64,000 nt of DNA from a virus (taxonomy: Duplodnaviria; Caudoviricetes): IMG/VR virus record IMGVR_UViG_3300017909_004705; one strand, 5' to 3'. The translations under genes were made by a program, and so were the position numbers. The notes below the pieces were generated by a model. The model was not told the origin of the DNA. It saw only the letters and a list, made by a program, of their open reading frames with translations, and did not search any database. This document shows, one piece after another, positions 1 through 64,000 of this stretch. Each line of letters begins with the position of its first letter. Within the stretch, counting starts at the first letter, position 1.

Positions 1-393
1 GACGGGTTGAGTTCCAACAGGATATCATCAACCATAGGAAACAAGCAAGACTTCGACTCGGCAGTCAGCCTTGACGCATTCCACATAGTGGGCACCATAT
101 TCAACAAGACCGGCAACCAGATATCCGTCAGGGTGGACGGCGCCAACGCATTCACCCCAGTCGACGACTACGACAACGCCATCAACACCAACCAGGACGT
201 GAGGATCATGCGTAACAGGTCCAACGAGAGGCTGGATGGCCGGATGGCGGAGTTCTTCGTGGTTGGCGCACTGCCGGGCACGGGCGGTACGGACATAACG
301 GAGTTTGAGAAGGCCGAGGGATACCTGGCCCACAAGTGGGGTTTGACCGGTAATCTGCCCAGTGATCATCCGTTCAAGAACGTCTCTCCGTAA
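1..393 (+). CDS. 3' end of a virion/tail protein (LamG/ConA-like C-terminal domain), truncated by the window edge
   Basis: Open frame from the edge to TAA at 391-393; C-terminal EGYLAHKWGL motif typical of phage LamG-like tail domains; about 57% GC. Confidence 0.55.
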   Translation, partial: DGLSSNRISSTIGNKQDFDSAVSLDAFHIVGTIFNKTGNQISVRVDGANAFTPVDDYDNAINTNQDVRIMRNRSNERLDGRMAEFFVVGALPGTGGTDITEFEKAEGYLAHKWGLTGNLPSDHPFKNVSP

Positions 394-412
394 CCATAAA
401 TACCATTAAATT

Positions 413-3400
413 ATGGCACAGGAACTGATAAACATAGGTGTAACCGCGGACGACGGAACAGGTGATTCGCTTTACCAAGCCGGCCAAAAGATAAACAACA
501 ATTTCACTGAGTTGTTTGCCAAGGCCTCCGTGAAGGCGGATATAAAGTTCTTTGGTAACAACATCACATCAAGATTGTCAAACGCCGATATTTTTGTGCA
601 TCCATCAGGCACAGGAACGGTTTTATTCCCGGGCATAAGATTCAATGACAACAACATAGAAGTTTTAAACACAAACGATGACATCAAGATCAGGGCCAAC
701 GGTTCAGGAAAGGTCACCATTGCTGGACTGGGCTTTAGTGGAACCACGATAAGTGCACCTGATTCATCATCCGTAAACATCAATGAAAATTTAATAGTAG
801 ACGGTGACTACACAACAGCAGATGGTTTTGCTTTCACTGGTGCCCAGACATTTGCCACAGACATGGTTTTTGGAGATTTGACTCTTGGTGACGGGTCCAT
901 AGTAGATTCCAGTGGCGCCATCAGTTTTGGCAATGAAAATTTAACCACTTCAGGAACACTGACTGCAGGCTCTGGTTCACAGTTTGGTACTTTGGATTTA
1001 CAAGATGGCCAGATTACAGATTCCGGTGGATCGATTAGTTTTGGAGATGAAAATTTAACAACAACAGGAACACTATCAGCGGCGACAGGTTCCACATTTG
1101 GTAACCTTACACTGGCAAATGGATCCATCACAGACTCAGGAGGAACCATTGATTTTGGCAACGAGAATCTTTCAACCAGTGCAACCTCAATGGCGATAGG
1201 AAGCACCTTGACTGTAGGTAATGGGTCTATCACGGACTCCACAGGGGCGATAAGTTTTGGAGACGACAACCTTAGCACAACAGGTACATTAGATGTGTCT
1301 GGTCTAACAACCATGGGCTCGATATCAGTTTCTGGGGCAACGTCATTTGCCGATTCAATCACAGTTGACAATCTAACGTTCAATGACAATATTATTTCAA
1401 CAAGTTCAAACGCTGACCTAAGACTAACACCAGGTGGCACAGGTGTTGTCAATGTGAGCAATCTTACTATAGATTCATCTCTCAACTTCAGCGACAACGT
1501 TTTAAAAGTCACAACGTCCAATGCCGATTTTGACATAAGTGCAAGTGGCACTGGATCTGTTGTAATCAACAACGTAAATCTTGACGCTGGAACCATAGAC
1601 AACACAGTGATCGGTGCCAATGAACCTGCCGCTGGAAATTTCACACAGCCTATTGGATATGACACGTTGGTGATTCCTAACAAGATCACTTTCTCAGGCA
1701 ACACAATGTCAACCAACAGATCCAATGACAATCTAGAATTCGAGGCCAGTGGATCAGGCAAGGTCGTGGTCAATGGTCTGAATTTGCCAAATAGTGACGG
1801 CCAAACAGGTGAGTTCATCCAGACAGATGGAAGTGGAAACCTAACATTCGCTGGCGTCTCCATATCTTTCAGTGAATCTACAATACAGGACGCACGGGCC
1901 ACTATTGGTTTCACATCAGAGGTGGTGCTGGACGCTAATCTATCAACTGGAGACCACGAATCGATAACAGCAGATACCAGCATAATCAATGACTGGGCTG
2001 GTTCGAAGTACGACAGTGCCTTCTACGTGGCTTTGAGTAGGGTGGAGGAGGCAGACAGTTCGATAGAGTTCCAGATGCAGAAACACATTATAGCACGTGG
2101 TACTAATGACGGATCAACCTTTGACTCATTCTCTAATTCAGCACAGATCATAAGAACTTCGGCCGCTGAGGAGGTGCAACTTTCAACAGACATAAGGGCG
2201 GCAACAGACCATCTGAGGCTACTAGGAGCGGGAGGAAAGTTAGCAGATGGTTCAACAACTTCAGCGATTAACACACTGGCCTTCTTCAGGATAGGCCTTG
2301 GTGACAATGACTCTTCTGGCACACAGGCAGGCAGTTCAACTTACACACAACAACAGACTTTGGTGGTGGCGGATCTGGATTCCGCGGCGGCCACACTGGA
2401 CTCATGGTCCGCTTCATCATACCGTGGGGCCAAATATTTTATTTCGGTCAACAACACGACCTCGAATGAGGTGTCATCATCCGAAGTGTTGCTTGTACAC
2501 GATGGCACAGACGCATTCGTTTCAGAATACAACCTATTAATATCTAACGCGGAGACCACACCACTGGCCACTTTCACTGCCGACATCAGCGGAGGCAACG
2601 TGAGACTGCGAGGAGCCAACGGTACCACAGGAACCTGCAGGGTAACAATGTATCGAATACTGTTGTCAGATTCTGAAGTTACGAGGTCAGGAACCCCGAT
2701 CGCGATAGTTGGTTCAACATCGATCGGACAGATCACCACCACAGAAGTCGATCATGTTACCGCAACAATAGATTCAAGACAAGGCTTTGCAACGGAGGAG
2801 ACCCTTGATGAATTTGCGTCATCCAAGTATGACAGTGCTTGGTACCATACATTGGTGAAAGACATGACTTCTGGCAGGTTGGCATTCCACAAGTATTCAT
2901 TGCTACATGGCACCAGTGACGACAGCAGTATCGAAGCATTCGTAACAGACAGTAGTGTGGTGAGGTCCGAGGAGTTCGACGTGGTCACAGCAAACGCCAG
3001 CGTTGACGATGGCAACATACGTTTGAATCTCACTGGCATCAACGACGGTTCCACGACAGTATCAAATTTCGCTCAAACATACAGGATAGGACTCGGCGAC
3101 GATGACTCAACAGGATACGTTGGTGAGGAGTCCAGTTTGGCCACAGTTGAGATCAACACAGATGTTGACAGTGCTTCAGAGAGCATTGACTCATGGGCAC
3201 ATGCAAGTTACAGAGGCGCAAAATATTATGTGTCAGTGAAAAATCCGTCGGTCGGCGAAGTGATGAACACAGAACTATTGGTGGTGCACAACGGCACTGA
3301 TGCGTTCATCACAAGTTACAATGAACACAGTTCAGGCAACACAGGTGCCGCTTCGACAAATACCCTTGCTACTTTCACTGCGGCCATAAGTGGTAGCAAC

Positions 3401-4414
3401 GTTGTTGTAAGTGCGGCGGGACTACAGACCAACTTGAGAATACACATGTACAGGATTTTATTACCCGATAGTCCAATTGCATCAACCGGCACCAATGTTA
3501 ATATCATCGGTGCAACCGCTGTTTCAAGTTCTGCGACAACAATTGACACTTTCAGCACTAACTCTTACGGCGCGGCACACTATATCATAGTGGGCAGTAA
3601 ATCCAATGACAGTTGCATAATGGAGGCCACGGTTATCAGTGACGGCACTGAAGCAAGTTTAGTAGAAACCCGACAGGTTAGCACAGAGGAGACACCTATG
3701 TTGACTCTGTCTGCCTCGCATAGTTCGACAACAACCACTGTACAAGCGGCTTCCACATCAGGCGCCAGCACAAATGTTAGTGCCTACAGGATACACATAC
3801 CAACACCATCAGGGACACAGTACACTGAGATAGATTCTTTCGCACACAACAGCACACAGGGTGCCATGTACGTAGCAGTCACTAACCAGACAGATGGCAA
3901 GTCTGCCATCGATGAAGTCATGGTTGTCACGGATGGCACTGATGCATACAATGTGAGACACGGAATAAACACGGATTCTGCATCCAGTGAACTGGTCAAC
4001 TGGACGACGGCAGTGGAAGGAAGCAACGCCAAGTTAAGGGCAACGCTCGCAGATACCAGGGCACAAGGCACAATCAACGCATGGCAGGTTCACCTAGACA
4101 GGGCGGCGGGTAATCCATCAAGTATTGCCACGCTGGACAGTTTCAACAAAACCACGCACAGAGGTGCTTTCTACACTGTTTCAATATCTGATTCTAATGG
4201 TGGAACAATAGGAAACTACGAAATTGCTGATGTTCGTGTCACACATGACGGCACCACTCCATTTATTTCCGTGTTTGGAAGGACAAACAGTAGTAGTGAT
4301 GATCTGGTCGACTTCAGTGCTGACATAGTTGGCGACAATGTGAGACTTAGAGGGCAAATAAATACAACTAACACACATACATTAACTGCTGTTAGGAGAT
4401 TGATAGACGTATAA
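413..4414 (+). CDS. Long tail fibre / baseplate-anchored adhesin with internal repeats
   Basis: N-terminal INIG..ADDGTGDSL...KINNNFTEL (T4 gp9/gp10-like anchor); 38-aa G/S/T repeats; seven C-terminal D(S/T)(W/F)..S.Y..A.Y beta-domains. Confidence 0.8.
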   Translation: MAQELINIGVTADDGTGDSLYQAGQKINNNFTELFAKASVKADIKFFGNNITSRLSNADIFVHPSGTGTVLFPGIRFNDNNIEVLNTNDDIKIRANGSGKVTIAGLGFSGTTISAPDSSSVNINENLIVDGDYTTADGFAFTGAQTFATDMVFGDLTLGDGSIVDSSGAISFGNENLTTSGTLTAGSGSQFGTLDLQDGQITDSGGSISFGDENLTTTGTLSAATGSTFGNLTLANGSITDSGGTIDFGNENLSTSATSMAIGSTLTVGNGSITDSTGAISFGDDNLSTTGTLDVSGLTTMGSISVSGATSFADSITVDNLTFNDNIISTSSNADLRLTPGGTGVVNVSNLTIDSSLNFSDNVLKVTTSNADFDISASGTGSVVINNVNLDAGTIDNTVIGANEPAAGNFTQPIGYDTLVIPNKITFSGNTMSTNRSNDNLEFEASGSGKVVVNGLNLPNSDGQTGEFIQTDGSGNLTFAGVSISFSESTIQDARATIGFTSEVVLDANLSTGDHESITADTSIINDWAGSKYDSAFYVALSRVEEADSSIEFQMQKHIIARGTNDGSTFDSFSNSAQIIRTSAAEEVQLSTDIRAATDHLRLLGAGGKLADGSTTSAINTLAFFRIGLGDNDSSGTQAGSSTYTQQQTLVVADLDSAAATLDSWSASSYRGAKYFISVNNTTSNEVSSSEVLLVHDGTDAFVSEYNLLISNAETTPLATFTADISGGNVRLRGANGTTGTCRVTMYRILLSDSEVTRSGTPIAIVGSTSIGQITTTEVDHVTATIDSRQGFATEETLDEFASSKYDSAWYHTLVKDMTSGRLAFHKYSLLHGTSDDSSIEAFVTDSSVVRSEEFDVVTANASVDDGNIRLNLTGINDGSTTVSNFAQTYRIGLGDDDSTGYVGEESSLATVEINTDVDSASESIDSWAHASYRGAKYYVSVKNPSVGEVMNTELLVVHNGTDAFITSYNEHSSGNTGAASTNTLATFTAAISGSNVVVSAAGLQTNLRIHMYRILLPDSPIASTGTNVNIIGATAVSSSATTIDTFSTNSYGAAHYIIVGSKSNDSCIMEATVISDGTEASLVETRQVSTEETPMLTLSASHSSTTTTVQAASTSGASTNVSAYRIHIPTPSGTQYTEIDSFAHNSTQGAMYVAVTNQTDGKSAIDEVMVVTDGTDAYNVRHGINTDSASSELVNWTTAVEGSNAKLRATLADTRAQGTINAWQVHLDRAAGNPSSIATLDSFNKTTHRGAFYTVSISDSNGGTIGNYEIADVRVTHDGTTPFISVFGRTNSSSDDLVDFSADIVGDNVRLRGQINTTNTHTLTAVRRLIDV
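1013..1137 (+). repeat. Near-identical DNA block shared with 4907..5031 in the neighbouring fibre gene
   Basis: Exact 32-nt (1013-1044 = 4907-4938) and 59-nt (1079-1137 = 4973-5031) matches at a constant offset of 3894. Confidence 0.85.
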
Positions 4415-4417
4415 CAT

Positions 4418-6202
4418 ATGACACAACTAGTTTTAAATGTAGGAACAAACGCTAACGACGGAACGGGAGATACGTTACGAGATGCAATGATCAAGGTGAA
4501 CACCAACTTCACCGAGATATATGGATCTGCAGGATTCGACCTAACAACAATACAAGTAACCGGAAATGAAATAAGGGCTACCAGAACAAATGACGACATA
4601 GTTTTTAAACCGGCCGGTGCTGGGGCAGTTGAATTTCCCGCTCTAAGGATCAACGGAAACAATATAGAGGGCACTAGATCAAATGAGGATATAAACCTAA
4701 TCCCGGCTGGAACAGGGAATGTTGTCTTTGGTGCCATACAGATCAAAGGCACAACTCTAAGTTCAACAGATTCTTCTACCATCAATATAAACGAGGGTTT
4801 GATAGTTGATGGATCAATGACAGTGTCAGGCTCAACGACATTCCAGGGTGCCATCAGTGCAGGATCTGGATCAACTGTAGGAAATTTAACGCTAGCCAAT
4901 GGTTCTATTACAGATTCCGGTGGATCGATTAGTTTTGGTAATGAAAACCTGTCAACCACAGGAACAATGACCGCGGCGACAGGTTCCACATTTGGTAACC
5001 TTACACTGGCAAATGGATCCATCACAGACTCGTCAGGTGCTATTAGTTTTGGCAATGAAAATCTAAGCACAACAGGAACAATGACTGCAGGGACAGGTTC
5101 AACAATAGGTAACCTGACGCTGGCAAATGGATCAATCACTGACTCTTCCGGCGCAATAAGTTTTGGTGATGAGAATTTAAGCACGTCTGGAACTTTAACC
5201 ACTGGCACTTTGACTTTAGGTGGGGGATCCATCACAGACTCGTCAGGTGCTATTAGTTTTGGCAATGAGAATCTAAGTACCACAGGGACATTAAACGTCA
5301 GTGGACTGTCTACTCTAGGTGCACTTACCGTGACAGGAGCAATGACCTTTACAAGTGGTGGCGTCACGGTAGACAATCTAAGTTTCAATGACAACACAAT
5401 ATCTTCCAGTTCTAATGCAGATATACGTTTGACCCCAGGTGGTACAGGATCTGTAATAGTTGACAGCCTAACAATTGATGACAACATCAACATCACAGAC
5501 AACCATATCAAGGCAACTGCGTCAAACTCGGACTTGGTGCTATCCCCGTCAGGCACAGGACAGGTTGTCATTGCAAAAGCAGACATTAACAGTGGTACAA
5601 TAGACGGCACGGTGATAGGTGGAACAACCGCGGCGGCAGGAACTTTTACAACCTTGACAGTGACACAGGCGTTGACGCTTGGTCAAATCACGATCGATGA
5701 CAACACCGTCAAAACAAATTCTTCTAATGCCGACCTCGAATTGTCAGGAAATGGAACAGGTGGCGTTACTATAAGTGGTTTTACTTTTCCTACAACAGAT
5801 GGAAGCACCAACCAATTTCTTAAAACAGACGGAGCAGGGACGCTTTCATTCGCCACTGCGGGTGCTACACTTAATAATTCAGATCTTGTTGATGCAACAA
5901 CTACCGTTGCAAGTTCGGCCACAACTGTTTTGAACACGTTTGATAAGACCGTATCCAGAAGTGCCAAATACTTTATATCAATCACTGACTCAACAAACAG
6001 TAGATTCGAAGTTGTTGAAGCGGCCGTTACCCATGATGGCACAAACGCATTCATATCTGTGTTCGGTAGAGTAACCAATTACACAGGCGACCTTTGCTCA
6101 TTTACCGCTGACGTCAGCGGTAACGATGTGAGGGTGTTTGTAACAAACATTTCAAATAACAGCACCGTATTCAAGTTCCAAAGAATAACTTTTGACATCT
6201 AA
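4418..6202 (+). CDS. Tail fibre / baseplate protein, paralog of 413..4414
   Basis: Same N-terminal ANDGTGDTLR motif, same 38-aa repeats, one copy of the C-terminal beta-domain. Confidence 0.8.
   Translation: MTQLVLNVGTNANDGTGDTLRDAMIKVNTNFTEIYGSAGFDLTTIQVTGNEIRATRTNDDIVFKPAGAGAVEFPALRINGNNIEGTRSNEDINLIPAGTGNVVFGAIQIKGTTLSSTDSSTININEGLIVDGSMTVSGSTTFQGAISAGSGSTVGNLTLANGSITDSGGSISFGNENLSTTGTMTAATGSTFGNLTLANGSITDSSGAISFGNENLSTTGTMTAGTGSTIGNLTLANGSITDSSGAISFGDENLSTSGTLTTGTLTLGGGSITDSSGAISFGNENLSTTGTLNVSGLSTLGALTVTGAMTFTSGGVTVDNLSFNDNTISSSSNADIRLTPGGTGSVIVDSLTIDDNINITDNHIKATASNSDLVLSPSGTGQVVIAKADINSGTIDGTVIGGTTAAAGTFTTLTVTQALTLGQITIDDNTVKTNSSNADLELSGNGTGGVTISGFTFPTTDGSTNQFLKTDGAGTLSFATAGATLNNSDLVDATTTVASSATTVLNTFDKTVSRSAKYFISITDSTNSRFEVVEAAVTHDGTNAFISVFGRVTNYTGDLCSFTADVSGNDVRVFVTNISNNSTVFKFQRITFDI
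4870..5300 (+). repeat. Tandem 38-aa (114-nt) coding repeats GNLTLANGSITDSSGAISFGNENLSTTGT
   Basis: Four copies visible in the translation; exact 44-nt repeat 5015-5058 = 5225-5268. Confidence 0.85.
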
Positions 6203-6259
6203 ATTACATTAGGTTCTTAGAATCTCAGATAAATAATCTTATCAAAAGGGGAATTTAAA

Positions 6260-8095
6260 ATGGCACAACAAACAATAAACATAGGATCAAGTGCAAACGA
6301 CGGAACAGGTGATCCGTTACGAACAGCATTTGACAAGATTAACGATAACTTTTCAGAATTATACGGCTCTACAGCAGAGGCCAATGACCTAATAGAAGAT
6401 TCAACTCCGCAGTTGGGAGGAGATCTAGATGTAAACGGAAGACGAATAACATCAGCAAGATCAAACGAAGACATTATTTTATTGCCAAACGGAACAGGTG
6501 GAGTAGTTGCATCAGCGATAAGAATCGCAGGAACCACTTTAAGTTCAGATGACTCATCAACTATCAATATAAACGAAGGTTTGGTTGTAGATGGCACAGC
6601 AAGTGTTTCTGGAGCGGCCACGCTATCAAGCACTTTGGCTGTCACGGCAGGTGCTACCTTATCAAGCACATTGGCTGTTAGTGGTGCAACCACTTTGACA
6701 ACTACTACTATAGACAACTTAACAATACAAGACAGCGATATTACTTCATCCTCAAACGCAGACATAAACATTACTCCAGGCGGAACTGGAAGTACAGTGA
6801 TTGGTTCTAGTATCACAATTAAAGGCACAACGATATCATCTGCTGATTCAAGCACAATTAATATCAATGAAGGTTTAGTAGTTGATGGTACAGGAAGTTT
6901 CTCAGGCACGTTGACCACAGCGGCATTGACCACTGTTGGAACACACACAGTCACAGGACAGGCCGACATTGAAGGAGTCACTATTAAAGACAACACAATC
7001 AGTTCAAATGCATCTAACTCAAACCTAGAAATAAGTGCCAATGGAACTGGTAAGGTTGAAGTTGAAGGAGTGTCTTTCTTTGGAACTACTTTGACTGCGG
7101 CTGATTCATCTACTATTAACATCAATGAAGGCTTAGTTGTTGATGGTTCTGCCACTGTGTCGGGAACACTAACTACAGCAGATGTTTCAACAACAGGCAA
7201 CAACACAATTTCTGGTGCGTTAACAGCCGGTTCATTGAACATTGGCGACTTGAATATTGAAGATGATGGTACTATTTCATCCGACACCAACGGTGACATC
7301 GCGATAGTTCCGGCTGGAACTGGTGCTATTGTATTGACTGGTCCAATTACTGCTACTGGAACACAAACAACCTCAGGACAACTGAACGTTGACAACTTAA
7401 GATTAGATGGAAACGTTTTATCAGCTACATCGGGTAGTATCACATTGACGCCAGCAGACAACCAGAATGTCACAATATCAGGAACAAATACTAGATTGGA
7501 GGGTGCAGAGGCCAACTTTACTTTGTGTGAAGCAACCACGTTGAGAGCAGACTTTATTCAAAGCGATACAAGTGATGCAGATATTGATATTACTACACAA
7601 GGTACAGGTGTTGTCAAATTAGAAGATCAAACACAATTAACACTGACAGGATCATTCCTTCCAGCAATACACACTTTTACGGCAACAGATGCTGTGACCA
7701 TAGCTGAACACGCCGGAAGAACATTATTACTTGGTGAAGTGGGTGGTAACGCATTAGTAACACTTACACTTCCAGCGGCAACTGGTAGTGGAGCAACTTA
7801 CAAGTTTATTGTGTCTGTGGCAAACACATCTAATTACGTAATTAAAGTAGCAGATGCGTCTGACACAATCGATGGTATAATGTTATACCTAGACGAAGAC
7901 GGAACCGCAGTGTCGGCTTTCCCAACAGTGGCGGCTTCAGATACAATCACACTTAATGGTGGTACCACAGGCGGTATAGTTGGTGACTATTTAGAACTCG
8001 TTGACATCGCTACAGATCAATACCACGTAAGAGGTGTTATGAGGGTGGCGGCAGGTGCCGACCCAGCGACACCATTTAGTGCTACTGTAAGTTAA
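6260..8095 (+). CDS. Tail fibre / baseplate protein, third paralog with a different C-terminal tip
   Basis: ANDGTGDPLR anchor; DSTPQLGGDLD motif; three DSSTININEGLVVDG repeats; SD-like AAAGGGG upstream. Confidence 0.8.
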   Translation: MAQQTINIGSSANDGTGDPLRTAFDKINDNFSELYGSTAEANDLIEDSTPQLGGDLDVNGRRITSARSNEDIILLPNGTGGVVASAIRIAGTTLSSDDSSTININEGLVVDGTASVSGAATLSSTLAVTAGATLSSTLAVSGATTLTTTTIDNLTIQDSDITSSSNADINITPGGTGSTVIGSSITIKGTTISSADSSTININEGLVVDGTGSFSGTLTTAALTTVGTHTVTGQADIEGVTIKDNTISSNASNSNLEISANGTGKVEVEGVSFFGTTLTAADSSTININEGLVVDGSATVSGTLTTADVSTTGNNTISGALTAGSLNIGDLNIEDDGTISSDTNGDIAIVPAGTGAIVLTGPITATGTQTTSGQLNVDNLRLDGNVLSATSGSITLTPADNQNVTISGTNTRLEGAEANFTLCEATTLRADFIQSDTSDADIDITTQGTGVVKLEDQTQLTLTGSFLPAIHTFTATDAVTIAEHAGRTLLLGEVGGNALVTLTLPAATGSGATYKFIVSVANTSNYVIKVADASDTIDGIMLYLDEDGTAVSAFPTVAASDTITLNGGTTGGIVGDYLELVDIATDQYHVRGVMRVAAGADPATPFSATVS

Positions 8096-8137
8096 TAGAT
8101 AACCTAAGAATAGTAAAAGTCTTTCAACAAGATAAGA

Positions 8138-8296
8138 ATGAAAAGACATTGGAACAAAAAACGGCAAAGTAGATCACCTAATTCCGAGATAAAACGCTTG
8201 GAAGATGCCATACGGCGTGAGCATGATAAGACCGAACGTGAGAATCTCAAACAGCATCTTGAACACTGGATTCGTACACAGAATAATCATCGGTAA
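8138..8296 (+). CDS. Small basic hypothetical protein (52 aa, MKRHWNKKRQ...), not in the ORF track
   Basis: ATG 8138 to TAA 8296, translated by hand; fills the intergenic gap. Confidence 0.45.
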   Translation: MKRHWNKKRQSRSPNSEIKRLEDAIRREHDKTERENLKQHLEHWIRTQNNHR

Positions 8297-8331
8297 TTGC
8301 CAATAAATACCCTTTGTAAGGAGTAAGATTA

Positions 8332-10950
8332 ATGGCAACACCAGTGTGGTCTACCACAGCAGGTAAAATTGCATCTATAGACGAACAGTCAGAGTTTTCG
8401 CTTCAACTTGAAGCGAATACTAGTGATTCAACGGCCATTGCTTACTCGTTGATTGCAGGAAGCCTACCTCCAGGAATGTCACTTACATCCGCAGGCTTAC
8501 TAACAGGAACTCCGGCTGAGGTTGCCAAAAGAACTCTTTACACCTTCGTCGTGCGAGCCACGGCCGGATCCGCAATCACAGACAGGACATTCACACTAGA
8601 TGTCAAAGGCGCTGATGCGCCAGTTTTCACAACTGTGGCTGGACAACTTAACAAGCCGCTATCAACGGTCTATACCACAGACAGCACTTCGACTACTGAT
8701 AGCACTCTCACAACTGCGGATGTGACAGGAAATGTTACAGTGTTAGATGGTTCATTTATAGAATTTGACATAGTCGCTACAGATACAGACACGGCCGCAG
8801 GACAAAATTTAATATATGAAATTGTTGATGGGGCACTTCCACCAGGAGTTACGATGACCACTGGCGGCAAAATTTCAGGAGTTGTTGAACTTGCCATTGA
8901 TGATGAATATGGACCACAGGGAGGGTATGACTTTGATCCTTTCCCGGATTACTCTGCAATAAACCCTGCTGATGGTGGATCACCTACAGCACCCAGAAAC
9001 GTGTATGATAGGACAGTGATTTCAAAATCTAGGTCAGTAAACTATGACTTTATAGTGAGGGTGACCGATGGTGTATCAAGTGTAGATCGTAATTTTAACA
9101 TTTTTGTTTATTCAGCAGACTACTGGGTGGTGTCCAACTCGAATGTTACAATTGACACAACCTTGGTTGGATCAAATCATATTACCATGGACCTTCACAC
9201 AGGAAGGCCACCTGTATTTGTCACAGATTCCGATCTTGGCACATTCAGACATGACAACAAAGTACTAATTAGGATCGACGTATCAGATTTTGATCCACTA
9301 CAAGCGGATCTAGAATATAGTATTACCAAAGGATCATTGCCTGCAGGCCTTGAAATAGACATCAATTCTGGAGAAATATTTGGAACACTCGCTAGGCAGT
9401 CTGCTGTAGAAGTTGATCACACGTTCACGGTAAGGGCAAACAGAACTGTGGCCACAGGATTAAATGTTTTTGCCGAAAGACAGTTTACAATGAAAGTGGT
9501 GGGCGAGGTCGACATAGGCATCAGTTTCACAACGCCTAGCACAATAGGCACATTGACTGCCGACATTCCAAGCACATTATCTATTGAAGCAACGGCCGAA
9601 GCAAGTGACAGGGTGTTGTCATACTCTCTGGTCTCAGGATCGTTGCCAACAGGTATAACTCTGTCTCCACATGGACATCTTGTGGGAACAATAGATGCCA
9701 GTGATTTCACAGATTCAACAACCTCATTTACCTTTGAGGTCAATGTCAGTGACCAATATCAAATATCTGCTACCACAAAAGAATTTACAATTAACATTGA
9801 CATACCACATACATCTGTTGAGTACGGAAACATGACAGGACACTCAACATCGCTGATTGATCAAAATATATTTTACAACATAGCACAAGATCCAAATATT
9901 AATTCTCCAGAATACATTTATAGACCAGAGGATCCTAGTTTTGGAATGAAAAACAAACCAGTCATGCTGATGCTCGCCGGTCTGGAAGCCCAGACATTGA
10001 CCACTTTCCAAAATCAAATGGAGCAGAATCATGCTCCAAAGACCCTATACTTTGGTGACTTGAAGACGGCAGTCGCTAAAGAAGGAACAACGACAAAGTA
10101 TGAAGTAGTGTACTTAGAAATCAAAGACAAATTGGAAAACAAAGACGGTGAAGCAGTGTCAAGTTCAATTGCACTCAGAGATGCAGTGACCAAACCTGTT
10201 CTGGGACCTAGAGCATCCAGTGCCGACGCCACAGCAGACTACGTGGATTATGAAGTTACCACAGACGGTGGACTGTCATTCAGCATCTCAGGATCTAAAG
10301 TAAGATTCGCTAATCAATTGAGTGCGGATCTAGGCTTTGTTGAAACAGTGTATCCAAATGCAGTGGCAAACATGCGATCTAGAATGAAAAGTCTAGGCCA
10401 CAAAGAATGGGACTATCTTCCTTTATGGATGAAAACAACACAAAGTGGTGACCTAGCACCACTAGGATTTGTGAAAGCGGTGCCCATTTGTTATTGTAAA
10501 CCTGGACAATCAGCACTTGTTAAGAAAAGAATTTCAGATCGTAATTATAATTTTAAAAATATTTCATTCATAGTTGATAGATACATTGTTAGTAAGAGCA
10601 AGGTGGCCACACCAACTTTCACTGGTGACGGATCCACAACGACTTTTGAGGTTGATGAGATTATACACGAAGAGGATATACTGGTAAAAGAAGGAACACA
10701 GACTGTTTTTGTTGGACAGGGTGTAACCGCTGACAACAATATTAAACCAACATATCTCACAGCAGACGGAACAATAAGATCTGCTGATCACGAATTTGGT
10801 ATAACACTCACACACAACACGACAACCAAGAAAACTACAATTAGTTTTACCAAAGAAGTGCCGTCGGCAGGTACAATAATTAAGGTAGAAAGAGCGAACG
10901 ATAAATATCTTAAATTTAGAGACAAAGGAATTTTAACAAATGGCAAGTAA
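8332..10950 (+). CDS. Baseplate/virion structural protein with repeated putative Ig (He_PIG-like) domains
   Basis: Repeated Y..G.LP.G..L...G.I.G motifs; TAAATA promoter and AAGGAG SD upstream. Confidence 0.75.
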   Translation: MATPVWSTTAGKIASIDEQSEFSLQLEANTSDSTAIAYSLIAGSLPPGMSLTSAGLLTGTPAEVAKRTLYTFVVRATAGSAITDRTFTLDVKGADAPVFTTVAGQLNKPLSTVYTTDSTSTTDSTLTTADVTGNVTVLDGSFIEFDIVATDTDTAAGQNLIYEIVDGALPPGVTMTTGGKISGVVELAIDDEYGPQGGYDFDPFPDYSAINPADGGSPTAPRNVYDRTVISKSRSVNYDFIVRVTDGVSSVDRNFNIFVYSADYWVVSNSNVTIDTTLVGSNHITMDLHTGRPPVFVTDSDLGTFRHDNKVLIRIDVSDFDPLQADLEYSITKGSLPAGLEIDINSGEIFGTLARQSAVEVDHTFTVRANRTVATGLNVFAERQFTMKVVGEVDIGISFTTPSTIGTLTADIPSTLSIEATAEASDRVLSYSLVSGSLPTGITLSPHGHLVGTIDASDFTDSTTSFTFEVNVSDQYQISATTKEFTINIDIPHTSVEYGNMTGHSTSLIDQNIFYNIAQDPNINSPEYIYRPEDPSFGMKNKPVMLMLAGLEAQTLTTFQNQMEQNHAPKTLYFGDLKTAVAKEGTTTKYEVVYLEIKDKLENKDGEAVSSSIALRDAVTKPVLGPRASSADATADYVDYEVTTDGGLSFSISGSKVRFANQLSADLGFVETVYPNAVANMRSRMKSLGHKEWDYLPLWMKTTQSGDLAPLGFVKAVPICYCKPGQSALVKKRISDRNYNFKNISFIVDRYIVSKSKVATPTFTGDGSTTTFEVDEIIHEEDILVKEGTQTVFVGQGVTADNNIKPTYLTADGTIRSADHEFGITLTHNTTTKKTTISFTKEVPSAGTIIKVERANDKYLKFRDKGILTNGK

Positions 10951-11503
10951 CATAGTACCAGGAAATGTAGACGGAACATATCCAAAAGCAGGACAGGACA
11001 ACAGCTCTCAAGGATTCAGAGATAACTTTACTGCAATCAAAAATAATTTCACGGAAGCAGTCACGGAAATTGTGGACCTGCAAACCAACAAGGCCAACAT
11101 GAATAAGGCCAGCAACTTTACTGATAACGAAATTACAAGAGCAAAATTCAAAGACACATCTCAAACTGTCTTCAACCATGGCAGTGTTTCTGGTGGAGCA
11201 ATAACTTTGAACCACGAAAACGGACACTATCAAACAGCAACAATAACCGCAGACACCACTTTTTCATTCATTAATTTTCCGCCTTCGGGTGCATTAGGGA
11301 GAATAATACTTGATTTGACTGTGTCACCTACGGCATCCACTATTACCTTTCCAAGTGCCACAATAAAGGCAGATAACGTACACGGCAGTGACGGAACATC
11401 AGATCAGATTTCGCCAGGACTTGGCAGAGTGCTTTATGAATTCATGTCACCAGATGGTGGCACAACTGTACTGATGCATCAACTAGGTAAACAATACGCC
11501 TAA
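10940..11503 (+). CDS. Virion structural protein (baseplate-associated, N-terminal coiled coil)
   Basis: AGQDNSSQGFRDNF motif followed by a heptad region; coupled to the Ig-domain gene. Confidence 0.55.
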   Translation: MASNIVPGNVDGTYPKAGQDNSSQGFRDNFTAIKNNFTEAVTEIVDLQTNKANMNKASNFTDNEITRAKFKDTSQTVFNHGSVSGGAITLNHENGHYQTATITADTTFSFINFPPSGALGRIILDLTVSPTASTITFPSATIKADNVHGSDGTSDQISPGLGRVLYEFMSPDGGTTVLMHQLGKQYA

Positions 11504-11518
11504 TAAAAAAGGAGTGTA

Positions 11519-11773
11519 ATGTATTTCCATCCATTACAAGAAGAAATAGGCAACCTCTCAGACGAGGAAATTTCAAAAAGAATTAAAGATCTTTCTAGAA
11601 AAGTCAACACCGCGAGAAGGTTTGGACGCAATCCTGACATGTTGGCACAACTAACGAATGCCCTGAACACTTACAGAAACGCAATCAGAGAAAGAAGGAT
11701 CGAGGAATGGCACAAGAATAATAAAAAATTGCGAGGAGAGCCAGACCTAGGTGACTTGGTCAACATCGATTAG
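11519..11773 (+). CDS. Hypothetical coiled-coil protein
   Basis: AAGGAG SD; helical heptads. Confidence 0.6.
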   Translation: MYFHPLQEEIGNLSDEEISKRIKDLSRKVNTARRFGRNPDMLAQLTNALNTYRNAIRERRIEEWHKNNKKLRGEPDLGDLVNID

Positions 11774-11784
11774 TAAATAGACTG

Positions 11785-12420
11785 ATGTCAAACACATTTA
11801 CCTGGAAGACAAAATTCAAATCTATTATCATAGTAGACGGAGAACTGTTCTCCAATGAGTACAAAATAAATGTTTCACTCACTCCACACACTGCAGATCT
11901 TAAAGAACAGACGCAATATTTTGACAGACTGAAAAATCTTTTTGAACAAGTTTTTGCAAATACAATTACCACCTGGCGAGATGAACCATTGTACTCTTTA
12001 TTGCAGACCGGCGCATCTAATAGATTTATTGAGTTACCAAAACCGCCTTACGATCAAATAATGGCGGCGGTGTGTTTCTGCAAGGCCAACAGCATACTTG
12101 ACAGTAAGATAGTGGTAAACAACATCCAATTGTCATCGTGGCAGGGTGATGGTATTACCTACACGGTTGACAAAGACAGCAAAGAGCTTATACTTTTAGA
12201 TAGACCCGATTGGTTTACGGAAAAGTTTAGTAAGTTCGATCCATGGTGGTTAAGGGCGGACACGGCAACATATGATCGAGAACTTGACAAAGGCATCTAC
12301 ACAGGACACTTTAGTTGGAACAATCAAAAGATTCCAGTTGACGAAAAGCATGAGTACCATGCTAAAATATTTGAATTCCAACCAAAGGTTTTAGATGGCG
12401 GCAAAAACAAGGACAAATGA
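11785..12420 (+). CDS. Hypothetical protein
   Basis: 211-aa ORF; TAAATA 5 nt upstream of the ATG. Confidence 0.6.
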   Translation: MSNTFTWKTKFKSIIIVDGELFSNEYKINVSLTPHTADLKEQTQYFDRLKNLFEQVFANTITTWRDEPLYSLLQTGASNRFIELPKPPYDQIMAAVCFCKANSILDSKIVVNNIQLSSWQGDGITYTVDKDSKELILLDRPDWFTEKFSKFDPWWLRADTATYDRELDKGIYTGHFSWNNQKIPVDEKHEYHAKIFEFQPKVLDGGKNKDK

Positions 12421-12916
12421 TTATGGTGATGTGATATTCTCGGAAGAGGATGCCATTGATTTACTTTACAACAATCCGAAATTCGACATATCAAAACTAT
12501 ATTTCAATGACATTGAAAAATACACTGACAGTTTGAAACAGTTAGGTATAGATTTGCCTGTAATCAACACAGCACCACAAAGATCCAACATTGTAGATTT
12601 TGACAAATCCAACTGTGACAAATGGCACATGCCAGAAAAGTATTACCAAATAAATGTTTTACAATGGCTGTTGGACAAATGTCAAAATGACAATGAAAAA
12701 CAAAGGGTACAATTGGAATATGACCTGTTTGAGAAGAAGAAATTTATAAGGGTACTACAGTTTTTGATCTACTTTGTGGACACCCTCAGGGCTAACAACG
12801 TAGTGTGGGGAGTGGGCAGAGGCTCAAGTGTTGCCAGTTTTTGTTTGTTCTTGATAGGAGTACACAAGATAAATCCTTTGTTGTACAATTTAGATATCAC
12901 TGAATTTTTGAGATGA
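12395..12916 (+). CDS. DNA polymerase III alpha (DnaE) palm-domain fragment lacking the catalytic PDxD motif
   Basis: RVQLEYDLF...VWGVGRGSSVAS...IGVHKINPLLYNL matches the DnaE GRGS region; the ORF stops before PDxD. Confidence 0.75.
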   Translation: MAAKTRTNDYGDVIFSEEDAIDLLYNNPKFDISKLYFNDIEKYTDSLKQLGIDLPVINTAPQRSNIVDFDKSNCDKWHMPEKYYQINVLQWLLDKCQNDNEKQRVQLEYDLFEKKKFIRVLQFLIYFVDTLRANNVVWGVGRGSSVASFCLFLIGVHKINPLLYNLDITEFLR

Positions 12917-12944
12917 TAAGTAATAGAAATAGGAGCATATTATT

Positions 12945-13325
12945 ATGGTAGCAAGAGCACCCAGAAAAAGAATGTACAGATCGATGCAGGGTAAAATGAT
13001 CGACATCGATAAACTTAGAGCGGCCAACGAAAACGTTCAAGCAGTTGGTAACATGAATGTAAACGCAAGAGGAGATGTGTTAGGCGCCGGAGGAAAGGTT
13101 GTGACAAAGAAAGAAACAGTCATTCAGAAGTACTACGAACAACCAAAAGGCATGGTAAGCGACACTCCACGTCCAAAGGCAATGCCAGCACCAAGTAAAG
13201 AACCACCTAAGCCAATTGCAAAGCCCATGGAGAACAAGGCAACAATTAAAAAGTCGGCACCTAAACCCAAGGCGCAACCAAAGGCCAAAAAAGGTATTGA
13301 CGCCGCACTTGACGGCATAGAATAA
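12945..13325 (+). CDS. Hypothetical protein with Lys/Pro-rich tail
   Basis: AGGAG SD; GATAAGTA late-promoter variant upstream. Confidence 0.6.
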   Translation: MVARAPRKRMYRSMQGKMIDIDKLRAANENVQAVGNMNVNARGDVLGAGGKVVTKKETVIQKYYEQPKGMVSDTPRPKAMPAPSKEPPKPIAKPMENKATIKKSAPKPKAQPKAKKGIDAALDGIE

Positions 13326-13337
13326 ATCTGCTAAACT
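13309..13337 (+). promoter_or_regulatory. sigma70-like promoter of groES
   Basis: TTGACG-N17-TAAACT with extended TG. Confidence 0.55.
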
Positions 13338-13346
13338 AATCCTATA

Positions 13347-13790
13347 ATGGGACATATAGAAGATCTACAGGCAAAGGGTTTTGGCTCACACGGCGGTAAG
13401 CAATATACTGTTGAGAATGATATCAAACCTCTGAAGAAGAGAGTGTTAGTTTCTGACATGCAATTTGGTGCCACAAAGTCAAAAGGTGGTATCATCCTTT
13501 TAGATGATGATGGGACAGAAGCCGGTATACACCCACGTTGGGCTAAAGTCTACGCAGTTGGTGATCAGCAGGATGATGTTAGAATAGGACAGTGGTTGTT
13601 GGTAGCACACGGCAGATGGTCGAGAGCCTTTAAAGTGAAAAAAGACGGTGAGGAGTTAGAAGTGAGAATGATAGACGAGAACGACATACTGCTTGTTTCT
13701 GACGAGGAACCTGACTTCAACAACAGGCAGGCCGGATATATCAACACAGGTGGTATGCAACAGATGACATCACTTCCTGGCAATGACTAA
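13347..13790 (+). CDS. groES: Co-chaperonin GroES-like protein
   Basis: IKPLKKRVLV, TKSKGGIIL, VYAVG and MIDENDIL motifs. Confidence 0.8.
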   Translation: MGHIEDLQAKGFGSHGGKQYTVENDIKPLKKRVLVSDMQFGATKSKGGIILLDDDGTEAGIHPRWAKVYAVGDQQDDVRIGQWLLVAHGRWSRAFKVKKDGEELEVRMIDENDILLVSDEEPDFNNRQAGYINTGGMQQMTSLPGND

Positions 13791-14538
13791 ACTTTACAAT
13801 AAAAAATTATCAGAAATCTTTACTACTCGTAGTAACACACCCCTGGGAGTGTTTCTTAAAGACAAGCATAAACAAAGTTTTGGTTGGCAGTACAACAAAA
13901 CAGAAAACCTTTCAAGTAAAATTTTCTACGCGATAGGATGTAGTTGGATACAAAGTAGGTTCCTACACAGAGTGTTTCTTAATTCACACTCCGACTATCT
14001 TATGATAAACAGAGCCGTGGGTGGTCAGGGCAATAGCATGATAATCGACACAGTCAAAAAGGACGTTGATTTTCTCAATGACCTGGGGAAAGAAACTATC
14101 TTCCTGGTGAGTTTCAGTGAGGTGGGTAGGAATCAAAAAGATTTCTCATATGCCAATCCATCTAGATTTTCTAACGCCCATGATTATTTTTCCGAGATAC
14201 TGAAAGCACAGTATTCCGAAATTGCAGGGGTACTGAAAAACGTCAACAGCCACATTACGACCAGTTGGGTGCCTAACAATTTTAATGATAACAAGACCAT
14301 ATTGGATTTCTGTGGTGATTCCATTAACGAAAGACCAAAAAGAGATGTATACCACTACAACAGTGGTTTGCATTATTACATGAGTGGCAGGAGACTGTTT
14401 GATCACTTCGATCATCTGTCCGCTATAGAGGAGACCGCCGCGGCGGTCAAGTGGGTGATCGGCCATGAACATGTTGACGAGACCATGCATGTCCAAAGTT
14501 ATGAACCTTACGAATCTTTCCTGGACGGGATACTATAG
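13783..14538 (+). CDS. SGNH/GDSL-like hydrolase or acyltransferase
   Basis: AIGCSW (block I), NRAVGGQGN (block II), C-terminal DETMH. Confidence 0.5.
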   Translation: MTKLYNKKLSEIFTTRSNTPLGVFLKDKHKQSFGWQYNKTENLSSKIFYAIGCSWIQSRFLHRVFLNSHSDYLMINRAVGGQGNSMIIDTVKKDVDFLNDLGKETIFLVSFSEVGRNQKDFSYANPSRFSNAHDYFSEILKAQYSEIAGVLKNVNSHITTSWVPNNFNDNKTILDFCGDSINERPKRDVYHYNSGLHYYMSGRRLFDHFDHLSAIEETAAAVKWVIGHEHVDETMHVQSYEPYESFLDGIL

Positions 14539-14559
14539 TGGTGCAGGATTTGTTACACA

Positions 14560-14943
14560 ATGAAAAAAATTAAACTAAAAAGAACACACGTCCCAATTGA
14601 TAGACTCGTAACAATGGCCGAACTAGGTCTAGGCAAAGCACGTCCTTTAAACAAAGAAAAAAGGACATGGATCAACAAACTGAAGAAACAGTCAGAACCG
14701 TTTGATCCTATACTTGTCACACCGATAAAAGACTCTGGTTATTATCTATTGACCGATGGATGGCATAGAGTACAAGCGGCTAAGGCCATGAAAGAAAAAG
14801 AAATAGAAGCCTTGCCATTACCAGCAGACATAGGAATGAGTATGGCCAAGGCAAATAAAATACTGCGGGATATTGATAGAGAGTATGGATTCAAACTAAA
14901 ATGCAGTGACATCATTGGCCAATGGGCTTTCTACAAGGATTGA
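14560..14943 (+). CDS. ParB/sulfiredoxin-like domain protein
   Basis: DPILV...YYLLTDGWHRVQAA motif. Confidence 0.75.
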   Translation: MKKIKLKRTHVPIDRLVTMAELGLGKARPLNKEKRTWINKLKKQSEPFDPILVTPIKDSGYYLLTDGWHRVQAAKAMKEKEIEALPLPADIGMSMAKANKILRDIDREYGFKLKCSDIIGQWAFYKD

Positions 14944-14967
14944 CATATTAAAAATAAATGCTACAAT
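14940..14967 (+). promoter_or_regulatory. sigma70-like promoter of uvsE
   Basis: TTGACA-N16-TACAAT with TGn; 5 nt to the ATG. Confidence 0.7.
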
Positions 14968-14972
14968 AAGGC

Positions 14973-16013
14973 ATGGTACAACGTTTTGGTTTTTGTTGCA
15001 AATGGCTTAACTCTGAATCTGAGTTTGGCGGAATGAAAGTGAATGCCAAGGACCGAGAGCTAAACGGCAGATCAACAACAATGCGTTGGTTAAGAGAACA
15101 CAAGGACGAGGCAATACAAAGGCAGTGGGACATCATGACACACAACACACTGGCCGCACGTAGGCTTGTCCAACGTGTTGGTTCTCTGCCACCCGAACGT
15201 AGAATGGTCAGACTAGGTAGCGAGATGCTACAGGGCTACACTGAAAAAGATTGGAAAACATGGTGGCAACAACCGGACCTACAAAAACATCTTGCCAATT
15301 TGTTTGCTCCCATAGGCGAAATGGCAAGGACATTAGATGTCAAGGTCAGTTTCCATCCAGGACAATTTTGTGTGCTGTCAAGTGCAACTCCCGAAATTAT
15401 TGAAAGAAGCATTGAAGAATTTGAGTATCATGCTGACATGGCAAGATGGATGGGATTTGGCAAGAGTTTCCAAGATGGTTGCAAGATCAATGTACACATC
15501 TCAGGTAAGCAAGGACCAGATGGCATACGTAAAGCATTACCGAGGTTATCGCAAGAAGCACGTAATCTAATCACAATCGAAAATGACGAGATGGGTTGGG
15601 GACTAGACGCTAGTCTTGAACTAGAAAAAGATCTTGCATTGGTGCTAGACATACATCACCACTGGATCAGAGATGAAGAGTACATTGATGCTAACGATGA
15701 TCGTGTAAAAAGAGTTATAGACAGTTGGCGTGGTCAAAGACCTTCTATGCACTACTCATATTCAAGAGATGAACACTTGGCAGTTGCAGGATTAGGAGAT
15801 AAGACCCACACAGAGATGCACAACATCAAAGACCTACTGGCAAGAGGTTGTAAGAAACAGAAACTACGGGCACATTCTGATCTGTTACCAAACAGAAAAG
15901 TCAACGATTGGGCACTATCATTCTCAGAAAACTTTGATATACAGGTGGAGGCCAAAGGTAAAAACATGGCCACTGAACAATTATATAGACAATACCTAGA
16001 AAATTCTATATAA
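14973..16013 (+). CDS. uvsE: UV damage endonuclease UvsE/UVDE
   Basis: GFCC, RLGS, SFHPGQF, IENDE, LDIHHH, AHSD and VEAKGK motifs. Confidence 0.9.
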   Translation: MVQRFGFCCKWLNSESEFGGMKVNAKDRELNGRSTTMRWLREHKDEAIQRQWDIMTHNTLAARRLVQRVGSLPPERRMVRLGSEMLQGYTEKDWKTWWQQPDLQKHLANLFAPIGEMARTLDVKVSFHPGQFCVLSSATPEIIERSIEEFEYHADMARWMGFGKSFQDGCKINVHISGKQGPDGIRKALPRLSQEARNLITIENDEMGWGLDASLELEKDLALVLDIHHHWIRDEEYIDANDDRVKRVIDSWRGQRPSMHYSYSRDEHLAVAGLGDKTHTEMHNIKDLLARGCKKQKLRAHSDLLPNRKVNDWALSFSENFDIQVEAKGKNMATEQLYRQYLENSI

Positions 16014-16037
16014 TCTAACAAACAATAAAGGATGTAA

Positions 16038-16256
16038 ATGACAGAAGATGTATTAGGATATAGTTCACATGATTGGCGTAAAAATACCGACGACGCAGTA
16101 ATTGTGGATGATAAAGGCGAAAAAATATTAAAAGTAAACTCAAGCAGAGTTATTTTTACAAATCCAAAAACATTAAGGGAAGAAACAGTTGACGTTTCAA
16201 GACTTGTTAGAGTTTTTGTTAATAATTTTGAAAGTAATAAAAGAAGCGTAAAATAA
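16038..16256 (+). CDS. Hypothetical protein
   Basis: AAGGA SD; 72 aa. Confidence 0.55.
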   Translation: MTEDVLGYSSHDWRKNTDDAVIVDDKGEKILKVNSSRVIFTNPKTLREETVDVSRLVRVFVNNFESNKRSVK

Positions 16257-16364
16257 ATGAAAAAATTTATTAGGTGGGTCGGTCTGATTCCATTATTACA
16301 TGCACCTGCGTATTTTCTTGCTATCATAGGTGTCATTCTGTTAATATTAACATTTGTATTATGA
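16257..16364 (+). CDS. Small single-pass membrane peptide (35 aa, MKKFIRWVGLIPLL...), not in the ORF track
   Basis: Starts right after the previous stop; its stop overlaps the clamp-loader ATG (ATGA); hydrophobic. Confidence 0.5.
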   Translation: MKKFIRWVGLIPLLHAPAYFLAIIGVILLILTFVL

Positions 16365-17287
16365 AAGAACTTTGGGTAGAAAAATATAGACCAAAAACAT
16401 TGAAAGAATATGTTGTCAGAGACGAAGCACAACGTAACCAAATCCAATCATGGATTGATGACAAAGCGATACCACATCTGTTATTGAGTGGTGCCCCTGG
16501 TGTAGGAAAGACCACACTTGCAAAAGTTTTATTTGCCGAACTGGATGTCAGCAGTTATGACATACTAGAAATAAATGCATCTCGAGAAAATTCAGTAGAC
16601 ACGGTTAGAGAAAAAATAAACAACTTTGTGCAAATTATGCCTTTTGGTTCATACAAATATGTGTTGCTAGATGAAGCAGATTACATGAGTCCAAATGGCC
16701 AAGCGGCACTGCGTGGGGTAATGGAGATGTATCACACGTCGGCAAGATTCATATTAACTTGTAACTATCCAAATAGAGTGATTCCGGCACTCCATTCAAG
16801 ATGTCAAGGGTTCCACATGGAAACAATAGATAAGACAGAGTTCACTGCCAGGGCATGTGAGATCCTGATACAAGAAGGAATAACACCAGACATAGAAATA
16901 CTTGACACATATGTTAAAGCATCATATCCAGATCTTAGGAAGTGCATCAACATGCTACAACAGAATGTGAGAGACAACAAACTGCAACCACCGGCTAGTG
17001 GTGACAGCGGACAACAGGACTACAGACTACAGATGGTGAACCTATTCAAGCAGGGCAAGATCCAAGAAGCAAGAAAACTTGTTTGTGCTCAGGCGAGACC
17101 TGAGGAATGTGAGGAAATATACAGATGGCTGTATGACAACTTGGATATAATTTCAAAAGATGAGGACAATCAAGACAAAGCAGTGCTGATAATAAAACAA
17201 GGATTGGTGGATCACTCTTTTGTTGCAGACCCAGAAATAAATCTAGCAAGTGTGATGATTAAGTTGGCGAGACTGGGAAATGGGTAG
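16361..17287 (+). CDS. gp44: Clamp loader AAA+ subunit (RFC small subunit / T4 gp44-like)
   Basis: WVEKYRP, GAPGVGKT, LDEAD and SRC motifs; start re-assigned to ATG 16361. Confidence 0.9.
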   Translation: MKELWVEKYRPKTLKEYVVRDEAQRNQIQSWIDDKAIPHLLLSGAPGVGKTTLAKVLFAELDVSSYDILEINASRENSVDTVREKINNFVQIMPFGSYKYVLLDEADYMSPNGQAALRGVMEMYHTSARFILTCNYPNRVIPALHSRCQGFHMETIDKTEFTARACEILIQEGITPDIEILDTYVKASYPDLRKCINMLQQNVRDNKLQPPASGDSGQQDYRLQMVNLFKQGKIQEARKLVCAQARPEECEEIYRWLYDNLDIISKDEDNQDKAVLIIKQGLVDHSFVADPEINLASVMIKLARLGNG

Positions 17288-17552
17288 CAAACATAATAAA
17301 AAAAGATTCTTGATTGTAAATTACAGTCTCAATGCTAAAGGTGGTTATGACGAGCTCGTTGAACTGTCTAAGAAGAAATGTGGGCCAGGTAAGTTGATCA
17401 AATCAGGTGTTGTTCTTGACCTAGTCAATAAAGAAGTCTTGAAGTGTGAGGTGCCAGGGCAACCTAACTTCGGTAACCTGATTCCTTTCGAAAGTCTATA
17501 CAAGCATTTCCATAAGGCGTATGGAAAAATGCTTGATCAGTTTATCAAATAA
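17280..17552 (+). CDS. Hypothetical protein
   Basis: Overlap-coupled to the clamp loader. Confidence 0.55.
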   Translation: MGSKHNKKRFLIVNYSLNAKGGYDELVELSKKKCGPGKLIKSGVVLDLVNKEVLKCEVPGQPNFGNLIPFESLYKHFHKAYGKMLDQFIK

Positions 17553-17772
17553 AAGCGTTATAACGTCTTCTAAGTATCGTTAATTGTTTTGCTTTCCATA
17601 TTTTCCTAAGCACTCTCCTCCTTCTCCTATCCTTTTGTTTCCTAATTTTAAGCCAATGCTGATTGAGAATGTACAATTTCACTCTCTTGTCGTAGACTCT
17701 CTGTTTCCTCATTAATTTCCATAGTTTTCTTTGGAATAAAGGCCGCATTTGTAGGCTGTTGTAAAATAGCAT
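17545..17772 (-). CDS. Highly basic small protein; the only convincing minus-strand gene
   Basis: Fills a + strand gap; minus-strand GAGGGA SD and minus-strand TAAATA at 17838-17843. Confidence 0.6.
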   Translation of the reverse strand: MLFYNSLQMRPLFQRKLWKLMRKQRVYDKRVKLYILNQHWLKIRKQKDRRRRRVLRKIWKAKQLTILRRRYNAFI

Positions 17773-17910
17773 ATGATCCCTCGTTGATTGTGTTAGATTG
17801 TGATTTGATGTGTCTGTGCGTACGACTCATGTAAAAATATTTACGATCAAATTACTAAATTAAGTATGCATATTTTACAACACAGATCTTTAAGATAAAT
17901 AAGAATTACT

Positions 17911-18390
17911 ATGCATGATGTTTTAGATATAATCAAAAATGTGCAGACTCTATACGGAGTTGGCCCTACACTAGGAATATTAAAGGATTTCGAAAGAGTG
18001 ATAGATGACCTAGATGTGTACGTGTTTGCAAATTGGGAAGACGGAGAATTACTCACTGGACCAGTAGATTCGAGACATTTTGTGACTTGCTCATTTATGT
18101 GGCCGATCGACAAGATGCCTGACCCTGCAGGCGGTAAGAGATTATTAGACAAAGGATGCAAGGTAACCTATAAAAAAGACGAATTATTAAAACCAAGGCA
18201 GATCAAATCTCCGGCGGACTATAGACCAGGAACAACAAAGGGTAAAATAGATGCCCATCCTATTTGGGTGGTAGAAATTAAAATGCCTAAACAATTGATA
18301 GGCAACATGAAACACGGAGAGGACCAAATAGACAGCACAGACGAAACAGACACATCTGCAGATTTGGGTAGTATAAATGACATTAGTTAA
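17911..18390 (+). CDS. Conserved-looking phage hypothetical protein
   Basis: 159 aa; TAAATA upstream. Confidence 0.6.
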   Translation: MHDVLDIIKNVQTLYGVGPTLGILKDFERVIDDLDVYVFANWEDGELLTGPVDSRHFVTCSFMWPIDKMPDPAGGKRLLDKGCKVTYKKDELLKPRQIKSPADYRPGTTKGKIDAHPIWVVEIKMPKQLIGNMKHGEDQIDSTDETDTSADLGSINDIS

Positions 18391-19120
18391 TGAAGGACTA
18401 AAGGCCGGTGACCTCGAAGGCGTAGTAGAAAAACGTTTTTCTGTGGATCAATTTAAATCCAAGATGGGCGACGATAAAAATATCCTTGTCCTTAGTTTTG
18501 TTGTCGACGGTCAAGCACCTGCAAGAGACCTTGAAAGATTTGCTGAAGTAGGATACAAAAGTGTGTTGGACGCAGATGCGACTCCAGGCACATTAGAAGA
18601 TGGAAAGCATAGGGTATTCATCGAGTTTGCTAGGACACCAGAGGTGGTTGGACAAATTATTGCATTCCTAGAGGATCTAAAGAAACTAACAAACATTGAC
18701 GAGTTCGAATACACCTATCATAAAAGTGAGAATCCATCGGTGGTATCGTTATCAACGCTTGGTGAAGCGATTCCAACCACACCAGAGGCATACGAACAAA
18801 GAGTGAACGAGATGGTGGTCGGCGAGGCAAAAGACTTCTTTGACAAGTATGACATGATGGAATGTAAAATATCTGAAAATATAATGACTGTAAGAAAAAC
18901 AGGAGCAGGACAGGATTTGAAATTCGAAATACATAAGTTTGGACCAACTAACGAAATAATGAAAGAAGCAAAAGCCTTTAAAATAGACATGGATTCAATT
19001 GCGGAATGCACACATTTAACAAAATACTTTGGTCCATACGGAATAACAAAAACAAACGAGAACCAATTTATATTCACAAAAGGTAACCAGTCCGCCTTAT
19101 TGAGTAAGAGAGACTGGTAA
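18377..19120 (+). CDS. Hypothetical protein (begins MTLVNE/G, possible cleavable leader)
   Basis: 247-aa ORF overlapping the previous gene. Confidence 0.6.
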   Translation: MTLVNEGLKAGDLEGVVEKRFSVDQFKSKMGDDKNILVLSFVVDGQAPARDLERFAEVGYKSVLDADATPGTLEDGKHRVFIEFARTPEVVGQIIAFLEDLKKLTNIDEFEYTYHKSENPSVVSLSTLGEAIPTTPEAYEQRVNEMVVGEAKDFFDKYDMMECKISENIMTVRKTGAGQDLKFEIHKFGPTNEIMKEAKAFKIDMDSIAECTHLTKYFGPYGITKTNENQFIFTKGNQSALLSKRDW

Positions 19121-19152
19121 AATAAAGTACGCACTTATTGATAAATAAGTGT

Positions 19153-19614
19153 ATGAGATTAAGCACAAACTTCACATTATCAGAATTCACAAAAAGTCAA
19201 ACAGCCACACGAAAAGGCCTAGACAATACTCCAGGACCAGAACATTTGGAAAGTGCAAAAGCACTGTTCGAAAATGTCGTGCAAAAGGTACGTGACAACT
19301 TTGGTGTCACTGTCATTAATTCCGGGTACAGAGGACCAGCACTGAACGAAGCAGTCGGTGGATCGAGTAGATCACAACACTGCAAAGGTGAAGCGGTAGA
19401 CATAGAATGTCCTGGCACTCCAAACTATGATGTGGCAAAATGGATATCTGAAAACTGTGACTTCGACCAATTGATATTGGAATTTTACACTCCTGGCATA
19501 CCTGACTCAGGTTGGGTACACGTTTCTTACAAATCAGAAGGCAATCGTAAGAGCATCTTGACTGCCATGAAGGAAAACGGCAAAACTGTTTACAAGCCTG
19601 GCCTCATTCAATAA
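19153..19614 (+). CDS. Endolysin, peptidase M15A family
   Basis: NFTLSEFTKS, SGYR, SQHCKGEAVD and WVHVS Zn-peptidase motifs. Confidence 0.85.
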   Translation: MRLSTNFTLSEFTKSQTATRKGLDNTPGPEHLESAKALFENVVQKVRDNFGVTVINSGYRGPALNEAVGGSSRSQHCKGEAVDIECPGTPNYDVAKWISENCDFDQLILEFYTPGIPDSGWVHVSYKSEGNRKSILTAMKENGKTVYKPGLIQ

Positions 19615-19625
19615 ATACATATATT

Positions 19626-20099
19626 ATGTTTTCAAGCATTAGAATGATATTCGCAGTTCTTCTGATCACAGGTATAGCCGGTGCAGGAATGTACGTGATG
19701 AAACTAAGGGCGGACAACGCCACTCTCAAGGCAAACCAGATCGAACTGGAAAGAGGCATAGAATCTCAGACCAAACTGTTGGAACAACAGAAGAAAGACT
19801 TCAATGCAATAATGGAAAGTAATAAGAAACTCAATGTTCTAGTGCAAACATTTAAGAAAGACCTAGACGAATTAGATAAAAGATTCAACAAGAAAAAAAG
19901 AGACGTAGGCAAACTTGCGATTGAAAGATCCAAATCAGTTGAACGTGTAATCAACAAAGGATCCGCAGAAGCGACAAGATGTGTTGAACTAGCCAGCGGT
20001 GCTGAAAGAACAGAACTAGAAATAAAAGCAACAAAAAAATCGGAGATAAACACGATGTGCCCAAGTTTGGCAAATCCTAATTTTGTACCTTATGAATAA
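19626..20099 (+). CDS. Putative inner-membrane spanin (Rz-like)
   Basis: N-terminal TM helix, long coiled coil, C-terminal Cys; follows the endolysin. Confidence 0.6.
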   Translation: MFSSIRMIFAVLLITGIAGAGMYVMKLRADNATLKANQIELERGIESQTKLLEQQKKDFNAIMESNKKLNVLVQTFKKDLDELDKRFNKKKRDVGKLAIERSKSVERVINKGSAEATRCVELASGAERTELEIKATKKSEINTMCPSLANPNFVPYE

Positions 20100-20145
20100 A
20101 ATTATAAATTGGCATAAAAACTGGTGTGAGAAATGGAGACAAGCC

Positions 20146-20535
20146 ATGAAGATGTCGCACTATGGAACATACTGGGTGAGTTTTTTCAAAGGAGTGATTT
20201 TGGTGCTCTTAGTATTAGCACTCACTGGTTGCTCAATAGGTGGAGAAAAGAAAATTAAAATATTCTCCATGGAAGAGCCCAGAGCAAAATTGAACCTACC
20301 AGATCCCATGCCACTGTCACTTGAGGACATACGTTGGATAATAATCACGTCAGCGAACGCAGAGGAAGTATTCAAGAAACTAGAAGAAGCGGGTATCGAT
20401 CCTGTGCTGTTCGGGTTGACTGACAAGGATTATGAATTACTAGCCAAAAACTTTGCCCAGATCAGGCAGAAATTACAAGAAACCAACAATCTACTAGAGG
20501 AATACAAGCGATACTACGAGACCGAAAGTGAGTAA
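20146..20535 (+). CDS. Putative outer-membrane lipoprotein spanin (Rz1-like)
   Basis: Lipobox LALTG-C; Pro-rich segment; GGAG SD before ATG 20146 (alternative start 20092). Confidence 0.6.
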   Translation: MKMSHYGTYWVSFFKGVILVLLVLALTGCSIGGEKKIKIFSMEEPRAKLNLPDPMPLSLEDIRWIIITSANAEEVFKKLEEAGIDPVLFGLTDKDYELLAKNFAQIRQKLQETNNLLEEYKRYYETESE

Positions 20536-21772
20536 GTATCTAAATAAAGACAAGGTTACCACCTTACCTCAATCAAACTTAATCGAAAAATACAAAAAAT
20601 CAAATATTTGTCATCTGCCCTGGACCGGGATAGAGACTAATGAAATCGGGCAATACAAACCATGTTGTCTGTACGAACATCCATTGAAAGACAAAAATAA
20701 ACAAGAGCTAAACACAGTAAGCCATTCGATAGATGAAGTGTTCGAATCACAGGACATGATAGACCTCCGAGACCAATTCATTAAAAATCAAAAGCCAACC
20801 GGTTGTGAAAGATGTTGGAAAGAAGAAGAATCAGGCAAGACATCTCTAAGAATGCTGAGTTGGGAAAAATCTAGTGTGCTAGGCGAGTATCATGTAAAAA
20901 AAAATATAACAGCATCTCGAACTCTTGGTTTGAAGTTAGGGAACACATGTAATTTAAAATGCCGTATATGTGGACCAGAAGCAAGTTCACAATGGGTAAA
21001 TGAATTAATAAAAGAAGACCCCACGCAGAAGACACGGCTTCTTGCCCTCAGTGAAAAAACTAGATGGCCGCGGAAACAAAACAAACTGTTTGACAGCATC
21101 GGAAGTTCATTGAAGGATATAAGGTATTTGCAAATCACCGGTGGCGAACCTTTCATGATCAAAGAACAGTTTGACATGCTTGAAAAATGCGTAGAACTTG
21201 GGGTGGCAGATAAAATCGACGTGCATTACAATACCAACGGCACACACTACCCAGAACATGCTCTAAAGAATATTTGGCCACACTTTAAAAGAATAGAAAT
21301 AGCATTCAGTATTGATGGTATAAATCAACGCTTTGAATATCAAAGGCACCCTGCTGTTTGGGACGAAGTGGATAACAACATCAAGAAGATCAGTACATCA
21401 GGACTGAAAAATCTCAGCACACAGATTTCTACTACAATTAATCTCTTCAGCATCTATTATCTAGATGAACTTGCTGAAAAAGTGGACGCATGGAACCCCG
21501 ATTACTGGCATATCAATTGCCTACATAATCCAAAAGAGTTTGACATCCAGGCACTCCCTGTGAACGTTAAAGAAAGTATACGTCAAAGACTAGAAAAATG
21601 TAGACATAGGAAAAATGAAATTCAAACTGCAATTAAATATCTAAATCAACCTAGCAAAAATACTTCAACTGACTTGGCCGAACGCAGGAAAAAGAAGATA
21701 ATTTCCACTGATAACACCAGGAATGAAAGTTTTGACAAGGTATTTCCTGAAATGTACGATTTAATTTGGTAA
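20528..21772 (+). CDS. Radical SAM protein with N-terminal SPASM/twitch-like domain
   Basis: CHLPW..PCC..CERCW N-terminal cluster; CNLKCRIC; TGGEP; SIDG. Confidence 0.85.
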   Translation: MSKYLNKDKVTTLPQSNLIEKYKKSNICHLPWTGIETNEIGQYKPCCLYEHPLKDKNKQELNTVSHSIDEVFESQDMIDLRDQFIKNQKPTGCERCWKEEESGKTSLRMLSWEKSSVLGEYHVKKNITASRTLGLKLGNTCNLKCRICGPEASSQWVNELIKEDPTQKTRLLALSEKTRWPRKQNKLFDSIGSSLKDIRYLQITGGEPFMIKEQFDMLEKCVELGVADKIDVHYNTNGTHYPEHALKNIWPHFKRIEIAFSIDGINQRFEYQRHPAVWDEVDNNIKKISTSGLKNLSTQISTTINLFSIYYLDELAEKVDAWNPDYWHINCLHNPKEFDIQALPVNVKESIRQRLEKCRHRKNEIQTAIKYLNQPSKNTSTDLAERRKKKIISTDNTRNESFDKVFPEMYDLIW

Positions 21773-21793
21773 AGATCAATAAATACTACTATT

Positions 21794-22234
21794 ATGAAAA
21801 TCAGTGATTCAACATCTATCTCAATGCCAATGCGTAATCTCTTATCCATAATAGGTGCGGTGGCAGTAGGTGTGTGGGCATATTTTGGTGTGGTCGAAAG
21901 ATTGAACAAACTAGAAACACAATCAGTTCTGTTAGAGAAAGACATGACTGCCGAAGACGAAAGACTACACAATGAAGTGACTAAAAACACAGACTTCAGA
22001 ATCAGATATCCAAGGGGTGAGTTAGGTCAAAGTTCACAGGACATAGAACAGTTCATGTTGATTGAAGACCTATATAAGTCGGTTGATAGAATGCAGAAGC
22101 ATCTAGACGACATGGCCAACAACAAAGTAAACATCGAATTCTTGAAAGAACAGATGGAGAAAGCACAGGAGTCAATTGAAAAATTGAAAGATGCTGACAG
22201 GGATATCGTTTACAAAAACGGGAATGGACATTAA
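21794..22234 (+). CDS. Membrane-anchored coiled-coil protein
   Basis: N-terminal TM plus heptads; TAAATA upstream. Confidence 0.6.
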   Translation: MKISDSTSISMPMRNLLSIIGAVAVGVWAYFGVVERLNKLETQSVLLEKDMTAEDERLHNEVTKNTDFRIRYPRGELGQSSQDIEQFMLIEDLYKSVDRMQKHLDDMANNKVNIEFLKEQMEKAQESIEKLKDADRDIVYKNGNGH

Positions 22235-22443
22235 TGATTGAAACAGTTGTGGCCTTGTTGATGTTTGTGAATGGTGAGATCAAAGAACACCGTATACAAG
22301 AAAACATGGCAAAATGTCTACGTGGCAAAAGGACAGCAGAAAGAGATTATAACCCGTCCGTAAAATATCAGTGTTGGAAAGGTAAAGGCCAGACTGAAAT
22401 ATACATGGGCGAGAAATCCATTAAAGCAATAATATTGGAATAG
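22234..22443 (+). CDS. Small hypothetical protein (two Cys)
   Basis: TAATG translational coupling. Confidence 0.55.
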   Translation: MIETVVALLMFVNGEIKEHRIQENMAKCLRGKRTAERDYNPSVKYQCWKGKGQTEIYMGEKSIKAIILE

Positions 22444-22444
22444 T

Positions 22445-22879
22445 ATGTGGACTTACAGAGCAAAAGTGGTCAGAGTCATAGACGGTGACACAGTGGACGT
22501 GGACATCGACCTAGGTTTCGGCATATGGCAGAAGAATGAACGTGTGAGAATCATGGGGATCGATACACCAGAATCAAGAACTAGGGATAAAGTAGAAAAA
22601 AAATTTGGATTGGCCAGCAAGGCCATGTTGAAAAGAGTGTTAGGAAAAAATACTGTATTAAAAACCACCATCAACAAAAAAGGTGTTGACATGAAGGGCA
22701 AGTTTGGCAGAGTTCTTGGAGACTTTTTGTACAAAGGCAAGCCAGTATCAAAACTCATGTGTCGAGAAGGTTTTGCAGTGCCTTACTTTGGTGGCAACAA
22801 AGCAAAACTAAAAGCAAAACACATGGCAAATAGGAGAAAATTAATAAAAGCAGGCACTGTCCAAGGCGACATTGAATAA
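22445..22879 (+). CDS. Thermonuclease (SNase-like) family nuclease
   Basis: VIDGDT, RIMGIDTPE and GKFGRVL motifs. Confidence 0.85.
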   Translation: MWTYRAKVVRVIDGDTVDVDIDLGFGIWQKNERVRIMGIDTPESRTRDKVEKKFGLASKAMLKRVLGKNTVLKTTINKKGVDMKGKFGRVLGDFLYKGKPVSKLMCREGFAVPYFGGNKAKLKAKHMANRRKLIKAGTVQGDIE

Positions 22880-22905
22880 ATACGCATATAATAGGGGATA
22901 AAAAT

Positions 22906-23496
22906 ATGGAACTAATTATAACACTTGCAATGAAATTTTGGCAATGGACGTTACTTATCGCTGTCGTGATCATTGGAGCAATCATCAACTTCACAGACAA
23001 AAGGAAGAAACCAAACTTGAAATTTAACTTCAAAGGTTTCCCAGAATTAAAACCTTTGGCAATCAAAACAAAAGGGAAAGGCTTCTGGAAAGGTATTGCA
23101 ATGTGGTTGCTATCAACTAGAAATTGGGAACTGACAAAAGACTGGAAGTATAATATTGACGGCAAAGAATATATCATACCGGCAGGATTTACTTTTGATG
23201 GTGCAAGTATTCCGAAATTCCTAAGAACTTTCTTTTCACCAGTGGGTGTTTTACTAATTGGTGGACTAGTACACGACTACGCCTACAAATACAAAACACT
23301 GTTAGAAGTTGATAAGAAAAAAACAATGGGAGATTTGACTCAGAAGAGAGCGGACGAAATCTTCAGAGACATTAATATTATTGTAAACGGTTTCTATAGC
23401 ATGAACTACCTTGCATACTGGTCATTAAGACTAGGTGGCTTTGTTGCATGGAACGGACACAGAAAAAGAAACAATAAAATACCGGAACTAAAATAA
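22906..23496 (+). CDS. DUF1353-family protein with N-terminal TM
   Basis: IPAGFTFDGASIP, VHDYAY and ADEIF motifs. Confidence 0.75.
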   Translation: MELIITLAMKFWQWTLLIAVVIIGAIINFTDKRKKPNLKFNFKGFPELKPLAIKTKGKGFWKGIAMWLLSTRNWELTKDWKYNIDGKEYIIPAGFTFDGASIPKFLRTFFSPVGVLLIGGLVHDYAYKYKTLLEVDKKKTMGDLTQKRADEIFRDINIIVNGFYSMNYLAYWSLRLGGFVAWNGHRKRNNKIPELK

Positions 23497-23834
23497 TGGC
23501 TGAATTAAAAGAAGACAAATTGGTTGTACCGGCTGATAAGGCAACAGCAAACAAAAAAGTTAAAGTTGAATTAGAAGTTGATACAAGTGCAAAAGACCTA
23601 GGACCTAATCCTTACGCAAGATTAATTCATCTTGCAAGAGCTGTAGACAGTTGGAGAATTTTTCCAAGGGTATTCATCACAACATACATCATATTACTAT
23701 ACAAATGTGTGATATGGTACATGGCCTTACCAAGTCCATCAATGGAACAATCAGGTTTGATATCTATTGTGGTTGGTGCAGGAGCGGCCTGGTTCGGACT
23801 ATACACTGGTTCAAGCAAAAAAATACCAAAATAG
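23496..23834 (+). CDS. Two-TM membrane protein, holin candidate
   Basis: Two hydrophobic helices, basic C-tail, lysis-module context. Confidence 0.45.
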   Translation: MAELKEDKLVVPADKATANKKVKVELEVDTSAKDLGPNPYARLIHLARAVDSWRIFPRVFITTYIILLYKCVIWYMALPSPSMEQSGLISIVVGAGAAWFGLYTGSSKKIPK

Positions 23835-23844
23835 TTACCACGCA

Positions 23845-23872
23845 TTGACAGATCACCAATCTGTTATACAAT
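23845..23872 (+). promoter_or_regulatory. sigma70-like promoter of dnaJ-def-clpA
   Basis: TTGACA-N16-TACAAT; inverted repeat in the spacer. Confidence 0.65.
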
Positions 23873-23879
23873 ATACTAA

Positions 23880-24743
23880 ATGAAAAATTATTATGACATA
23901 CTAGGTGTGTCTGAAGATGCTTCTTCTGAGCAAATAAAGAAAGCGTTCAAAGAGATTGCCAAGAAAGAACACCCTGACAGAGGTGGCAACGAAGCAGTAT
24001 TCAAAGAAGCCAACGAGGCATACGACACACTTAAGAATTCACAAAAAAGGCACGACTATGACACAATGCGAAAGTTTGGTAGCACACAGGGAGGTGGACA
24101 ACATCCATTCTTTAATGAAGACATATTTGGAGATTTCTTTTCAAACTTTGGCAACGGAGACATGGACTTTGGCGGCAGGTTTAATTTTACCCAAGGTCCA
24201 GGCAGGACTCGTACATTCCGCTCACAACAGAGGGGAAATAGGAACGTGCAGGTAAGAATGGCTTTATCTATCAAAGAGGCCATGATGAACAATGAGAAAA
24301 CAATCAATTACAAACTACCAAGTGGGCGAGATGAGTATGCGACTGTAAAAATTCCTGCAGGTGTACAACATGGAGTAACATTCAAGTTCTCCGGCATGGG
24401 GGATGACTCTATAAAGAATGTTCCACGTGGTGACCTAATGGTCTTGATGAGTGTTTTGGATTCAGACGGTTACACAAGAAAAGGCAATGATTTGCACACC
24501 GATAAGACCATAGACTGTTTTCAAGCAATAAGGGGACACAATTTCAATCTCAAAACACTAGATGATAAAATAATTAATGTTAAGGTACCGGCTGGAACAC
24601 AACCTGGGACCATACTTGCCGTAAAAGGTAGAGGCATGCCGGTGCACAAAACAGTAGGCATACGTGGTAACCTATACGTGAAAATACACATTTTGATACC
24701 ACAACTGTCAGCACAGGATTTGAAAAAGATAAAGGACCTATGA
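23880..24743 (+). CDS. dnaJ: Class B J-domain chaperone (DnaJ/CbpA-like, no Zn finger)
   Basis: YYDILGV, HPD, G/F-rich linker, C-terminal DnaJ_C motifs. Confidence 0.9.
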   Translation: MKNYYDILGVSEDASSEQIKKAFKEIAKKEHPDRGGNEAVFKEANEAYDTLKNSQKRHDYDTMRKFGSTQGGGQHPFFNEDIFGDFFSNFGNGDMDFGGRFNFTQGPGRTRTFRSQQRGNRNVQVRMALSIKEAMMNNEKTINYKLPSGRDEYATVKIPAGVQHGVTFKFSGMGDDSIKNVPRGDLMVLMSVLDSDGYTRKGNDLHTDKTIDCFQAIRGHNFNLKTLDDKIINVKVPAGTQPGTILAVKGRGMPVHKTVGIRGNLYVKIHILIPQLSAQDLKKIKDL

Positions 24744-25234
24744 TACAAGTATTCCAATACCCACACGAGACACTGCTTCAAACCAGCACTGAATGGAATC
24801 ACAGCGATACAATCGAAGGTTATGATGACATTGAAAAATTTGAGAAAGATTACATCAGACTGATGCTAGACGAGAACGGAATGGGACTGGCGGCTAACCA
24901 AATAGGAATTACCAAAAGATTTTTTGCAATGGGACACGAAACATTTGACACATTCCAAAAACATGCTATAATTTGGAATCCTAGACTGATTTCACAAAGT
25001 GAAGAACAAGTTGTTGATGTTGAAGGATGTCTAAGTTTTAAAGGAATATGGCTGAAAGTCAAAAGACCAAAAAAAGTAGAAGTGCAATATGAAACAACAC
25101 AAGGAAAAACAAAATTCGCAAAGCTCGACGGAATGGAATCAAAGTGTTTCCAGCATGAACTCGATCACCTTAATGGTATTACGTTTAATCAAAGAGTCTC
25201 TAAATTACGGTGGGACATGGCAAGAAAAGGATAA
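24740..25234 (+). CDS. def: Peptide deformylase
   Basis: GMGLAANQ, EGCLS and QHELDH motifs. Confidence 0.93.
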   Translation: MIQVFQYPHETLLQTSTEWNHSDTIEGYDDIEKFEKDYIRLMLDENGMGLAANQIGITKRFFAMGHETFDTFQKHAIIWNPRLISQSEEQVVDVEGCLSFKGIWLKVKRPKKVEVQYETTQGKTKFAKLDGMESKCFQHELDHLNGITFNQRVSKLRWDMARKG

Positions 25235-25237
25235 AGA

Positions 25238-27583
25238 ATGTTAGAAGCAAACGAAGGACTAGAAAATATATTTGAGAATGCCCTCAAAGAAGCAGAGAAA
25301 AGGAAACACGAGTACGTAACAATAGAACACGTGCTACTGGCATTGATCAAGGATGAATCAATCGGAACTGTGTTGCATGACTTCAAAATACAGGTTGGCG
25401 CCTTGATAAAAGACGTCGAAGATTATCTCGATACAAAGTGTAATGACATCATAACAAAAAGCAAAGAGCCAATGACTCCAAGGAAAACTGCTTCGTTGGA
25501 GAGGCTGATGAACAGAGCGTTCACCCAAGCACTGTTCCAAGGCAGGCAGGATGTCAGTTCAATTGACATTTTAATATCTATATTTTCTGAGAAAAAAAGT
25601 TACGCGGCATTCTTTCTAAAAAAACATCAAGTCAACAAACAAGACTTGATCGATCTAGTTTCAACCGAAACAATACTAGACGAAGGAATGTCACAAATCG
25701 CAGGGGCTCAACCAGGTGGGCCTGAACAAAAATTAAGACCTAATCAAGCAGATAGGATACTAAAGAGCTATTGTGAAAACCTTAACCAAAAATACTTTGA
25801 TAAGAAAATAGATCCCGTAATAGGCAGAGAACAAGAAACAAATGATCTTAAACAGATTCTTGCAAGGAGAAATAAAAACAACGTGTTGATAGTTGGTGAT
25901 CCAGGGGTAGGTAAGACAGCAGTAGTTGAAGGCCTTGCTAGGCGAATAGCCAAAAACAAAGATGATGTGCCTGAGTATCTTAAAGATCACATAGTGTGGA
26001 GTCTAGATGTAAACAGTTTGATCGCTGGCAGTAAATTTAGAGGTGACTTCGAGGAAAGATTAAAATTGATTGTCAACGCACTTGATCAAAAAGGCAAGTC
26101 TATATTATTCATAGACGAAGCACACATGATTGTGGGTGCTGGAGCCACAGGACAAGGTAACAACATGGACATGGCCAACATGCTTAAACCCGCATTGTTG
26201 AAAGGCACAATCAAGGTACTCGCTTCAACTACATGGGAAGAGTACAGAAAGTATTTCGAAAAAGATAGGGCACTGATGAGAAGGTTTCAAAGACTACAAG
26301 TAGGAGAGCCCACTAAAGAAACTGCCGTTAAAATTTTGAAGGGCGTGAAGCAATACTACGAAAAATTTCATAAATGCACAATCACAGATGAGGCATGTGA
26401 AGATGCAGTCGATTATTCGACAAAATTTATTGCAGATAAAAAACTGCCAGACAAGGCAATCGATGTGTTGGATGTTGCCTGTGCTAGGTTGCGACTGAAT
26501 GGGGTAAAGGATGGTAAGATAGACCATGACGAAATAATACACGAGATCAGCACAATGACTGGTATAAGCATAGAACAGTTGTCTCAGAAACAGGCAAGTA
26601 ACTTAAAAACTCTCGAAGAGAAAATGAAACTACAAGTTTTTGGGCAAGACAAGGCCATAAACACTATCACCGACAAGATACTAGTTGCAAGGGCGGGACT
26701 AAAGAGTCTGACAAAACCAGTTGGGTCATTCCTGTTCTTGGGACCAACAGGGTGTGGTAAGACAGAAACTGCAAGACAACTTGCAAAAACATTGGGCGTT
26801 GAACTGATCAGGTTTGACATGTCAGAGTATCAAGAGAAACATTCAATTGCTAAACTTATTGGATCGCCACCTGGTTACGTTGGATATGAAGATTCAAACA
26901 TGGGTGGTGGTATGTTCATTAACGAAGTTGAAAAAAATCCACACGCAGTTGTGTTATTCGACGAAGTAGAGAAAGCACATAGAGATGTGTCAAACATGCT
27001 TCTACAAGTGATGGATTATGGTACCGTGACTGGATCTAACGGTAAAAAAGCAGACTGTAGAAATATCACCCTAATTATGACATCTAACCTAGGGGCAGAG
27101 GAAAACGAAAGAAATAATATTGGCTTTGGCAAAAGTGAAAGAACTGGCGAGGACGACAAAGCACTTAAGAAATTTTTCCCACCTGAGTTCCGAAACAGAC
27201 TAGACGCAGTAATTAAATTTGATAAACTAGGTAAAGACACTATGAAGTCTGTAGTCAAGAAGTTCTTGCTTGAACTGAACACGATGACTATTGAGAAAGA
27301 TGTTGAAGTCAATGCTACAGACAAAGCAATCGAATTTTTAATGAAGAAGGGCTTCGATTCTAAACTAGGTGCAAGACCATTACAACGTGTGATCGATGAT
27401 GAGATTAAAAAACCTCTATCTAAAATGATGTTGTTCGGTGAACTTACAGAAGGCGGAATGGTAGAAGTTGGACTTACAGATGACATTGTTCCGAAATTGA
27501 CAGTAAATTTCAAGGCTAAGAAAGCATCTAAAATAATGGAGCCGGAAAAAACTAAAATGTCTGATGAGAAAAAACCACAATAA
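25238..27583 (+). CDS. clpA: ATP-dependent Clp protease ATPase ClpA
   Basis: Clp N-domain; Walker A motifs GDPGVGKT and GPTGCGKT; IGF loop; no ClpB M-domain. Confidence 0.9.
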   Translation: MLEANEGLENIFENALKEAEKRKHEYVTIEHVLLALIKDESIGTVLHDFKIQVGALIKDVEDYLDTKCNDIITKSKEPMTPRKTASLERLMNRAFTQALFQGRQDVSSIDILISIFSEKKSYAAFFLKKHQVNKQDLIDLVSTETILDEGMSQIAGAQPGGPEQKLRPNQADRILKSYCENLNQKYFDKKIDPVIGREQETNDLKQILARRNKNNVLIVGDPGVGKTAVVEGLARRIAKNKDDVPEYLKDHIVWSLDVNSLIAGSKFRGDFEERLKLIVNALDQKGKSILFIDEAHMIVGAGATGQGNNMDMANMLKPALLKGTIKVLASTTWEEYRKYFEKDRALMRRFQRLQVGEPTKETAVKILKGVKQYYEKFHKCTITDEACEDAVDYSTKFIADKKLPDKAIDVLDVACARLRLNGVKDGKIDHDEIIHEISTMTGISIEQLSQKQASNLKTLEEKMKLQVFGQDKAINTITDKILVARAGLKSLTKPVGSFLFLGPTGCGKTETARQLAKTLGVELIRFDMSEYQEKHSIAKLIGSPPGYVGYEDSNMGGGMFINEVEKNPHAVVLFDEVEKAHRDVSNMLLQVMDYGTVTGSNGKKADCRNITLIMTSNLGAEENERNNIGFGKSERTGEDDKALKKFFPPEFRNRLDAVIKFDKLGKDTMKSVVKKFLLELNTMTIEKDVEVNATDKAIEFLMKKGFDSKLGARPLQRVIDDEIKKPLSKMMLFGELTEGGMVEVGLTDDIVPKLTVNFKAKKASKIMEPEKTKMSDEKKPQ

Positions 27584-28205
27584 ATTATACTACGGGCGGT
27601 ACAGAAATAAAACTGTATTTAAAATGCCAGGCAGTTTAATTTTTTACCCTACAACCGATGAACATTTAAAACAAATCAAACAAAGACATCCTAACGTGCC
27701 TAACATTAATTTCTTAGCAGATTTTATTATAAAAAACAGGAAAAAAATGAAATTCAGATTCCAAGATAGAAGATCAATGTTCTATGCAGATAAAAAGTTA
27801 ACCCAGGAATTACTTGACAATCTGTGGGACTTTTGGATAGAGTCTGAAACCGTAGATCCAAAACATGGAAAACTAGGTGAGAACATTGTTGGTTGTACAA
27901 GACTACCGCATGGCAAGTATCAATATCAGGTATACCTAAAGAAGGACGCACAACTGCTTATCACAGACGCACAAAAATCAAGCCTCAGAGAGTTCATAGA
28001 AAGAAACGTGGACAACTGTCTGGTCACAAACTATAACATATTAGATTATCTAGAGGACAAATCTTCATTCTGCTATGGCGGATATTTTTATGTAAAAGAA
28101 GAAAAATTCCTTAGTCCGATTTACATGATGGCACAGCAGGCAATAGAAAAAGTAATACAGTTTAGAAAGGTAAAAAATGGAAGCAATAAAAAAATTACGA
28201 GATAA
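27564..28205 (+). CDS. Hypothetical protein
   Basis: 213-aa ORF overlapping the end of clpA. Confidence 0.6.
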   Translation: MRKNHNKLYYGRYRNKTVFKMPGSLIFYPTTDEHLKQIKQRHPNVPNINFLADFIIKNRKKMKFRFQDRRSMFYADKKLTQELLDNLWDFWIESETVDPKHGKLGENIVGCTRLPHGKYQYQVYLKKDAQLLITDAQKSSLREFIERNVDNCLVTNYNILDYLEDKSSFCYGGYFYVKEEKFLSPIYMMAQQAIEKVIQFRKVKNGSNKKITR

Positions 28206-28473
28206 GAAGATATTCAACGATCAAAGCATAGTTGAAAGCATGATACAGAAAAACTGGATGGGCTCACCTGTGATCAAGAGAAGTCTCCTAAGGGTGAAGA
28301 AAGTGGATGATGATCACTGTGTCTGTGAAGAACTTGGCGAGGCGGACGGAAAGGCGTATAAAATCAAATACATTAACATATTGACCGTGGACGGGCAGGA
28401 ACCCAACGAGCTGGCCGCTGTGTATGGACTTGGTCCAAAAACAGCAAGATTCAAAAGGAAAAATACTGAATAA
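28177..28473 (+). CDS. Hypothetical protein
   Basis: AAGG SD; 98 aa. Confidence 0.55.
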   Translation: MEAIKKLRDKKIFNDQSIVESMIQKNWMGSPVIKRSLLRVKKVDDDHCVCEELGEADGKAYKIKYINILTVDGQEPNELAAVYGLGPKTARFKRKNTE

Positions 28474-28482
28474 ATAACAACA

Positions 28483-29058
28483 ATGGCACAGAAAAGCGAC
28501 ACAATATTAGCGTCTAAATCGCATATAGCAAACGTCACTGGAACAGATATCAGTTTCACAGCCACAGGCACTGAATACAAAATATCATCTACCAGTACAA
28601 GTTTGGCAGGTTTCAATGTGCGAGATTTGATCACAGTGACAGGTACTTCTAGTAACAACAGCACATTCACTGTCAAGTCAGAAGTGTCTGCTAACGAGTT
28701 GCTTGTGGAGGAAGTGGTTACAACAGAAACTTCCGATGGTTCTACCACCACTACCCTAGATCACACAGGATTTGTAAGTGCCAAAGTCAAGGGTGATGGC
28801 TACTACAACAAACCAGACGGTGTTCACACAGTGGCATACCAAGTAGACAGCACAATGGCAGGCTCCATCAAGATGCAGGGCTCACTTGCCACAACACCCA
28901 CAGAAGATGATTACTTCGACATCACTGGCACGACATTTACCGCAGACCAAAGCACACTGATTTCAACTGCAAATTTCACAGGAAATTTTGTGTGGATCAG
29001 AGCAAAGGCCACATCAGTCACTGCCGGCACAATAAGTTCCATATTAGTTAACTCTTAA
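28483..29058 (+). CDS. Virion structural protein (Thr/Ser-rich beta protein)
   Basis: GFNVRDLITVTGT..NNSTFTV motif; late promoter TAAATA. Confidence 0.55.
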   Translation: MAQKSDTILASKSHIANVTGTDISFTATGTEYKISSTSTSLAGFNVRDLITVTGTSSNNSTFTVKSEVSANELLVEEVVTTETSDGSTTTTLDHTGFVSAKVKGDGYYNKPDGVHTVAYQVDSTMAGSIKMQGSLATTPTEDDYFDITGTTFTADQSTLISTANFTGNFVWIRAKATSVTAGTISSILVNS

Positions 29059-29073
29059 GCCAGATCAACTTGG

Positions 29074-29101
29074 TTGACATATACCTAATCTGTAGTACAA
29101 T
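29074..29101 (+). promoter_or_regulatory. sigma70-like promoter
   Basis: TTGACA-N16-TACAAT; 6 nt to the ATG. Confidence 0.65.
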
Positions 29102-29107
29102 TAAAGT

Positions 29108-29293
29108 ATGACAGACAAAGACCTAGAACAGATACAGACAGTTAATGTAAACATCACAGCGGAGTCGATCGACGCCCATGTGATTTGCCTTAGAAGGAAC
29201 GGTTACAAAGTTCTCAAAAAAACGTCAGCCTACACGCACTACCTATTATCATTTCTCATAGGGGCGACTGTGGTCGGTAGTTTATTGCAATAA
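29108..29293 (+). CDS. Small hypothetical protein with C-terminal TM
   Basis: First gene after a sigma70-like promoter. Confidence 0.5.
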   Translation: MTDKDLEQIQTVNVNITAESIDAHVICLRRNGYKVLKKTSAYTHYLLSFLIGATVVGSLLQ

Positions 29294-29637
29294 TGCAAAA
29301 GGATATTTTCAAGGAAGATTACTTTGGCACATTGATGTGCATACTTGTGGACGAATCACGGAAACTTTTGCCAACATTCAAGCCAACGCCGGAACTACAC
29401 AAAATACAGAACGACATGTGTGTTGCAGGCACTTGGATAGACAAGATACCGGAAGGCACCATAGTGCATACGGTGCCACAAAGTTTCATAGCCAAATTAC
29501 AACAGGACGTGCTACCTGAGTACAGAAGACTGGCATCGAATCTCATAGATAGATTCATAAGTGAGTTCGAAGCACAGGGTGGCCGTAGGATAGAGATTAC
29601 TGAACAAATTGAAAAGATGTACAAATGGAAACAATAA
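29293..29637 (+). CDS. Hypothetical protein
   Basis: TAATG coupling. Confidence 0.55.
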   Translation: MQKDIFKEDYFGTLMCILVDESRKLLPTFKPTPELHKIQNDMCVAGTWIDKIPEGTIVHTVPQSFIAKLQQDVLPEYRRLASNLIDRFISEFEAQGGRRIEITEQIEKMYKWKQ

Positions 29638-29819
29638 CAATCACATGCACCAACAATGACCGGACAAAGCAGGCTGAAGTACTGCAACGTAACGACAAGT
29701 ACATGAAGGTTCAAGTGCCTGGCACTCAGATATTCATTGAATTGTTTAGGGACGATGTAAATATACCATATACAGGACACACTGCAGGACTTGAATTCGA
29801 ATGGCAACCGAAAAATTAA
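29625..29819 (+). CDS. Hypothetical protein
   Basis: Overlap-coupled 64-aa ORF. Confidence 0.55.
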   Translation: METITITCTNNDRTKQAEVLQRNDKYMKVQVPGTQIFIELFRDDVNIPYTGHTAGLEFEWQPKN

Positions 29820-30283
29820 AATTTAAACTAGAGCTACACGCAACAATGTGGAACAAAGCACCACATGTAGAAATTAAATTAAATGATAAAAGTTTTTATT
29901 CCGGTGACATAACCGGCACAGAAGATAAGCCTGATGTTATAGAGTTCGAACACGAACTGAACGAGGGAGAACCTTACAGTCTAGACATACACAGATCAGG
30001 AAAAGGTCGAAATGACACAGTCATAAATGAAAAGGGTGACATTTTGAATGACCAACTGCTTAATATTAAGAGCATAGAAATCGATGAGATAGACATCGGT
30101 GGACTGGTATATGAGGGTGTTTACGAACCAACGTATCCTGAACCATGGGCAACACAACAGAAAAAAGCGGGTGTTGTTTTACAAAAGACAATGAAAAATG
30201 TAACATGCATGGGACACAACGGGGTCTGGAGGTTCAAGTTTCAGTCGCCATTTTACATGTGGCTTCTTGAGAACCTTTATTAA
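29801..30283 (+). CDS. Hypothetical beta-sandwich-like protein
   Basis: 160-aa ORF ending MGHNG.W.F.F.SP.Y.WLL. Confidence 0.55.
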   Translation: MATEKLKFKLELHATMWNKAPHVEIKLNDKSFYSGDITGTEDKPDVIEFEHELNEGEPYSLDIHRSGKGRNDTVINEKGDILNDQLLNIKSIEIDEIDIGGLVYEGVYEPTYPEPWATQQKKAGVVLQKTMKNVTCMGHNGVWRFKFQSPFYMWLLENLY

Positions 30284-30291
30284 TATAAATA
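30284..30291 (+). promoter_or_regulatory. T4-type late promoter TATAAATA (representative of a recurring TAAATA core)
   Basis: TAAATA also at 397, 11774, 17896, 19142, 19612, 21780, 28471, 32160, 35594, 36039, 37952, 38983, 39633, 44769 and 60775, each just upstream of a gene start. Confidence 0.75.
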
Positions 30292-30298
30292 TGCTTGT

Positions 30299-30655
30299 AT
30301 GAGAGCATCACAATTTATCAAAGAGGGAATAGACTCAGACGCAGTAAACGAGCTGGATACCTACATAATGAACAGTGAGGAACTGTATCGTAGACGTTTT
30401 ATGCCAATAATCTCAAACATCAAAAGAAAACTGGCCAAGGATGTGTATGATCACGAAAAAGCACAGAAGTTGTGGATGTATTTGGTTGATGATGCCGCGA
30501 AAGAATACGTAAAAGAATTTGGTTCACAACAAGATGATGTCAGCAACATGTTTCCAAAGGAAACAAGAATGCAAGTTGCAAGGAATATCTCAGACAGAGA
30601 ATTAGAAAATATCAAACAAGGCGAATACGATGCACCTCCGGGAACTGTTTCTTAG
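30299..30655 (+). CDS. Hypothetical protein with MRASQFIKE leader (putative internal head protein)
   Basis: TATAAATA promoter; leader ends in Glu. Confidence 0.6.
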   Translation: MRASQFIKEGIDSDAVNELDTYIMNSEELYRRRFMPIISNIKRKLAKDVYDHEKAQKLWMYLVDDAAKEYVKEFGSQQDDVSNMFPKETRMQVARNISDRELENIKQGEYDAPPGTVS

Positions 30656-31790
30656 AGAGGACGATCGAGCAACCGCAGTTTTTGCCTTTGGCCGATTTAA
30701 TCCTCCTACAATAGGACACCAAAAATTATTAGAAAAAGTAATTGCAATGACCAAACAGGTCAACGGCAAGGGTTACATATTCCTTTCACAGAAACAAAAC
30801 AACAAAACGGATCCGTTGAATTTCAAAGAGAAGCAGGACTATCTTAAAATGTTTTATCCTCAACTAGCAATAGGTGATGCTGGAGTAAAAACAATCATAC
30901 AAGCACTGCAAAAAATACAGGCAGAAGGTAGGACAAGAATTGTCATGGTTGCGGGTTCAGACAGAGTTGAAGAATTTGCAAAACTATTGAACCAATACAA
31001 TGGTAAACCAGACAAAGCAGGTAATGATCTTTACAAGTTTGATTCCATAGATGTTGTCAGTGCTGGTGAAAGGGATCCGGATCAAGAGGGGGCTTCCGGA
31101 GCCTCGGCTTCCAAGGCAAGAGAACTGGCGGCCAAAGGTCAAGAGCATGAATTTTCCAAAATTATCATGGGTGGAGATACTGGTAAAAAGTTATATGATA
31201 TTATCCAGGACAGACTTGGTAAGCAGATTGACGAAAACAACAAGAAGTTGTATAATGAAAACATGGAAGACGCAAAACCAACTGTATATCTTGACATGGA
31301 CGGAGTCCTGGCAGACTTCTTTGGTGGGGTGGAAAAGATGTATGGTGTTGAACATTGGAAACAACTGACCAACGACAAGACAAAAGATCTCAAGAAAGAA
31401 GTCATTGACAGGATCACAGGCACTGACTTTTTTGCTACGTTGCCGAAATTTCCGTCCGCAGACGAATTGATCAACATGGTTAAAAAGTTCACAGGGGGAA
31501 AATTCAGCATAAACACATCGCCACTGCGAGGCGACCACGAGAATTCAGGCAAATACAAAAAAGTTTGGATATCAAACAACATCGAACAGCCTGACGAGAT
31601 AATAGTAACAGGAAGAAAAGAATCATATGCCAAAGACAAAGGCACTGGCACTCCTAACATATTGATAGACGACAGACCTATCAACATACAAAAGTGGCAA
31701 GCGGCAGGTGGATATGGCATTCTTTATCAAGCAAACAGAGATTCACTGGACAAAGTGAAGAAAGGACTAGAAGGATATGCCAAAGTTTAG
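30630..31790 (+). CDS. Fusion of a HIGH-type cytidylyl/nucleotidyltransferase and a HAD 5'(3')-deoxyribonucleotidase
   Basis: FGRFNPPTIGH and VAGSDR in domain 1; YLDMDGVLADF and LIDD in domain 2; MHLRELFLRE leader. Confidence 0.85.
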   Translation: MHLRELFLREDDRATAVFAFGRFNPPTIGHQKLLEKVIAMTKQVNGKGYIFLSQKQNNKTDPLNFKEKQDYLKMFYPQLAIGDAGVKTIIQALQKIQAEGRTRIVMVAGSDRVEEFAKLLNQYNGKPDKAGNDLYKFDSIDVVSAGERDPDQEGASGASASKARELAAKGQEHEFSKIIMGGDTGKKLYDIIQDRLGKQIDENNKKLYNENMEDAKPTVYLDMDGVLADFFGGVEKMYGVEHWKQLTNDKTKDLKKEVIDRITGTDFFATLPKFPSADELINMVKKFTGGKFSINTSPLRGDHENSGKYKKVWISNNIEQPDEIIVTGRKESYAKDKGTGTPNILIDDRPINIQKWQAAGGYGILYQANRDSLDKVKKGLEGYAKV

Positions 31791-31956
31791 CGGAATAAAC
31801 AGACCATACGCGGCAGGAGAAATTGAAAAAACTCCACAGGAAAAACAGAGAGAACTGGATGAGAAGATGAAAGCATTCTTGGCCAAGGGTGGTAAGGTAG
31901 AGAAAGTCAAAGCACACAAACCAACAAAGCAACAATTGAAAGATTGGACAATCTAG
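31777..31956 (+). CDS. Small protein (59 aa) with a SutA-like RNA-polymerase-binding motif, not in the ORF track
   Basis: AAGGA SD; translation MPKFSG...QRELDEKMKAFLAKGGKVEKV... Confidence 0.55.
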   Translation: MPKFSGINRPYAAGEIEKTPQEKQRELDEKMKAFLAKGGKVEKVKAHKPTKQQLKDWTI

Positions 31957-32162
31957 TGGACGAACTGGAAAGAATAAAGCAATTAGCAGGTGTGGGTAAG
32001 CACCAAGGGTCTTCTATGGGAGAAAACCTTTCTTATACAGGCACCGAAAAGTCCCAATATCAGAGAAAACACAACATTAAACCGGGTACAGACGAGTGGT
32101 TCCAGTTATGGTTCTCAAGACCAAAACTCACTGGTGAAAACCCAATGCCTAAAAACAAATAA
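31956..32162 (+). CDS. Small hypothetical protein with DELERIKQLAG motif
   Basis: GTG start overlapping the previous TAG; IKPGTDEWFQLWF module. Confidence 0.6.
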   Translation: MDELERIKQLAGVGKHQGSSMGENLSYTGTEKSQYQRKHNIKPGTDEWFQLWFSRPKLTGENPMPKNK

Positions 32163-32173
32163 ATACTCGCAAT

Positions 32174-32908
32174 ATGCGAGCCATTGAATTCACAGAAACA
32201 AAATGCCCTCGAACAAGAGCAAAAGAATGTTCTTGTAGCAAGGTAAAAAGCATCACAGAAGCGGAACAGACCACTGTGGCACAGTGTATGCTTGAGCATT
32301 CAGACACTGTGAAAGGCACTATACTGCTCATACAGGCCCCAGGAACACCAACTCTCATAAAAGGAACCATAACAGGATTAGAACCTGGCCTACACGGCTT
32401 CCACATACATGAGTTCGGTGACATGAGTGAAGGCTGTAAGTCAATGGGCGGACACTACAACCCAGATGGTGTTGACCATGGTGACATTGAAAAGGGACAT
32501 GTGGGTGATCTAGGAAACGTTTTAGCAGACGAATCCGGCGTAGCGAAATTTAGTATCACAGCGAAACGTGTTGATCTACTTGGTGAACGTTCTGTGATAG
32601 GAAGAGGTCTAGTAATACACGCTGACGAGGACGATCTTGGCAAAGGTGGAGATGCTGAAAGTCTTAAAACAGGCAACGCCGGTGATAGATTGGCCTGTGG
32701 TGTCATTGTTGCTAGGTCTGAAGAGATAGCAGAGGCGCATGGCGGTAAGCACACAACCAGTGGAAGAAGCATGACCAAGGGTGAAATGAATAAAAGAGAG
32801 AAGATTGTCAAAGGTATGAAAAAAGACAAGGCAGGTTTCAAAAAGAGATATGGCAAAGACGCAGAAGCGGTGATGTACGCCACAGCAACTAAACAGGCGA
32901 TGAAATAA
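32174..32908 (+). CDS. sodC: Cu/Zn superoxide dismutase with N-terminal leader and C-terminal basic module
   Basis: HGFHIHEFG, GGHYNP, HVGDLGN, VIHADEDDLG and GNAGDRLACGVI motifs. Confidence 0.93.
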   Translation: MRAIEFTETKCPRTRAKECSCSKVKSITEAEQTTVAQCMLEHSDTVKGTILLIQAPGTPTLIKGTITGLEPGLHGFHIHEFGDMSEGCKSMGGHYNPDGVDHGDIEKGHVGDLGNVLADESGVAKFSITAKRVDLLGERSVIGRGLVIHADEDDLGKGGDAESLKTGNAGDRLACGVIVARSEEIAEAHGGKHTTSGRSMTKGEMNKREKIVKGMKKDKAGFKKRYGKDAEAVMYATATKQAMK

Positions 32909-33816
32909 TGAAATTTTTAATTTTCAATGGCAGTTTAAAACCGGACGCAGAATCAAACACATTCGCTGTTTGCAAGATGGCACAACTGGCATTTGAAAAA
33001 TTGGGACACAGTTGTGAGATAGTAACTATGCGTGAACTGGACTATGAAGGTTCAACTGATGACGTTAACGATGATCTAAAACCTTACATCATGAAAATGT
33101 TTGACATGGACGGAGTTCTGTTCGCAACTCCAATCTGGTGGGGGACACACAGTTGCCACATACAGGCAATGCTGGAAAGATTAGACTTTATTTACAGTTG
33201 GGCCAAAGACAACAAGTATCAACCTTTTTACAACAAGGTTTTTGGAACATTGGTGTCAGGCGGGGGAGATGGATTCCAACACATACACGGAGTATTGTAT
33301 TCCGCGGCAAGTAACTTTGGTTTCACGGTGCCACCACAGTGCAACATAGAATCAAAAGCACAGGGCATAGAAGAAATTAAAGACGATGAAGACACTTTGA
33401 ACCAAGTTAAGAATTGCACAATCAACATGGTGACATGGGCAAGTATACTCAAAGCGGCACAACCCAGTAAAAATGCTAGACATGGATCTGTTGATATCAA
33501 CGAAAGCCTAAACGAAGGAAAAAGGATACCACGTAAAAAAGGACAGAAGAGAAAAAGCAAAAAACATAGTGACCTATACACCGATGAAGATCCAAAGGGC
33601 ACGATACATGGATTGGGTTTCAAGGATGAAGCCACAGCAAGATCAAGCGTGGCGAAGATAAGGAAGTCAGGAAGATCACACGCACACAAGATACAGGCGG
33701 CGGTGGCAATGGAGCAGAGAGCGAGAGCGGCAGGAAAGTCAGGACCAGCGGCGATATACAGGAAATACATCAACTCCATGAAGAAAAAAACTAAAGCCAA
33801 GAACAAGAAAAAATGA
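32908..33816 (+). CDS. NAD(P)H-dependent FMN reductase / multimeric flavodoxin-like domain fused to a basic C-terminal module
   Basis: FNGSLK...SNT, FATPIWWG, ERLD, SGGGDG; after SLNE comes a SDLYTDEDPKGTIHGLGF module. Confidence 0.8.
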   Translation: MKFLIFNGSLKPDAESNTFAVCKMAQLAFEKLGHSCEIVTMRELDYEGSTDDVNDDLKPYIMKMFDMDGVLFATPIWWGTHSCHIQAMLERLDFIYSWAKDNKYQPFYNKVFGTLVSGGGDGFQHIHGVLYSAASNFGFTVPPQCNIESKAQGIEEIKDDEDTLNQVKNCTINMVTWASILKAAQPSKNARHGSVDINESLNEGKRIPRKKGQKRKSKKHSDLYTDEDPKGTIHGLGFKDEATARSSVAKIRKSGRSHAHKIQAAVAMEQRARAAGKSGPAAIYRKYINSMKKKTKAKNKKK

Positions 33817-34052
33817 AAATAAGAGAAATACTTGCCACAAAGTACGTACATCCTGATGTTGACAAAATACTTAAAAAATATGAAAAGAGAGCAAAGGGTA
33901 GAGCAAGAATGGGATATCATTCGATGATGGCATATCCTTACAGGGTAGAAGGTAAAAAATGGAGCAGGAAGTATAAAAAATCAATCAATTGTGCAAATCC
34001 AAAAGGCTTCTCACAAAAGGCCCACTGTGCAGGTAGGAAGAAAAAGAAATGA
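33813..34052 (+). CDS. Basic hypothetical protein, MKIREI leader, Cys/His module
   Basis: KWSRKYKKSINCANPKGFSQKAHC module. Confidence 0.65.
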   Translation: MKIREILATKYVHPDVDKILKKYEKRAKGRARMGYHSMMAYPYRVEGKKWSRKYKKSINCANPKGFSQKAHCAGRKKKK

Positions 34053-34744
34053 AGATAAAAGAATTTATCATAATGCCTCACACAGCTGACAAAATGGGTT
34101 TAATACACAAACCAGGTGTTGGTCCAAATAACAGATTTGGTTTCAAAAACGTTGGCAATAATAAAGCAAATGAATTAGAAGAAACCAAAGAGGCGCCACC
34201 CGGCACTTATTTTACAAAGACAGGAAACCTCGTTAAAGGCCGTCTTACCAAGGCCGCTAAGGAGAAAGGAGCCAGAGAAACTGATCCAAAGGATAAACAA
34301 AGGTCAAAGGTACCGCCAGTCACGCAGAGAAATGAAGCAAGAGGATCATGTTGGCATGGATACCAACAAAAAGGATACAAGAAAAAAGGCAACAGGATGG
34401 TTCCTAACTGTGTCAAAGAAGAAGCCGCGGGAGTTGGCATAGTTACCAAACAGAACGCTACCAAGGATGTACCAGTCGGTGGCGAATACATGAACGTCAA
34501 GAAGCTAGGTTTAGGAAAAGGCAAGCCAAAAACAATGCGAGAAGAATGGGAAGAGTTCAAGGAAAATTTCGCAGATAAGAAAGTAAAAGGAAAAAGTAGA
34601 CCAGGCCGTGTAAAACGTGCTGGTGCAAGTTGTAAAGGCTCAGTCACATCATTGAGAGCAAAGGCCAAGAAGTACGGTGGCGAGAAAGGCAAAATGTACC
34701 ACTGGTGTGCCAACATGAAGTCAGGACGCAAAAAGAAGAAATAA
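34049..34744 (+). CDS. Multi-module basic protein, MKIKEF leader
   Basis: Modules separated by Glu, including CWHGYQQKG...VPNCVK. Confidence 0.7.
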   Translation: MKIKEFIIMPHTADKMGLIHKPGVGPNNRFGFKNVGNNKANELEETKEAPPGTYFTKTGNLVKGRLTKAAKEKGARETDPKDKQRSKVPPVTQRNEARGSCWHGYQQKGYKKKGNRMVPNCVKEEAAGVGIVTKQNATKDVPVGGEYMNVKKLGLGKGKPKTMREEWEEFKENFADKKVKGKSRPGRVKRAGASCKGSVTSLRAKAKKYGGEKGKMYHWCANMKSGRKKKK

Positions 34745-34754
34745 TTACTTCTAT

Positions 34755-35621
34755 ATGAAGTACTTGTTAGGCATAGGATTTGCAGTCACACAGAAATATA
34801 AAAAAGATCCCATAGTAAGAGTAAGCATAGACAACAGGTTCGTAGACGAATTCACTGTCAGTGATTACCCTTATCATGATAAAGAGTGGATGCAGGATCT
34901 CGATCCATGGGTCTACAAGGCACCATTCACAGACTGGATGAATCATGCAAAACCATGGGAAAAAATATCTATAAAAATGTGGGGCACTTTTCCAAAAAAA
35001 TTTAACTTGTATGTCATCGATGAAGCACACTTAAAACATAAAAAACAACTTGTAATCGATATAGCGAATTCTGACAGCAATTACACCAACGGATTCATGA
35101 CAAAATCAACCCTTCTAGATTTCAGGGCGTTTTTGCTTCCTTTAAAATATCTTAAATTTTTTTACCATGATGGTTATAAAATAAGGAAAGATTTCAATGA
35201 AGATATTATTGATGATGCATTTGACAGTGAAAGATATTTTGATCCAGAGGGTATAGAGGATAACAATTTCAAGATAGCCAATGAAAAAAGATATTATATG
35301 GTACAAGGTGTTGTTAGCAACGGTGCCTTGGGTAAAAATATTTTAGTTAAGAAAATCGAAGGTTATCCATTTGCACATGATATTTTTTGGAACGGGAAAC
35401 CGCTTGACACTTGGGAGTTTGGTGGCAGTGGGAAGTTAACCATGAATTTGGTAACAAAAACATCAGGCACGGTGTTGTTTGATCCAAAAGATGCGGAAAT
35501 TTTAAAAATGCAGAATGAGAAAATAGTGGCACAAAGACCTGGTTTCTACATATCCCAGAAATTCTTTAGCATGGTTCACCAGAATATGTTCGATAAATAC
35601 CTTTACAATGAAAATCTTTGA
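34755..35621 (+). CDS. Hypothetical protein (AT-rich)
   Basis: 288-aa ORF; ATAATTA promoter variant upstream. Confidence 0.6.
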   Translation: MKYLLGIGFAVTQKYKKDPIVRVSIDNRFVDEFTVSDYPYHDKEWMQDLDPWVYKAPFTDWMNHAKPWEKISIKMWGTFPKKFNLYVIDEAHLKHKKQLVIDIANSDSNYTNGFMTKSTLLDFRAFLLPLKYLKFFYHDGYKIRKDFNEDIIDDAFDSERYFDPEGIEDNNFKIANEKRYYMVQGVVSNGALGKNILVKKIEGYPFAHDIFWNGKPLDTWEFGGSGKLTMNLVTKTSGTVLFDPKDAEILKMQNEKIVAQRPGFYISQKFFSMVHQNMFDKYLYNENL

Positions 35622-35880
35622 GATCATATCACGCCAGATCAAAGAGCAGGCCACTGCTGGTGCCACAAGTGCAGGCAACATAGCCACAGTTACCTCGCCA
35701 CATATCGCGATAGGCAAAGATAGATTCTCCAAAGCCTACTCAGGTTCACCTGGGAAGTCAGGAACCAGGGCTCCGAGATTACCAAAAATAGTGCAACCAA
35801 AAAATCCAGATGGAACTGCCAAAGGTGCACACAACCTACCCGGCGTAAATCTCATGGGTGGTCCACTGGTCAAGAGATAA
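35608..35880 (+). CDS. Hypothetical protein, MKIFEII leader
   Basis: TAAATA upstream; IKE/QATAGATSAGNIA. Confidence 0.65.
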   Translation: MKIFEIISRQIKEQATAGATSAGNIATVTSPHIAIGKDRFSKAYSGSPGKSGTRAPRLPKIVQPKNPDGTAKGAHNLPGVNLMGGPLVKR

Positions 35881-36041
35881 TGGATACACTAGTACTTAAA
35901 AAAGAATGGATAGTCAAATGCCTCAACTGTGGCAATGACGCACATGAAGGCATTTTATATAGGACAGAAAAGGATTTTGACGGCAGAGAGTACAAAATAG
36001 AGGTGTGCAGGCAGTCAAGGCACGAAGGCGAAACAGTATAA
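35880..36041 (+). CDS. Small putative Zn-binding protein (53 aa), not in the ORF track
   Basis: TAATG coupling; CLNCGNDAH...C. Confidence 0.5.
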   Translation: MDTLVLKKEWIVKCLNCGNDAHEGILYRTEKDFDGREYKIEVCRQSRHEGETV

Positions 36042-36049
36042 ATATTGAT

Positions 36050-36472
36050 ATGAAGATACAGGAAATCACAGAAGGCGCTGAAATGATAGCGTACCACAAA
36101 CATCCAACACAGCAGAATCTATGGACCTTCCCAGACGCATACAAAGACGACGAGGAAGTTGAGAGCCCATACATGAGCAACGCAAGTATGAGACAGTTCC
36201 TTGACGCACTTGGATATGACAGTGATTTCGAAGACATGAGTCCAGTGCCAGCAAAAGAATTCATAGCGAGAACCACACAATGGTTGCAGAAGAACATTGG
36301 CAAACCATCGCCAGAAGAACCAGCAACAGTTGATAAATCAGGTGGTGGAGCGACAATGATAGGTGGTGGCAGACCCGAAGGTTACATGAACCAGATGGTT
36401 AAAGCACACAACGAGATAGCGAGAAAAGTTTTAGCAAAATATCCTGAAGTAACACACTTTGGATTCAATTAA
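36050..36472 (+). CDS. Hypothetical protein, MKIQEITE leader
   Basis: Start re-assigned to ATG 36050, 5 nt after TAAATA. Confidence 0.65.
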   Translation: MKIQEITEGAEMIAYHKHPTQQNLWTFPDAYKDDEEVESPYMSNASMRQFLDALGYDSDFEDMSPVPAKEFIARTTQWLQKNIGKPSPEEPATVDKSGGGATMIGGGRPEGYMNQMVKAHNEIARKVLAKYPEVTHFGFN

Positions 36473-36473
36473 T

Positions 36474-37937
36474 ATGAAGATAAAAGAATTTCAACACCAA
36501 CCAGTCAAGCCTGACACATACGAGGCTTCAATGGCCCTTAACCAGTTGATGAGGATTGGCAAACACGCTATCAAACTGCACAACATGATCGACGATGCCA
36601 CAGAGATGGAGTCATGGGTCGCCAAGAAGATCGACCTGGCAGGTGACTACGTGAAGAAAGTGTACAACTACACAGAAGGCGAGAAGGCCGGCCTATACGA
36701 TGACGGTGGCATGACGGAAATTAAAAAAATGCCAAAAGGCACAGGAACCATGTATGGGGAAGACGCAGGCGACATTGGAAATGAAATTGCGAAAATGTAT
36801 GACACCGCATACGAATACATCAACGACAGCAGTGACAACCCGAGCGACATCGAATCAGACTACAAGTTTGGTTACAACGACGATGACAGCATGGAGGCAG
36901 AAGACCTAGCGGCGGCATTCAGAAAAGATTTAAAAACTGGAATGGCCTTGCAAAAGCAATTACAAGCACAGAGAGAAAAAGAAGGACGTGAGGGCGACTG
37001 GGATCCATTCAATCCTGAGTCAATGTATCATAATGAATTGAAAGCATTGATGTCAAAGGCCAAAGGTGAATCAGTTTCAGAAGACGCAGGCGAGGGACAC
37101 ATGAGCAAAAGCACACTGTATCACACTGCCAAGTATGCGATTGCATTGATGGACATGATCAAACCAGGTGATGACCTAGAGGGTTGGGTGCAGAGCAAAC
37201 TGAACAAGGCCGCGGACTACCTACAGGGTGTGTACAACTACGAGGAGTACCAAAAGTTAAATCCATACAGAGAAGAACTTGATGCGTCTCTGATGCAGAA
37301 ACACGCACAGGTGGTGCAGAAAAACATAGACGAGATTCTAGCAAAGGAAACAAAACTAGACGACATCGACACCAAACCAGGCATGATGAGGATACTGGCC
37401 AAGAGAGTCAACGAAGTTGAAAAAGAGATTGCCAAGGAAACAAGGAAAAAGACAGACGAAAGCGGTATATTATATAGAGCAGGCGTAAAGAAATACGGCA
37501 AGGCGGGCATGAAGGCCATACAGAGTGCGGCAGGTAAAGGTGCCTCACACCAAGAGATCGGAAAAATAAAAGACAAGCATCTAAAAGATGCTGAGGATCT
37601 AGAAGAAGGATTAAAAGATTGGGCTAGGAATCTAGCGGCGGCTGGTGTGATTGTTGGGGCAGTTGCAGGCTTGGGCTCAATACAGAATGCCATTGACAAC
37701 ACTGTACCTGCTGTCAAAGCCATGAACACAGCCTACGAAATGGCCATAGATGCTGGCAATGATGAATTGGCCAAAAACATAAAAAATGACATATCCGCAG
37801 TCAAGGTAAGGTTAGATAGTGGTAAAGACTTAAATTTTGTCAAGGCGATGCAGGAAAAATATGCCAAATTTATACAGACCGAAGGATTGGCATACGAATC
37901 AAGACTTCAAGTGCAACTAAATCAACAACTTAAATAA
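36474..37937 (+). CDS. Multi-module protein, MKIKEF leader, with two copies of a ~50-aa helical repeat
   Basis: E.WV..K...A.DY...VYNY repeat twice; modules after TDE/S and LEE/G. Confidence 0.7.
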   Translation: MKIKEFQHQPVKPDTYEASMALNQLMRIGKHAIKLHNMIDDATEMESWVAKKIDLAGDYVKKVYNYTEGEKAGLYDDGGMTEIKKMPKGTGTMYGEDAGDIGNEIAKMYDTAYEYINDSSDNPSDIESDYKFGYNDDDSMEAEDLAAAFRKDLKTGMALQKQLQAQREKEGREGDWDPFNPESMYHNELKALMSKAKGESVSEDAGEGHMSKSTLYHTAKYAIALMDMIKPGDDLEGWVQSKLNKAADYLQGVYNYEEYQKLNPYREELDASLMQKHAQVVQKNIDEILAKETKLDDIDTKPGMMRILAKRVNEVEKEIAKETRKKTDESGILYRAGVKKYGKAGMKAIQSAAGKGASHQEIGKIKDKHLKDAEDLEEGLKDWARNLAAAGVIVGAVAGLGSIQNAIDNTVPAVKAMNTAYEMAIDAGNDELAKNIKNDISAVKVRLDSGKDLNFVKAMQEKYAKFIQTEGLAYESRLQVQLNQQLK

Positions 37938-37962
37938 AACTAGAACAAATATAAATACTCAT

Positions 37963-38835
37963 ATGGCACAAAAAAAATCAGCAGATTCAAGTTTCAGAGA
38001 CCTAGTAGCTCGTTTGAATGCTATGAACAATGTTACTCCTGAAGAAGAAAGAGCACAACTTATGGAAGCGGCGGGCAAAGCACCAAAAGTGTTAGATGAC
38101 AAAGATATTTCATTGGCTGACATCGCAAAACTGGCAGGAATAAAAGAATACGTTGAGCCTGTAAAAGTATCGGCAAAAGCAGAAAAATTAGTTGAGTCGA
38201 TCACGGAAGAGCCAAAATCAGAATCAGTCATAACAAAAGCAATCAAAGAGTCCGACGCTGATGATTCGATTGCAACCACAATCAAAAAAGAAGTAAACGA
38301 AGAAGTAAACAGACTCGAAAAAATCGCTGAACTAGAAGCACAGTTGGCGGAACTTAAAACTGAGCAAAAAGAAGAACAGACTTATGACTCAAAATCATTC
38401 AGAGAAGTTATCACAAAAGATATCGCAGAGTATGTCAAAAACGCGGAAGATACTCAACTTGTGGAACTTTACAACACAATATCGGACAATGAAGCAGTTT
38501 ACAATGAAGAATCATCAAGCATTCTTATCAAGACTCCAGAAACTACTGAGATCATAGCAGACGCTGAAAAGGCCGAAGCACCAGCAGAAGAAGAACAAGT
38601 TGACGAAAAAGTAGTGGACGGTGTGCAAACTGATAGAAACACATCTGAGCCACACTCGAAAGAAAAAGAAGACGAAAAGGAAGCAGAGGACAAGTCCGAC
38701 GAGAAGGATGACGCCGGTGAAGTTCCAATGCTTGACAAAGAATTCGACGATGACGATGAGATGGGCGAAGATGTTGAATTGGAAGCGCCAGCCGAAGACA
38801 AGTTCACAAACGATTTAGATCCAACAGAAAAATAA
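37963..38835 (+). CDS. Acidic coiled-coil protein, prohead core/scaffold-like
   Basis: Very Glu-rich; IAKLAGIKE motif; TATAAATA promoter. Confidence 0.55.
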   Translation: MAQKKSADSSFRDLVARLNAMNNVTPEEERAQLMEAAGKAPKVLDDKDISLADIAKLAGIKEYVEPVKVSAKAEKLVESITEEPKSESVITKAIKESDADDSIATTIKKEVNEEVNRLEKIAELEAQLAELKTEQKEEQTYDSKSFREVITKDIAEYVKNAEDTQLVELYNTISDNEAVYNEESSSILIKTPETTEIIADAEKAEAPAEEEQVDEKVVDGVQTDRNTSEPHSKEKEDEKEAEDKSDEKDDAGEVPMLDKEFDDDDEMGEDVELEAPAEDKFTNDLDPTEK

Positions 38836-38859
38836 TACTAGCAGATAACTACAGTTACT

Positions 38860-38979
38860 ATGTTGACATGGTTCCTATTAGGTATTTTGATTGGTGTTTT
38901 TATAAGATGCTTATCTCAGCCTTACAAATCTGAAGAGGATAAATTCAAAGATCCTTGGAACTGGACAACTTTCGGGTAA
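38860..38979 (+). CDS. Small membrane peptide (39 aa), not in the ORF track
   Basis: MLTWFLLGILIGVFIR...; GATAACTA upstream. Confidence 0.4.
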   Translation: MLTWFLLGILIGVFIRCLSQPYKSEEDKFKDPWNWTTFG

Positions 38980-38993
38980 TAGTAAATAAGTGT

Positions 38994-39635
38994 ATGCAGT
39001 TGCACTTGACAGATAACAAATTTGACACAAATCCGCATTGGCATGAACGTATAAAAAGCATATTCGCATGTCCACCCAAAGAAGTGGTAGAGATGTTTGA
39101 CCAGAATGGATATGATCTAACAAAACTAGAACAACTGTACGCGGTGGCCAATGGTGCAACCGTCACCAAACACAGGAACTCCGAACACATCACACTGCGT
39201 CAGCCATGGTTCACTGATGACTCACCAGACTCAGGCCCACACATCAACCATGCCTACATGTTTGAGAGAAAAGGCTACACCGGTGACGCACTACAACAAC
39301 TGTCCACGTGGGCAGGCTACAGGCCACACTTCCAGAAACTGATAGCCATGCGACCAAAATGGGGACTGGATTTCTCAATAGACTACTGTGACAGGGACGG
39401 CAACGTGTTCGAACTGCTACACTGGGAATATGATGGATTCGAATATCAAGAGATAGCAGACAAAAAGGAGAAGATGGAAGGATTCTTGTTGAATCAAGAC
39501 TGGGACGAACGGGCAAAGACCATGCTGGAACGCAAGGATGAATGGCATAAACTGGGCTTTTTTGAACAGAGCGAATGGAAAACTAGGTTCTTTGGCATAG
39601 ATAAAGAACGTTTCAAGATGGTGTTGTGGAAATAA
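38994..39635 (+). CDS. Hypothetical protein
   Basis: ATG 5 nt after TAAATA; globular composition. Confidence 0.65.
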   Translation: MQLHLTDNKFDTNPHWHERIKSIFACPPKEVVEMFDQNGYDLTKLEQLYAVANGATVTKHRNSEHITLRQPWFTDDSPDSGPHINHAYMFERKGYTGDALQQLSTWAGYRPHFQKLIAMRPKWGLDFSIDYCDRDGNVFELLHWEYDGFEYQEIADKKEKMEGFLLNQDWDERAKTMLERKDEWHKLGFFEQSEWKTRFFGIDKERFKMVLWK

Positions 39636-39644
39636 ATACTGCAA

Positions 39645-40463
39645 ATGAGCTCGATACCCTACAACTACGGAAAATACATAGATGACAAAGTCAGCATGAC
39701 TGACCAAGGTCATGTTGACTCAGCCAAACAGATACAGTCGCCGGCAAGTGCAGGTAGCAGGGGACTAGCAAAGACAACACAATTCACAAACGACCGGACA
39801 CAGATGCAGATGGGCAATTCAACGATAGCAGAATCAATGGTAGAAATAAGAAACATACTAAACAGGATCGACGGTGTAAACGCACCGGTGCAGGAAAAAG
39901 AATTCAACCCCAACGATGAACGTGATGAAGCACCAAGAGAAGGTGATGTGGTCAATCACAAAGACCTAGGCAAAGTATCAGTGATGAAAGTCACAGGTTC
40001 AGATCAGATGGGACAGCCAGCAGAATACATAGTGCAGGCAAAATTATCATACGATGAACTAATGGGTGACGTTGAACTTGGAAAATTTGAATCCTATGAA
40101 CCATTCCCAGAAGCAGACGAATTCGACATAGAAGAAGATGAAGATTTTGAAGAAGTGTTGGGTCCATTAGGTTTCCCAGAAGACGAGACAGTATTATTTG
40201 ATGCAGAATACAGGGGCAGGAAAGTCCCACTTAACAAACCAATGCGTGGTGATGTAAAGAAATTTAAAGTTTATGTTAAAGATCCAAAAACTGGCAACGT
40301 TAAAAAAGTCAACTTTGGACACGGTGGTACAAGTGCAAAAAGAAAGACTATGAGAATTAGAAAATCTAATCCTAAGGCAAGAAAGAGTTTTAGAGCACGT
40401 CATAATTGTGCAAATCCAGGACCAAAGACAAAAGCAAGATATTGGAGTTGTAGGAAATGGTAA
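39645..40463 (+). CDS. Multi-module protein with C-terminal basic Cys/His domain
   Basis: Acidic linker, then AEYRGRKV...RKSFRARHNC...ARYWSC module. Confidence 0.7.
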   Translation: MSSIPYNYGKYIDDKVSMTDQGHVDSAKQIQSPASAGSRGLAKTTQFTNDRTQMQMGNSTIAESMVEIRNILNRIDGVNAPVQEKEFNPNDERDEAPREGDVVNHKDLGKVSVMKVTGSDQMGQPAEYIVQAKLSYDELMGDVELGKFESYEPFPEADEFDIEEDEDFEEVLGPLGFPEDETVLFDAEYRGRKVPLNKPMRGDVKKFKVYVKDPKTGNVKKVNFGHGGTSAKRKTMRIRKSNPKARKSFRARHNCANPGPKTKARYWSCRKW

Positions 40464-40645
40464 AAATTAAAGAAGTAGAAGGCATCACTGAAGCAGAGTT
40501 TGAAATATTCGCAGAGAAGAAGGATGCCTGCTATCACAAAGTGAAAGCAAGATATAAAGTTTGGCCATCAGCCTATGCCTCTGGTGCTCTAGTGCAGTGT
40601 CGTAAAAAGGGTGCGGCCAACTGGGGTAACAAGAGCAAAAAATGA
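40457..40645 (+). CDS. Small basic protein, MVKIKE leader
   Basis: DACYHKVKARYKVWPSAYASGALVQCRK module. Confidence 0.65.
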   Translation: MVKIKEVEGITEAEFEIFAEKKDACYHKVKARYKVWPSAYASGALVQCRKKGAANWGNKSKK

Positions 40646-41520
40646 AGATAAACGAACTTAACGAATCACCAGACAGAGACTACGTCAATCTTCCCAAGGA
40701 AGATATAGAAAGACTGCTACAGAAGTTCTTACCCGACTGGGAATACAAAGATAACAGTTTACAGAAAAGATACAAGTTTGAAGACTACTTTGAGGTTATA
40801 GAATTTTTGATCAACACGATCAAGCCTCAGGAAAAATTAGATCATCATGCAGACCTAGGTGTGTTCTACGATGAGGTGCTAGTAAAGGTATACACACACA
40901 GAACAAACGACGTGACAGACTATGACTTCATGGTTGCTGTTCAGATGGACATGATAGCCAAAATGAAACATGGTGCAATCAATCCAAACTACGACCTTAA
41001 TGCATTAGTCGACGAAGGTACCAGATGTTGGAAAGGTTACATGCGTAAAGGATTCAAAACAATGTTTGGCAAAAGGGTACCTAACTGCGTTAAAAGAGAA
41101 GGCAGGTTCTTTGTAAATGACGCTTTCGGAGAACAAGTTTTCGAATCAACTACAAAGGAAGATGCTTTAGATTTTTTGAGGCAGAACTATTTAGACCTAA
41201 AAACCTGTGCTGTGCATGACAACATATCAGAATCAAATCATTCCGGCCTAAGAGCATGGTTCGGTAAAGGCAAAAAGGGTGGTGCCGGAGGCGGCGGTTG
41301 GGACAGATACAACACCAAAGGCGAACGTATAGGTAAGTGTGGTGACAGGAAAAAAGGTGAAGGCAAACCTAAATGCCTGTCCAAAGCCAGAGCGGCATCA
41401 TTGAGAGCATCAGGTGGTAAGAAAGCCATAGCGGCCGCTGTGAGGAGAAAGAGAAGAAAAGACAAAAATCCTGACAGACGTGGTAAAGCAATCAACGTGG
41501 CAAATAAGAAGAAAAAATAA
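40642..41520 (+). CDS. Pterin-4a-carbinolamine dehydratase-like domain fused to basic modules, MKINELNE leader
   Basis: LPDW...YKF..Y...DHHAD...YTH PCD motif; CWKGY...VPNCVK and GLRAWF modules. Confidence 0.75.
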   Translation: MKINELNESPDRDYVNLPKEDIERLLQKFLPDWEYKDNSLQKRYKFEDYFEVIEFLINTIKPQEKLDHHADLGVFYDEVLVKVYTHRTNDVTDYDFMVAVQMDMIAKMKHGAINPNYDLNALVDEGTRCWKGYMRKGFKTMFGKRVPNCVKREGRFFVNDAFGEQVFESTTKEDALDFLRQNYLDLKTCAVHDNISESNHSGLRAWFGKGKKGGAGGGGWDRYNTKGERIGKCGDRKKGEGKPKCLSKARAASLRASGGKKAIAAAVRRKRRKDKNPDRRGKAINVANKKKK

Positions 41521-41521
41521 T

Positions 41522-41550
41522 TTGCATTTCACAAATATCTAGTATATAAT
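41522..41550 (+). promoter_or_regulatory. sigma70-like promoter of the polymerase operon
   Basis: TTGCAT-N17-TATAAT. Confidence 0.65.
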
Positions 41551-41575
41551 TGTTGAATAACAACAGGAGAAAAAA

Positions 41576-41833
41576 ATGGCAGTAAGAAACTTCAACGACG
41601 CAGAAAAACAAAAATTAATCCAAATCATATCTCAAGGCTCACAGGTACTTGGTGAAGTAGAGGATCTGAGAGCAGGTTTGAAAGACACTGTGAAAGCGAT
41701 AGCAGAAGAGTTAGAATTAAAACCAGCACTAATCAACAAGGCGATATCCGTAGCACACAAGGGCAACTACCAGAACATCGCTGACGAGATGGACACACTA
41801 GAAAGTATACTGAACACAGCCGGTAAACTTTAA
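41576..41833 (+). CDS. dsDNA-binding protein, T4 DsbA-like
   Basis: LKDTVKAIAEELEL.P..INK.I..AHK pattern; AGGAG SD; precedes the polymerase. Confidence 0.55.
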   Translation: MAVRNFNDAEKQKLIQIISQGSQVLGEVEDLRAGLKDTVKAIAEELELKPALINKAISVAHKGNYQNIADEMDTLESILNTAGKL

Positions 41834-42111
41834 TGGTCAACTTACTCAAAGAATTTTGGGTAACAAGTTACAAAACAGACAAACTTGCTTTTTATCTCGA
41901 AGTATTTTCGGTAGCGGTAACAATAGCAGGTTCATGGCTGTTGACCTTTACCTCTCCAGGCCCGGACATGAAAATGGTGTTCCCACTATATCTACTCGGA
42001 TCAAGCACACTAGCGTGGGCGTCATTCCGCAGAAGAATAATTTGGACTTGCGTATTGGCGTCATGGTTTACTATAATGAATGTGATAGGAAATTTTAGAG
42101 TATTTTTATGA
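41833..42111 (+). CDS. Small three-TM membrane protein
   Basis: Hydrophobic helices; translational coupling. Confidence 0.6.
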   Translation: MVNLLKEFWVTSYKTDKLAFYLEVFSVAVTIAGSWLLTFTSPGPDMKMVFPLYLLGSSTLAWASFRRRIIWTCVLASWFTIMNVIGNFRVFL

Positions 42112-44771
42112 GTTACATAGATGCACTATACAAAAAAGACGAGGATAAAATCTACGTTGTAGAACGTGATCCAAAGAAGGGTCGAGTGTTCGTAGAGTAC
42201 GACGCAAGATACGTTTTTTATTATCCAGACGCAAGAGGCAAACACAGGTCGATGACTGGAGAACCTTTGCAAAGGGTAATTTGTCAGACAAACAAGGAAT
42301 TCATTAAGGAGCAGAGGATTAGGTCCAACAAGCAACTTTATGAACAAGATATCAATCCGGTGTTCAGATGCTTAGAAGAAAACTATTTGGGCAAAGAGAC
42401 GCCCAAATTGAACACTATGTTTTTTGATATCGAGGTTGACTTCGATCCAGATCGAGGTTATTCCACAACAGATGATCCGTTCATGCCCATAACTGCCATA
42501 AGTTGTTACATGAGTTGGACGGATCAACTGGTGACACTTGCTGTGCCTCCAAAAACAATTAGCATGAAGGACGCACAAGAGCTCACTAGAAGATTTGAAA
42601 ATACCATGTTGTTCGAAAAAGAAAAAGACATGCTTGATGCGTTCCTACAACTTGTTGAAGATGCTGATATATTATCAGGTTGGAACTCCGAAGGGTATGA
42701 TATACCATACACTGTGGGTAGGATACAAAAAGTATTAAGTTCAGATGATACGAGACGTTTGTGTTTCTGGGGAGAAAAACCAAAGAGAAGGGTGTTCGAA
42801 AAATATGGCAGAGAACAATTGAGTTTTGATCTTGTAGGCAGGGTGCATCTCGATCTGCTAGAACTATACAGGAAGTACACATATGAAGAACGACACAGTT
42901 TCAGACTTGATGCTATAGGTGAACACGAACTAGGCGAGAAGAAAACAATTTATGAAGGATCATTAGATAATCTTTATAAAAATGACTTTGGATTGTTCAT
43001 AGAATATAACAGACAAGATACTGCACTGCTGGCCAAACTTGAAAAGAAGTTGAAGTTCATAGAACTTGCGAACGAGATTGCACACCAAAACACTGTGTTG
43101 CTACAAACAACAATGGGTGCGGTTGCTGTAACTGAGCAGGCCATTGTCAATGAAGCACACAGGCGTGGTATGATTGTTCCAGGCAGAAGATATAAAAAAG
43201 ATGGTGAAGAGAATCAACCGGCGGCGGGTGCCTATGTGGCAACTCCTATAAAAGGCATACATGATTGGGTTGGTTCAATTGACATCAACTCTCTGTATCC
43301 AAGTGTAATTAGAGCGTTAAACATGGGACCTGAAACAATAGTTGGGCAGATAAGACCTGTCATAACATCAGCAGAGATCAACAGGGCCAAACACGCAAAG
43401 AAGTCTTTCGCGGCGGCATGGGATAGCCAGTTTGGAAGTTGGGAATATCAGGCCGTTATGAACAAGGAAAAAGGAACAGAGATCATAGTGGACTGGGAGG
43501 ACAAAACCAGTGTGCGTATGAGTGCGGCACAACTTTATGATATAGTTTTTGAAGGCAACAACAAATGGATGTTGAGTGCTAACGGCACAATATTCACATA
43601 CGAGTATGAAGCAATTATTCCAGGATTACTGAAACGTTGGTATGCTGAAAGACAGGAAATGCAACGTAAGATGCATGAGTGTGGTGATAACGAAATTGAA
43701 AGAGAATACTGGGATAAGAGACAACTTGTTAAGAAAATTAATTTGAACAGTTTGTACGGTGCTATTTTAAATCCAGGTTGCAGATTTTTTGACATAAGGA
43801 TTGGACAGTCTGTGACATTGTCAGGAAGGTGCATAACGAAACACATGGCAAGTAAAGTAAATGAAATAGTTGCAGGCAAATATGACCATAAAGGTGAGAG
43901 CGTTGTTTATGGAGACACTGACTCAGTTTACTTTTCTGCATATAAAACTTTGAAAAAAGAAATTGACCAAGGTGTTATACCATGGACAAAAGACTCAGTG
44001 GTGGCCTTGTATGACAAAATATCTGACGAGGTCAATGGCTCATTCAAGGCATTTATGACAAAAGCATTCCATTGTCCAAGCACCAGAGGTGAAGTGATTG
44101 CCGCGGGTAGAGAGCTTGTAGGATCTAAAGGTCTGTTTATTACAAAGAAAAGATATGCACTGCTCTACTATGACAAAGAAGGTGAGAGGACTGACACGGC
44201 GGGCAAAGAAGGAAAAATGAAAGCAATGGGACTTGATTTGAAAAGGTCTGACACTCCTGTATTCGTACAGGACTTCTTGAGTGATCTTCTTTATATGGTA
44301 TTGACCGGTAAGAACGAAACAGAAGTGTTAGAAAAGATCAGCGAATTTCGAGCAGAATTCAAAGCAAGGCCAGGTTGGGAAAAAGGATCTCCCAAGAGAG
44401 CAAACAACATGACCAAGTACACAGCGGCCGAGGAAGCGAAAGGCAAGGCAAACATGCCGGGACATGTGAGGGCCAGCATGAACTGGAATAGGTGTAGAGA
44501 AATGTATGGAGACAAATATTCGTTGCCTATCACTGATGGTGCCAAAGTTATTGTGTGCAAGTTGAAGAACAATCCACTAGGCTATACAAGCATCGCATAT
44601 CCTGTAGACGAAATGCGTATTCCAGAATGGTTCAAAGAACTGCCATTCGACGGTGACGCTATGGAAAGCACTATCCTAGACCAAAAGATTGACAACCTCA
44701 TAGGTGTGCTAGGTTGGGACGTTCAAAGCACAGAGACCACAAACACATTTAACAAACTATTTGACTTTTAA
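42108..44771 (+). CDS. gp43: Family B DNA polymerase (T4 gp43-like)
   Basis: FDIE exonuclease motif; DINSLYPS, KINLNSLYG, YGDTDS and KKRY. Confidence 0.96.
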   Translation: MSYIDALYKKDEDKIYVVERDPKKGRVFVEYDARYVFYYPDARGKHRSMTGEPLQRVICQTNKEFIKEQRIRSNKQLYEQDINPVFRCLEENYLGKETPKLNTMFFDIEVDFDPDRGYSTTDDPFMPITAISCYMSWTDQLVTLAVPPKTISMKDAQELTRRFENTMLFEKEKDMLDAFLQLVEDADILSGWNSEGYDIPYTVGRIQKVLSSDDTRRLCFWGEKPKRRVFEKYGREQLSFDLVGRVHLDLLELYRKYTYEERHSFRLDAIGEHELGEKKTIYEGSLDNLYKNDFGLFIEYNRQDTALLAKLEKKLKFIELANEIAHQNTVLLQTTMGAVAVTEQAIVNEAHRRGMIVPGRRYKKDGEENQPAAGAYVATPIKGIHDWVGSIDINSLYPSVIRALNMGPETIVGQIRPVITSAEINRAKHAKKSFAAAWDSQFGSWEYQAVMNKEKGTEIIVDWEDKTSVRMSAAQLYDIVFEGNNKWMLSANGTIFTYEYEAIIPGLLKRWYAERQEMQRKMHECGDNEIEREYWDKRQLVKKINLNSLYGAILNPGCRFFDIRIGQSVTLSGRCITKHMASKVNEIVAGKYDHKGESVVYGDTDSVYFSAYKTLKKEIDQGVIPWTKDSVVALYDKISDEVNGSFKAFMTKAFHCPSTRGEVIAAGRELVGSKGLFITKKRYALLYYDKEGERTDTAGKEGKMKAMGLDLKRSDTPVFVQDFLSDLLYMVLTGKNETEVLEKISEFRAEFKARPGWEKGSPKRANNMTKYTAAEEAKGKANMPGHVRASMNWNRCREMYGDKYSLPITDGAKVIVCKLKNNPLGYTSIAYPVDEMRIPEWFKELPFDGDAMESTILDQKIDNLIGVLGWDVQSTETTNTFNKLFDF

Positions 44772-44779
44772 ATACGGAT

Positions 44780-45076
44780 ATGGATTTGAAGGAAATTTAT
44801 ATCGAAAGTCTGAAATCACACGATTGGAACTACGAGAGACACAACGATTCAAAGTTTGAAATTGGACTTAATCAGAAAGATAAAATTAGAAGTATAATCG
44901 CAGAAGCCTATGAACTAGGAAAAGATCCTGCTAGAATATTTTACAGCATTTGTCCGGAACACCTTTACAAGCAGTCAGCAGATTATGGAATCAGAACACC
45001 ATGGGAAGAATTGTTGCTAGATCAAGAGATCCAAAAAGAAGAAAATCAGAAAAAATTTAACAATGTTAAGTATTGA
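44780..45076 (+). CDS. Hypothetical protein (HDWxY motif)
   Basis: TAAATA 5 nt upstream. Confidence 0.55.
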   Translation: MDLKEIYIESLKSHDWNYERHNDSKFEIGLNQKDKIRSIIAEAYELGKDPARIFYSICPEHLYKQSADYGIRTPWEELLLDQEIQKEENQKKFNNVKY

Positions 45077-45863
45077 AGAAATTAAATTATTAATAGAAAA
45101 ACTCGAGAAGGCAAAAGAATCCGATTTCAAAGATTTGATAGATACAAATCTAAAAATACTTAAAGATATCGAAATGGCCGTAGATGCAAACAATGAGGCT
45201 GTGATAGACAGGCTAGACAAAACTCCAGAGTGGTTTACGAAAGATATTGACGCCAAAAGAATCAGACCAGTTGTGAGTCCATGGTTATTTAGATTGATTC
45301 AGACAAAGATATATCAGTTCGCACAAACCAGTGGAAATTACAATAGTTTAGAAATAGGTCCTGGCACAGGCATGTTTTCAAGAGAATTTGGAGCATGGAA
45401 TTTGAACTATTTCGTGGATGTTAACACATGGGTGGAAAAGAGTATACGGAAGAAATTCCCTAACAGGGCTCAAAAAAATTTAAAGTTTTATCTTACAGAC
45501 CGAACCAAATGTGATGACATACCTACCAATAGTTGTAATTTTGTTTTTAGTTGGGACACCTTTGTGTTTTTCACCAAGGCGCACATAGAGGAGTACTTGC
45601 AAGACATTAAGAGAGTATTAATAGACGGTGGTTATGGATTCATTCAATATGCAGACTGCGAAACAGAAATAGACCTGTCACGTGCCCAAAGAGGCTACTG
45701 GAATTACAATACCAAATCAGGCATGAAAGAAATGCTTATCACTGCCGGATTTCAAATAGTGGAAATGAATCAATTCATGGCTGGAGCCAATTTTGTAATA
45801 TTTCGTAAGCCTGGTAAACAAAATACCGTGCTGTATGAAAAAAGTGAAATAGTACTAGACTAA
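45063..45863 (+). CDS. Class I SAM-dependent methyltransferase
   Basis: LEIGPGTG motif I, FVDV, FVFSWDTF, RVLIDGG. Confidence 0.8.
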   Translation: MLSIEEIKLLIEKLEKAKESDFKDLIDTNLKILKDIEMAVDANNEAVIDRLDKTPEWFTKDIDAKRIRPVVSPWLFRLIQTKIYQFAQTSGNYNSLEIGPGTGMFSREFGAWNLNYFVDVNTWVEKSIRKKFPNRAQKNLKFYLTDRTKCDDIPTNSCNFVFSWDTFVFFTKAHIEEYLQDIKRVLIDGGYGFIQYADCETEIDLSRAQRGYWNYNTKSGMKEMLITAGFQIVEMNQFMAGANFVIFRKPGKQNTVLYEKSEIVLD

Positions 45864-45884
45864 GATCTAAATATACTATACAAT
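45856..45884 (+). promoter_or_regulatory. sigma70-like promoter of clamp-dpdA with nested TAAATA
   Basis: TAGACT-N17-TACAAT; TAAATA at 45868-45873. Confidence 0.6.
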
Positions 45885-45893
45885 AAAAGCATT

Positions 45894-46631
45894 ATGATAG
45901 ACATCTTAAAAGACATCGTTAAACATACGCATGGACTGGGATTCTTGGATCTTGTTAAGATCACTGGCGACGACAAAGAGACTGTCATCGATTCAATGGC
46001 CGAAGACAGATCTGTGATCCTGCAAGGGTCTTTCCACAAACCACAAGCGGAAATGAATGGTACGTTTGGTATGCCACAGATGGGCAAACTAGACATACAC
46101 TTGAAATGTCCGGAGTACAAGGAAAAGGCAAACATAACAGTGTTGTCCGGTGAGAGAAACGGCGCAACAGTTCCAACAGGAATCCATTTTGAGAATGAAA
46201 AGGGTGACTTCAAGAACGACTACAGGTTTATGAATGCTGAGATTATCAACGAGAAACTTAAGACTGTGAAGTTCAAGGGAGTTAAGTGGGACGTTGAGAT
46301 CGAACCAACTGTGGCAAGTGTGCAGAGATTCAATTTCCAAGCAACTGCAAACACAGAACACAATTCATTCGTTGTGAGGACAGAAGACGGAAACTTGATT
46401 TTCACTTTTGGTGATCAAGCATCGCATGGTGGTGAGTTTACATTTGCAACTGACGTTAAGGGCACACTTAACAAAGGTTGGAGTTGGCCTGTAGGACAGG
46501 TGTTACAAATACTTAAACTTTCAGACTCGGCAAAGGTCATGTTGCACTTCTCTAACGAAGGTGCCATGATGGTCAGCGTTGACTCAGGCTTAGGCAAGTA
46601 TCAATACATCATACCAGCACAGGCGCAATAA
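45894..46631 (+). CDS. gp45: Putative DNA sliding clamp (gp45/PCNA-like)
   Basis: Size, beta-rich pattern and C-terminal YQYIIPA; near PolB, with a clamp loader in the window. Confidence 0.6.
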   Translation: MIDILKDIVKHTHGLGFLDLVKITGDDKETVIDSMAEDRSVILQGSFHKPQAEMNGTFGMPQMGKLDIHLKCPEYKEKANITVLSGERNGATVPTGIHFENEKGDFKNDYRFMNAEIINEKLKTVKFKGVKWDVEIEPTVASVQRFNFQATANTEHNSFVVRTEDGNLIFTFGDQASHGGEFTFATDVKGTLNKGWSWPVGQVLQILKLSDSAKVMLHFSNEGAMMVSVDSGLGKYQYIIPAQAQ

Positions 46632-48079
46632 TGACGACAGATAACGGTAGGCAAGAACATCTCGGAGACTTGAGCAGAGACTTTGCTGTATTCTTGCCTG
46701 CTATATCAAATTTCTATAATACATTCATCAGCAAACAAAGGGTAACAGAAGGCAAACATATTCCTGCTGAAAGGATACCCAAGACTTTTGAAAACGGCGT
46801 AGAATCGTTAAACTTTATTAATCCAGACAAAGGTATGTTCACCTATCCAACCGCACTTTATTCGGCAGGACATGCCTGCCTTGACATGGAGAAGGTGGCA
46901 GACAGAGATCATATGTTTGTCAACAGAGATAGAAAATTTACAACGATAGTTGGTGATTCCGGTGGATATCAGATTGGCAAGGGTGTCATAAAATTTGATT
47001 GGAAAGATTTTGAAGGAAACAAAGCCAACAAAGTTAGGTCAGATATTCTTAACTGGCTTGAACTTACAAGCGACTGGGCAATGACACTAGACGTGCCAAC
47101 ATGGGCGGCTGATGATCTTAACAGTCCTAAGACAGGTCTTAAAAGTTTCCAAGACACACTGGACGGCACAATATACAACAACAAGTTCTTTCAAAAAAAC
47201 AGGCTAGGACAAACAAAATTATTAAACGTGTTACAGGGGGATGACTGGAACACAGCACAGATATGGTATGATGCTGTGAAAGACTTCGAATTCGAAGGAT
47301 GGGCAATGGGTGGTATCAACATGTGTGACATGGAAGTGATGCTAAAACGCCTAATAATTATGAGAGATGAGAAGAAACTTGACGGCAAAGACTGGATGCA
47401 CGTACTAGGAACTTCGCAGATGGATTGGGCGTGTTATCTTACACAGGTACAAAGACAGGTAAGGAAACACATAAACGAAAACTTCACAATTAGTTTTGAC
47501 AGTGCATCAGCATTTTTATCGACTGCAAATGGCCTAGTGTACACACATAACTCGTTTGCTCCTGACAGATTCTCTTTTGTCATGGACAAGGCTCCAGATG
47601 ACAAAAGATTGAAGGATTCCAACATACAGTTTCCATTTGATAGTGGAGTTGGTAGAAGATTGACAATGGGTGATGTTTGCTTCTATGGCGAGAATGATCT
47701 AAACAAAAACGGAAAGATAGGGGCGACTAGTTGGGACAGTTTCAGTTATGTCCTAATGATGGCCCACAATGTTTACAATCAGATAAGAGCCATTCAAATT
47801 GCAAATGATCTAAATGACATAGAATCTATGAAACACAGACCAGAAGTGAAGCATTGGCGTAAAACAAAAGCATCGGACAAGACAGATGAGCCAAGTATAT
47901 ATGTTCCAAGAAATATTTTGTATTTCAACACATTTGTAGAAGAAGTTTTTACCAGTGAAAAACCAATGGATGTGATTGCAAGTGCATCGAGTTACTTGGC
48001 AGACATAAGAGGTAATAGATGGGCAAGAGCGACAGGTGGCGGTAAAGGCACCAATAACTTTAGTTCTTTATTTGAATAG
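46631..48079 (+). CDS. dpdA: DNA 7-deazaguanine transglycosylase (TGT superfamily, DpdA-like)
   Basis: DSGGYQ, LDVP, VLQG, HVLG and SFDS TGT motifs; coupled to the clamp gene; folE and queE nearby. Confidence 0.8.
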   Translation: MTTDNGRQEHLGDLSRDFAVFLPAISNFYNTFISKQRVTEGKHIPAERIPKTFENGVESLNFINPDKGMFTYPTALYSAGHACLDMEKVADRDHMFVNRDRKFTTIVGDSGGYQIGKGVIKFDWKDFEGNKANKVRSDILNWLELTSDWAMTLDVPTWAADDLNSPKTGLKSFQDTLDGTIYNNKFFQKNRLGQTKLLNVLQGDDWNTAQIWYDAVKDFEFEGWAMGGINMCDMEVMLKRLIIMRDEKKLDGKDWMHVLGTSQMDWACYLTQVQRQVRKHINENFTISFDSASAFLSTANGLVYTHNSFAPDRFSFVMDKAPDDKRLKDSNIQFPFDSGVGRRLTMGDVCFYGENDLNKNGKIGATSWDSFSYVLMMAHNVYNQIRAIQIANDLNDIESMKHRPEVKHWRKTKASDKTDEPSIYVPRNILYFNTFVEEVFTSEKPMDVIASASSYLADIRGNRWARATGGGKGTNNFSSLFE

Positions 48080-48087
48080 GAGGATAA

Positions 48088-48291
48088 ATGAGGCTGACAA
48101 AGAGAAGAAGCAAAAAACTTAAAAAACTCGAGGAAGAACACGCATACTTAGACCGTAAGGTAAAAGAACTTACCAAGGATAGGCTTAAAGACAGAAGTAC
48201 AGAGAGTAAATCAATATTGATGAGATTGAAAAAAACCAAATTAGCTTTGAAAGATGCTATAGCCAAGGCGAAGTCGACGTTGACAAAATAG
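48088..48291 (+). CDS. DUF465/YdcH-like coiled-coil protein
   Basis: EEEH..LD..V..L...LK..KL.LKD.I pattern. Confidence 0.6.
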   Translation: MRLTKRRSKKLKKLEEEHAYLDRKVKELTKDRLKDRSTESKSILMRLKKTKLALKDAIAKAKSTLTK

Positions 48292-48308
48292 TGTACCCGT
48301 AATATAAT
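48280..48308 (+). promoter_or_regulatory. Consensus sigma70 promoter
   Basis: TTGACA-N17-TATAAT; 5 nt to the ATG. Confidence 0.8.
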
Positions 48309-48313
48309 ATAGC

Positions 48314-48850
48314 ATGGACAGAGATTACAAGACAGGTAGAAGTGACAGTGTAGGTGTATTTTCAGGTTTTGAAGTAGAACATACTCCAGCATATGGTAAA
48401 AAAACGTTGTTCCTTGCAAGGAATGATTTGCTTTTTGACCAAATTGTTGATTTGGCACAGAAGGTAAATGCAGAAGCAATATACTTTGGCGCAAATAGAA
48501 CTTTCATGCACAACATTGTTAATACATCAAATTTGATCAAAAGACTCATGGATAAAGGTTACTGGTGTACTATCGACTATCAACATAGTGTACACGCAGA
48601 TGTAAAAGAAAGGTTCTCACAAATTTGGAACGAAGAAAAGTTCATACCGTTTTGTTCAATAATATTTCCTGATTCAGAGAATGATGACAATCTTTGCATT
48701 AAAGTCGACGACGTAGATTTTAACAAGACAAACCCAGGTGTTTGGACAATGACCATGGACAACTTCAAGCAGTCAGCAGGATTCACATCATGGGAACATT
48801 ACAAACAGGACGAGCCATTGGAGGAAAATGATGTCAAAAAAGTCGTCTAA
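48314..48850 (+). CDS. Hypothetical protein in the deazaguanine cluster
   Basis: 178 aa; own sigma70-like promoter. Confidence 0.65.
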   Translation: MDRDYKTGRSDSVGVFSGFEVEHTPAYGKKTLFLARNDLLFDQIVDLAQKVNAEAIYFGANRTFMHNIVNTSNLIKRLMDKGYWCTIDYQHSVHADVKERFSQIWNEEKFIPFCSIIFPDSENDDNLCIKVDDVDFNKTNPGVWTMTMDNFKQSAGFTSWEHYKQDEPLEENDVKKVV

Positions 48851-49010
48851 AAAGGATGAAGGCATGGCAAATTACAAGGCTTGGCTGAAAGAAAACAAAA
48901 AACTTGAAAGAATGGGACTACACGGAACAGACTACTACGTAAGAAGAGTAGAGGAACTTGAAGCAAAAGTAAAAAAACTAGAAGAAAAATTAAAAAGGAA
49001 AGGCAAATGA
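48828..49010 (+). CDS. Small basic coiled-coil protein
   Basis: GGAGG SD. Confidence 0.5.
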   Translation: MMSKKSSKKDEGMANYKAWLKENKKLERMGLHGTDYYVRRVEELEAKVKKLEEKLKRKGK

Positions 49011-49453
49011 TGAACACGGAAGAACAACACGAGAGGGCATTAAAAGAACAGGCCAACAAAGGATCAAAAATGATATGGGTGACTTTTAGGAAAGAAGGCA
49101 TCCACAAGTATCCAGCGGCACTAGATAATCCAAAATTAGCGACTGGTGATAGAATGGATGTATCTTTCCTTGGATATCCGCACAGACACATATTCCATTT
49201 CAAGGTTGCGATAGAAGTTTTCCACGACGACAGGGACATAGAATTTATACAATTCAAGAGATGGATGGAGGATATGTACAGTGAAGGCACACTAAAACTG
49301 GACTTCAAATCATGTGAGATGATGAGTGATGATCTCTATGTGCAGATTGCGAAAAGATATCCTGGCAGACAGATTGAAATAGACGTATCGGAGGATGGTG
49401 AAAACGGAAGTCATGCAGTCTATGATAAGCCGGCACCAGTGAGTGCGATATAA
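49007..49453 (+). CDS. dpdL: QueD-like T-fold protein with LxxxHRHxF motif (CDG decarboxylase DpdL-like)
   Basis: EGIH, LGYPHRHIF, SCE and EDGENG; lacks the QueD CxxxHGH. DpdL assignment rests on my recollection of the motif. Confidence 0.65.
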   Translation: MMNTEEQHERALKEQANKGSKMIWVTFRKEGIHKYPAALDNPKLATGDRMDVSFLGYPHRHIFHFKVAIEVFHDDRDIEFIQFKRWMEDMYSEGTLKLDFKSCEMMSDDLYVQIAKRYPGRQIEIDVSEDGENGSHAVYDKPAPVSAI

Positions 49454-49782
49454 TGAAAGAGATTCATATACAACAGAATAGGGCTACAACAAGAATGGGG
49501 CATCTTCCCATAGAGGGTGGCGGCCTAAATGCTGGATATGATACTGTTGATGCGGTGGCAAACATCTGCACCACAGCAGGTAACTTGGGAATGATATATG
49601 GCAAAGATTTTATTTGGGCATACGCAGGATACGAAGAAGCGGGGGATGACCTCGAAGAGTGTATCACACTTATGGTCAAAGAAGAAAAGTATGAATCGTT
49701 CCTACAACTTGCCATACAAAACAATCATAAAATAAGGCACACAAACAAAGGAACAGTTAAATTAGTTAAGGAGAGAAAATAA
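49453..49782 (+). CDS. Hypothetical protein
   Basis: TAATG coupling. Confidence 0.55.
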   Translation: MKEIHIQQNRATTRMGHLPIEGGGLNAGYDTVDAVANICTTAGNLGMIYGKDFIWAYAGYEEAGDDLEECITLMVKEEKYESFLQLAIQNNHKIRHTNKGTVKLVKERK

Positions 49783-49783
49783 A

Positions 49784-50329
49784 ATGAAAGTACCATATGC
49801 AAACTTTAAAACTAGAGAAGGCGACAACGATGCTGTGGGTGGTTGCACATTCATAGGCGGAACATGGAAAGATGTAGACACCACAGAAATTTTTGACAAT
49901 AAAAGGGTGGTCGTATTTGCACTGCCGGGGGCATTTACACCCACTTGTAGTTCACAACAACTTCCTGGTTATGAAGAAAAGTGCGACGACTTAAAAGCAC
50001 TAGGAGTAGATGAAGTTTATTGTCTAAGTGTAAACGATGCATTTGTGATGAATGCTTGGTTCAGAGATGAAAAAATTAACAAAGTAAAAGCAATCGGAGA
50101 CGGAGAAGGCGTGTTCACTCAGGGAATGGGTATGCTTGTCAACAAACCTAAACAAGGATTTGGAATGAGATCTTGGAGATACTCGATGCTTGTAGACAAT
50201 GGTGAGGTTGTAAAAGTATTTGAAGAACCTGGCAAGAACAATAGCAGTGATGATGACGATCCTTTTACAGTATCTGACGTTGACACAATGATAGAATATC
50301 TTAAAACTTTCAATGAGGGAAATACTTAA
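49784..50329 (+). CDS. Peroxiredoxin, Prx5 type
   Basis: LPGAFTPTCS, SVNDAFVM and RSWRYSM motifs. Confidence 0.92.
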   Translation: MKVPYANFKTREGDNDAVGGCTFIGGTWKDVDTTEIFDNKRVVVFALPGAFTPTCSSQQLPGYEEKCDDLKALGVDEVYCLSVNDAFVMNAWFRDEKINKVKAIGDGEGVFTQGMGMLVNKPKQGFGMRSWRYSMLVDNGEVVKVFEEPGKNNSSDDDDPFTVSDVDTMIEYLKTFNEGNT

Positions 50330-50340
50330 AAAAAATATTA

Positions 50341-50565
50341 ATGGCAGAGAAAAAATACGAACATGGATTTGTAGAAGCAAAAACGTCCGGTGGTGCTGTA
50401 TACGAGCTTGGAGTAAAAACATCCAAACACGATAAGGCTTTGAGACGATTGGCTCAGCCATTAATGGACAAATATTGGAAAGACACTGGACAAAGTGTCA
50501 CCACACTGCACCGAGTGTACAATGTAGCAAGATATCTTTTAAAAAGATCTCAGAGGCCTAAATGA
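50341..50565 (+). CDS. Hypothetical protein
   Basis: 74-aa ORF in the operon. Confidence 0.5.
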   Translation: MAEKKYEHGFVEAKTSGGAVYELGVKTSKHDKALRRLAQPLMDKYWKDTGQSVTTLHRVYNVARYLLKRSQRPK

Positions 50566-50735
50566 ACACTGTTTTTTTTGATTTTGAACCCGGAGACAGA
50601 GTAAGAAATCCAAAAGCACCAGATTGGGGTATAGGGCAAGTTCAGTCAATTATTAAAAACAAAGTAACCGTAAATTTTGAAAATGCAGGCAAGAAAACTG
50701 TTGATGGTGCTGTGGTAGATTTGGAGAGAATATAA
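50562..50735 (+). CDS. DUF3553-like protein (57 aa), not in the ORF track
   Basis: EPGDRVRNPKAPDWGIGQVQS...TVNFENAGK; coupled on both sides. Confidence 0.7.
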   Translation: MNTVFFDFEPGDRVRNPKAPDWGIGQVQSIIKNKVTVNFENAGKKTVDGAVVDLERI

Positions 50736-51055
50736 TGTACAAACCATTACCAGACGGATTGACAATACGAGAATCTGATGTGCAAGGTCTCGGTCTGTTT
50801 GCCACAAAAGATTTTGATGCAGATGTTGTGCTTGGAATAGTGCATATCCTAAATAAAAACTTTCCACACGGTAGCATAAGGACGGCCTTGGGGGCATTTT
50901 ACAATCATTCAGACAATCCCAACTGTAAGAATGTTGCAGGCTTTTGGCATCAATTACCAGTGAAATACCTAATTACAACTAAACCTATCAAGAAAGGGGA
51001 AGAACTAACAGCGGCATACACTTTGTACAAAGATTTTAATGACAAGTGGGAATAA
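50735..51055 (+). CDS. SET-domain protein methyltransferase
   Basis: GLGLFA, FYNHSDNPN and GEELT..Y motifs. Confidence 0.85.
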   Translation: MYKPLPDGLTIRESDVQGLGLFATKDFDADVVLGIVHILNKNFPHGSIRTALGAFYNHSDNPNCKNVAGFWHQLPVKYLITTKPIKKGEELTAAYTLYKDFNDKWE

Positions 51056-51067
51056 ATCTGTTATACT
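51039..51067 (+). promoter_or_regulatory. sigma70-like promoter of the GT-galE-folE-guaC-PRTase operon
   Basis: ATGACA-N17-TATACT with TGn. Confidence 0.6.
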
Positions 51068-51073
51068 AATACT

Positions 51074-52240
51074 ATGAAAATATTTTATATGGGACTTGAG
51101 TCGTATCAGGCACGATACACTTATCAATTGACTGACTGGACAAAAAGAGCATATGACAAACGAGGAATGAAGTATGAAATTGTTCCTGGCGACACAATAG
51201 ATGATTCAGAGGCCATTGTTACTGGGCAAGTGCTAGACGCACATGGAAGAAGTTACTTTGGCATGAGCCAAATGATGAACTTGGTCAAGATGTTGAAAGC
51301 AGGGGAGATCACTAGCAATGACGCAGTGTTCTTCGAAGACATGTTTCAACCTGGAATGGAATCACTTCCTTACATACTGCAACAGACCCCGGAGAAATAC
51401 AGGCCAACAATATATTTGCGATGCTTGGCACAGGCGATCGACCCAGATGACTTTGTTCACGTATGGGGAATGAGTAAATGGATGAGCCTATATGAACAGA
51501 TGTGCAACGAGATCCCAAATGTTGTTATTCTTGCCAGCAATGAAGAAATGGTGGCAAACATGAGGATAGCAAACTGGAAGGCACCAATATACAACATATC
51601 AGGATTGAGTTTTGGCAAGGAAGAAGTTCAAGGCAGAGTTGAGCAAAAACCTTTCATGGAGAGAAAGAACAGAGTCGTGTTTGGTGCAAGATGGGATCAA
51701 GAGAAACAACCACAGTTCTTCATGGACATGATTACTAAATTCAAGGAGAAACATCCAGAAACAGAATTTGCAATATGCCAAGGCGGACCTTTAAGATCCA
51801 ATAACAAATATTATGTTGACGAAGCAAGGCATCTTGAAAAGAAAGGTTTACTTACAATACATGAAGATCTTAAGAAGAACGAATACTATGAGATACTTGC
51901 TGATTCAAGAGTGTTATTCAATTGTGCTTTACAGGACTGGACATCAAACACTGTGTCTGAAGCAGATGCTTTAGGTTGTAATGTGTTGTTTCCAGCATAC
52001 AGGTCATTCCCGGAAGTGTTCGCAAACGATCACACAAGACTATACGTGCCATGGTCACACGAGGACGCAATGACCAAACTAGAATTACTATTAAGCAAAC
52101 CATCCCCTAGTATGGGTCAAATATCCGATTGGACCAACGGCACAATCGACAGGATGTTGGACATCATGACAGGCAAGGGCGAACAATGGAGAAGAGATGG
52201 ATCCCACTACAGGACACCAGTATCAGAGTCCAAATATTAA
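51074..52240 (+). CDS. GT-B fold glycosyltransferase (GT4-like)
   Basis: RWDQEKQP; C-terminal SRVLFNCALQDW.S....EA..LGC..L.P nucleotide-sugar-binding motif. Confidence 0.7.
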   Translation: MKIFYMGLESYQARYTYQLTDWTKRAYDKRGMKYEIVPGDTIDDSEAIVTGQVLDAHGRSYFGMSQMMNLVKMLKAGEITSNDAVFFEDMFQPGMESLPYILQQTPEKYRPTIYLRCLAQAIDPDDFVHVWGMSKWMSLYEQMCNEIPNVVILASNEEMVANMRIANWKAPIYNISGLSFGKEEVQGRVEQKPFMERKNRVVFGARWDQEKQPQFFMDMITKFKEKHPETEFAICQGGPLRSNNKYYVDEARHLEKKGLLTIHEDLKKNEYYEILADSRVLFNCALQDWTSNTVSEADALGCNVLFPAYRSFPEVFANDHTRLYVPWSHEDAMTKLELLLSKPSPSMGQISDWTNGTIDRMLDIMTGKGEQWRRDGSHYRTPVSESKY

Positions 52241-53228
52241 GAACGTAACCAAAGCAGTATTGGTAACAGGTGGCGCAGGCTACGTTGGCTCACACACTTG
52301 TAAACTACTTGCCAAGAACGGGTACCTGCCGATCACAGTAGACAGGCACTTCAGAGAAGGCTTGGTGTCATACGGACCAACGCACAACTACACTCTGCCA
52401 CAGGAAGTAGACAGACTTGATGAAATCATAAAGCGATACAACATATCCAGTTGCATACATTTTGCAGGCAGTACCAGTGTTCCAGAAAGTGTTGAAAATC
52501 CTTCACTGTACTACAAAAACAATTTTGTGGTCACCCTATCTCTTTTAGACAAATTGATAAGTTGTGGAGTGAAAACATTTGTGTATAGTTCTAGTGCGGC
52601 CACATATGGTGATCCAGGTCTAAATAAATGCAAGGAAACAGATGTTCCAAGACCGATCAGTGCCTATGGAGGTAGTAAATTAATGATGGAGATGTTGTGC
52701 AAGGATTACATGACCGCGTACGGATTGTCAAGTGTTGGACTTAGGTATTTCAATGCCGCTGGCGCTGATCCTGAAGCGGAGATAGGTGAGTTGCGTGACA
52801 AGGAAACACACATAGTACCATTGGCAATAAATGCCGCCAGACAAGGCAATACGTTCAAGATATTCGGAGACAAGTATCCAACAGAGGACGGCACGTGTGT
52901 AAGAGATTATGTCCACGTGATGGATCTGGCAGACGCACACATAAAGGCACTAAATTACGCTTCAGAAAATTTGACCTCTGAAGTTTTTAATCTCGGTTCG
53001 GGTGCTCCTGCTTCAAACAAACAGTTGGTAGAAACAATTCAAAAATACACAGGTAAAATGAACATTGAAATATGGGGAAACAGGCCAGGAGACCCAGCGT
53101 ATCTCGTGGCAGACATAGAAAAAGCCAAGAAGATATTAAAGTGGGAGCCAACACAAAGTTCAATTGACAACGTGGTGGCAACTGCTGTAAAATGGTATAA
53201 CAAGACGCACAAAAAGGAAATACAATAA
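52197..53228 (+). CDS. galE: UDP-glucose 4-epimerase
   Basis: TGGAGYVGSH, SSSAATYG, YGGSK, LRYFNAAG and RDYVHV motifs. Confidence 0.9.
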   Translation: MDPTTGHQYQSPNIKNVTKAVLVTGGAGYVGSHTCKLLAKNGYLPITVDRHFREGLVSYGPTHNYTLPQEVDRLDEIIKRYNISSCIHFAGSTSVPESVENPSLYYKNNFVVTLSLLDKLISCGVKTFVYSSSAATYGDPGLNKCKETDVPRPISAYGGSKLMMEMLCKDYMTAYGLSSVGLRYFNAAGADPEAEIGELRDKETHIVPLAINAARQGNTFKIFGDKYPTEDGTCVRDYVHVMDLADAHIKALNYASENLTSEVFNLGSGAPASNKQLVETIQKYTGKMNIEIWGNRPGDPAYLVADIEKAKKILKWEPTQSSIDNVVATAVKWYNKTHKKEIQ

Positions 53229-53941
53229 TGAGTGAAGATATTTTGAAAGACAGTTGGGTTCCGGAAGGTCCTATCAGTAAAACTATCAAAGAAAGAATCA
53301 AAAGAGCTGGCAAGAGATTTCATTCTAACGATAACATCTCTGAGTTCATAGAAGATGGTGAAATGGATCTACTACAAGCAGAAGTACAAGAGAAACTACA
53401 AGGTGTGTTAGACAGTCTTGTTATTGACACAGAGAACGATCACAACACGCAGGAGACTGCAAAACGTGTTGCCAAGATGTATATCAGAGAAACATTTGGT
53501 GGCAGATTTAAGCCAGCACCGAGAGTTACAAGTTTCCCCAATATGGGGTACAAGAGCATGTACACTAGTGGTCCGATATCAATTAGATCAACGTGTGCCC
53601 ACCACTTCCAGAACATCGTAGGTAAGGCATGGGTTGGCATCATACCAAATGGAGAAGTTATTGGATTAAGCAAATTTAATAGGATTGTACATCACATAGT
53701 AGAAAGACCACAGATACAAGAAGAGATGACTACACAGATCGCAGATGAATTGAAGAAATATGCTAAGACTAACAACCTCGCAGTAGTGGTCAAAGCAGAG
53801 CATCACTGCATGACGCACAGAGGTGTAAGAGAACATGAGTCTGATATGACAACAGCAATCATGCTTGGAGCATTCAAAGAAGATCCTGCAACAAGAGACG
53901 AATTTTACAAAATTTGCATGAGCATGAAAGGACACGGATAA
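53228..53941 (+). CDS. folE: GTP cyclohydrolase I
   Basis: TAKRVAKMY, STCAHH, GLSK, QIQE and HHCM..RG motifs. Confidence 0.93.
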   Translation: MSEDILKDSWVPEGPISKTIKERIKRAGKRFHSNDNISEFIEDGEMDLLQAEVQEKLQGVLDSLVIDTENDHNTQETAKRVAKMYIRETFGGRFKPAPRVTSFPNMGYKSMYTSGPISIRSTCAHHFQNIVGKAWVGIIPNGEVIGLSKFNRIVHHIVERPQIQEEMTTQIADELKKYAKTNNLAVVVKAEHHCMTHRGVREHESDMTTAIMLGAFKEDPATRDEFYKICMSMKGHG

Positions 53942-54177
53942 TGACAGAGTTCACACACGGTATCCAGGGAGCAATCAAGAAATTAGTTACTGGATCTAGT
54001 GTGGGACTTGCTATAATTTACACATTAGGTCATATCGTTATCGCAATGACAGTTGTCTATTGTATGACTGGCGCAAGTTTATGGCAGGCAGGTGCTGTTG
54101 CTTTGATTGAACCATCGATAAACGGAATTTGGTTCTACGTATTGCACTCTGCTTGGAAAAAGTACAAGGGTTTATAA
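53941..54177 (+). CDS. DUF2061-like membrane protein
   Basis: H..IA..V.Y..TG......A.ALIEP..N...FY.LH..W pattern. Confidence 0.65.
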   Translation: MTEFTHGIQGAIKKLVTGSSVGLAIIYTLGHIVIAMTVVYCMTGASLWQAGAVALIEPSINGIWFYVLHSAWKKYKGL

Positions 54178-54449
54178 TGTCTAAAAAAAGTGAAAAACAA
54201 AAACAAGCACAGGTACAATCAGACGCCATTGAAATGGACGGATTTAGTCAAGGAGTGACGTACGGAGGGAGTTTTGAAATGGAAAACGGAATGAGTGACA
54301 TGACATACTCATTTGGTGACGTAGGGCAACTAGATTTATTTTCAGAGGAAGATCTTAGAGAAAAATATCCAGCACTGAAACAGGCATGGGAACATTATCA
54401 AAGTGTTTTAGAAGTTTGCAAAACAAAGGAAAATGAAGATGAGGATTAA
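54177..54449 (+). CDS. Hypothetical protein
   Basis: TAATG coupling; LREKYPALKQAWEHY motif. Confidence 0.55.
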   Translation: MSKKSEKQKQAQVQSDAIEMDGFSQGVTYGGSFEMENGMSDMTYSFGDVGQLDLFSEEDLREKYPALKQAWEHYQSVLEVCKTKENEDED

Positions 54450-55491
54450 CACCGAACCAAAATTAAATTTTGAAGACGTTTTACTACAGCCTAAACGTAG
54501 CACACTGTCAAGCAGAAGAGATGTAGACATGACTAGGAAATTTACATTTAGGAATTCAGGCAAGGTGATGGACTTCCTGCCAATATTTGCAAGTAACATG
54601 GATGGAGTTGGGACTTTTTCCATGGCCAAGGAAATGCAAAAGCACAAAATGATGACTGTAATTACAAAGACAACCACGGCAGAACAATGGAAAGCGGCCG
54701 CAGGCACAGGATTAAGAATGCAGTCAGTATCTGTGTGTACAGGAACGAACGTCATGTGGGATCCAGAAGCACCTGATTGGGCAACAATGACCAAGGTGTT
54801 AGAAATGTTTCCAGACGTGAAAATGATCACAGTAGATGTCGCGAACGCATATCATCAGAACATGGTGGATTTCATCAAAAAGGTTAGAGACAAATACGCC
54901 GACAAGGTTATAATAGCAGGGAATGTCGTCACGCCAGAAATGACCGAAGAATTGATTATAAATGGTGCTGACGTTGTCAAGATTGGCATAGGGCCAGGAT
55001 CAGTTTGCACGACAAGAACAATGACTGGTGTTGGTGTGCCGCAGTTCTCAGCGATAGTTGACTGCTCAGATGCCGCTAATGGCGTTGGTGGACACATCAT
55101 GGCAGATGGTGGTTGTGTACACCCAGGAGACATAGCCAAAGCATTTGGTGGCGGAGCCCACATGGTAATGATAGGCGGAATGCTGGCAGGACACGATGAA
55201 TCCGAACAGCCGGTGGTAGATGGCAAAATAGAATTTTATGGCATGAGCTCAGATAGAGCCAGAGAAAAGCATGGCAAACGTAAGGATGGATACAGAGGAA
55301 ATGAAGGAAGGCTAATATCTTTACCACACAGGGGACCTGTTGAACCAACTCTAGAGGACATACTGGGTGGAGTAAGAAGTGCTTGTACGTACATAGGTGC
55401 AAGAAGATTGAAAGACATGGCCAAGTGTGCAAGTTTTGTGACAACAAATAACGTAATCAACAGGGTATATGAAAAATACACCACCGGTTAG
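54439..55491 (+). CDS. guaC: GMP reductase
   Basis: KL.F.DVL..PKRS, ASNMD, GIGPGSVCTTR, FYGMSS and RSACTY motifs. Confidence 0.93.
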   Translation: MRINTEPKLNFEDVLLQPKRSTLSSRRDVDMTRKFTFRNSGKVMDFLPIFASNMDGVGTFSMAKEMQKHKMMTVITKTTTAEQWKAAAGTGLRMQSVSVCTGTNVMWDPEAPDWATMTKVLEMFPDVKMITVDVANAYHQNMVDFIKKVRDKYADKVIIAGNVVTPEMTEELIINGADVVKIGIGPGSVCTTRTMTGVGVPQFSAIVDCSDAANGVGGHIMADGGCVHPGDIAKAFGGGAHMVMIGGMLAGHDESEQPVVDGKIEFYGMSSDRAREKHGKRKDGYRGNEGRLISLPHRGPVEPTLEDILGGVRSACTYIGARRLKDMAKCASFVTTNNVINRVYEKYTTG

Positions 55492-55714
55492 AAAGCCTTA
55501 TCAAGCATTGGCATGGTTTGGCACCATAGCACTAATAGTAGGTGCGTGTATGACAGCACTGAACATATATCCGTTGAATGTGTATGTGTGTGTAATTGCA
55601 AACGGTTTATGGCTATGGTGTGGTTGGTTGTGGAGAGAACCAAGCGTGATCGGTTTGAACTTTGCAATGACGATCATCTACGTGGCAGGAACAATTAATG
55701 TATTTTTAAAATGA
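55469..55714 (+). CDS. Small three-TM membrane protein
   Basis: Hydrophobic; NIYPLN motif. Confidence 0.6.
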   Translation: MKNTPPVRKPYQALAWFGTIALIVGACMTALNIYPLNVYVCVIANGLWLWCGWLWREPSVIGLNFAMTIIYVAGTINVFLK

Positions 55715-56175
55715 CAATGGATACTAACAAGAGTTATTTTACAACAGGTCAAATGCGTAATGCGTTGATTCAGATTGAGGACAAGATGGTACATTCAAAC
55801 TGGATGCCAAGTATCATACTGGGAATAAACAGAGGTGGATGCATACCCGGTGTGTATCTATCACACAGACTCAACACTGCACATGAAGTTTTAGATATCA
55901 GGCTGAGGGATCATAAATCAAAACCTGATCTACGTGTTTTGGAAAAAGCATTTGCGTTCCAAAAGAAAATTCTAATCATAGATGACATAAATGATTCAGG
56001 AGCGACTTTTCAATATATTTTAGATAATTTTGGTAAACACGATCAAAGAATAAAGTTTGCCGCACTTATACACAACAAACCTAGTAAAGTAAAAGTAGAT
56101 TACCATGGGTACGAGATTAACAAAGATGAAGTGCCAGCATGGATAGTATTTCCATGGGAAGAATGGGACAAATAA
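55711..56175 (+). CDS. Purine phosphoribosyltransferase (Gpt/xanthine-guanine type)
   Basis: INRGG, IIDDINDSGAT PRPP loop, WIVFPWE. Confidence 0.85.
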   Translation: MTMDTNKSYFTTGQMRNALIQIEDKMVHSNWMPSIILGINRGGCIPGVYLSHRLNTAHEVLDIRLRDHKSKPDLRVLEKAFAFQKKILIIDDINDSGATFQYILDNFGKHDQRIKFAALIHNKPSKVKVDYHGYEINKDEVPAWIVFPWEEWDK

Positions 56176-56188
56176 ACTAAAGGTTGTG

Positions 56189-56217
56189 TTGACACCATAC
56201 TAAGAACCTAGTAAAAT
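56189..56217 (+). promoter_or_regulatory. sigma70-like promoter of the permease
   Basis: TTGACA-N17-TAAAAT; AGGAGG SD downstream. Confidence 0.7.
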
Positions 56218-56252
56218 TTACATACATTAATAAAAACCTATAGGAGGACTTA

Positions 56253-57545
56253 ATGTTAGAAAAACTATTTGGTCTAACAAAAGCCAAGACATCAGTGAAG
56301 ACTGAGATAATGGCTGGCGTGGCCACTTTCCTAACAATGGCCTATATCACGGTGGTCAATCCAGCGATACTTTCAACGGAAGGTTCCGGAATGGACTTCG
56401 GTGCTGTTTTTACAGCAACGATTATTGCCGCAGTGGTAGGAACATTGATTATGGGGTTATGGGCCAATTGGCCTGTGGCACTTGCACCAGGTATGGGACT
56501 TAATGCGTTCTTTACGTTTGGTGTAATATTTGGAATGGGATATACTTTCCAACAGGCACTTGCCGCTGTATTTGTAGCGGGTATAGTGTTTATTGGATTA
56601 TCAGTAACACCTGCTAGGAAGTATATCATCAATTCAATTCCGAGAAGTATGAAACTAGGCGTTGGGGCCGGCATAGGATTATTCCTTGCCATCATAGGCT
56701 TCAAGAACGCAGGGATCGTGGTTGATCATCCTGCCACTCTAGTCGGACTTGGAGACATCTCAAGTTGGCCTGTGTTATTAGCAGGTCTAGGTTTTGCTGT
56801 AATGGCAATCCTTGACAAGAGAAAAGTTCCGGGTGCAATTATCATCGGAATATTAGCAGTCAGCATCATCGCTTGGGTATTTGGAGTATCCGATCTTAAT
56901 GGTGTTGCGGGTGCGATACCTAGTCCGGCTCATGCTTTCAGTCTAGACTTTAGTCTGATAGCGACGGCAGGATTCATTGGTACTGCGTTTGCATTCTTGT
57001 TCGTGGACTTCATGGACACGGCAGGTACCTTGACTTCAGTTGCTAACCTTACAGGCAAGGTGAACAAGAACGGAGAAGTTGAAGGGATTGACAAGGCGTT
57101 GCTATCAGATTCTGTTGCAACATCTGTTGGTGCATTGGCAGGAACATCAAACACCACTTCATATATTGAAAGTGGTGCTGGTATCAAAGAAGGCGGAAAG
57201 ACTGGACTTACGGCAGTGACAGTGGCAGTGCTATTTTTGGCCTGTCTGTTCTTTGCTCCGTTGGCTCAGAGTATCCCGGCGTTCGCTACTGCACCGGCAT
57301 TGATATTCATCGCAACATACTTCTTGAGGAACCTCAAGGACATCGATTGGGATGATGTGAGTGAATACGCACCGGCCGTATTGGCGGCTGTTATCATGCC
57401 ACTGACATTCAGTATCGCATATGGTATAGCACTGGGTTTCATAGCCTACGTGGTTATCAAAGCGGCGAGTGGAAGACAAGCAGAACTTAACGGCGGCAGT
57501 CTGGCGATTGCGGCGGTAAGTTTACTTTACTTCGTAGCAGTATAA
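56253..57545 (+). CDS. azgA: NCS2/AzgA-family purine permease
   Basis: TF.TMAYI.VVNP, APGMGLNAFF, YIESGAG..EGG.TG and MPLT.SI..G motifs; many TMs. Confidence 0.9.
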   Translation: MLEKLFGLTKAKTSVKTEIMAGVATFLTMAYITVVNPAILSTEGSGMDFGAVFTATIIAAVVGTLIMGLWANWPVALAPGMGLNAFFTFGVIFGMGYTFQQALAAVFVAGIVFIGLSVTPARKYIINSIPRSMKLGVGAGIGLFLAIIGFKNAGIVVDHPATLVGLGDISSWPVLLAGLGFAVMAILDKRKVPGAIIIGILAVSIIAWVFGVSDLNGVAGAIPSPAHAFSLDFSLIATAGFIGTAFAFLFVDFMDTAGTLTSVANLTGKVNKNGEVEGIDKALLSDSVATSVGALAGTSNTTSYIESGAGIKEGGKTGLTAVTVAVLFLACLFFAPLAQSIPAFATAPALIFIATYFLRNLKDIDWDDVSEYAPAVLAAVIMPLTFSIAYGIALGFIAYVVIKAASGRQAELNGGSLAIAAVSLLYFVAV

Positions 57546-57550
57546 GTTTG

Positions 57551-57573
57551 TGGGGGGAATTAATTTTCCCCCA
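57551..57573 (+). terminator. GC-rich hairpin after the permease gene
   Basis: TGGGGGGAA-TTAAT-TTTCCCCCA stem-loop; weak U-tract. Confidence 0.45.
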
Positions 57574-57602
57574 TTGACAAAACATCTAAATACATTTATA
57601 AT
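57574..57602 (+). promoter_or_regulatory. Consensus sigma70 promoter with nested TAAATA (cupin-amidinotransferase-queE operon)
   Basis: TTGACA-N17-TATAAT; TAAATA at 57587-57592. Confidence 0.8.
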
Positions 57603-57613
57603 AAGAGAACATC

Positions 57614-58012
57614 ATGGGAAACATAGCAGGAAAAATTTGGGGACAAACAGAACTAATAGAAGCAAATGGTTCTTGTGAATTCCATAGGATTGATTTTGTA
57701 AAAGGTGGCACGTGTTCAAAGCACAAACACGAATACAAATGGAATGGTTTCTACGTGATGTCAGGCGAGATGAAAATCCGTGTGTGGCAAAAGGACTACG
57801 ACCTAGTAGACGAGACCATACTTAAAGCCGGTGACTACACAGCCGTAAAGCCAGGACTATATCACTCATTTGAGGGATTGGAAGACGGTGTTGCGTTTGA
57901 ATTGTACTGGGCGGAATTCAGACACAACGATATACAAAGAGAAAGTGTTGGTCATTTACAAACAGGCAACGTGGTAAGGCTTGATAAGAAAAATGACAAA
58001 ACACGAAAATAA
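57614..58012 (+). CDS. Cupin-domain protein
   Basis: KIWG, CSKHKH..KWNGF and PGLYHSF motifs. Confidence 0.8.
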   Translation: MGNIAGKIWGQTELIEANGSCEFHRIDFVKGGTCSKHKHEYKWNGFYVMSGEMKIRVWQKDYDLVDETILKAGDYTAVKPGLYHSFEGLEDGVAFELYWAEFRHNDIQRESVGHLQTGNVVRLDKKNDKTRK

Positions 58013-59024
58013 GATTCCAATAAAAGGTTACGCTACATTTGACCCGCTGAAACATTGCGTGATAGGATCAGCCTTCAAGCCAGACTGGTTCAAGCATCTG
58101 TCAATATATAAGAACGATAAGATAATGGATCCACTAAAGCGGATAGCCGAGGAAACTGAGGAAGACTTTGAGACCCTGGAAAAGATATTGAAAGACGCTG
58201 GTGTTAAGACATACAGGACTTTCCTAGACATCAACAAAGTTGGAGGACTTGATAATGTTTTTCAACCTCCCGTATGTCCGAGAGATCACTTCGCCACTAT
58301 TGGCGAAACGTTCTATGCGGTAGGGAATGGAGCGAAAGGGTATATCGACATTATCAAAAGCATAGACAAGAAGGACACCTATTATGGATTGCAATGGCAC
58401 GGCAAGTATGATAAAATGCAAGTGTCGACAGCACAGATAGTCAGGGTGGGAAAAGACCTTTGGTGGGACATTCCAAAGACAGTCCCTAAAGAAGTTTCTG
58501 ACACATTGATACAACGTTGGACAGATGAAGGTTTTAGAGTGCATACTAGTCACAGGGGATATCATAACGATGGAGTTTTCTGTGTGGTCAAGCCTGGCTG
58601 TATAATTTCACTGCATGACATACAGAATTACGATAAAGAGTTTCCAGGTTGGGACGTGCTGTATCTACCGGACAGATTGTGGCCCGAATCAAGTGCCTTT
58701 ACAAAGATGAAAAAAGAAGCAGGCGGACGATGGTGGCTGAAAGGTGAGGAACATAACGCACAATTGATTGAATTTGTAAACACTTGGCTAAAGGAATGGG
58801 TTGGATTTGTAGAAGAAACTGTGTTTGATGTAAACATGCTCTCCATAGATCAAAATACAGTGATCTGCAACAGTCATAACAAAGAAATAGCAGACTTTTT
58901 TAAAAAACATAAAGTTGAACCAATTATTTTTAATTTTAGGCACAGGTATTTTTGGGATGGCGGAATACACTGCATCACACAGGACCTGTACAGAGAAGGC
59001 ACACAGGAGGATTATTTTGGCTGA
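57993..59024 (+). CDS. Amidinotransferase (glycine/inosamine-phosphate amidinotransferase family)
   Basis: FDPLK..VIG, PRD, HNDG and C-terminal DGGIHCIT catalytic Cys. Confidence 0.8.
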   Translation: MTKHENKIPIKGYATFDPLKHCVIGSAFKPDWFKHLSIYKNDKIMDPLKRIAEETEEDFETLEKILKDAGVKTYRTFLDINKVGGLDNVFQPPVCPRDHFATIGETFYAVGNGAKGYIDIIKSIDKKDTYYGLQWHGKYDKMQVSTAQIVRVGKDLWWDIPKTVPKEVSDTLIQRWTDEGFRVHTSHRGYHNDGVFCVVKPGCIISLHDIQNYDKEFPGWDVLYLPDRLWPESSAFTKMKKEAGGRWWLKGEEHNAQLIEFVNTWLKEWVGFVEETVFDVNMLSIDQNTVICNSHNKEIADFFKKHKVEPIIFNFRHRYFWDGGIHCITQDLYREGTQEDYFG

Positions 59025-59493
59025 CATATATCACATTTGGGCTGATCATAAGCAGGGCGTTGACTCATATGACTTTGCAAACAAAATGCGAAAGTTTCTT
59101 GATGGTTTGGTTGAGATGGGCAGGATGAAAAACTATAGGCTTACCAGATCTAAACTTGGATTCAGATCCATGGACATGCCAGAATTCCACATCATGATGG
59201 AATTCAACAACATTCAACAACTAGACGACGCAATGACATCTATATTGCGAAATGAAAAGCACATAGATGAGACCCATGTGTCATTCAATCAGTTGGTAAA
59301 CAAAGACACAATCCAGCATTTTTTATACAGGGATTTTCCAGACGAGTTGACAGAAAACCAACCGCAAGTTAAAATACAAGAGCAAGTGAAAATAAAGATA
59401 GATCCGGAAATGGAAAAAAAAATGCGAGGTTCATACACAGTCGATGAAATAGTAAAATCAATGAAGGAGCAATACCCAGACATATGGAAGTAG
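59017..59493 (+). CDS. DUF6614-like protein
   Basis: TTG start after AGGAGG; DIYHIW...RLTR.KLG...EFHIMMEF....QLD. Confidence 0.6.
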   Translation: MADIYHIWADHKQGVDSYDFANKMRKFLDGLVEMGRMKNYRLTRSKLGFRSMDMPEFHIMMEFNNIQQLDDAMTSILRNEKHIDETHVSFNQLVNKDTIQHFLYRDFPDELTENQPQVKIQEQVKIKIDPEMEKKMRGSYTVDEIVKSMKEQYPDIWK

Positions 59494-60383
59494 AAAAAAA
59501 ATATTACTATAGTGAGATATTTCACAGCATACAAGGTGAGGGGCACTATACAGGAACACCAACTGCTTGGATAAGATTTTTCCTGTGTAATTTGCAGTGT
59601 AATGGATTTGGGCAGAAGGACCCAACTGACCCAAGCACGTATGAGTTGCCTTTTCAGGATTTCGATGTTGATAGTGTCAAACGTGTCGAGGACTTGCCTG
59701 TATGGGAAAAAGGTTGTGATAGTTCATACACATGGGCGAAGAAATTTAAGAAGTTGATGGGACACGAGACGCCGACTGTGTTGGCTGACAAGATTGTAAA
59801 TGTGCTGAAAACAGATACAAACATGAATGGTCTATTCCTCCATCCGAACTCAAGACAACACCAGCATCTGTGCTTTACAGGAGGTGAGCCGTTGATGATA
59901 ACAGGTCAGGCCGCAAGTGTAGGCATATACAGGGCATTAGAGAAGAAAGCAAACTTGCCTAGCTCTATGACATTTGAAACTAACGGCACACAAAAACTGA
60001 CTGAACCATTCAAGAAATGGGTAAAAGAGATTCCAGAAGAAATATTTTTCAGTGTTAGTCCAAAACTGTTCACAGTGTCTGGCGAGAAAACAGAAAAAGC
60101 GATCAAGCCAGCCAACGTAAGAGAGTATGCCGATTGTTCAGATAGAGGACAGTTGAAATTTGTGGTTGGTTCCTCAAGAAGAGAGTGGGAAGAACTTGAA
60201 AACACAGTTAGAAAATTTAGAGATGCAGGAGTGGATTGGCCTGTGTGGATAATGCCAACAGGAGCAAGAGAGGAGGAACAAACAGATACCGCTGGTAAAG
60301 TTGCAGAAGAGGCCTTTAAGAGAGGGTACAACGTTTCTGCAAGAGTACACGTGTATCTTTTTGGTAATGCAATCGGAACATAA
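59484..60383 (+). CDS. queE: 7-carboxy-7-deazaguanine synthase (radical SAM QueE)
   Basis: EIFHSIQGEG, CNLQC...CDS, TGGEP, ETNGT, SPKL and RVH motifs. Confidence 0.88.
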   Translation: MEVEKKYYYSEIFHSIQGEGHYTGTPTAWIRFFLCNLQCNGFGQKDPTDPSTYELPFQDFDVDSVKRVEDLPVWEKGCDSSYTWAKKFKKLMGHETPTVLADKIVNVLKTDTNMNGLFLHPNSRQHQHLCFTGGEPLMITGQAASVGIYRALEKKANLPSSMTFETNGTQKLTEPFKKWVKEIPEEIFFSVSPKLFTVSGEKTEKAIKPANVREYADCSDRGQLKFVVGSSRREWEELENTVRKFRDAGVDWPVWIMPTGAREEEQTDTAGKVAEEAFKRGYNVSARVHVYLFGNAIGT

Positions 60384-60386
60384 AAG

Positions 60387-60415
60387 TAGACTAATTAATA
60401 AAAATAAGGTATAAT
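60387..60415 (+). promoter_or_regulatory. sigma70-like promoter
   Basis: TAGACT-N17-TATAAT. Confidence 0.65.
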
Positions 60416-60421
60416 AGTAAT

Positions 60422-60751
60422 ATGAAGGTAAAGAAAACAGCAAAAAGCACACTGAAGAAGAAAACAACCAAGAAGGCATCTAAGAAAAGCGAAGAGCCCA
60501 TGGTCAAAGTACTGAACTTGAACGTGAATCCTGAGAATCCAAGAAATGGTTTCTTTGAACTTGATTGGAATGACGAATTTGTGAACATGTTACAACAGTC
60601 AGGATACCAAGGAGAGTCAGAAGAAGAGATTGTTGATAGATGGTTCCAAACACTTTGCAGAACGATCGGAAACGAGCAGGGCATAGACGTCACTGGATCT
60701 GGTTACGTACAGATCAACAGAAGAGACGACGGCAAGACCGAAGTCAGTTAA
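60422..60751 (+). CDS. Hypothetical protein
   Basis: Lys-rich N-tail; FELDWN motif; own promoter. Confidence 0.6.
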   Translation: MKVKKTAKSTLKKKTTKKASKKSEEPMVKVLNLNVNPENPRNGFFELDWNDEFVNMLQQSGYQGESEEEIVDRWFQTLCRTIGNEQGIDVTGSGYVQINRRDDGKTEVS

Positions 60752-60786
60752 TATCCTCCCAAATTTTCAACTATTAAATATTGTTG

Positions 60787-61827
60787 ATGTATAGCCTAGA
60801 TACCTTAAGTGAAATCAATTTTGAACTGAGCAGTCATTGTAATTCAAAATGCTCCCAGTGTCCAAGATACGACATGAAGGGATATGTCCGATCAGATTTA
60901 AATGTAACACACCTAGAGTTAGATATAATAGAAAATCTTCCCATTAACCAAATGAAGTCACTAAAAACAGTTTCTTTCTGTGGCAATTTTGGTGATCCTT
61001 TGATGCACCCACAACTGGATAAAATAATTGATTGTTTTCCTGAACAAAATATTTCAATAAGCACAAATGCATCTTTAAGAAATACAGAATGGTGGAGTAG
61101 TTTAGGAGCAATGAAAAATGTTACTGTGACTTTCTGCATAGATGGAATAGGAAAAGAGCATGAGATGTATCGACGCAATACCTCTTATGAAAAAATAATA
61201 AAAAACGCAGAGGCGTACATCAGATCTGGTGGCGAAGCAACATGGCAATTCATTCTTTTCAAACATAACGAACATCAGACACAGGAAGCAAAAAAAATAA
61301 GCAAGGAAATGGGATTTAAAAAAATTTCATTTTTATATTCCGATAGGTTCGACACACAAGACACATGGCAGGTATATGACGAGGGAGAATATCTTTATGA
61401 TCTAGAAAAATCTTCCCAACAAATTACCATGCGAGATGCTCTTGGGTCCGAAGTTGGTGAAAAGTACTGGAAGAATTTGTACAAAGGCAAAAAAGAAATA
61501 TCTTGCTATTGGAAACAGGAAAAAAAACTTTACATACATAGTGACGGTACAGTGTACCCTTGTTGTATGTTGGGCACTATAAATGCTGGTAAAAATATTG
61601 AAAAAGTACTTTTGAAGAAAATAGTGAAGGATTATCAAAATATTGATCTACATCACAACAGTCTGCAAGATGTATTACAATCAGACGTATTTCTCAAGGC
61701 ATTACCGGCTAGTTTCGGCGGTGATCCATTTTCCCACCCGATTTGTATAGAACACTGCAATAAGGCCACCGGTAAGTATGCGTTGGAAGGATTGAGTAGA
61801 GTCAATACAGATAGACAGTTCACATGA
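60787..61827 (+). CDS. Radical SAM protein with C-terminal SPASM/twitch domain
   Basis: CNSKCSQC, GNFGDP, CIDG, VYPCC and C-terminal C...C. Confidence 0.85.
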   Translation: MYSLDTLSEINFELSSHCNSKCSQCPRYDMKGYVRSDLNVTHLELDIIENLPINQMKSLKTVSFCGNFGDPLMHPQLDKIIDCFPEQNISISTNASLRNTEWWSSLGAMKNVTVTFCIDGIGKEHEMYRRNTSYEKIIKNAEAYIRSGGEATWQFILFKHNEHQTQEAKKISKEMGFKKISFLYSDRFDTQDTWQVYDEGEYLYDLEKSSQQITMRDALGSEVGEKYWKNLYKGKKEISCYWKQEKKLYIHSDGTVYPCCMLGTINAGKNIEKVLLKKIVKDYQNIDLHHNSLQDVLQSDVFLKALPASFGGDPFSHPICIEHCNKATGKYALEGLSRVNTDRQFT

Positions 61828-61840
61828 TTTGTGCTATAAT
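61812..61840 (+). promoter_or_regulatory. sigma70-like promoter of rnh
   Basis: TAGACA-N17-TATAAT with TGn. Confidence 0.7.
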
Positions 61841-61846
61841 GTACAC

Positions 61847-62833
61847 ATGGCCCACATATTAGTAGACACAGCAAACACATTCTTTAGAGCAAGGCACGTT
61901 ATCAGAGGAGATACGTCCGAAAAGGTGGGCATGGCCATACACATAATGATGAATTCGATTAAGAAAGCATGGCAAGATTTTGAAGGCGAACACCTTGTAT
62001 TTTGTTTGGAGGGCAGGTCTTGGCGTAAAGATCATTACGCACCATACAAAAGAAATAGAAAAGAAATGGCAGACGCAATGACCGAAAAAGAGAAAGAAGA
62101 GAACGAAGTTTTCTGGGAGTGCTATGACGATTTCTGTGATTTTATCAAAACGAAGACAAACGCAACTGTGCTTAGAAACGCAAGGACAGAAGCAGATGAC
62201 TTAATTGCAAGATGGATTGACAAACATCCTAACATGGACCATGTCATAATCAGTACAGATAAAGATCTTAATCAACTAGTGGCGAAAAATGTAAAACAGT
62301 ACAACGGTGTAACCGAAACGACTCTTACTAACGAAGGATGGTTTGACAGCAAGGGCAAACCTGTCATAGATAAAAAATTAAAAGCACCAAAACCGGCGCC
62401 GGACACAGAATGGATTGTGTTTGAAAAGGCGATGAGAGGTGATCCAAGTGATAACATTTTCAGTGCGTATCCAGGAGTAAGAACAAAAGGCACCAAAAAC
62501 AAAATAGGATTACAAGAAGCATTTGCTGATAGAAAAGAAAAAGGCTACACATGGAACAATTTAATGTTGACCAAATGGGTTGACCACGACGGAAATGAAC
62601 ACAGGGTCATGGAAGACTATGAGAGAAACAGATTGTTAGTTGATTTACATGCACAACCAGAAGCAATAATTGAGGAAATGGATCAAACTATTGCACAGGC
62701 CAAATCGGAAAACAAAAGTATAGATCAAGTCGGAATCAGATTCATGAGGTTCTGTGGCAAATATGATTTAAATAGAATTAGTGAGCAGGCACAACTTTAT
62801 GTTGAGCCATTTAATGCGAGGTTACAAGCATGA
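61847..62833 (+). CDS. rnh: RNase H / 5'-3' exonuclease (T4 Rnh-like)
   Basis: ILVD, SWRK..Y..YK.NR, EADD, STDKD and GD.SDNI motifs. Confidence 0.88.
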   Translation: MAHILVDTANTFFRARHVIRGDTSEKVGMAIHIMMNSIKKAWQDFEGEHLVFCLEGRSWRKDHYAPYKRNRKEMADAMTEKEKEENEVFWECYDDFCDFIKTKTNATVLRNARTEADDLIARWIDKHPNMDHVIISTDKDLNQLVAKNVKQYNGVTETTLTNEGWFDSKGKPVIDKKLKAPKPAPDTEWIVFEKAMRGDPSDNIFSAYPGVRTKGTKNKIGLQEAFADRKEKGYTWNNLMLTKWVDHDGNEHRVMEDYERNRLLVDLHAQPEAIIEEMDQTIAQAKSENKSIDQVGIRFMRFCGKYDLNRISEQAQLYVEPFNARLQA

Positions 62834-63333
62834 CAGTACGGGCAAAGACATTAGTAAAAGATAAATTCTGGATTGTTGAGCAGGATGGTCATAAATTAGG
62901 CACCCTACAAAAACAACAGGACAATGGTTGGATCTTTCTGAGTAAAAAAGATAAGAGAGAAGTGTTTCACACTCAGGAAAGTTTGTTCACTAAATTTGGA
63001 ATAGAAATGTTTGACGCTACAAACATCAAAAAACCAGAGGAAGAAATACAAACAGACAACTTTGATGTGCATGGTTATCCTTGTAGTCAACACCCTTACA
63101 ATCCAATGTTCGATGTGCAAAAGCAACTTCCAGTTTATACTAAGACTCCAAAAAGCAAAAGCCAATTTTGTGCAGGTTATTACATAATCTGTTTTGAAAA
63201 GGGCTGGAGAAAAGCGTATTGTCCAAAAATGATCACACTTTCCAGGTACAAGTACAAAGGTCCTATGAAAACAAAAATAGAAATGCAACAGGTATTAAAC
63301 AATGCAGTCAAAGAATTCCAAGATTCAAACTAG
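62830..63333 (+). CDS. Hypothetical protein
   Basis: ATGA coupling to rnh. Confidence 0.6.
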   Translation: MTVRAKTLVKDKFWIVEQDGHKLGTLQKQQDNGWIFLSKKDKREVFHTQESLFTKFGIEMFDATNIKKPEEEIQTDNFDVHGYPCSQHPYNPMFDVQKQLPVYTKTPKSKSQFCAGYYIICFEKGWRKAYCPKMITLSRYKYKGPMKTKIEMQQVLNNAVKEFQDSN

Positions 63334-63556
63334 GCCGATAGAAGATCTCATAGGTCGTATAAGAACATTGCGGCAGAAAGGTGAAAGACAGATAGTCTTG
63401 CAGGCCAAAGAAGCCGACCAACTTGCTGACTCCTTGACGCAAGTCATGACTAGAATGGTGACCATACAAGAAGAGATTATCGAAGCACTCAAAACCGCCA
63501 AAGAGGCCCAGACTGTAAACATAGAAATGGACGGCGGAGAGTTCAAGTCCAAATAA
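63302..63556 (+). CDS. Hypothetical coiled-coil protein
   Basis: Ends MDGGEF. Confidence 0.55.
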   Translation: MQSKNSKIQTRPIEDLIGRIRTLRQKGERQIVLQAKEADQLADSLTQVMTRMVTIQEEIIEALKTAKEAQTVNIEMDGGEFKSK

Positions 63557-63600
63557 CACAACACAATTTTTGGTAAATATAGTTGTATAGTTTTACAATT

Positions 63601-63888
63601 ATGAGCAGACCAAAACCCACAGTGTTATTACAACACAGCAATAAAAGTACCTACAAAATGGACGAGGTCCTAGCGGCCGAGGGCATTTGGGCAGTGTTCT
63701 ACGAAGGCAAACCAATCAATTTGAAATCTTCAAGTTTGGTTGCAAACTATCCAGGACCAAAATACAAGAAAGTGTCATTCTCCAACCCAGGACACGCGGA
63801 AAATTTAGCCAAGAAATTGAACGCACAACACAACACTGACAAGTTTGGCGTGTACCTTTTGAAGACCGGCGAAAAATTCAGTAGATAA
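63601..63888 (+). CDS. Hypothetical protein
   Basis: MSRPKP start; TAAATA upstream. Confidence 0.6.
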   Translation: MSRPKPTVLLQHSNKSTYKMDEVLAAEGIWAVFYEGKPINLKSSSLVANYPGPKYKKVSFSNPGHAENLAKKLNAQHNTDKFGVYLLKTGEKFSR

Positions 63889-63899
63889 TTAACATTACA

Positions 63900-64000
63900 A
63901 TGGATCGTAAAACAGCCTACACTCGAACCTTCATGGAACTGTTGGAGCAACCAATACATGATGAGACCATCAAGAACAACTACTACGCATGGTGGCAGAA
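63900..64000 (+). CDS. Hypothetical protein, 5' part (runs off the window)
   Basis: ATG 63900, frame open to the edge. Confidence 0.5.
   Translation, partial: MDRKTAYTRTFMELLEQPIHDETIKNNYYAWWQ

Follow-up and report, generated by a model that had tools for sequence, protein, structure and literature searches.

A gene island of a marine T4-like jumbo phage as a putative polyprotein version of the T4 capsid-targeting system

Introduction

Why should otherwise unrelated proteins, encoded side by side in a phage genome, begin with related short leaders? The question is raised by an island at 30299-41520 of the window, i.e., the 64,000-nucleotide stretch of Caudoviricetes DNA that was analysed. 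The phage concerned is an abundant, uncultured marine T4-like jumbo phage, the lineage of which is represented by hundreds of ocean contigs; its genome size is stated to be roughly 350 kb.

The capsid targeting sequence (CTS) of T4 is textbook knowledge, with a handful of coliphage proteins as the known cases. Mullaney and Black are said to be the source, in 1996, for that of the T4 internal proteins. In T4, IPI, IPII, IPIII and Alt have such a sequence, which is processed by the prohead protease gp21 (reviewed in PMC9026906, PMC3012670). Homology of the cargo is not expected in a T4-type system, only the tag being conserved (PMC3012670).

The answer towards which the present analysis leans is that the island is the T4 internal-protein/capsid-targeting system in an enlarged form, with polyproteins; we infer targeting, cleavage, packaging and injection from sequence.

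Leader motif and late promoters

Ten island ORFs have a leader: MRASQFIKE (ORF 30299), MHLRELFLRE (30630), MRAIEFTE (32174), MKIREI (33813), MKIKEF (34049), MKIFEII (35608), MKIQEITE (36050), MKIKEF (36474), MVKIKE (40457) and MKINELNE (40642). These N-termini had been quoted in the earlier note together with ten sites of the type xxE/ (a slash marks the proposed joint), and all of them, 10 out of 10 in both cases, are present in the sequence. MKIxE[FILV] starts 6 ORFs at 33813-41520, with 0.06 expected, and related leaders of 8-10 residues are found on 4 further island ORFs. With the strict motif M[KR][ILV]xE[FILVM], matches are obtained for 6 of the 17 island ORFs and for none of the 74 other ORFs of the window (Fisher 1.9e-5). 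The internal frequency of the motif gives 0.06 expected N-terminal matches for the 6 observed (Poisson 7e-11). A six-frame scan of the window and of the relatives G002 and G003 (about 400 kb) gives 20 matches, the sole non-island one being an 80-aa gene adjoining the portal gene. The motif is thus restricted and not equally common elsewhere, its sole non-island bearer being a head-module gene.

Three leader forms are observed, i.e., MKIxE[ILFV]xE, MRAxxF[IT]xE and MxLxELFLRE. I-x-E is located at residues 3-5 in every MKI leader and [ILFV]-x-E at residues 6-8 in 31 of 92 distinct leaders; IKE, LRE and FTE are the Glu motifs of the other forms. Related loci contain 122 leader ORFs. The leader codons are synonymously mixed (AAG 38, AAA 36; ATA 41, ATC 19, ATT 16) and the DNA compared upstream of leader ORFs has no similarity. 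The leader is thus conserved at the protein level and, judging from these sequences, selection on it acts at that level. The island-specific motif, the mixed codons and the 122 leader ORFs bear out the earlier claim of a leader common to otherwise unrelated late proteins, and the case is now firmer than first described.

The window contains 18 NATAAATA late-promoter motifs, all of them on the + strand (none on the − strand), just upstream of starts and within 1-40 kb. All 18 are localized in the structural and island part, with zero in the replication module. Six are inside the island, on the + strand: TATAAATA at 30284-30291, 36037-36044 and 37950-37957 (7, 5 and 5 nt before the ATG at 30299, 36050 and 37963, respectively), AATAAATA at 32158-32165 and 39631-39638 (8 and 6 nt before the ATG at 32174 and 39645, respectively) and GATAAATA at 35592-35599 (8 nt before the ATG at 35608). 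From these motifs we infer that the island is late-transcribed. Leaders had been described as mostly behind late promoters. This is directly the case for 4 of the 10 leader ORFs, while the other six are downstream in the same transcription units, 4 of them with a start codon overlapping the preceding stop.

Proteins of the island

All the ORFs described below are on the + strand. The first one (30299-30655, 118 aa) has the leader MRASQFIKE/G, close to MKTYQEFIAE/A of T4 IPII/III; its homologue in the related locus L105 has MKINEF in place of MRASQFIKE. ORF 30630 (30630-31790, 386 aa) combines, according to Pfam and PHROGs, an NMNAT-like cytidylyltransferase and an NT5C 5'-deoxynucleotidase behind the 10-aa leader MHLRELFLRE/D. 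A basic 59-aa ORF without leader (31777-31956) resembles the SutA RNAP-binding domain (28.9 bits, just below the Pfam cut-off of 29.3). The small ORF 31944-32162, the start codon of which is uncertain (TTG at 31944), has ELERIKQLAGV at its N-terminus. This motif is also found at the scaffold C-terminus, and in the relative L158 it is preceded by the leader MKINEIYE.

ORF 32174 (32174-32908, 244 aa) consists, in this order, of MRAIEFTE/, a Cys-rich linker ending in SITE/A, a complete Cu/Zn SOD (Pfam Sod_Cu, 1e-45) and a basic tail after EIAE/A; upon comparison of orthologue termini, this tail is found only in the window's version. The NADPH-dependent FMN reductase (32908-33816, 302 aa; Pfam) has a basic tail after SLNE/G and no leader at its N-terminus. 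In relatives it has four alternative ends, each joined after ..NE. It must be noticed that several other island ORFs are also without leader. The next protein (33813-34052, 79 aa, net charge +20) has the leader MKIREI and a C-terminal two-Cys KKKK module, which is fused behind the FMN reductase in L059. It is followed by a 231-aa polyprotein of net charge +35 (34049-34744) with a 42-aa head module starting MKIKEF, then CW (RNE/ARGSCWHGY), TKQN (VKEE/AAGVG) and the NFAD tail (FKE/NFADK).

Two ORFs of no known family and without leader, 34755-35621 (288 aa) and 38955-39635 (about 213-226 aa), are of uncertain membership. The basic 90-aa protein 35608-35880 has the leader MKIFEII, then IKE/QATAGATSAGNIATV. 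The predicted cleavage site and mature N-terminus of the capsid protein (G002 MCP: YLSE/QATAGATSAGNVATL) are copied in this ORF, the copy consisting of the site and the next 13 residues. A 53-aa zinc-ribbon-like ORF (35880-36041) has no leader. The 140-aa protein 36050-36472 has the leader MKIQEITE/G; in G002 its module forms the C-terminal portion of a protein of 594 aa, in which it comes after KLAGLGE/G. The all-helical 487-aa protein 36474-37937 (leader MKIKEF, sites TDE/S and LEE/G) has >1600 metagenomic homologues and a variable insert exactly between MTE/ and E/DAGEGHMSK.

The 290-aa protein 37963-38835 is very acidic (net −45) and without MKI leader, and has the scaffold C-terminal motif LADIAKLAGIKE/Y. 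A second motif, [RK]LAG[ILV], is common to island proteins and the scaffold C-terminus. In ORF 39645 (39645-40463, 272 aa) an N-terminal MSSIPYNY part is fused, via an acidic linker, to a phrog_7595 module after FDAE/Y; in G002 each of the two parts has a gene of its own, that of the module with a MKINEI leader. In the 62-aa protein 40457-40645, the leader MVKIKEVEGITE/A precedes a DUF5872-type two-Cys module; this protein is 79% identical to the C-terminus of the virion-detected gp160 of S-CREM2. The 292-aa polyprotein 40642-41520 has the leader MKINELNE/S and a pterin-4a-carbinolamine dehydratase (Pfam), followed by a CW module (LVDE/G), a middle module (KRE/G) and a WF/KKKK tail (NISE/S). 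In its alignment E8 is invariant, and E125, E153 and E197 are at least 90% conserved.

Module junctions

Related contigs exchange modules immediately after a Glu. The NFAD tail is preceded by E in 11 of 11 contexts and DAGEGHMSK in 12 of 13; the CW module is preceded by LVDE/ or MKIxEIxE/. In an unbiased scan of block starts, 97 of 445 have E as their first shared residue, 36.5 being expected. Junctions have mostly I, L, V or F at P3, and the preference is modest: P3 is hydrophobic at the NFAD junction in 5 of 7 independent contexts. The overall density of hydrophobic-x-E does not rise (0.021 in the island vs. 0.019-0.020), the signal being confined to module junctions. Alternatively, each conserved module might just begin with the Glu that its copies share.

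Podoviruses, siphoviruses and an archaeal virus have the phrog_7595 module as a free-standing protein (MAKYxGR...). Among T4-like phages five were examined, i.e., C48C1, HTVC008M, Melnitz, the window and G002, and in all of them an extension ending in ..[AS]E/ comes before the module. This junction, [DE]-[AS]-E, does not fit L/I-x-E, the motif of gp21. Since small cationic modules are free-standing in such viruses, they do not depend on the proposed route into the head for their function. They are likewise functional in viruses lacking a T4-type protease.

Head genes and virion proteomes

The protease, scaffold and capsid genes are seen only in relatives and not in the 64-kb window. Peptidase_S77, i.e., the T4-type prohead protease, is encoded in G002, G003 and G004. 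The gp23-type capsid protein is encoded in G002 and G003 and has YL[AS]E/Q at the position aligned with the T4 cleavage region.

ORF 30630 is an orthologue of the cyanophage cytidylyltransferase detected in virions. The proteome of CsCl-purified S-CREM2 virions includes the ORF154 cytidylyltransferase and ORF160 (PMC10665884), and NMNAT-like proteins are detected in virions of S-SCSM1 (ORF91) and S-CBWM1 (PMC9602691). According to the authors of these proteomes, abundant soluble proteins may co-purify with virions (PMC10665884, PMC9602691). ORF154 starts with MKNFSSFLTE/A and is 33% identical to ORF 30630 over 155 aa; ORF160 is a polyprotein of WF, CW and DUF5872 modules. Cyanophage cytidylyltransferases start with MKKFSAFLTE/A; in the Rak2-like phage XbC2 the enzyme has nothing ahead of the catalytic core. 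The cyanophage NMNAT-like enzymes are homologous to ORF 30630 and have, like it, a 10-residue CTS-like N-terminus, but the window's enzyme carries in addition a fused NT5C domain. In the corresponding papers virion detection is reported and is not tied to a targeting propeptide (PMC10665884, PMC9602691).

Comparison with other phages

The T4 propeptides read from NC_000866 are MKTYQEFIAE/A (IPII/III), MKTFKEF...ITE/A (IPI) and MAKINELLRE/S (gp24). MKTYQEFIAE is alike to MRASQFIKE, MKIKEF and MHLRELFLRE of the island. The T4 internal-protein system resembles the island in that: (i) a short N-terminal propeptide, ending with hydrophobic-x-Glu, is found on unrelated proteins; (ii) expression is late, and the lineage has a protease, a scaffold and a capsid protein of T4 type; (iii) the set of genes varies and part of the products are basic. 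On the contrary, the island differs from T4 in that: (i) its commonest leader is shorter (5-8 residues); (ii) at least ten leader bearers are found in one 11-kb island vs. three IPs plus Alt; (iii) the bearers include metabolic and redox enzymes; (iv) several of them are multi-module chains, the internal Glu joints of which are swapped between relatives. Pfam and PHROG searches of the island proteins give no match to T4 IP or Alt families.

In phiKZ, 201phi2-1 and SPN3US, a gp21-related protease cuts inner-body/ejection proteins after Glu (PMC5694885, PMC10052503, PMC9026906). As in the cargo proposed for the island, many head-internal proteins of these phages are cut at several Glu during jumbo-phage head maturation. 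Unlike the island, they have an S/A/G-x-E motif, long propeptides and no common short N-terminal tag, and they belong to a different lineage. A phiKZ-like (chimallivirus-type) inner-body system does not fit the island: P3 at the junctions is mostly I, L, V or F and the head genes are T4-type.

Discussion

In the preferred reading, the island would be a late-expressed locus of head-internal proteins. In most members, the short N-terminal propeptide would work like the T4 CTS and bring the protein into the prohead scaffolding core, and the T4-type prohead protease would then remove it by cutting after Glu. The larger members would be pro-proteins, i.e., an enzyme (NMNAT-like cytidylyltransferase with NT5C, Cu/Zn SOD, FMN reductase or pterin dehydratase) or a head module linked in a chain with two-cysteine modules that are small and very basic. 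Cutting at the hydrophobic-x-Glu joints during head maturation would free the modules inside the capsid, where they would be retained and from where they would be delivered into the host. The idea of a T4-CTS-like leader and Glu joints on modular cargo, advanced in the earlier note, finds partial support and gains from the leader specificity, the T4-type protease of relatives, the capsid-site copy, the swaps at Glu and the homologues in cyanophage virions; it does not hold for the N-terminus of the FMN reductase.

The T4 CTS logic appears scaled up in this lineage, with dozens of tagged proteins, enzyme cargo and module chains exchanged at protease joints. If true, this would give (i) a sequence rule predicting what marine T4-like phages carry into hosts, (ii) a mechanism by which NMNAT-like and further non-structural proteins come to be detected again and again in virions of cyanophages and (iii) short tags and linkers of natural origin with which proteins could be loaded into phage heads.

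A wider proposal is more tentative, and the odds are rather against it. A plug-and-play cargo system would be a common feature of marine T4-like phages in general and of a jumbo-phage lineage that ranks among the most abundant in the ocean. Any gene could be given a capsid address by an 8-residue tag or be attached to a neighbouring one via a Glu joint that the protease can cut, the scaffold C-terminus peptide and the capsid N-arm copy being two more labels. Enzymes of redox and nucleotide metabolism would in this way enter the host with the DNA, together with cationic two-cysteine peptides belonging to families found virus-wide. Such a system would explain the unexplained non-structural proteins of cyanophage virion proteomes. 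By analogy with herpesvirus UL26/UL26.5 and encapsulin cargo-loading peptides, [RK]LAG[ILV] could be a short scaffold-end peptide addressing proteins to the shell interior.

It is unlikely that the proteins, though targeted and cleaved, serve inside the head and not as host effectors, i.e., as scaffold-core accessories or as cationic counter-ions condensing the genome, like T4 IPII/IPIII or adenovirus pVII/pre-mu. The extremely basic products (+35 in 231 aa, +20 in 79 aa) with KKKK ends, the scaffold C-terminal motif of the acidic protein and the small ORF, and the copied N-arm of the capsid protein would agree with it, but intact enzyme domains (PCD, NMNAT-like and SOD, the last matching its Pfam model over the full length) are not easily accounted for as counter-ions. 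Moreover, the internal proteins of T4 bind DNA and are injected as well, and the two roles are compatible.

An equally improbable reading is that of unpackaged, cytoplasmic late or auxiliary proteins, i.e., uncleaved fusions whose junction Glu is part of the module and whose shared N-terminus serves some other purpose, e.g., protein stability or the translation of late mRNAs that are Shine-Dalgarno-less or near-leaderless. The start region is A-rich (ATGAARATHAAYGAR), the promoter is 5-10 nt from the ATG in many late genes, the hydrophobic-x-E density is flat and modules are free-standing in viruses without T4-type head. Nevertheless, the motif is absent from other near-leaderless late genes (28483, 37963, 39645, 19153, 19626), and six leader ORFs out of ten are away from such promoters. 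The non-island bearer in the head module, the close match of the leader to functional T4 propeptides and the detection of homologues in purified virions (PMC10665884, PMC9602691) also argue against this reading.

Finally, it is very improbable that the leader is a RiPP-like recognition tag for a modifying enzyme (candidate: a radical-SAM/SPASM protein) with the two-cysteine modules as substrates: the leader has just 5-10 residues, is also found on enzymes and Cys-free proteins, and matches T4 propeptides and a head-module gene, and no radical-SAM gene lies in the island of the window, such genes being 10 and 20 kb off. Radical-SAM proteins encoded in the window at 20756 and, with a SPASM domain, at 60787 would be in favour of such a tag, and a CxxxCxxC (radical-SAM-type) ORF, read by eye, is found inside the G002 island.

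Content of the island and its relatives

The window belongs to an uncultured phage of T4-like type, and all of its genes lie on the + strand. Its family-B DNA polymerase is no more than 50% identical to its counterparts in 50,697 phage records, its nearest relatives being those of Phosso, Atu_ph07 and Rak2-like jumbo phages. The same polymerase is found on 411 IMG/VR contigs, the best 80 of the 411 being at 93-99% identity. The window was compared with two relatives that are large and syntenic to it, G002 (196 kb) and G003 (138 kb), and the protease and capsid genes were read there, not in the window. G002 has 70-80% nucleotide identity with the window over the whole window length. CheckV puts this 196-kb relative at 55% complete, thus a genome of about 350 kb is expected.

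The island (30299-41520) contains 17-18 ORFs, designated by their start coordinates. Four enzymes are named by Pfam, all on the + strand: a cytidylyltransferase-like + NT5C protein (30630), a Cu/Zn SOD with a complete domain (32174), an NADPH-dependent FMN reductase (32908) and a pterin-4a-carbinolamine dehydratase (40642). ORFs 30299, 33813, 34755, 36050, 36474, 37963 and 38955 are not named by Pfam, PHROGs or NCBIfam, ORF 34049 has no tblastn match, and megablast of the island against the 50,697 phage records gave no match. The AlphaFold2 models of the PCD polyprotein (mean pLDDT 46.7) and of a 487-aa protein (43.2) are too low in confidence for domain boundaries or fold comparison.

Leader peptides

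The ten leader N-termini and the ten xxE/ sites quoted in the earlier note (the slash marks the predicted prohead-protease cut) were all found in the window sequence. The strict motif M[KR][ILV]xE[FILVM] begins 6 island ORFs vs. 0 of the 74 other window ORFs, 0.06 such N-termini being expected from the internal frequency (Poisson 7e-11). A six-frame scan of the window, G002 and G003 gave 20 matches followed by an open frame, 19 of them in the island; the remaining one belongs to an 80-aa gene that immediately follows the portal gene. A leader-bearing gene likewise lies next to the portal gene in a more distant lineage (L218). The 80-aa protein does not align with T4 gp68.

Codon use is mixed among 92 distinct leaders (AAG 38, AAA 36; ATA 41, ATC 19, ATT 16; GAA 74, GAG 18) and the DNA upstream of the leader ORFs is unrelated among them, thus the leader is conserved at the protein level. 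A repeated DNA cassette as the source of the shared starts is ruled out on the same grounds. In IMG/VR, the DNA pattern encoding MKINEIxE occurs in at least 118 stretches and is, among the matches listed, a genuine ORF start in 100 of 117, on many unrelated proteins. Leader bearers in the relatives include a GNAT-like protein and a 1224-aa chain (L102:10973-14644) which starts with MKLSEF and carries a RelA/SpoT-type HD domain, a poly(A)/CCA-polymerase head and NT5C. In two others (L167:173-1063 and L090:5842-6123), an MKI(N/S)EII leader is directly followed by a twin-arginine (Tat) signal (Pfam TAT_signal 7.6e-6 in L167); such a combination could designate cargo for host-periplasm export after delivery, or merely be a long n-region.

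The T4 propeptides were read from NC_000866: MKTYQEFIAE/A for IPII and IPIII, MKTFKEF...ITE/A for IPI, MAKINELLRE/S for gp24 and MELITELFDE for Alt. The window leaders MRASQFIKE/G, MHLRELFLRE/D, MKINELNE/S and MKIKEF belong to this type. For packaging, ten residues from the N-terminus of IPIII are enough, the tag is the sole common feature of T-even internal proteins, and it has been suggested as a possible general protein-loading route of T4-like phages (PMC9026906, PMC3012670).

Predicted late expression

The T4-type late promoter motif NATAAATA has 18 sites on the + strand of the window and none on the - strand. They extend from 395 to 39638, each just upstream of a start, and are confined to 1-40 kb, where the genes for tail and baseplate lie as well as the island (six promoters); none lies in the replication module. 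The leader ORFs had been described as mostly behind late promoters: this holds directly for 4 of the 10, the other six being downstream in the same units, and in four of the downstream ones (33813, 34049, 40457 and 40642) the start codon overlaps the preceding stop. The motif is often just 5-10 nt from the ATG, without a Shine-Dalgarno sequence (e.g., 19140, 28469, 30284, 36037, 37950 and 39631), thus many late mRNAs should be leaderless or nearly so.

Glu-delimited modules

Natural domain swaps are numerous among related contigs. In the window, the CW module (GTRCWKGY...) stands behind LVDE/ and follows the dehydratase; in G002 and G003 it comes directly behind MKIYEITE/ or MKINEILE/. All 11 contexts upstream of the NFAD tail (about 7 independent) end in E, and they include HLNE/ in the G002 FMN reductase and the bare leader MKISEITE/; DAGEGHMSK is preceded by E in 12 of 13 contexts. 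In the 487-aa family a variable insert lies exactly between MTE/ and E/DAGEG. The 487-aa protein of the window also occurs, with an identical sequence, on a 137.6-kb contig. The C-terminus of the FMN reductase exists in four versions, each after ..NE. The SOD leader MRAxEFTE/ occurs in several relatives, and the basic tail after EIAE/ only in the window's copy. Among 17 aligned dehydratase polyproteins, E8 is invariant, E125, E153 and E197 are at least 90% conserved, and a module between two conserved Glu is exchanged. The dehydratase domain is absent from G002.

An automated scan collected homology blocks with unrelated upstream sequences. Of 445 block starts, 97 have E as the first residue in common vs. 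36.5 expected, the blocks being not mutually independent; E heads most of the blocks having the largest number of different contexts. The overall density of hydrophobic-x-E is not raised in the island.

Head genes of the relatives

A Peptidase_S77 (gp21-family) protease is encoded by G002, G003 and a third related genome (G004), and a gp23-family capsid protein by G002 and G003. The head module of G003 has the order portal, 80-aa MKLMEFF protein, 205-aa ORF (weak Pfam matches), acidic protein (gp67-like by eye), protease, scaffold and capsid protein. Alignment of the capsid protein to T4 gp23 gives YLAE/QSTAGATSAGNVATL at the cleavage region, and the same region of the G002 capsid protein is YLSE/QATAGATSAGNVATL. 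Window ORF 35608 reads MKIFEIISRQIKE/QATAGATSAGNIATV, a copy of the capsid protein's predicted cleavage site and mature N-terminus. This module is found behind other leaders too in relatives.

A second motif, [LI]xx[IL]x[KRQ]LAG[ILV], lies at the very C-terminal end of the scaffold protein in G002, G003 and two other contigs (L218 and L174). It is also present in window ORFs 31944 and 37963 and in several G002 island proteins. Two late G002 proteins (707 aa and 363 aa; 30670-35534), flanking the large-terminase gene, contain [RK]LAG[ILV], and the 707-aa one has a second, similar motif (ARITQLANYQ) at its end. We hypothesize that this motif may be a second entry route to the prohead. A complex prediction with the G002 capsid protein and a small [RK]LAG[ILV]-motif ORF gave a median of 0.29 (mark 0.32), a value that counts in neither direction.

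Homologous modules in other viruses

The phrog_7595 module, part of ORF 39645, is free-standing (start MAKYxGRxV) in a pelagiphage podovirus, a siphovirus, a roseophage and an archaeal spindle-shaped virus, thus its function is independent of a T4-type head. In five T4-like phages (C48C1, HTVC008M, Melnitz, the window and G002) an extension precedes it, ending with ..[AS]E/ right before its Tyr or Phe. This arrangement is compatible with release from a putative pro-protein; the site is non-canonical with reference to the T4-type L/I-x-E. An Atlas search with this module gave viral hypothetical clusters only.

The DUF5872-type module of ORF 40457 has counterparts in 365 phage records, of which nearly all are from T4-like cyanophages. 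In cyanophage S-CREM2 it forms the C-terminus of ORF160 (79% identity), a 297-aa chain of WF, CW and DUF5872 modules. It must be noted that the window module (40520-40642) has up to 88% identity over about 40 residues to T4-like cyanophages whereas the polymerases are below 60%, which points to a very strong constraint or a recent exchange. ORF160 is among the proteins listed for CsCl-purified S-CREM2 virions, as are the neighbouring ORF155 and ORF156 and the cytidylyltransferase (ORF154; PMC10665884, Table 3). Virions of S-SCSM1 and S-CBWM1 yielded NMNAT-like proteins as well (PMC9602691). These papers mention possible co-purification of abundant proteins with virions, and do not tie the detection to any targeting peptide (PMC10665884, PMC9602691). 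ORF154 starts with MKNFSSFLTE/A, the cytidylyltransferases of S-RIM8, S-SSM4 and P-RSM3 with MKKFS[AD]FL[TK]E/A and that of phage B3 with KKYLEFIIE/A; all these starts closely copy the T4 tag. In the Rak2-like phage XbC2, the enzyme begins at the catalytic core.

Comparison of the explanations

Capsid targeting of the island proteins, followed by prohead-protease cleavage, is the probable reading. It explains (i) the specificity of the tag; (ii) the tag on a head-module gene; (iii) the copy of the capsid site; (iv) the Glu joints; (v) the cyanophage proteomics. Against it, several island members have no tag, and the shared Glu could be a part of each module. Two alternatives appear unlikely, and equally so: a cargo with a purely in-head role, and island proteins that are not packaged at all. 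It is very improbable that the leader is a RiPP-like tag.

Neighbouring genes

Just upstream of the island, the late region contains a protein with a DnaJ-like N-terminus by eye (23880-24743) together with a complete double-AAA chaperone of the ClpB/ClpA type (25238-27583; Pfam AAA_2 5e-59, Clp_N, ClpB_D2-small). A 59-aa basic ORF (31777-31956), kept in G002, matches the SutA RNA-polymerase-binding domain at 28.9 bits vs. a Pfam cut-off of 29.3. G002 has two inserts absent from the window (locus L131, which is G002 155501-172000 in reverse complement). One, upstream of the island, encodes a lipoprotein-like protein of 1014 aa in which subtilase-type motifs were recognized by eye. The other is an ORF of 394 aa whose CxxxCxxC motif is of the radical-SAM type; the cytidylyltransferase and the SutA-like ORF flank it. 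The window itself encodes two radical-SAM proteins, at 20756-21772 and 60787-61827, the latter containing a SPASM domain, as well as a UvdE UV-endonuclease (14973-16013).
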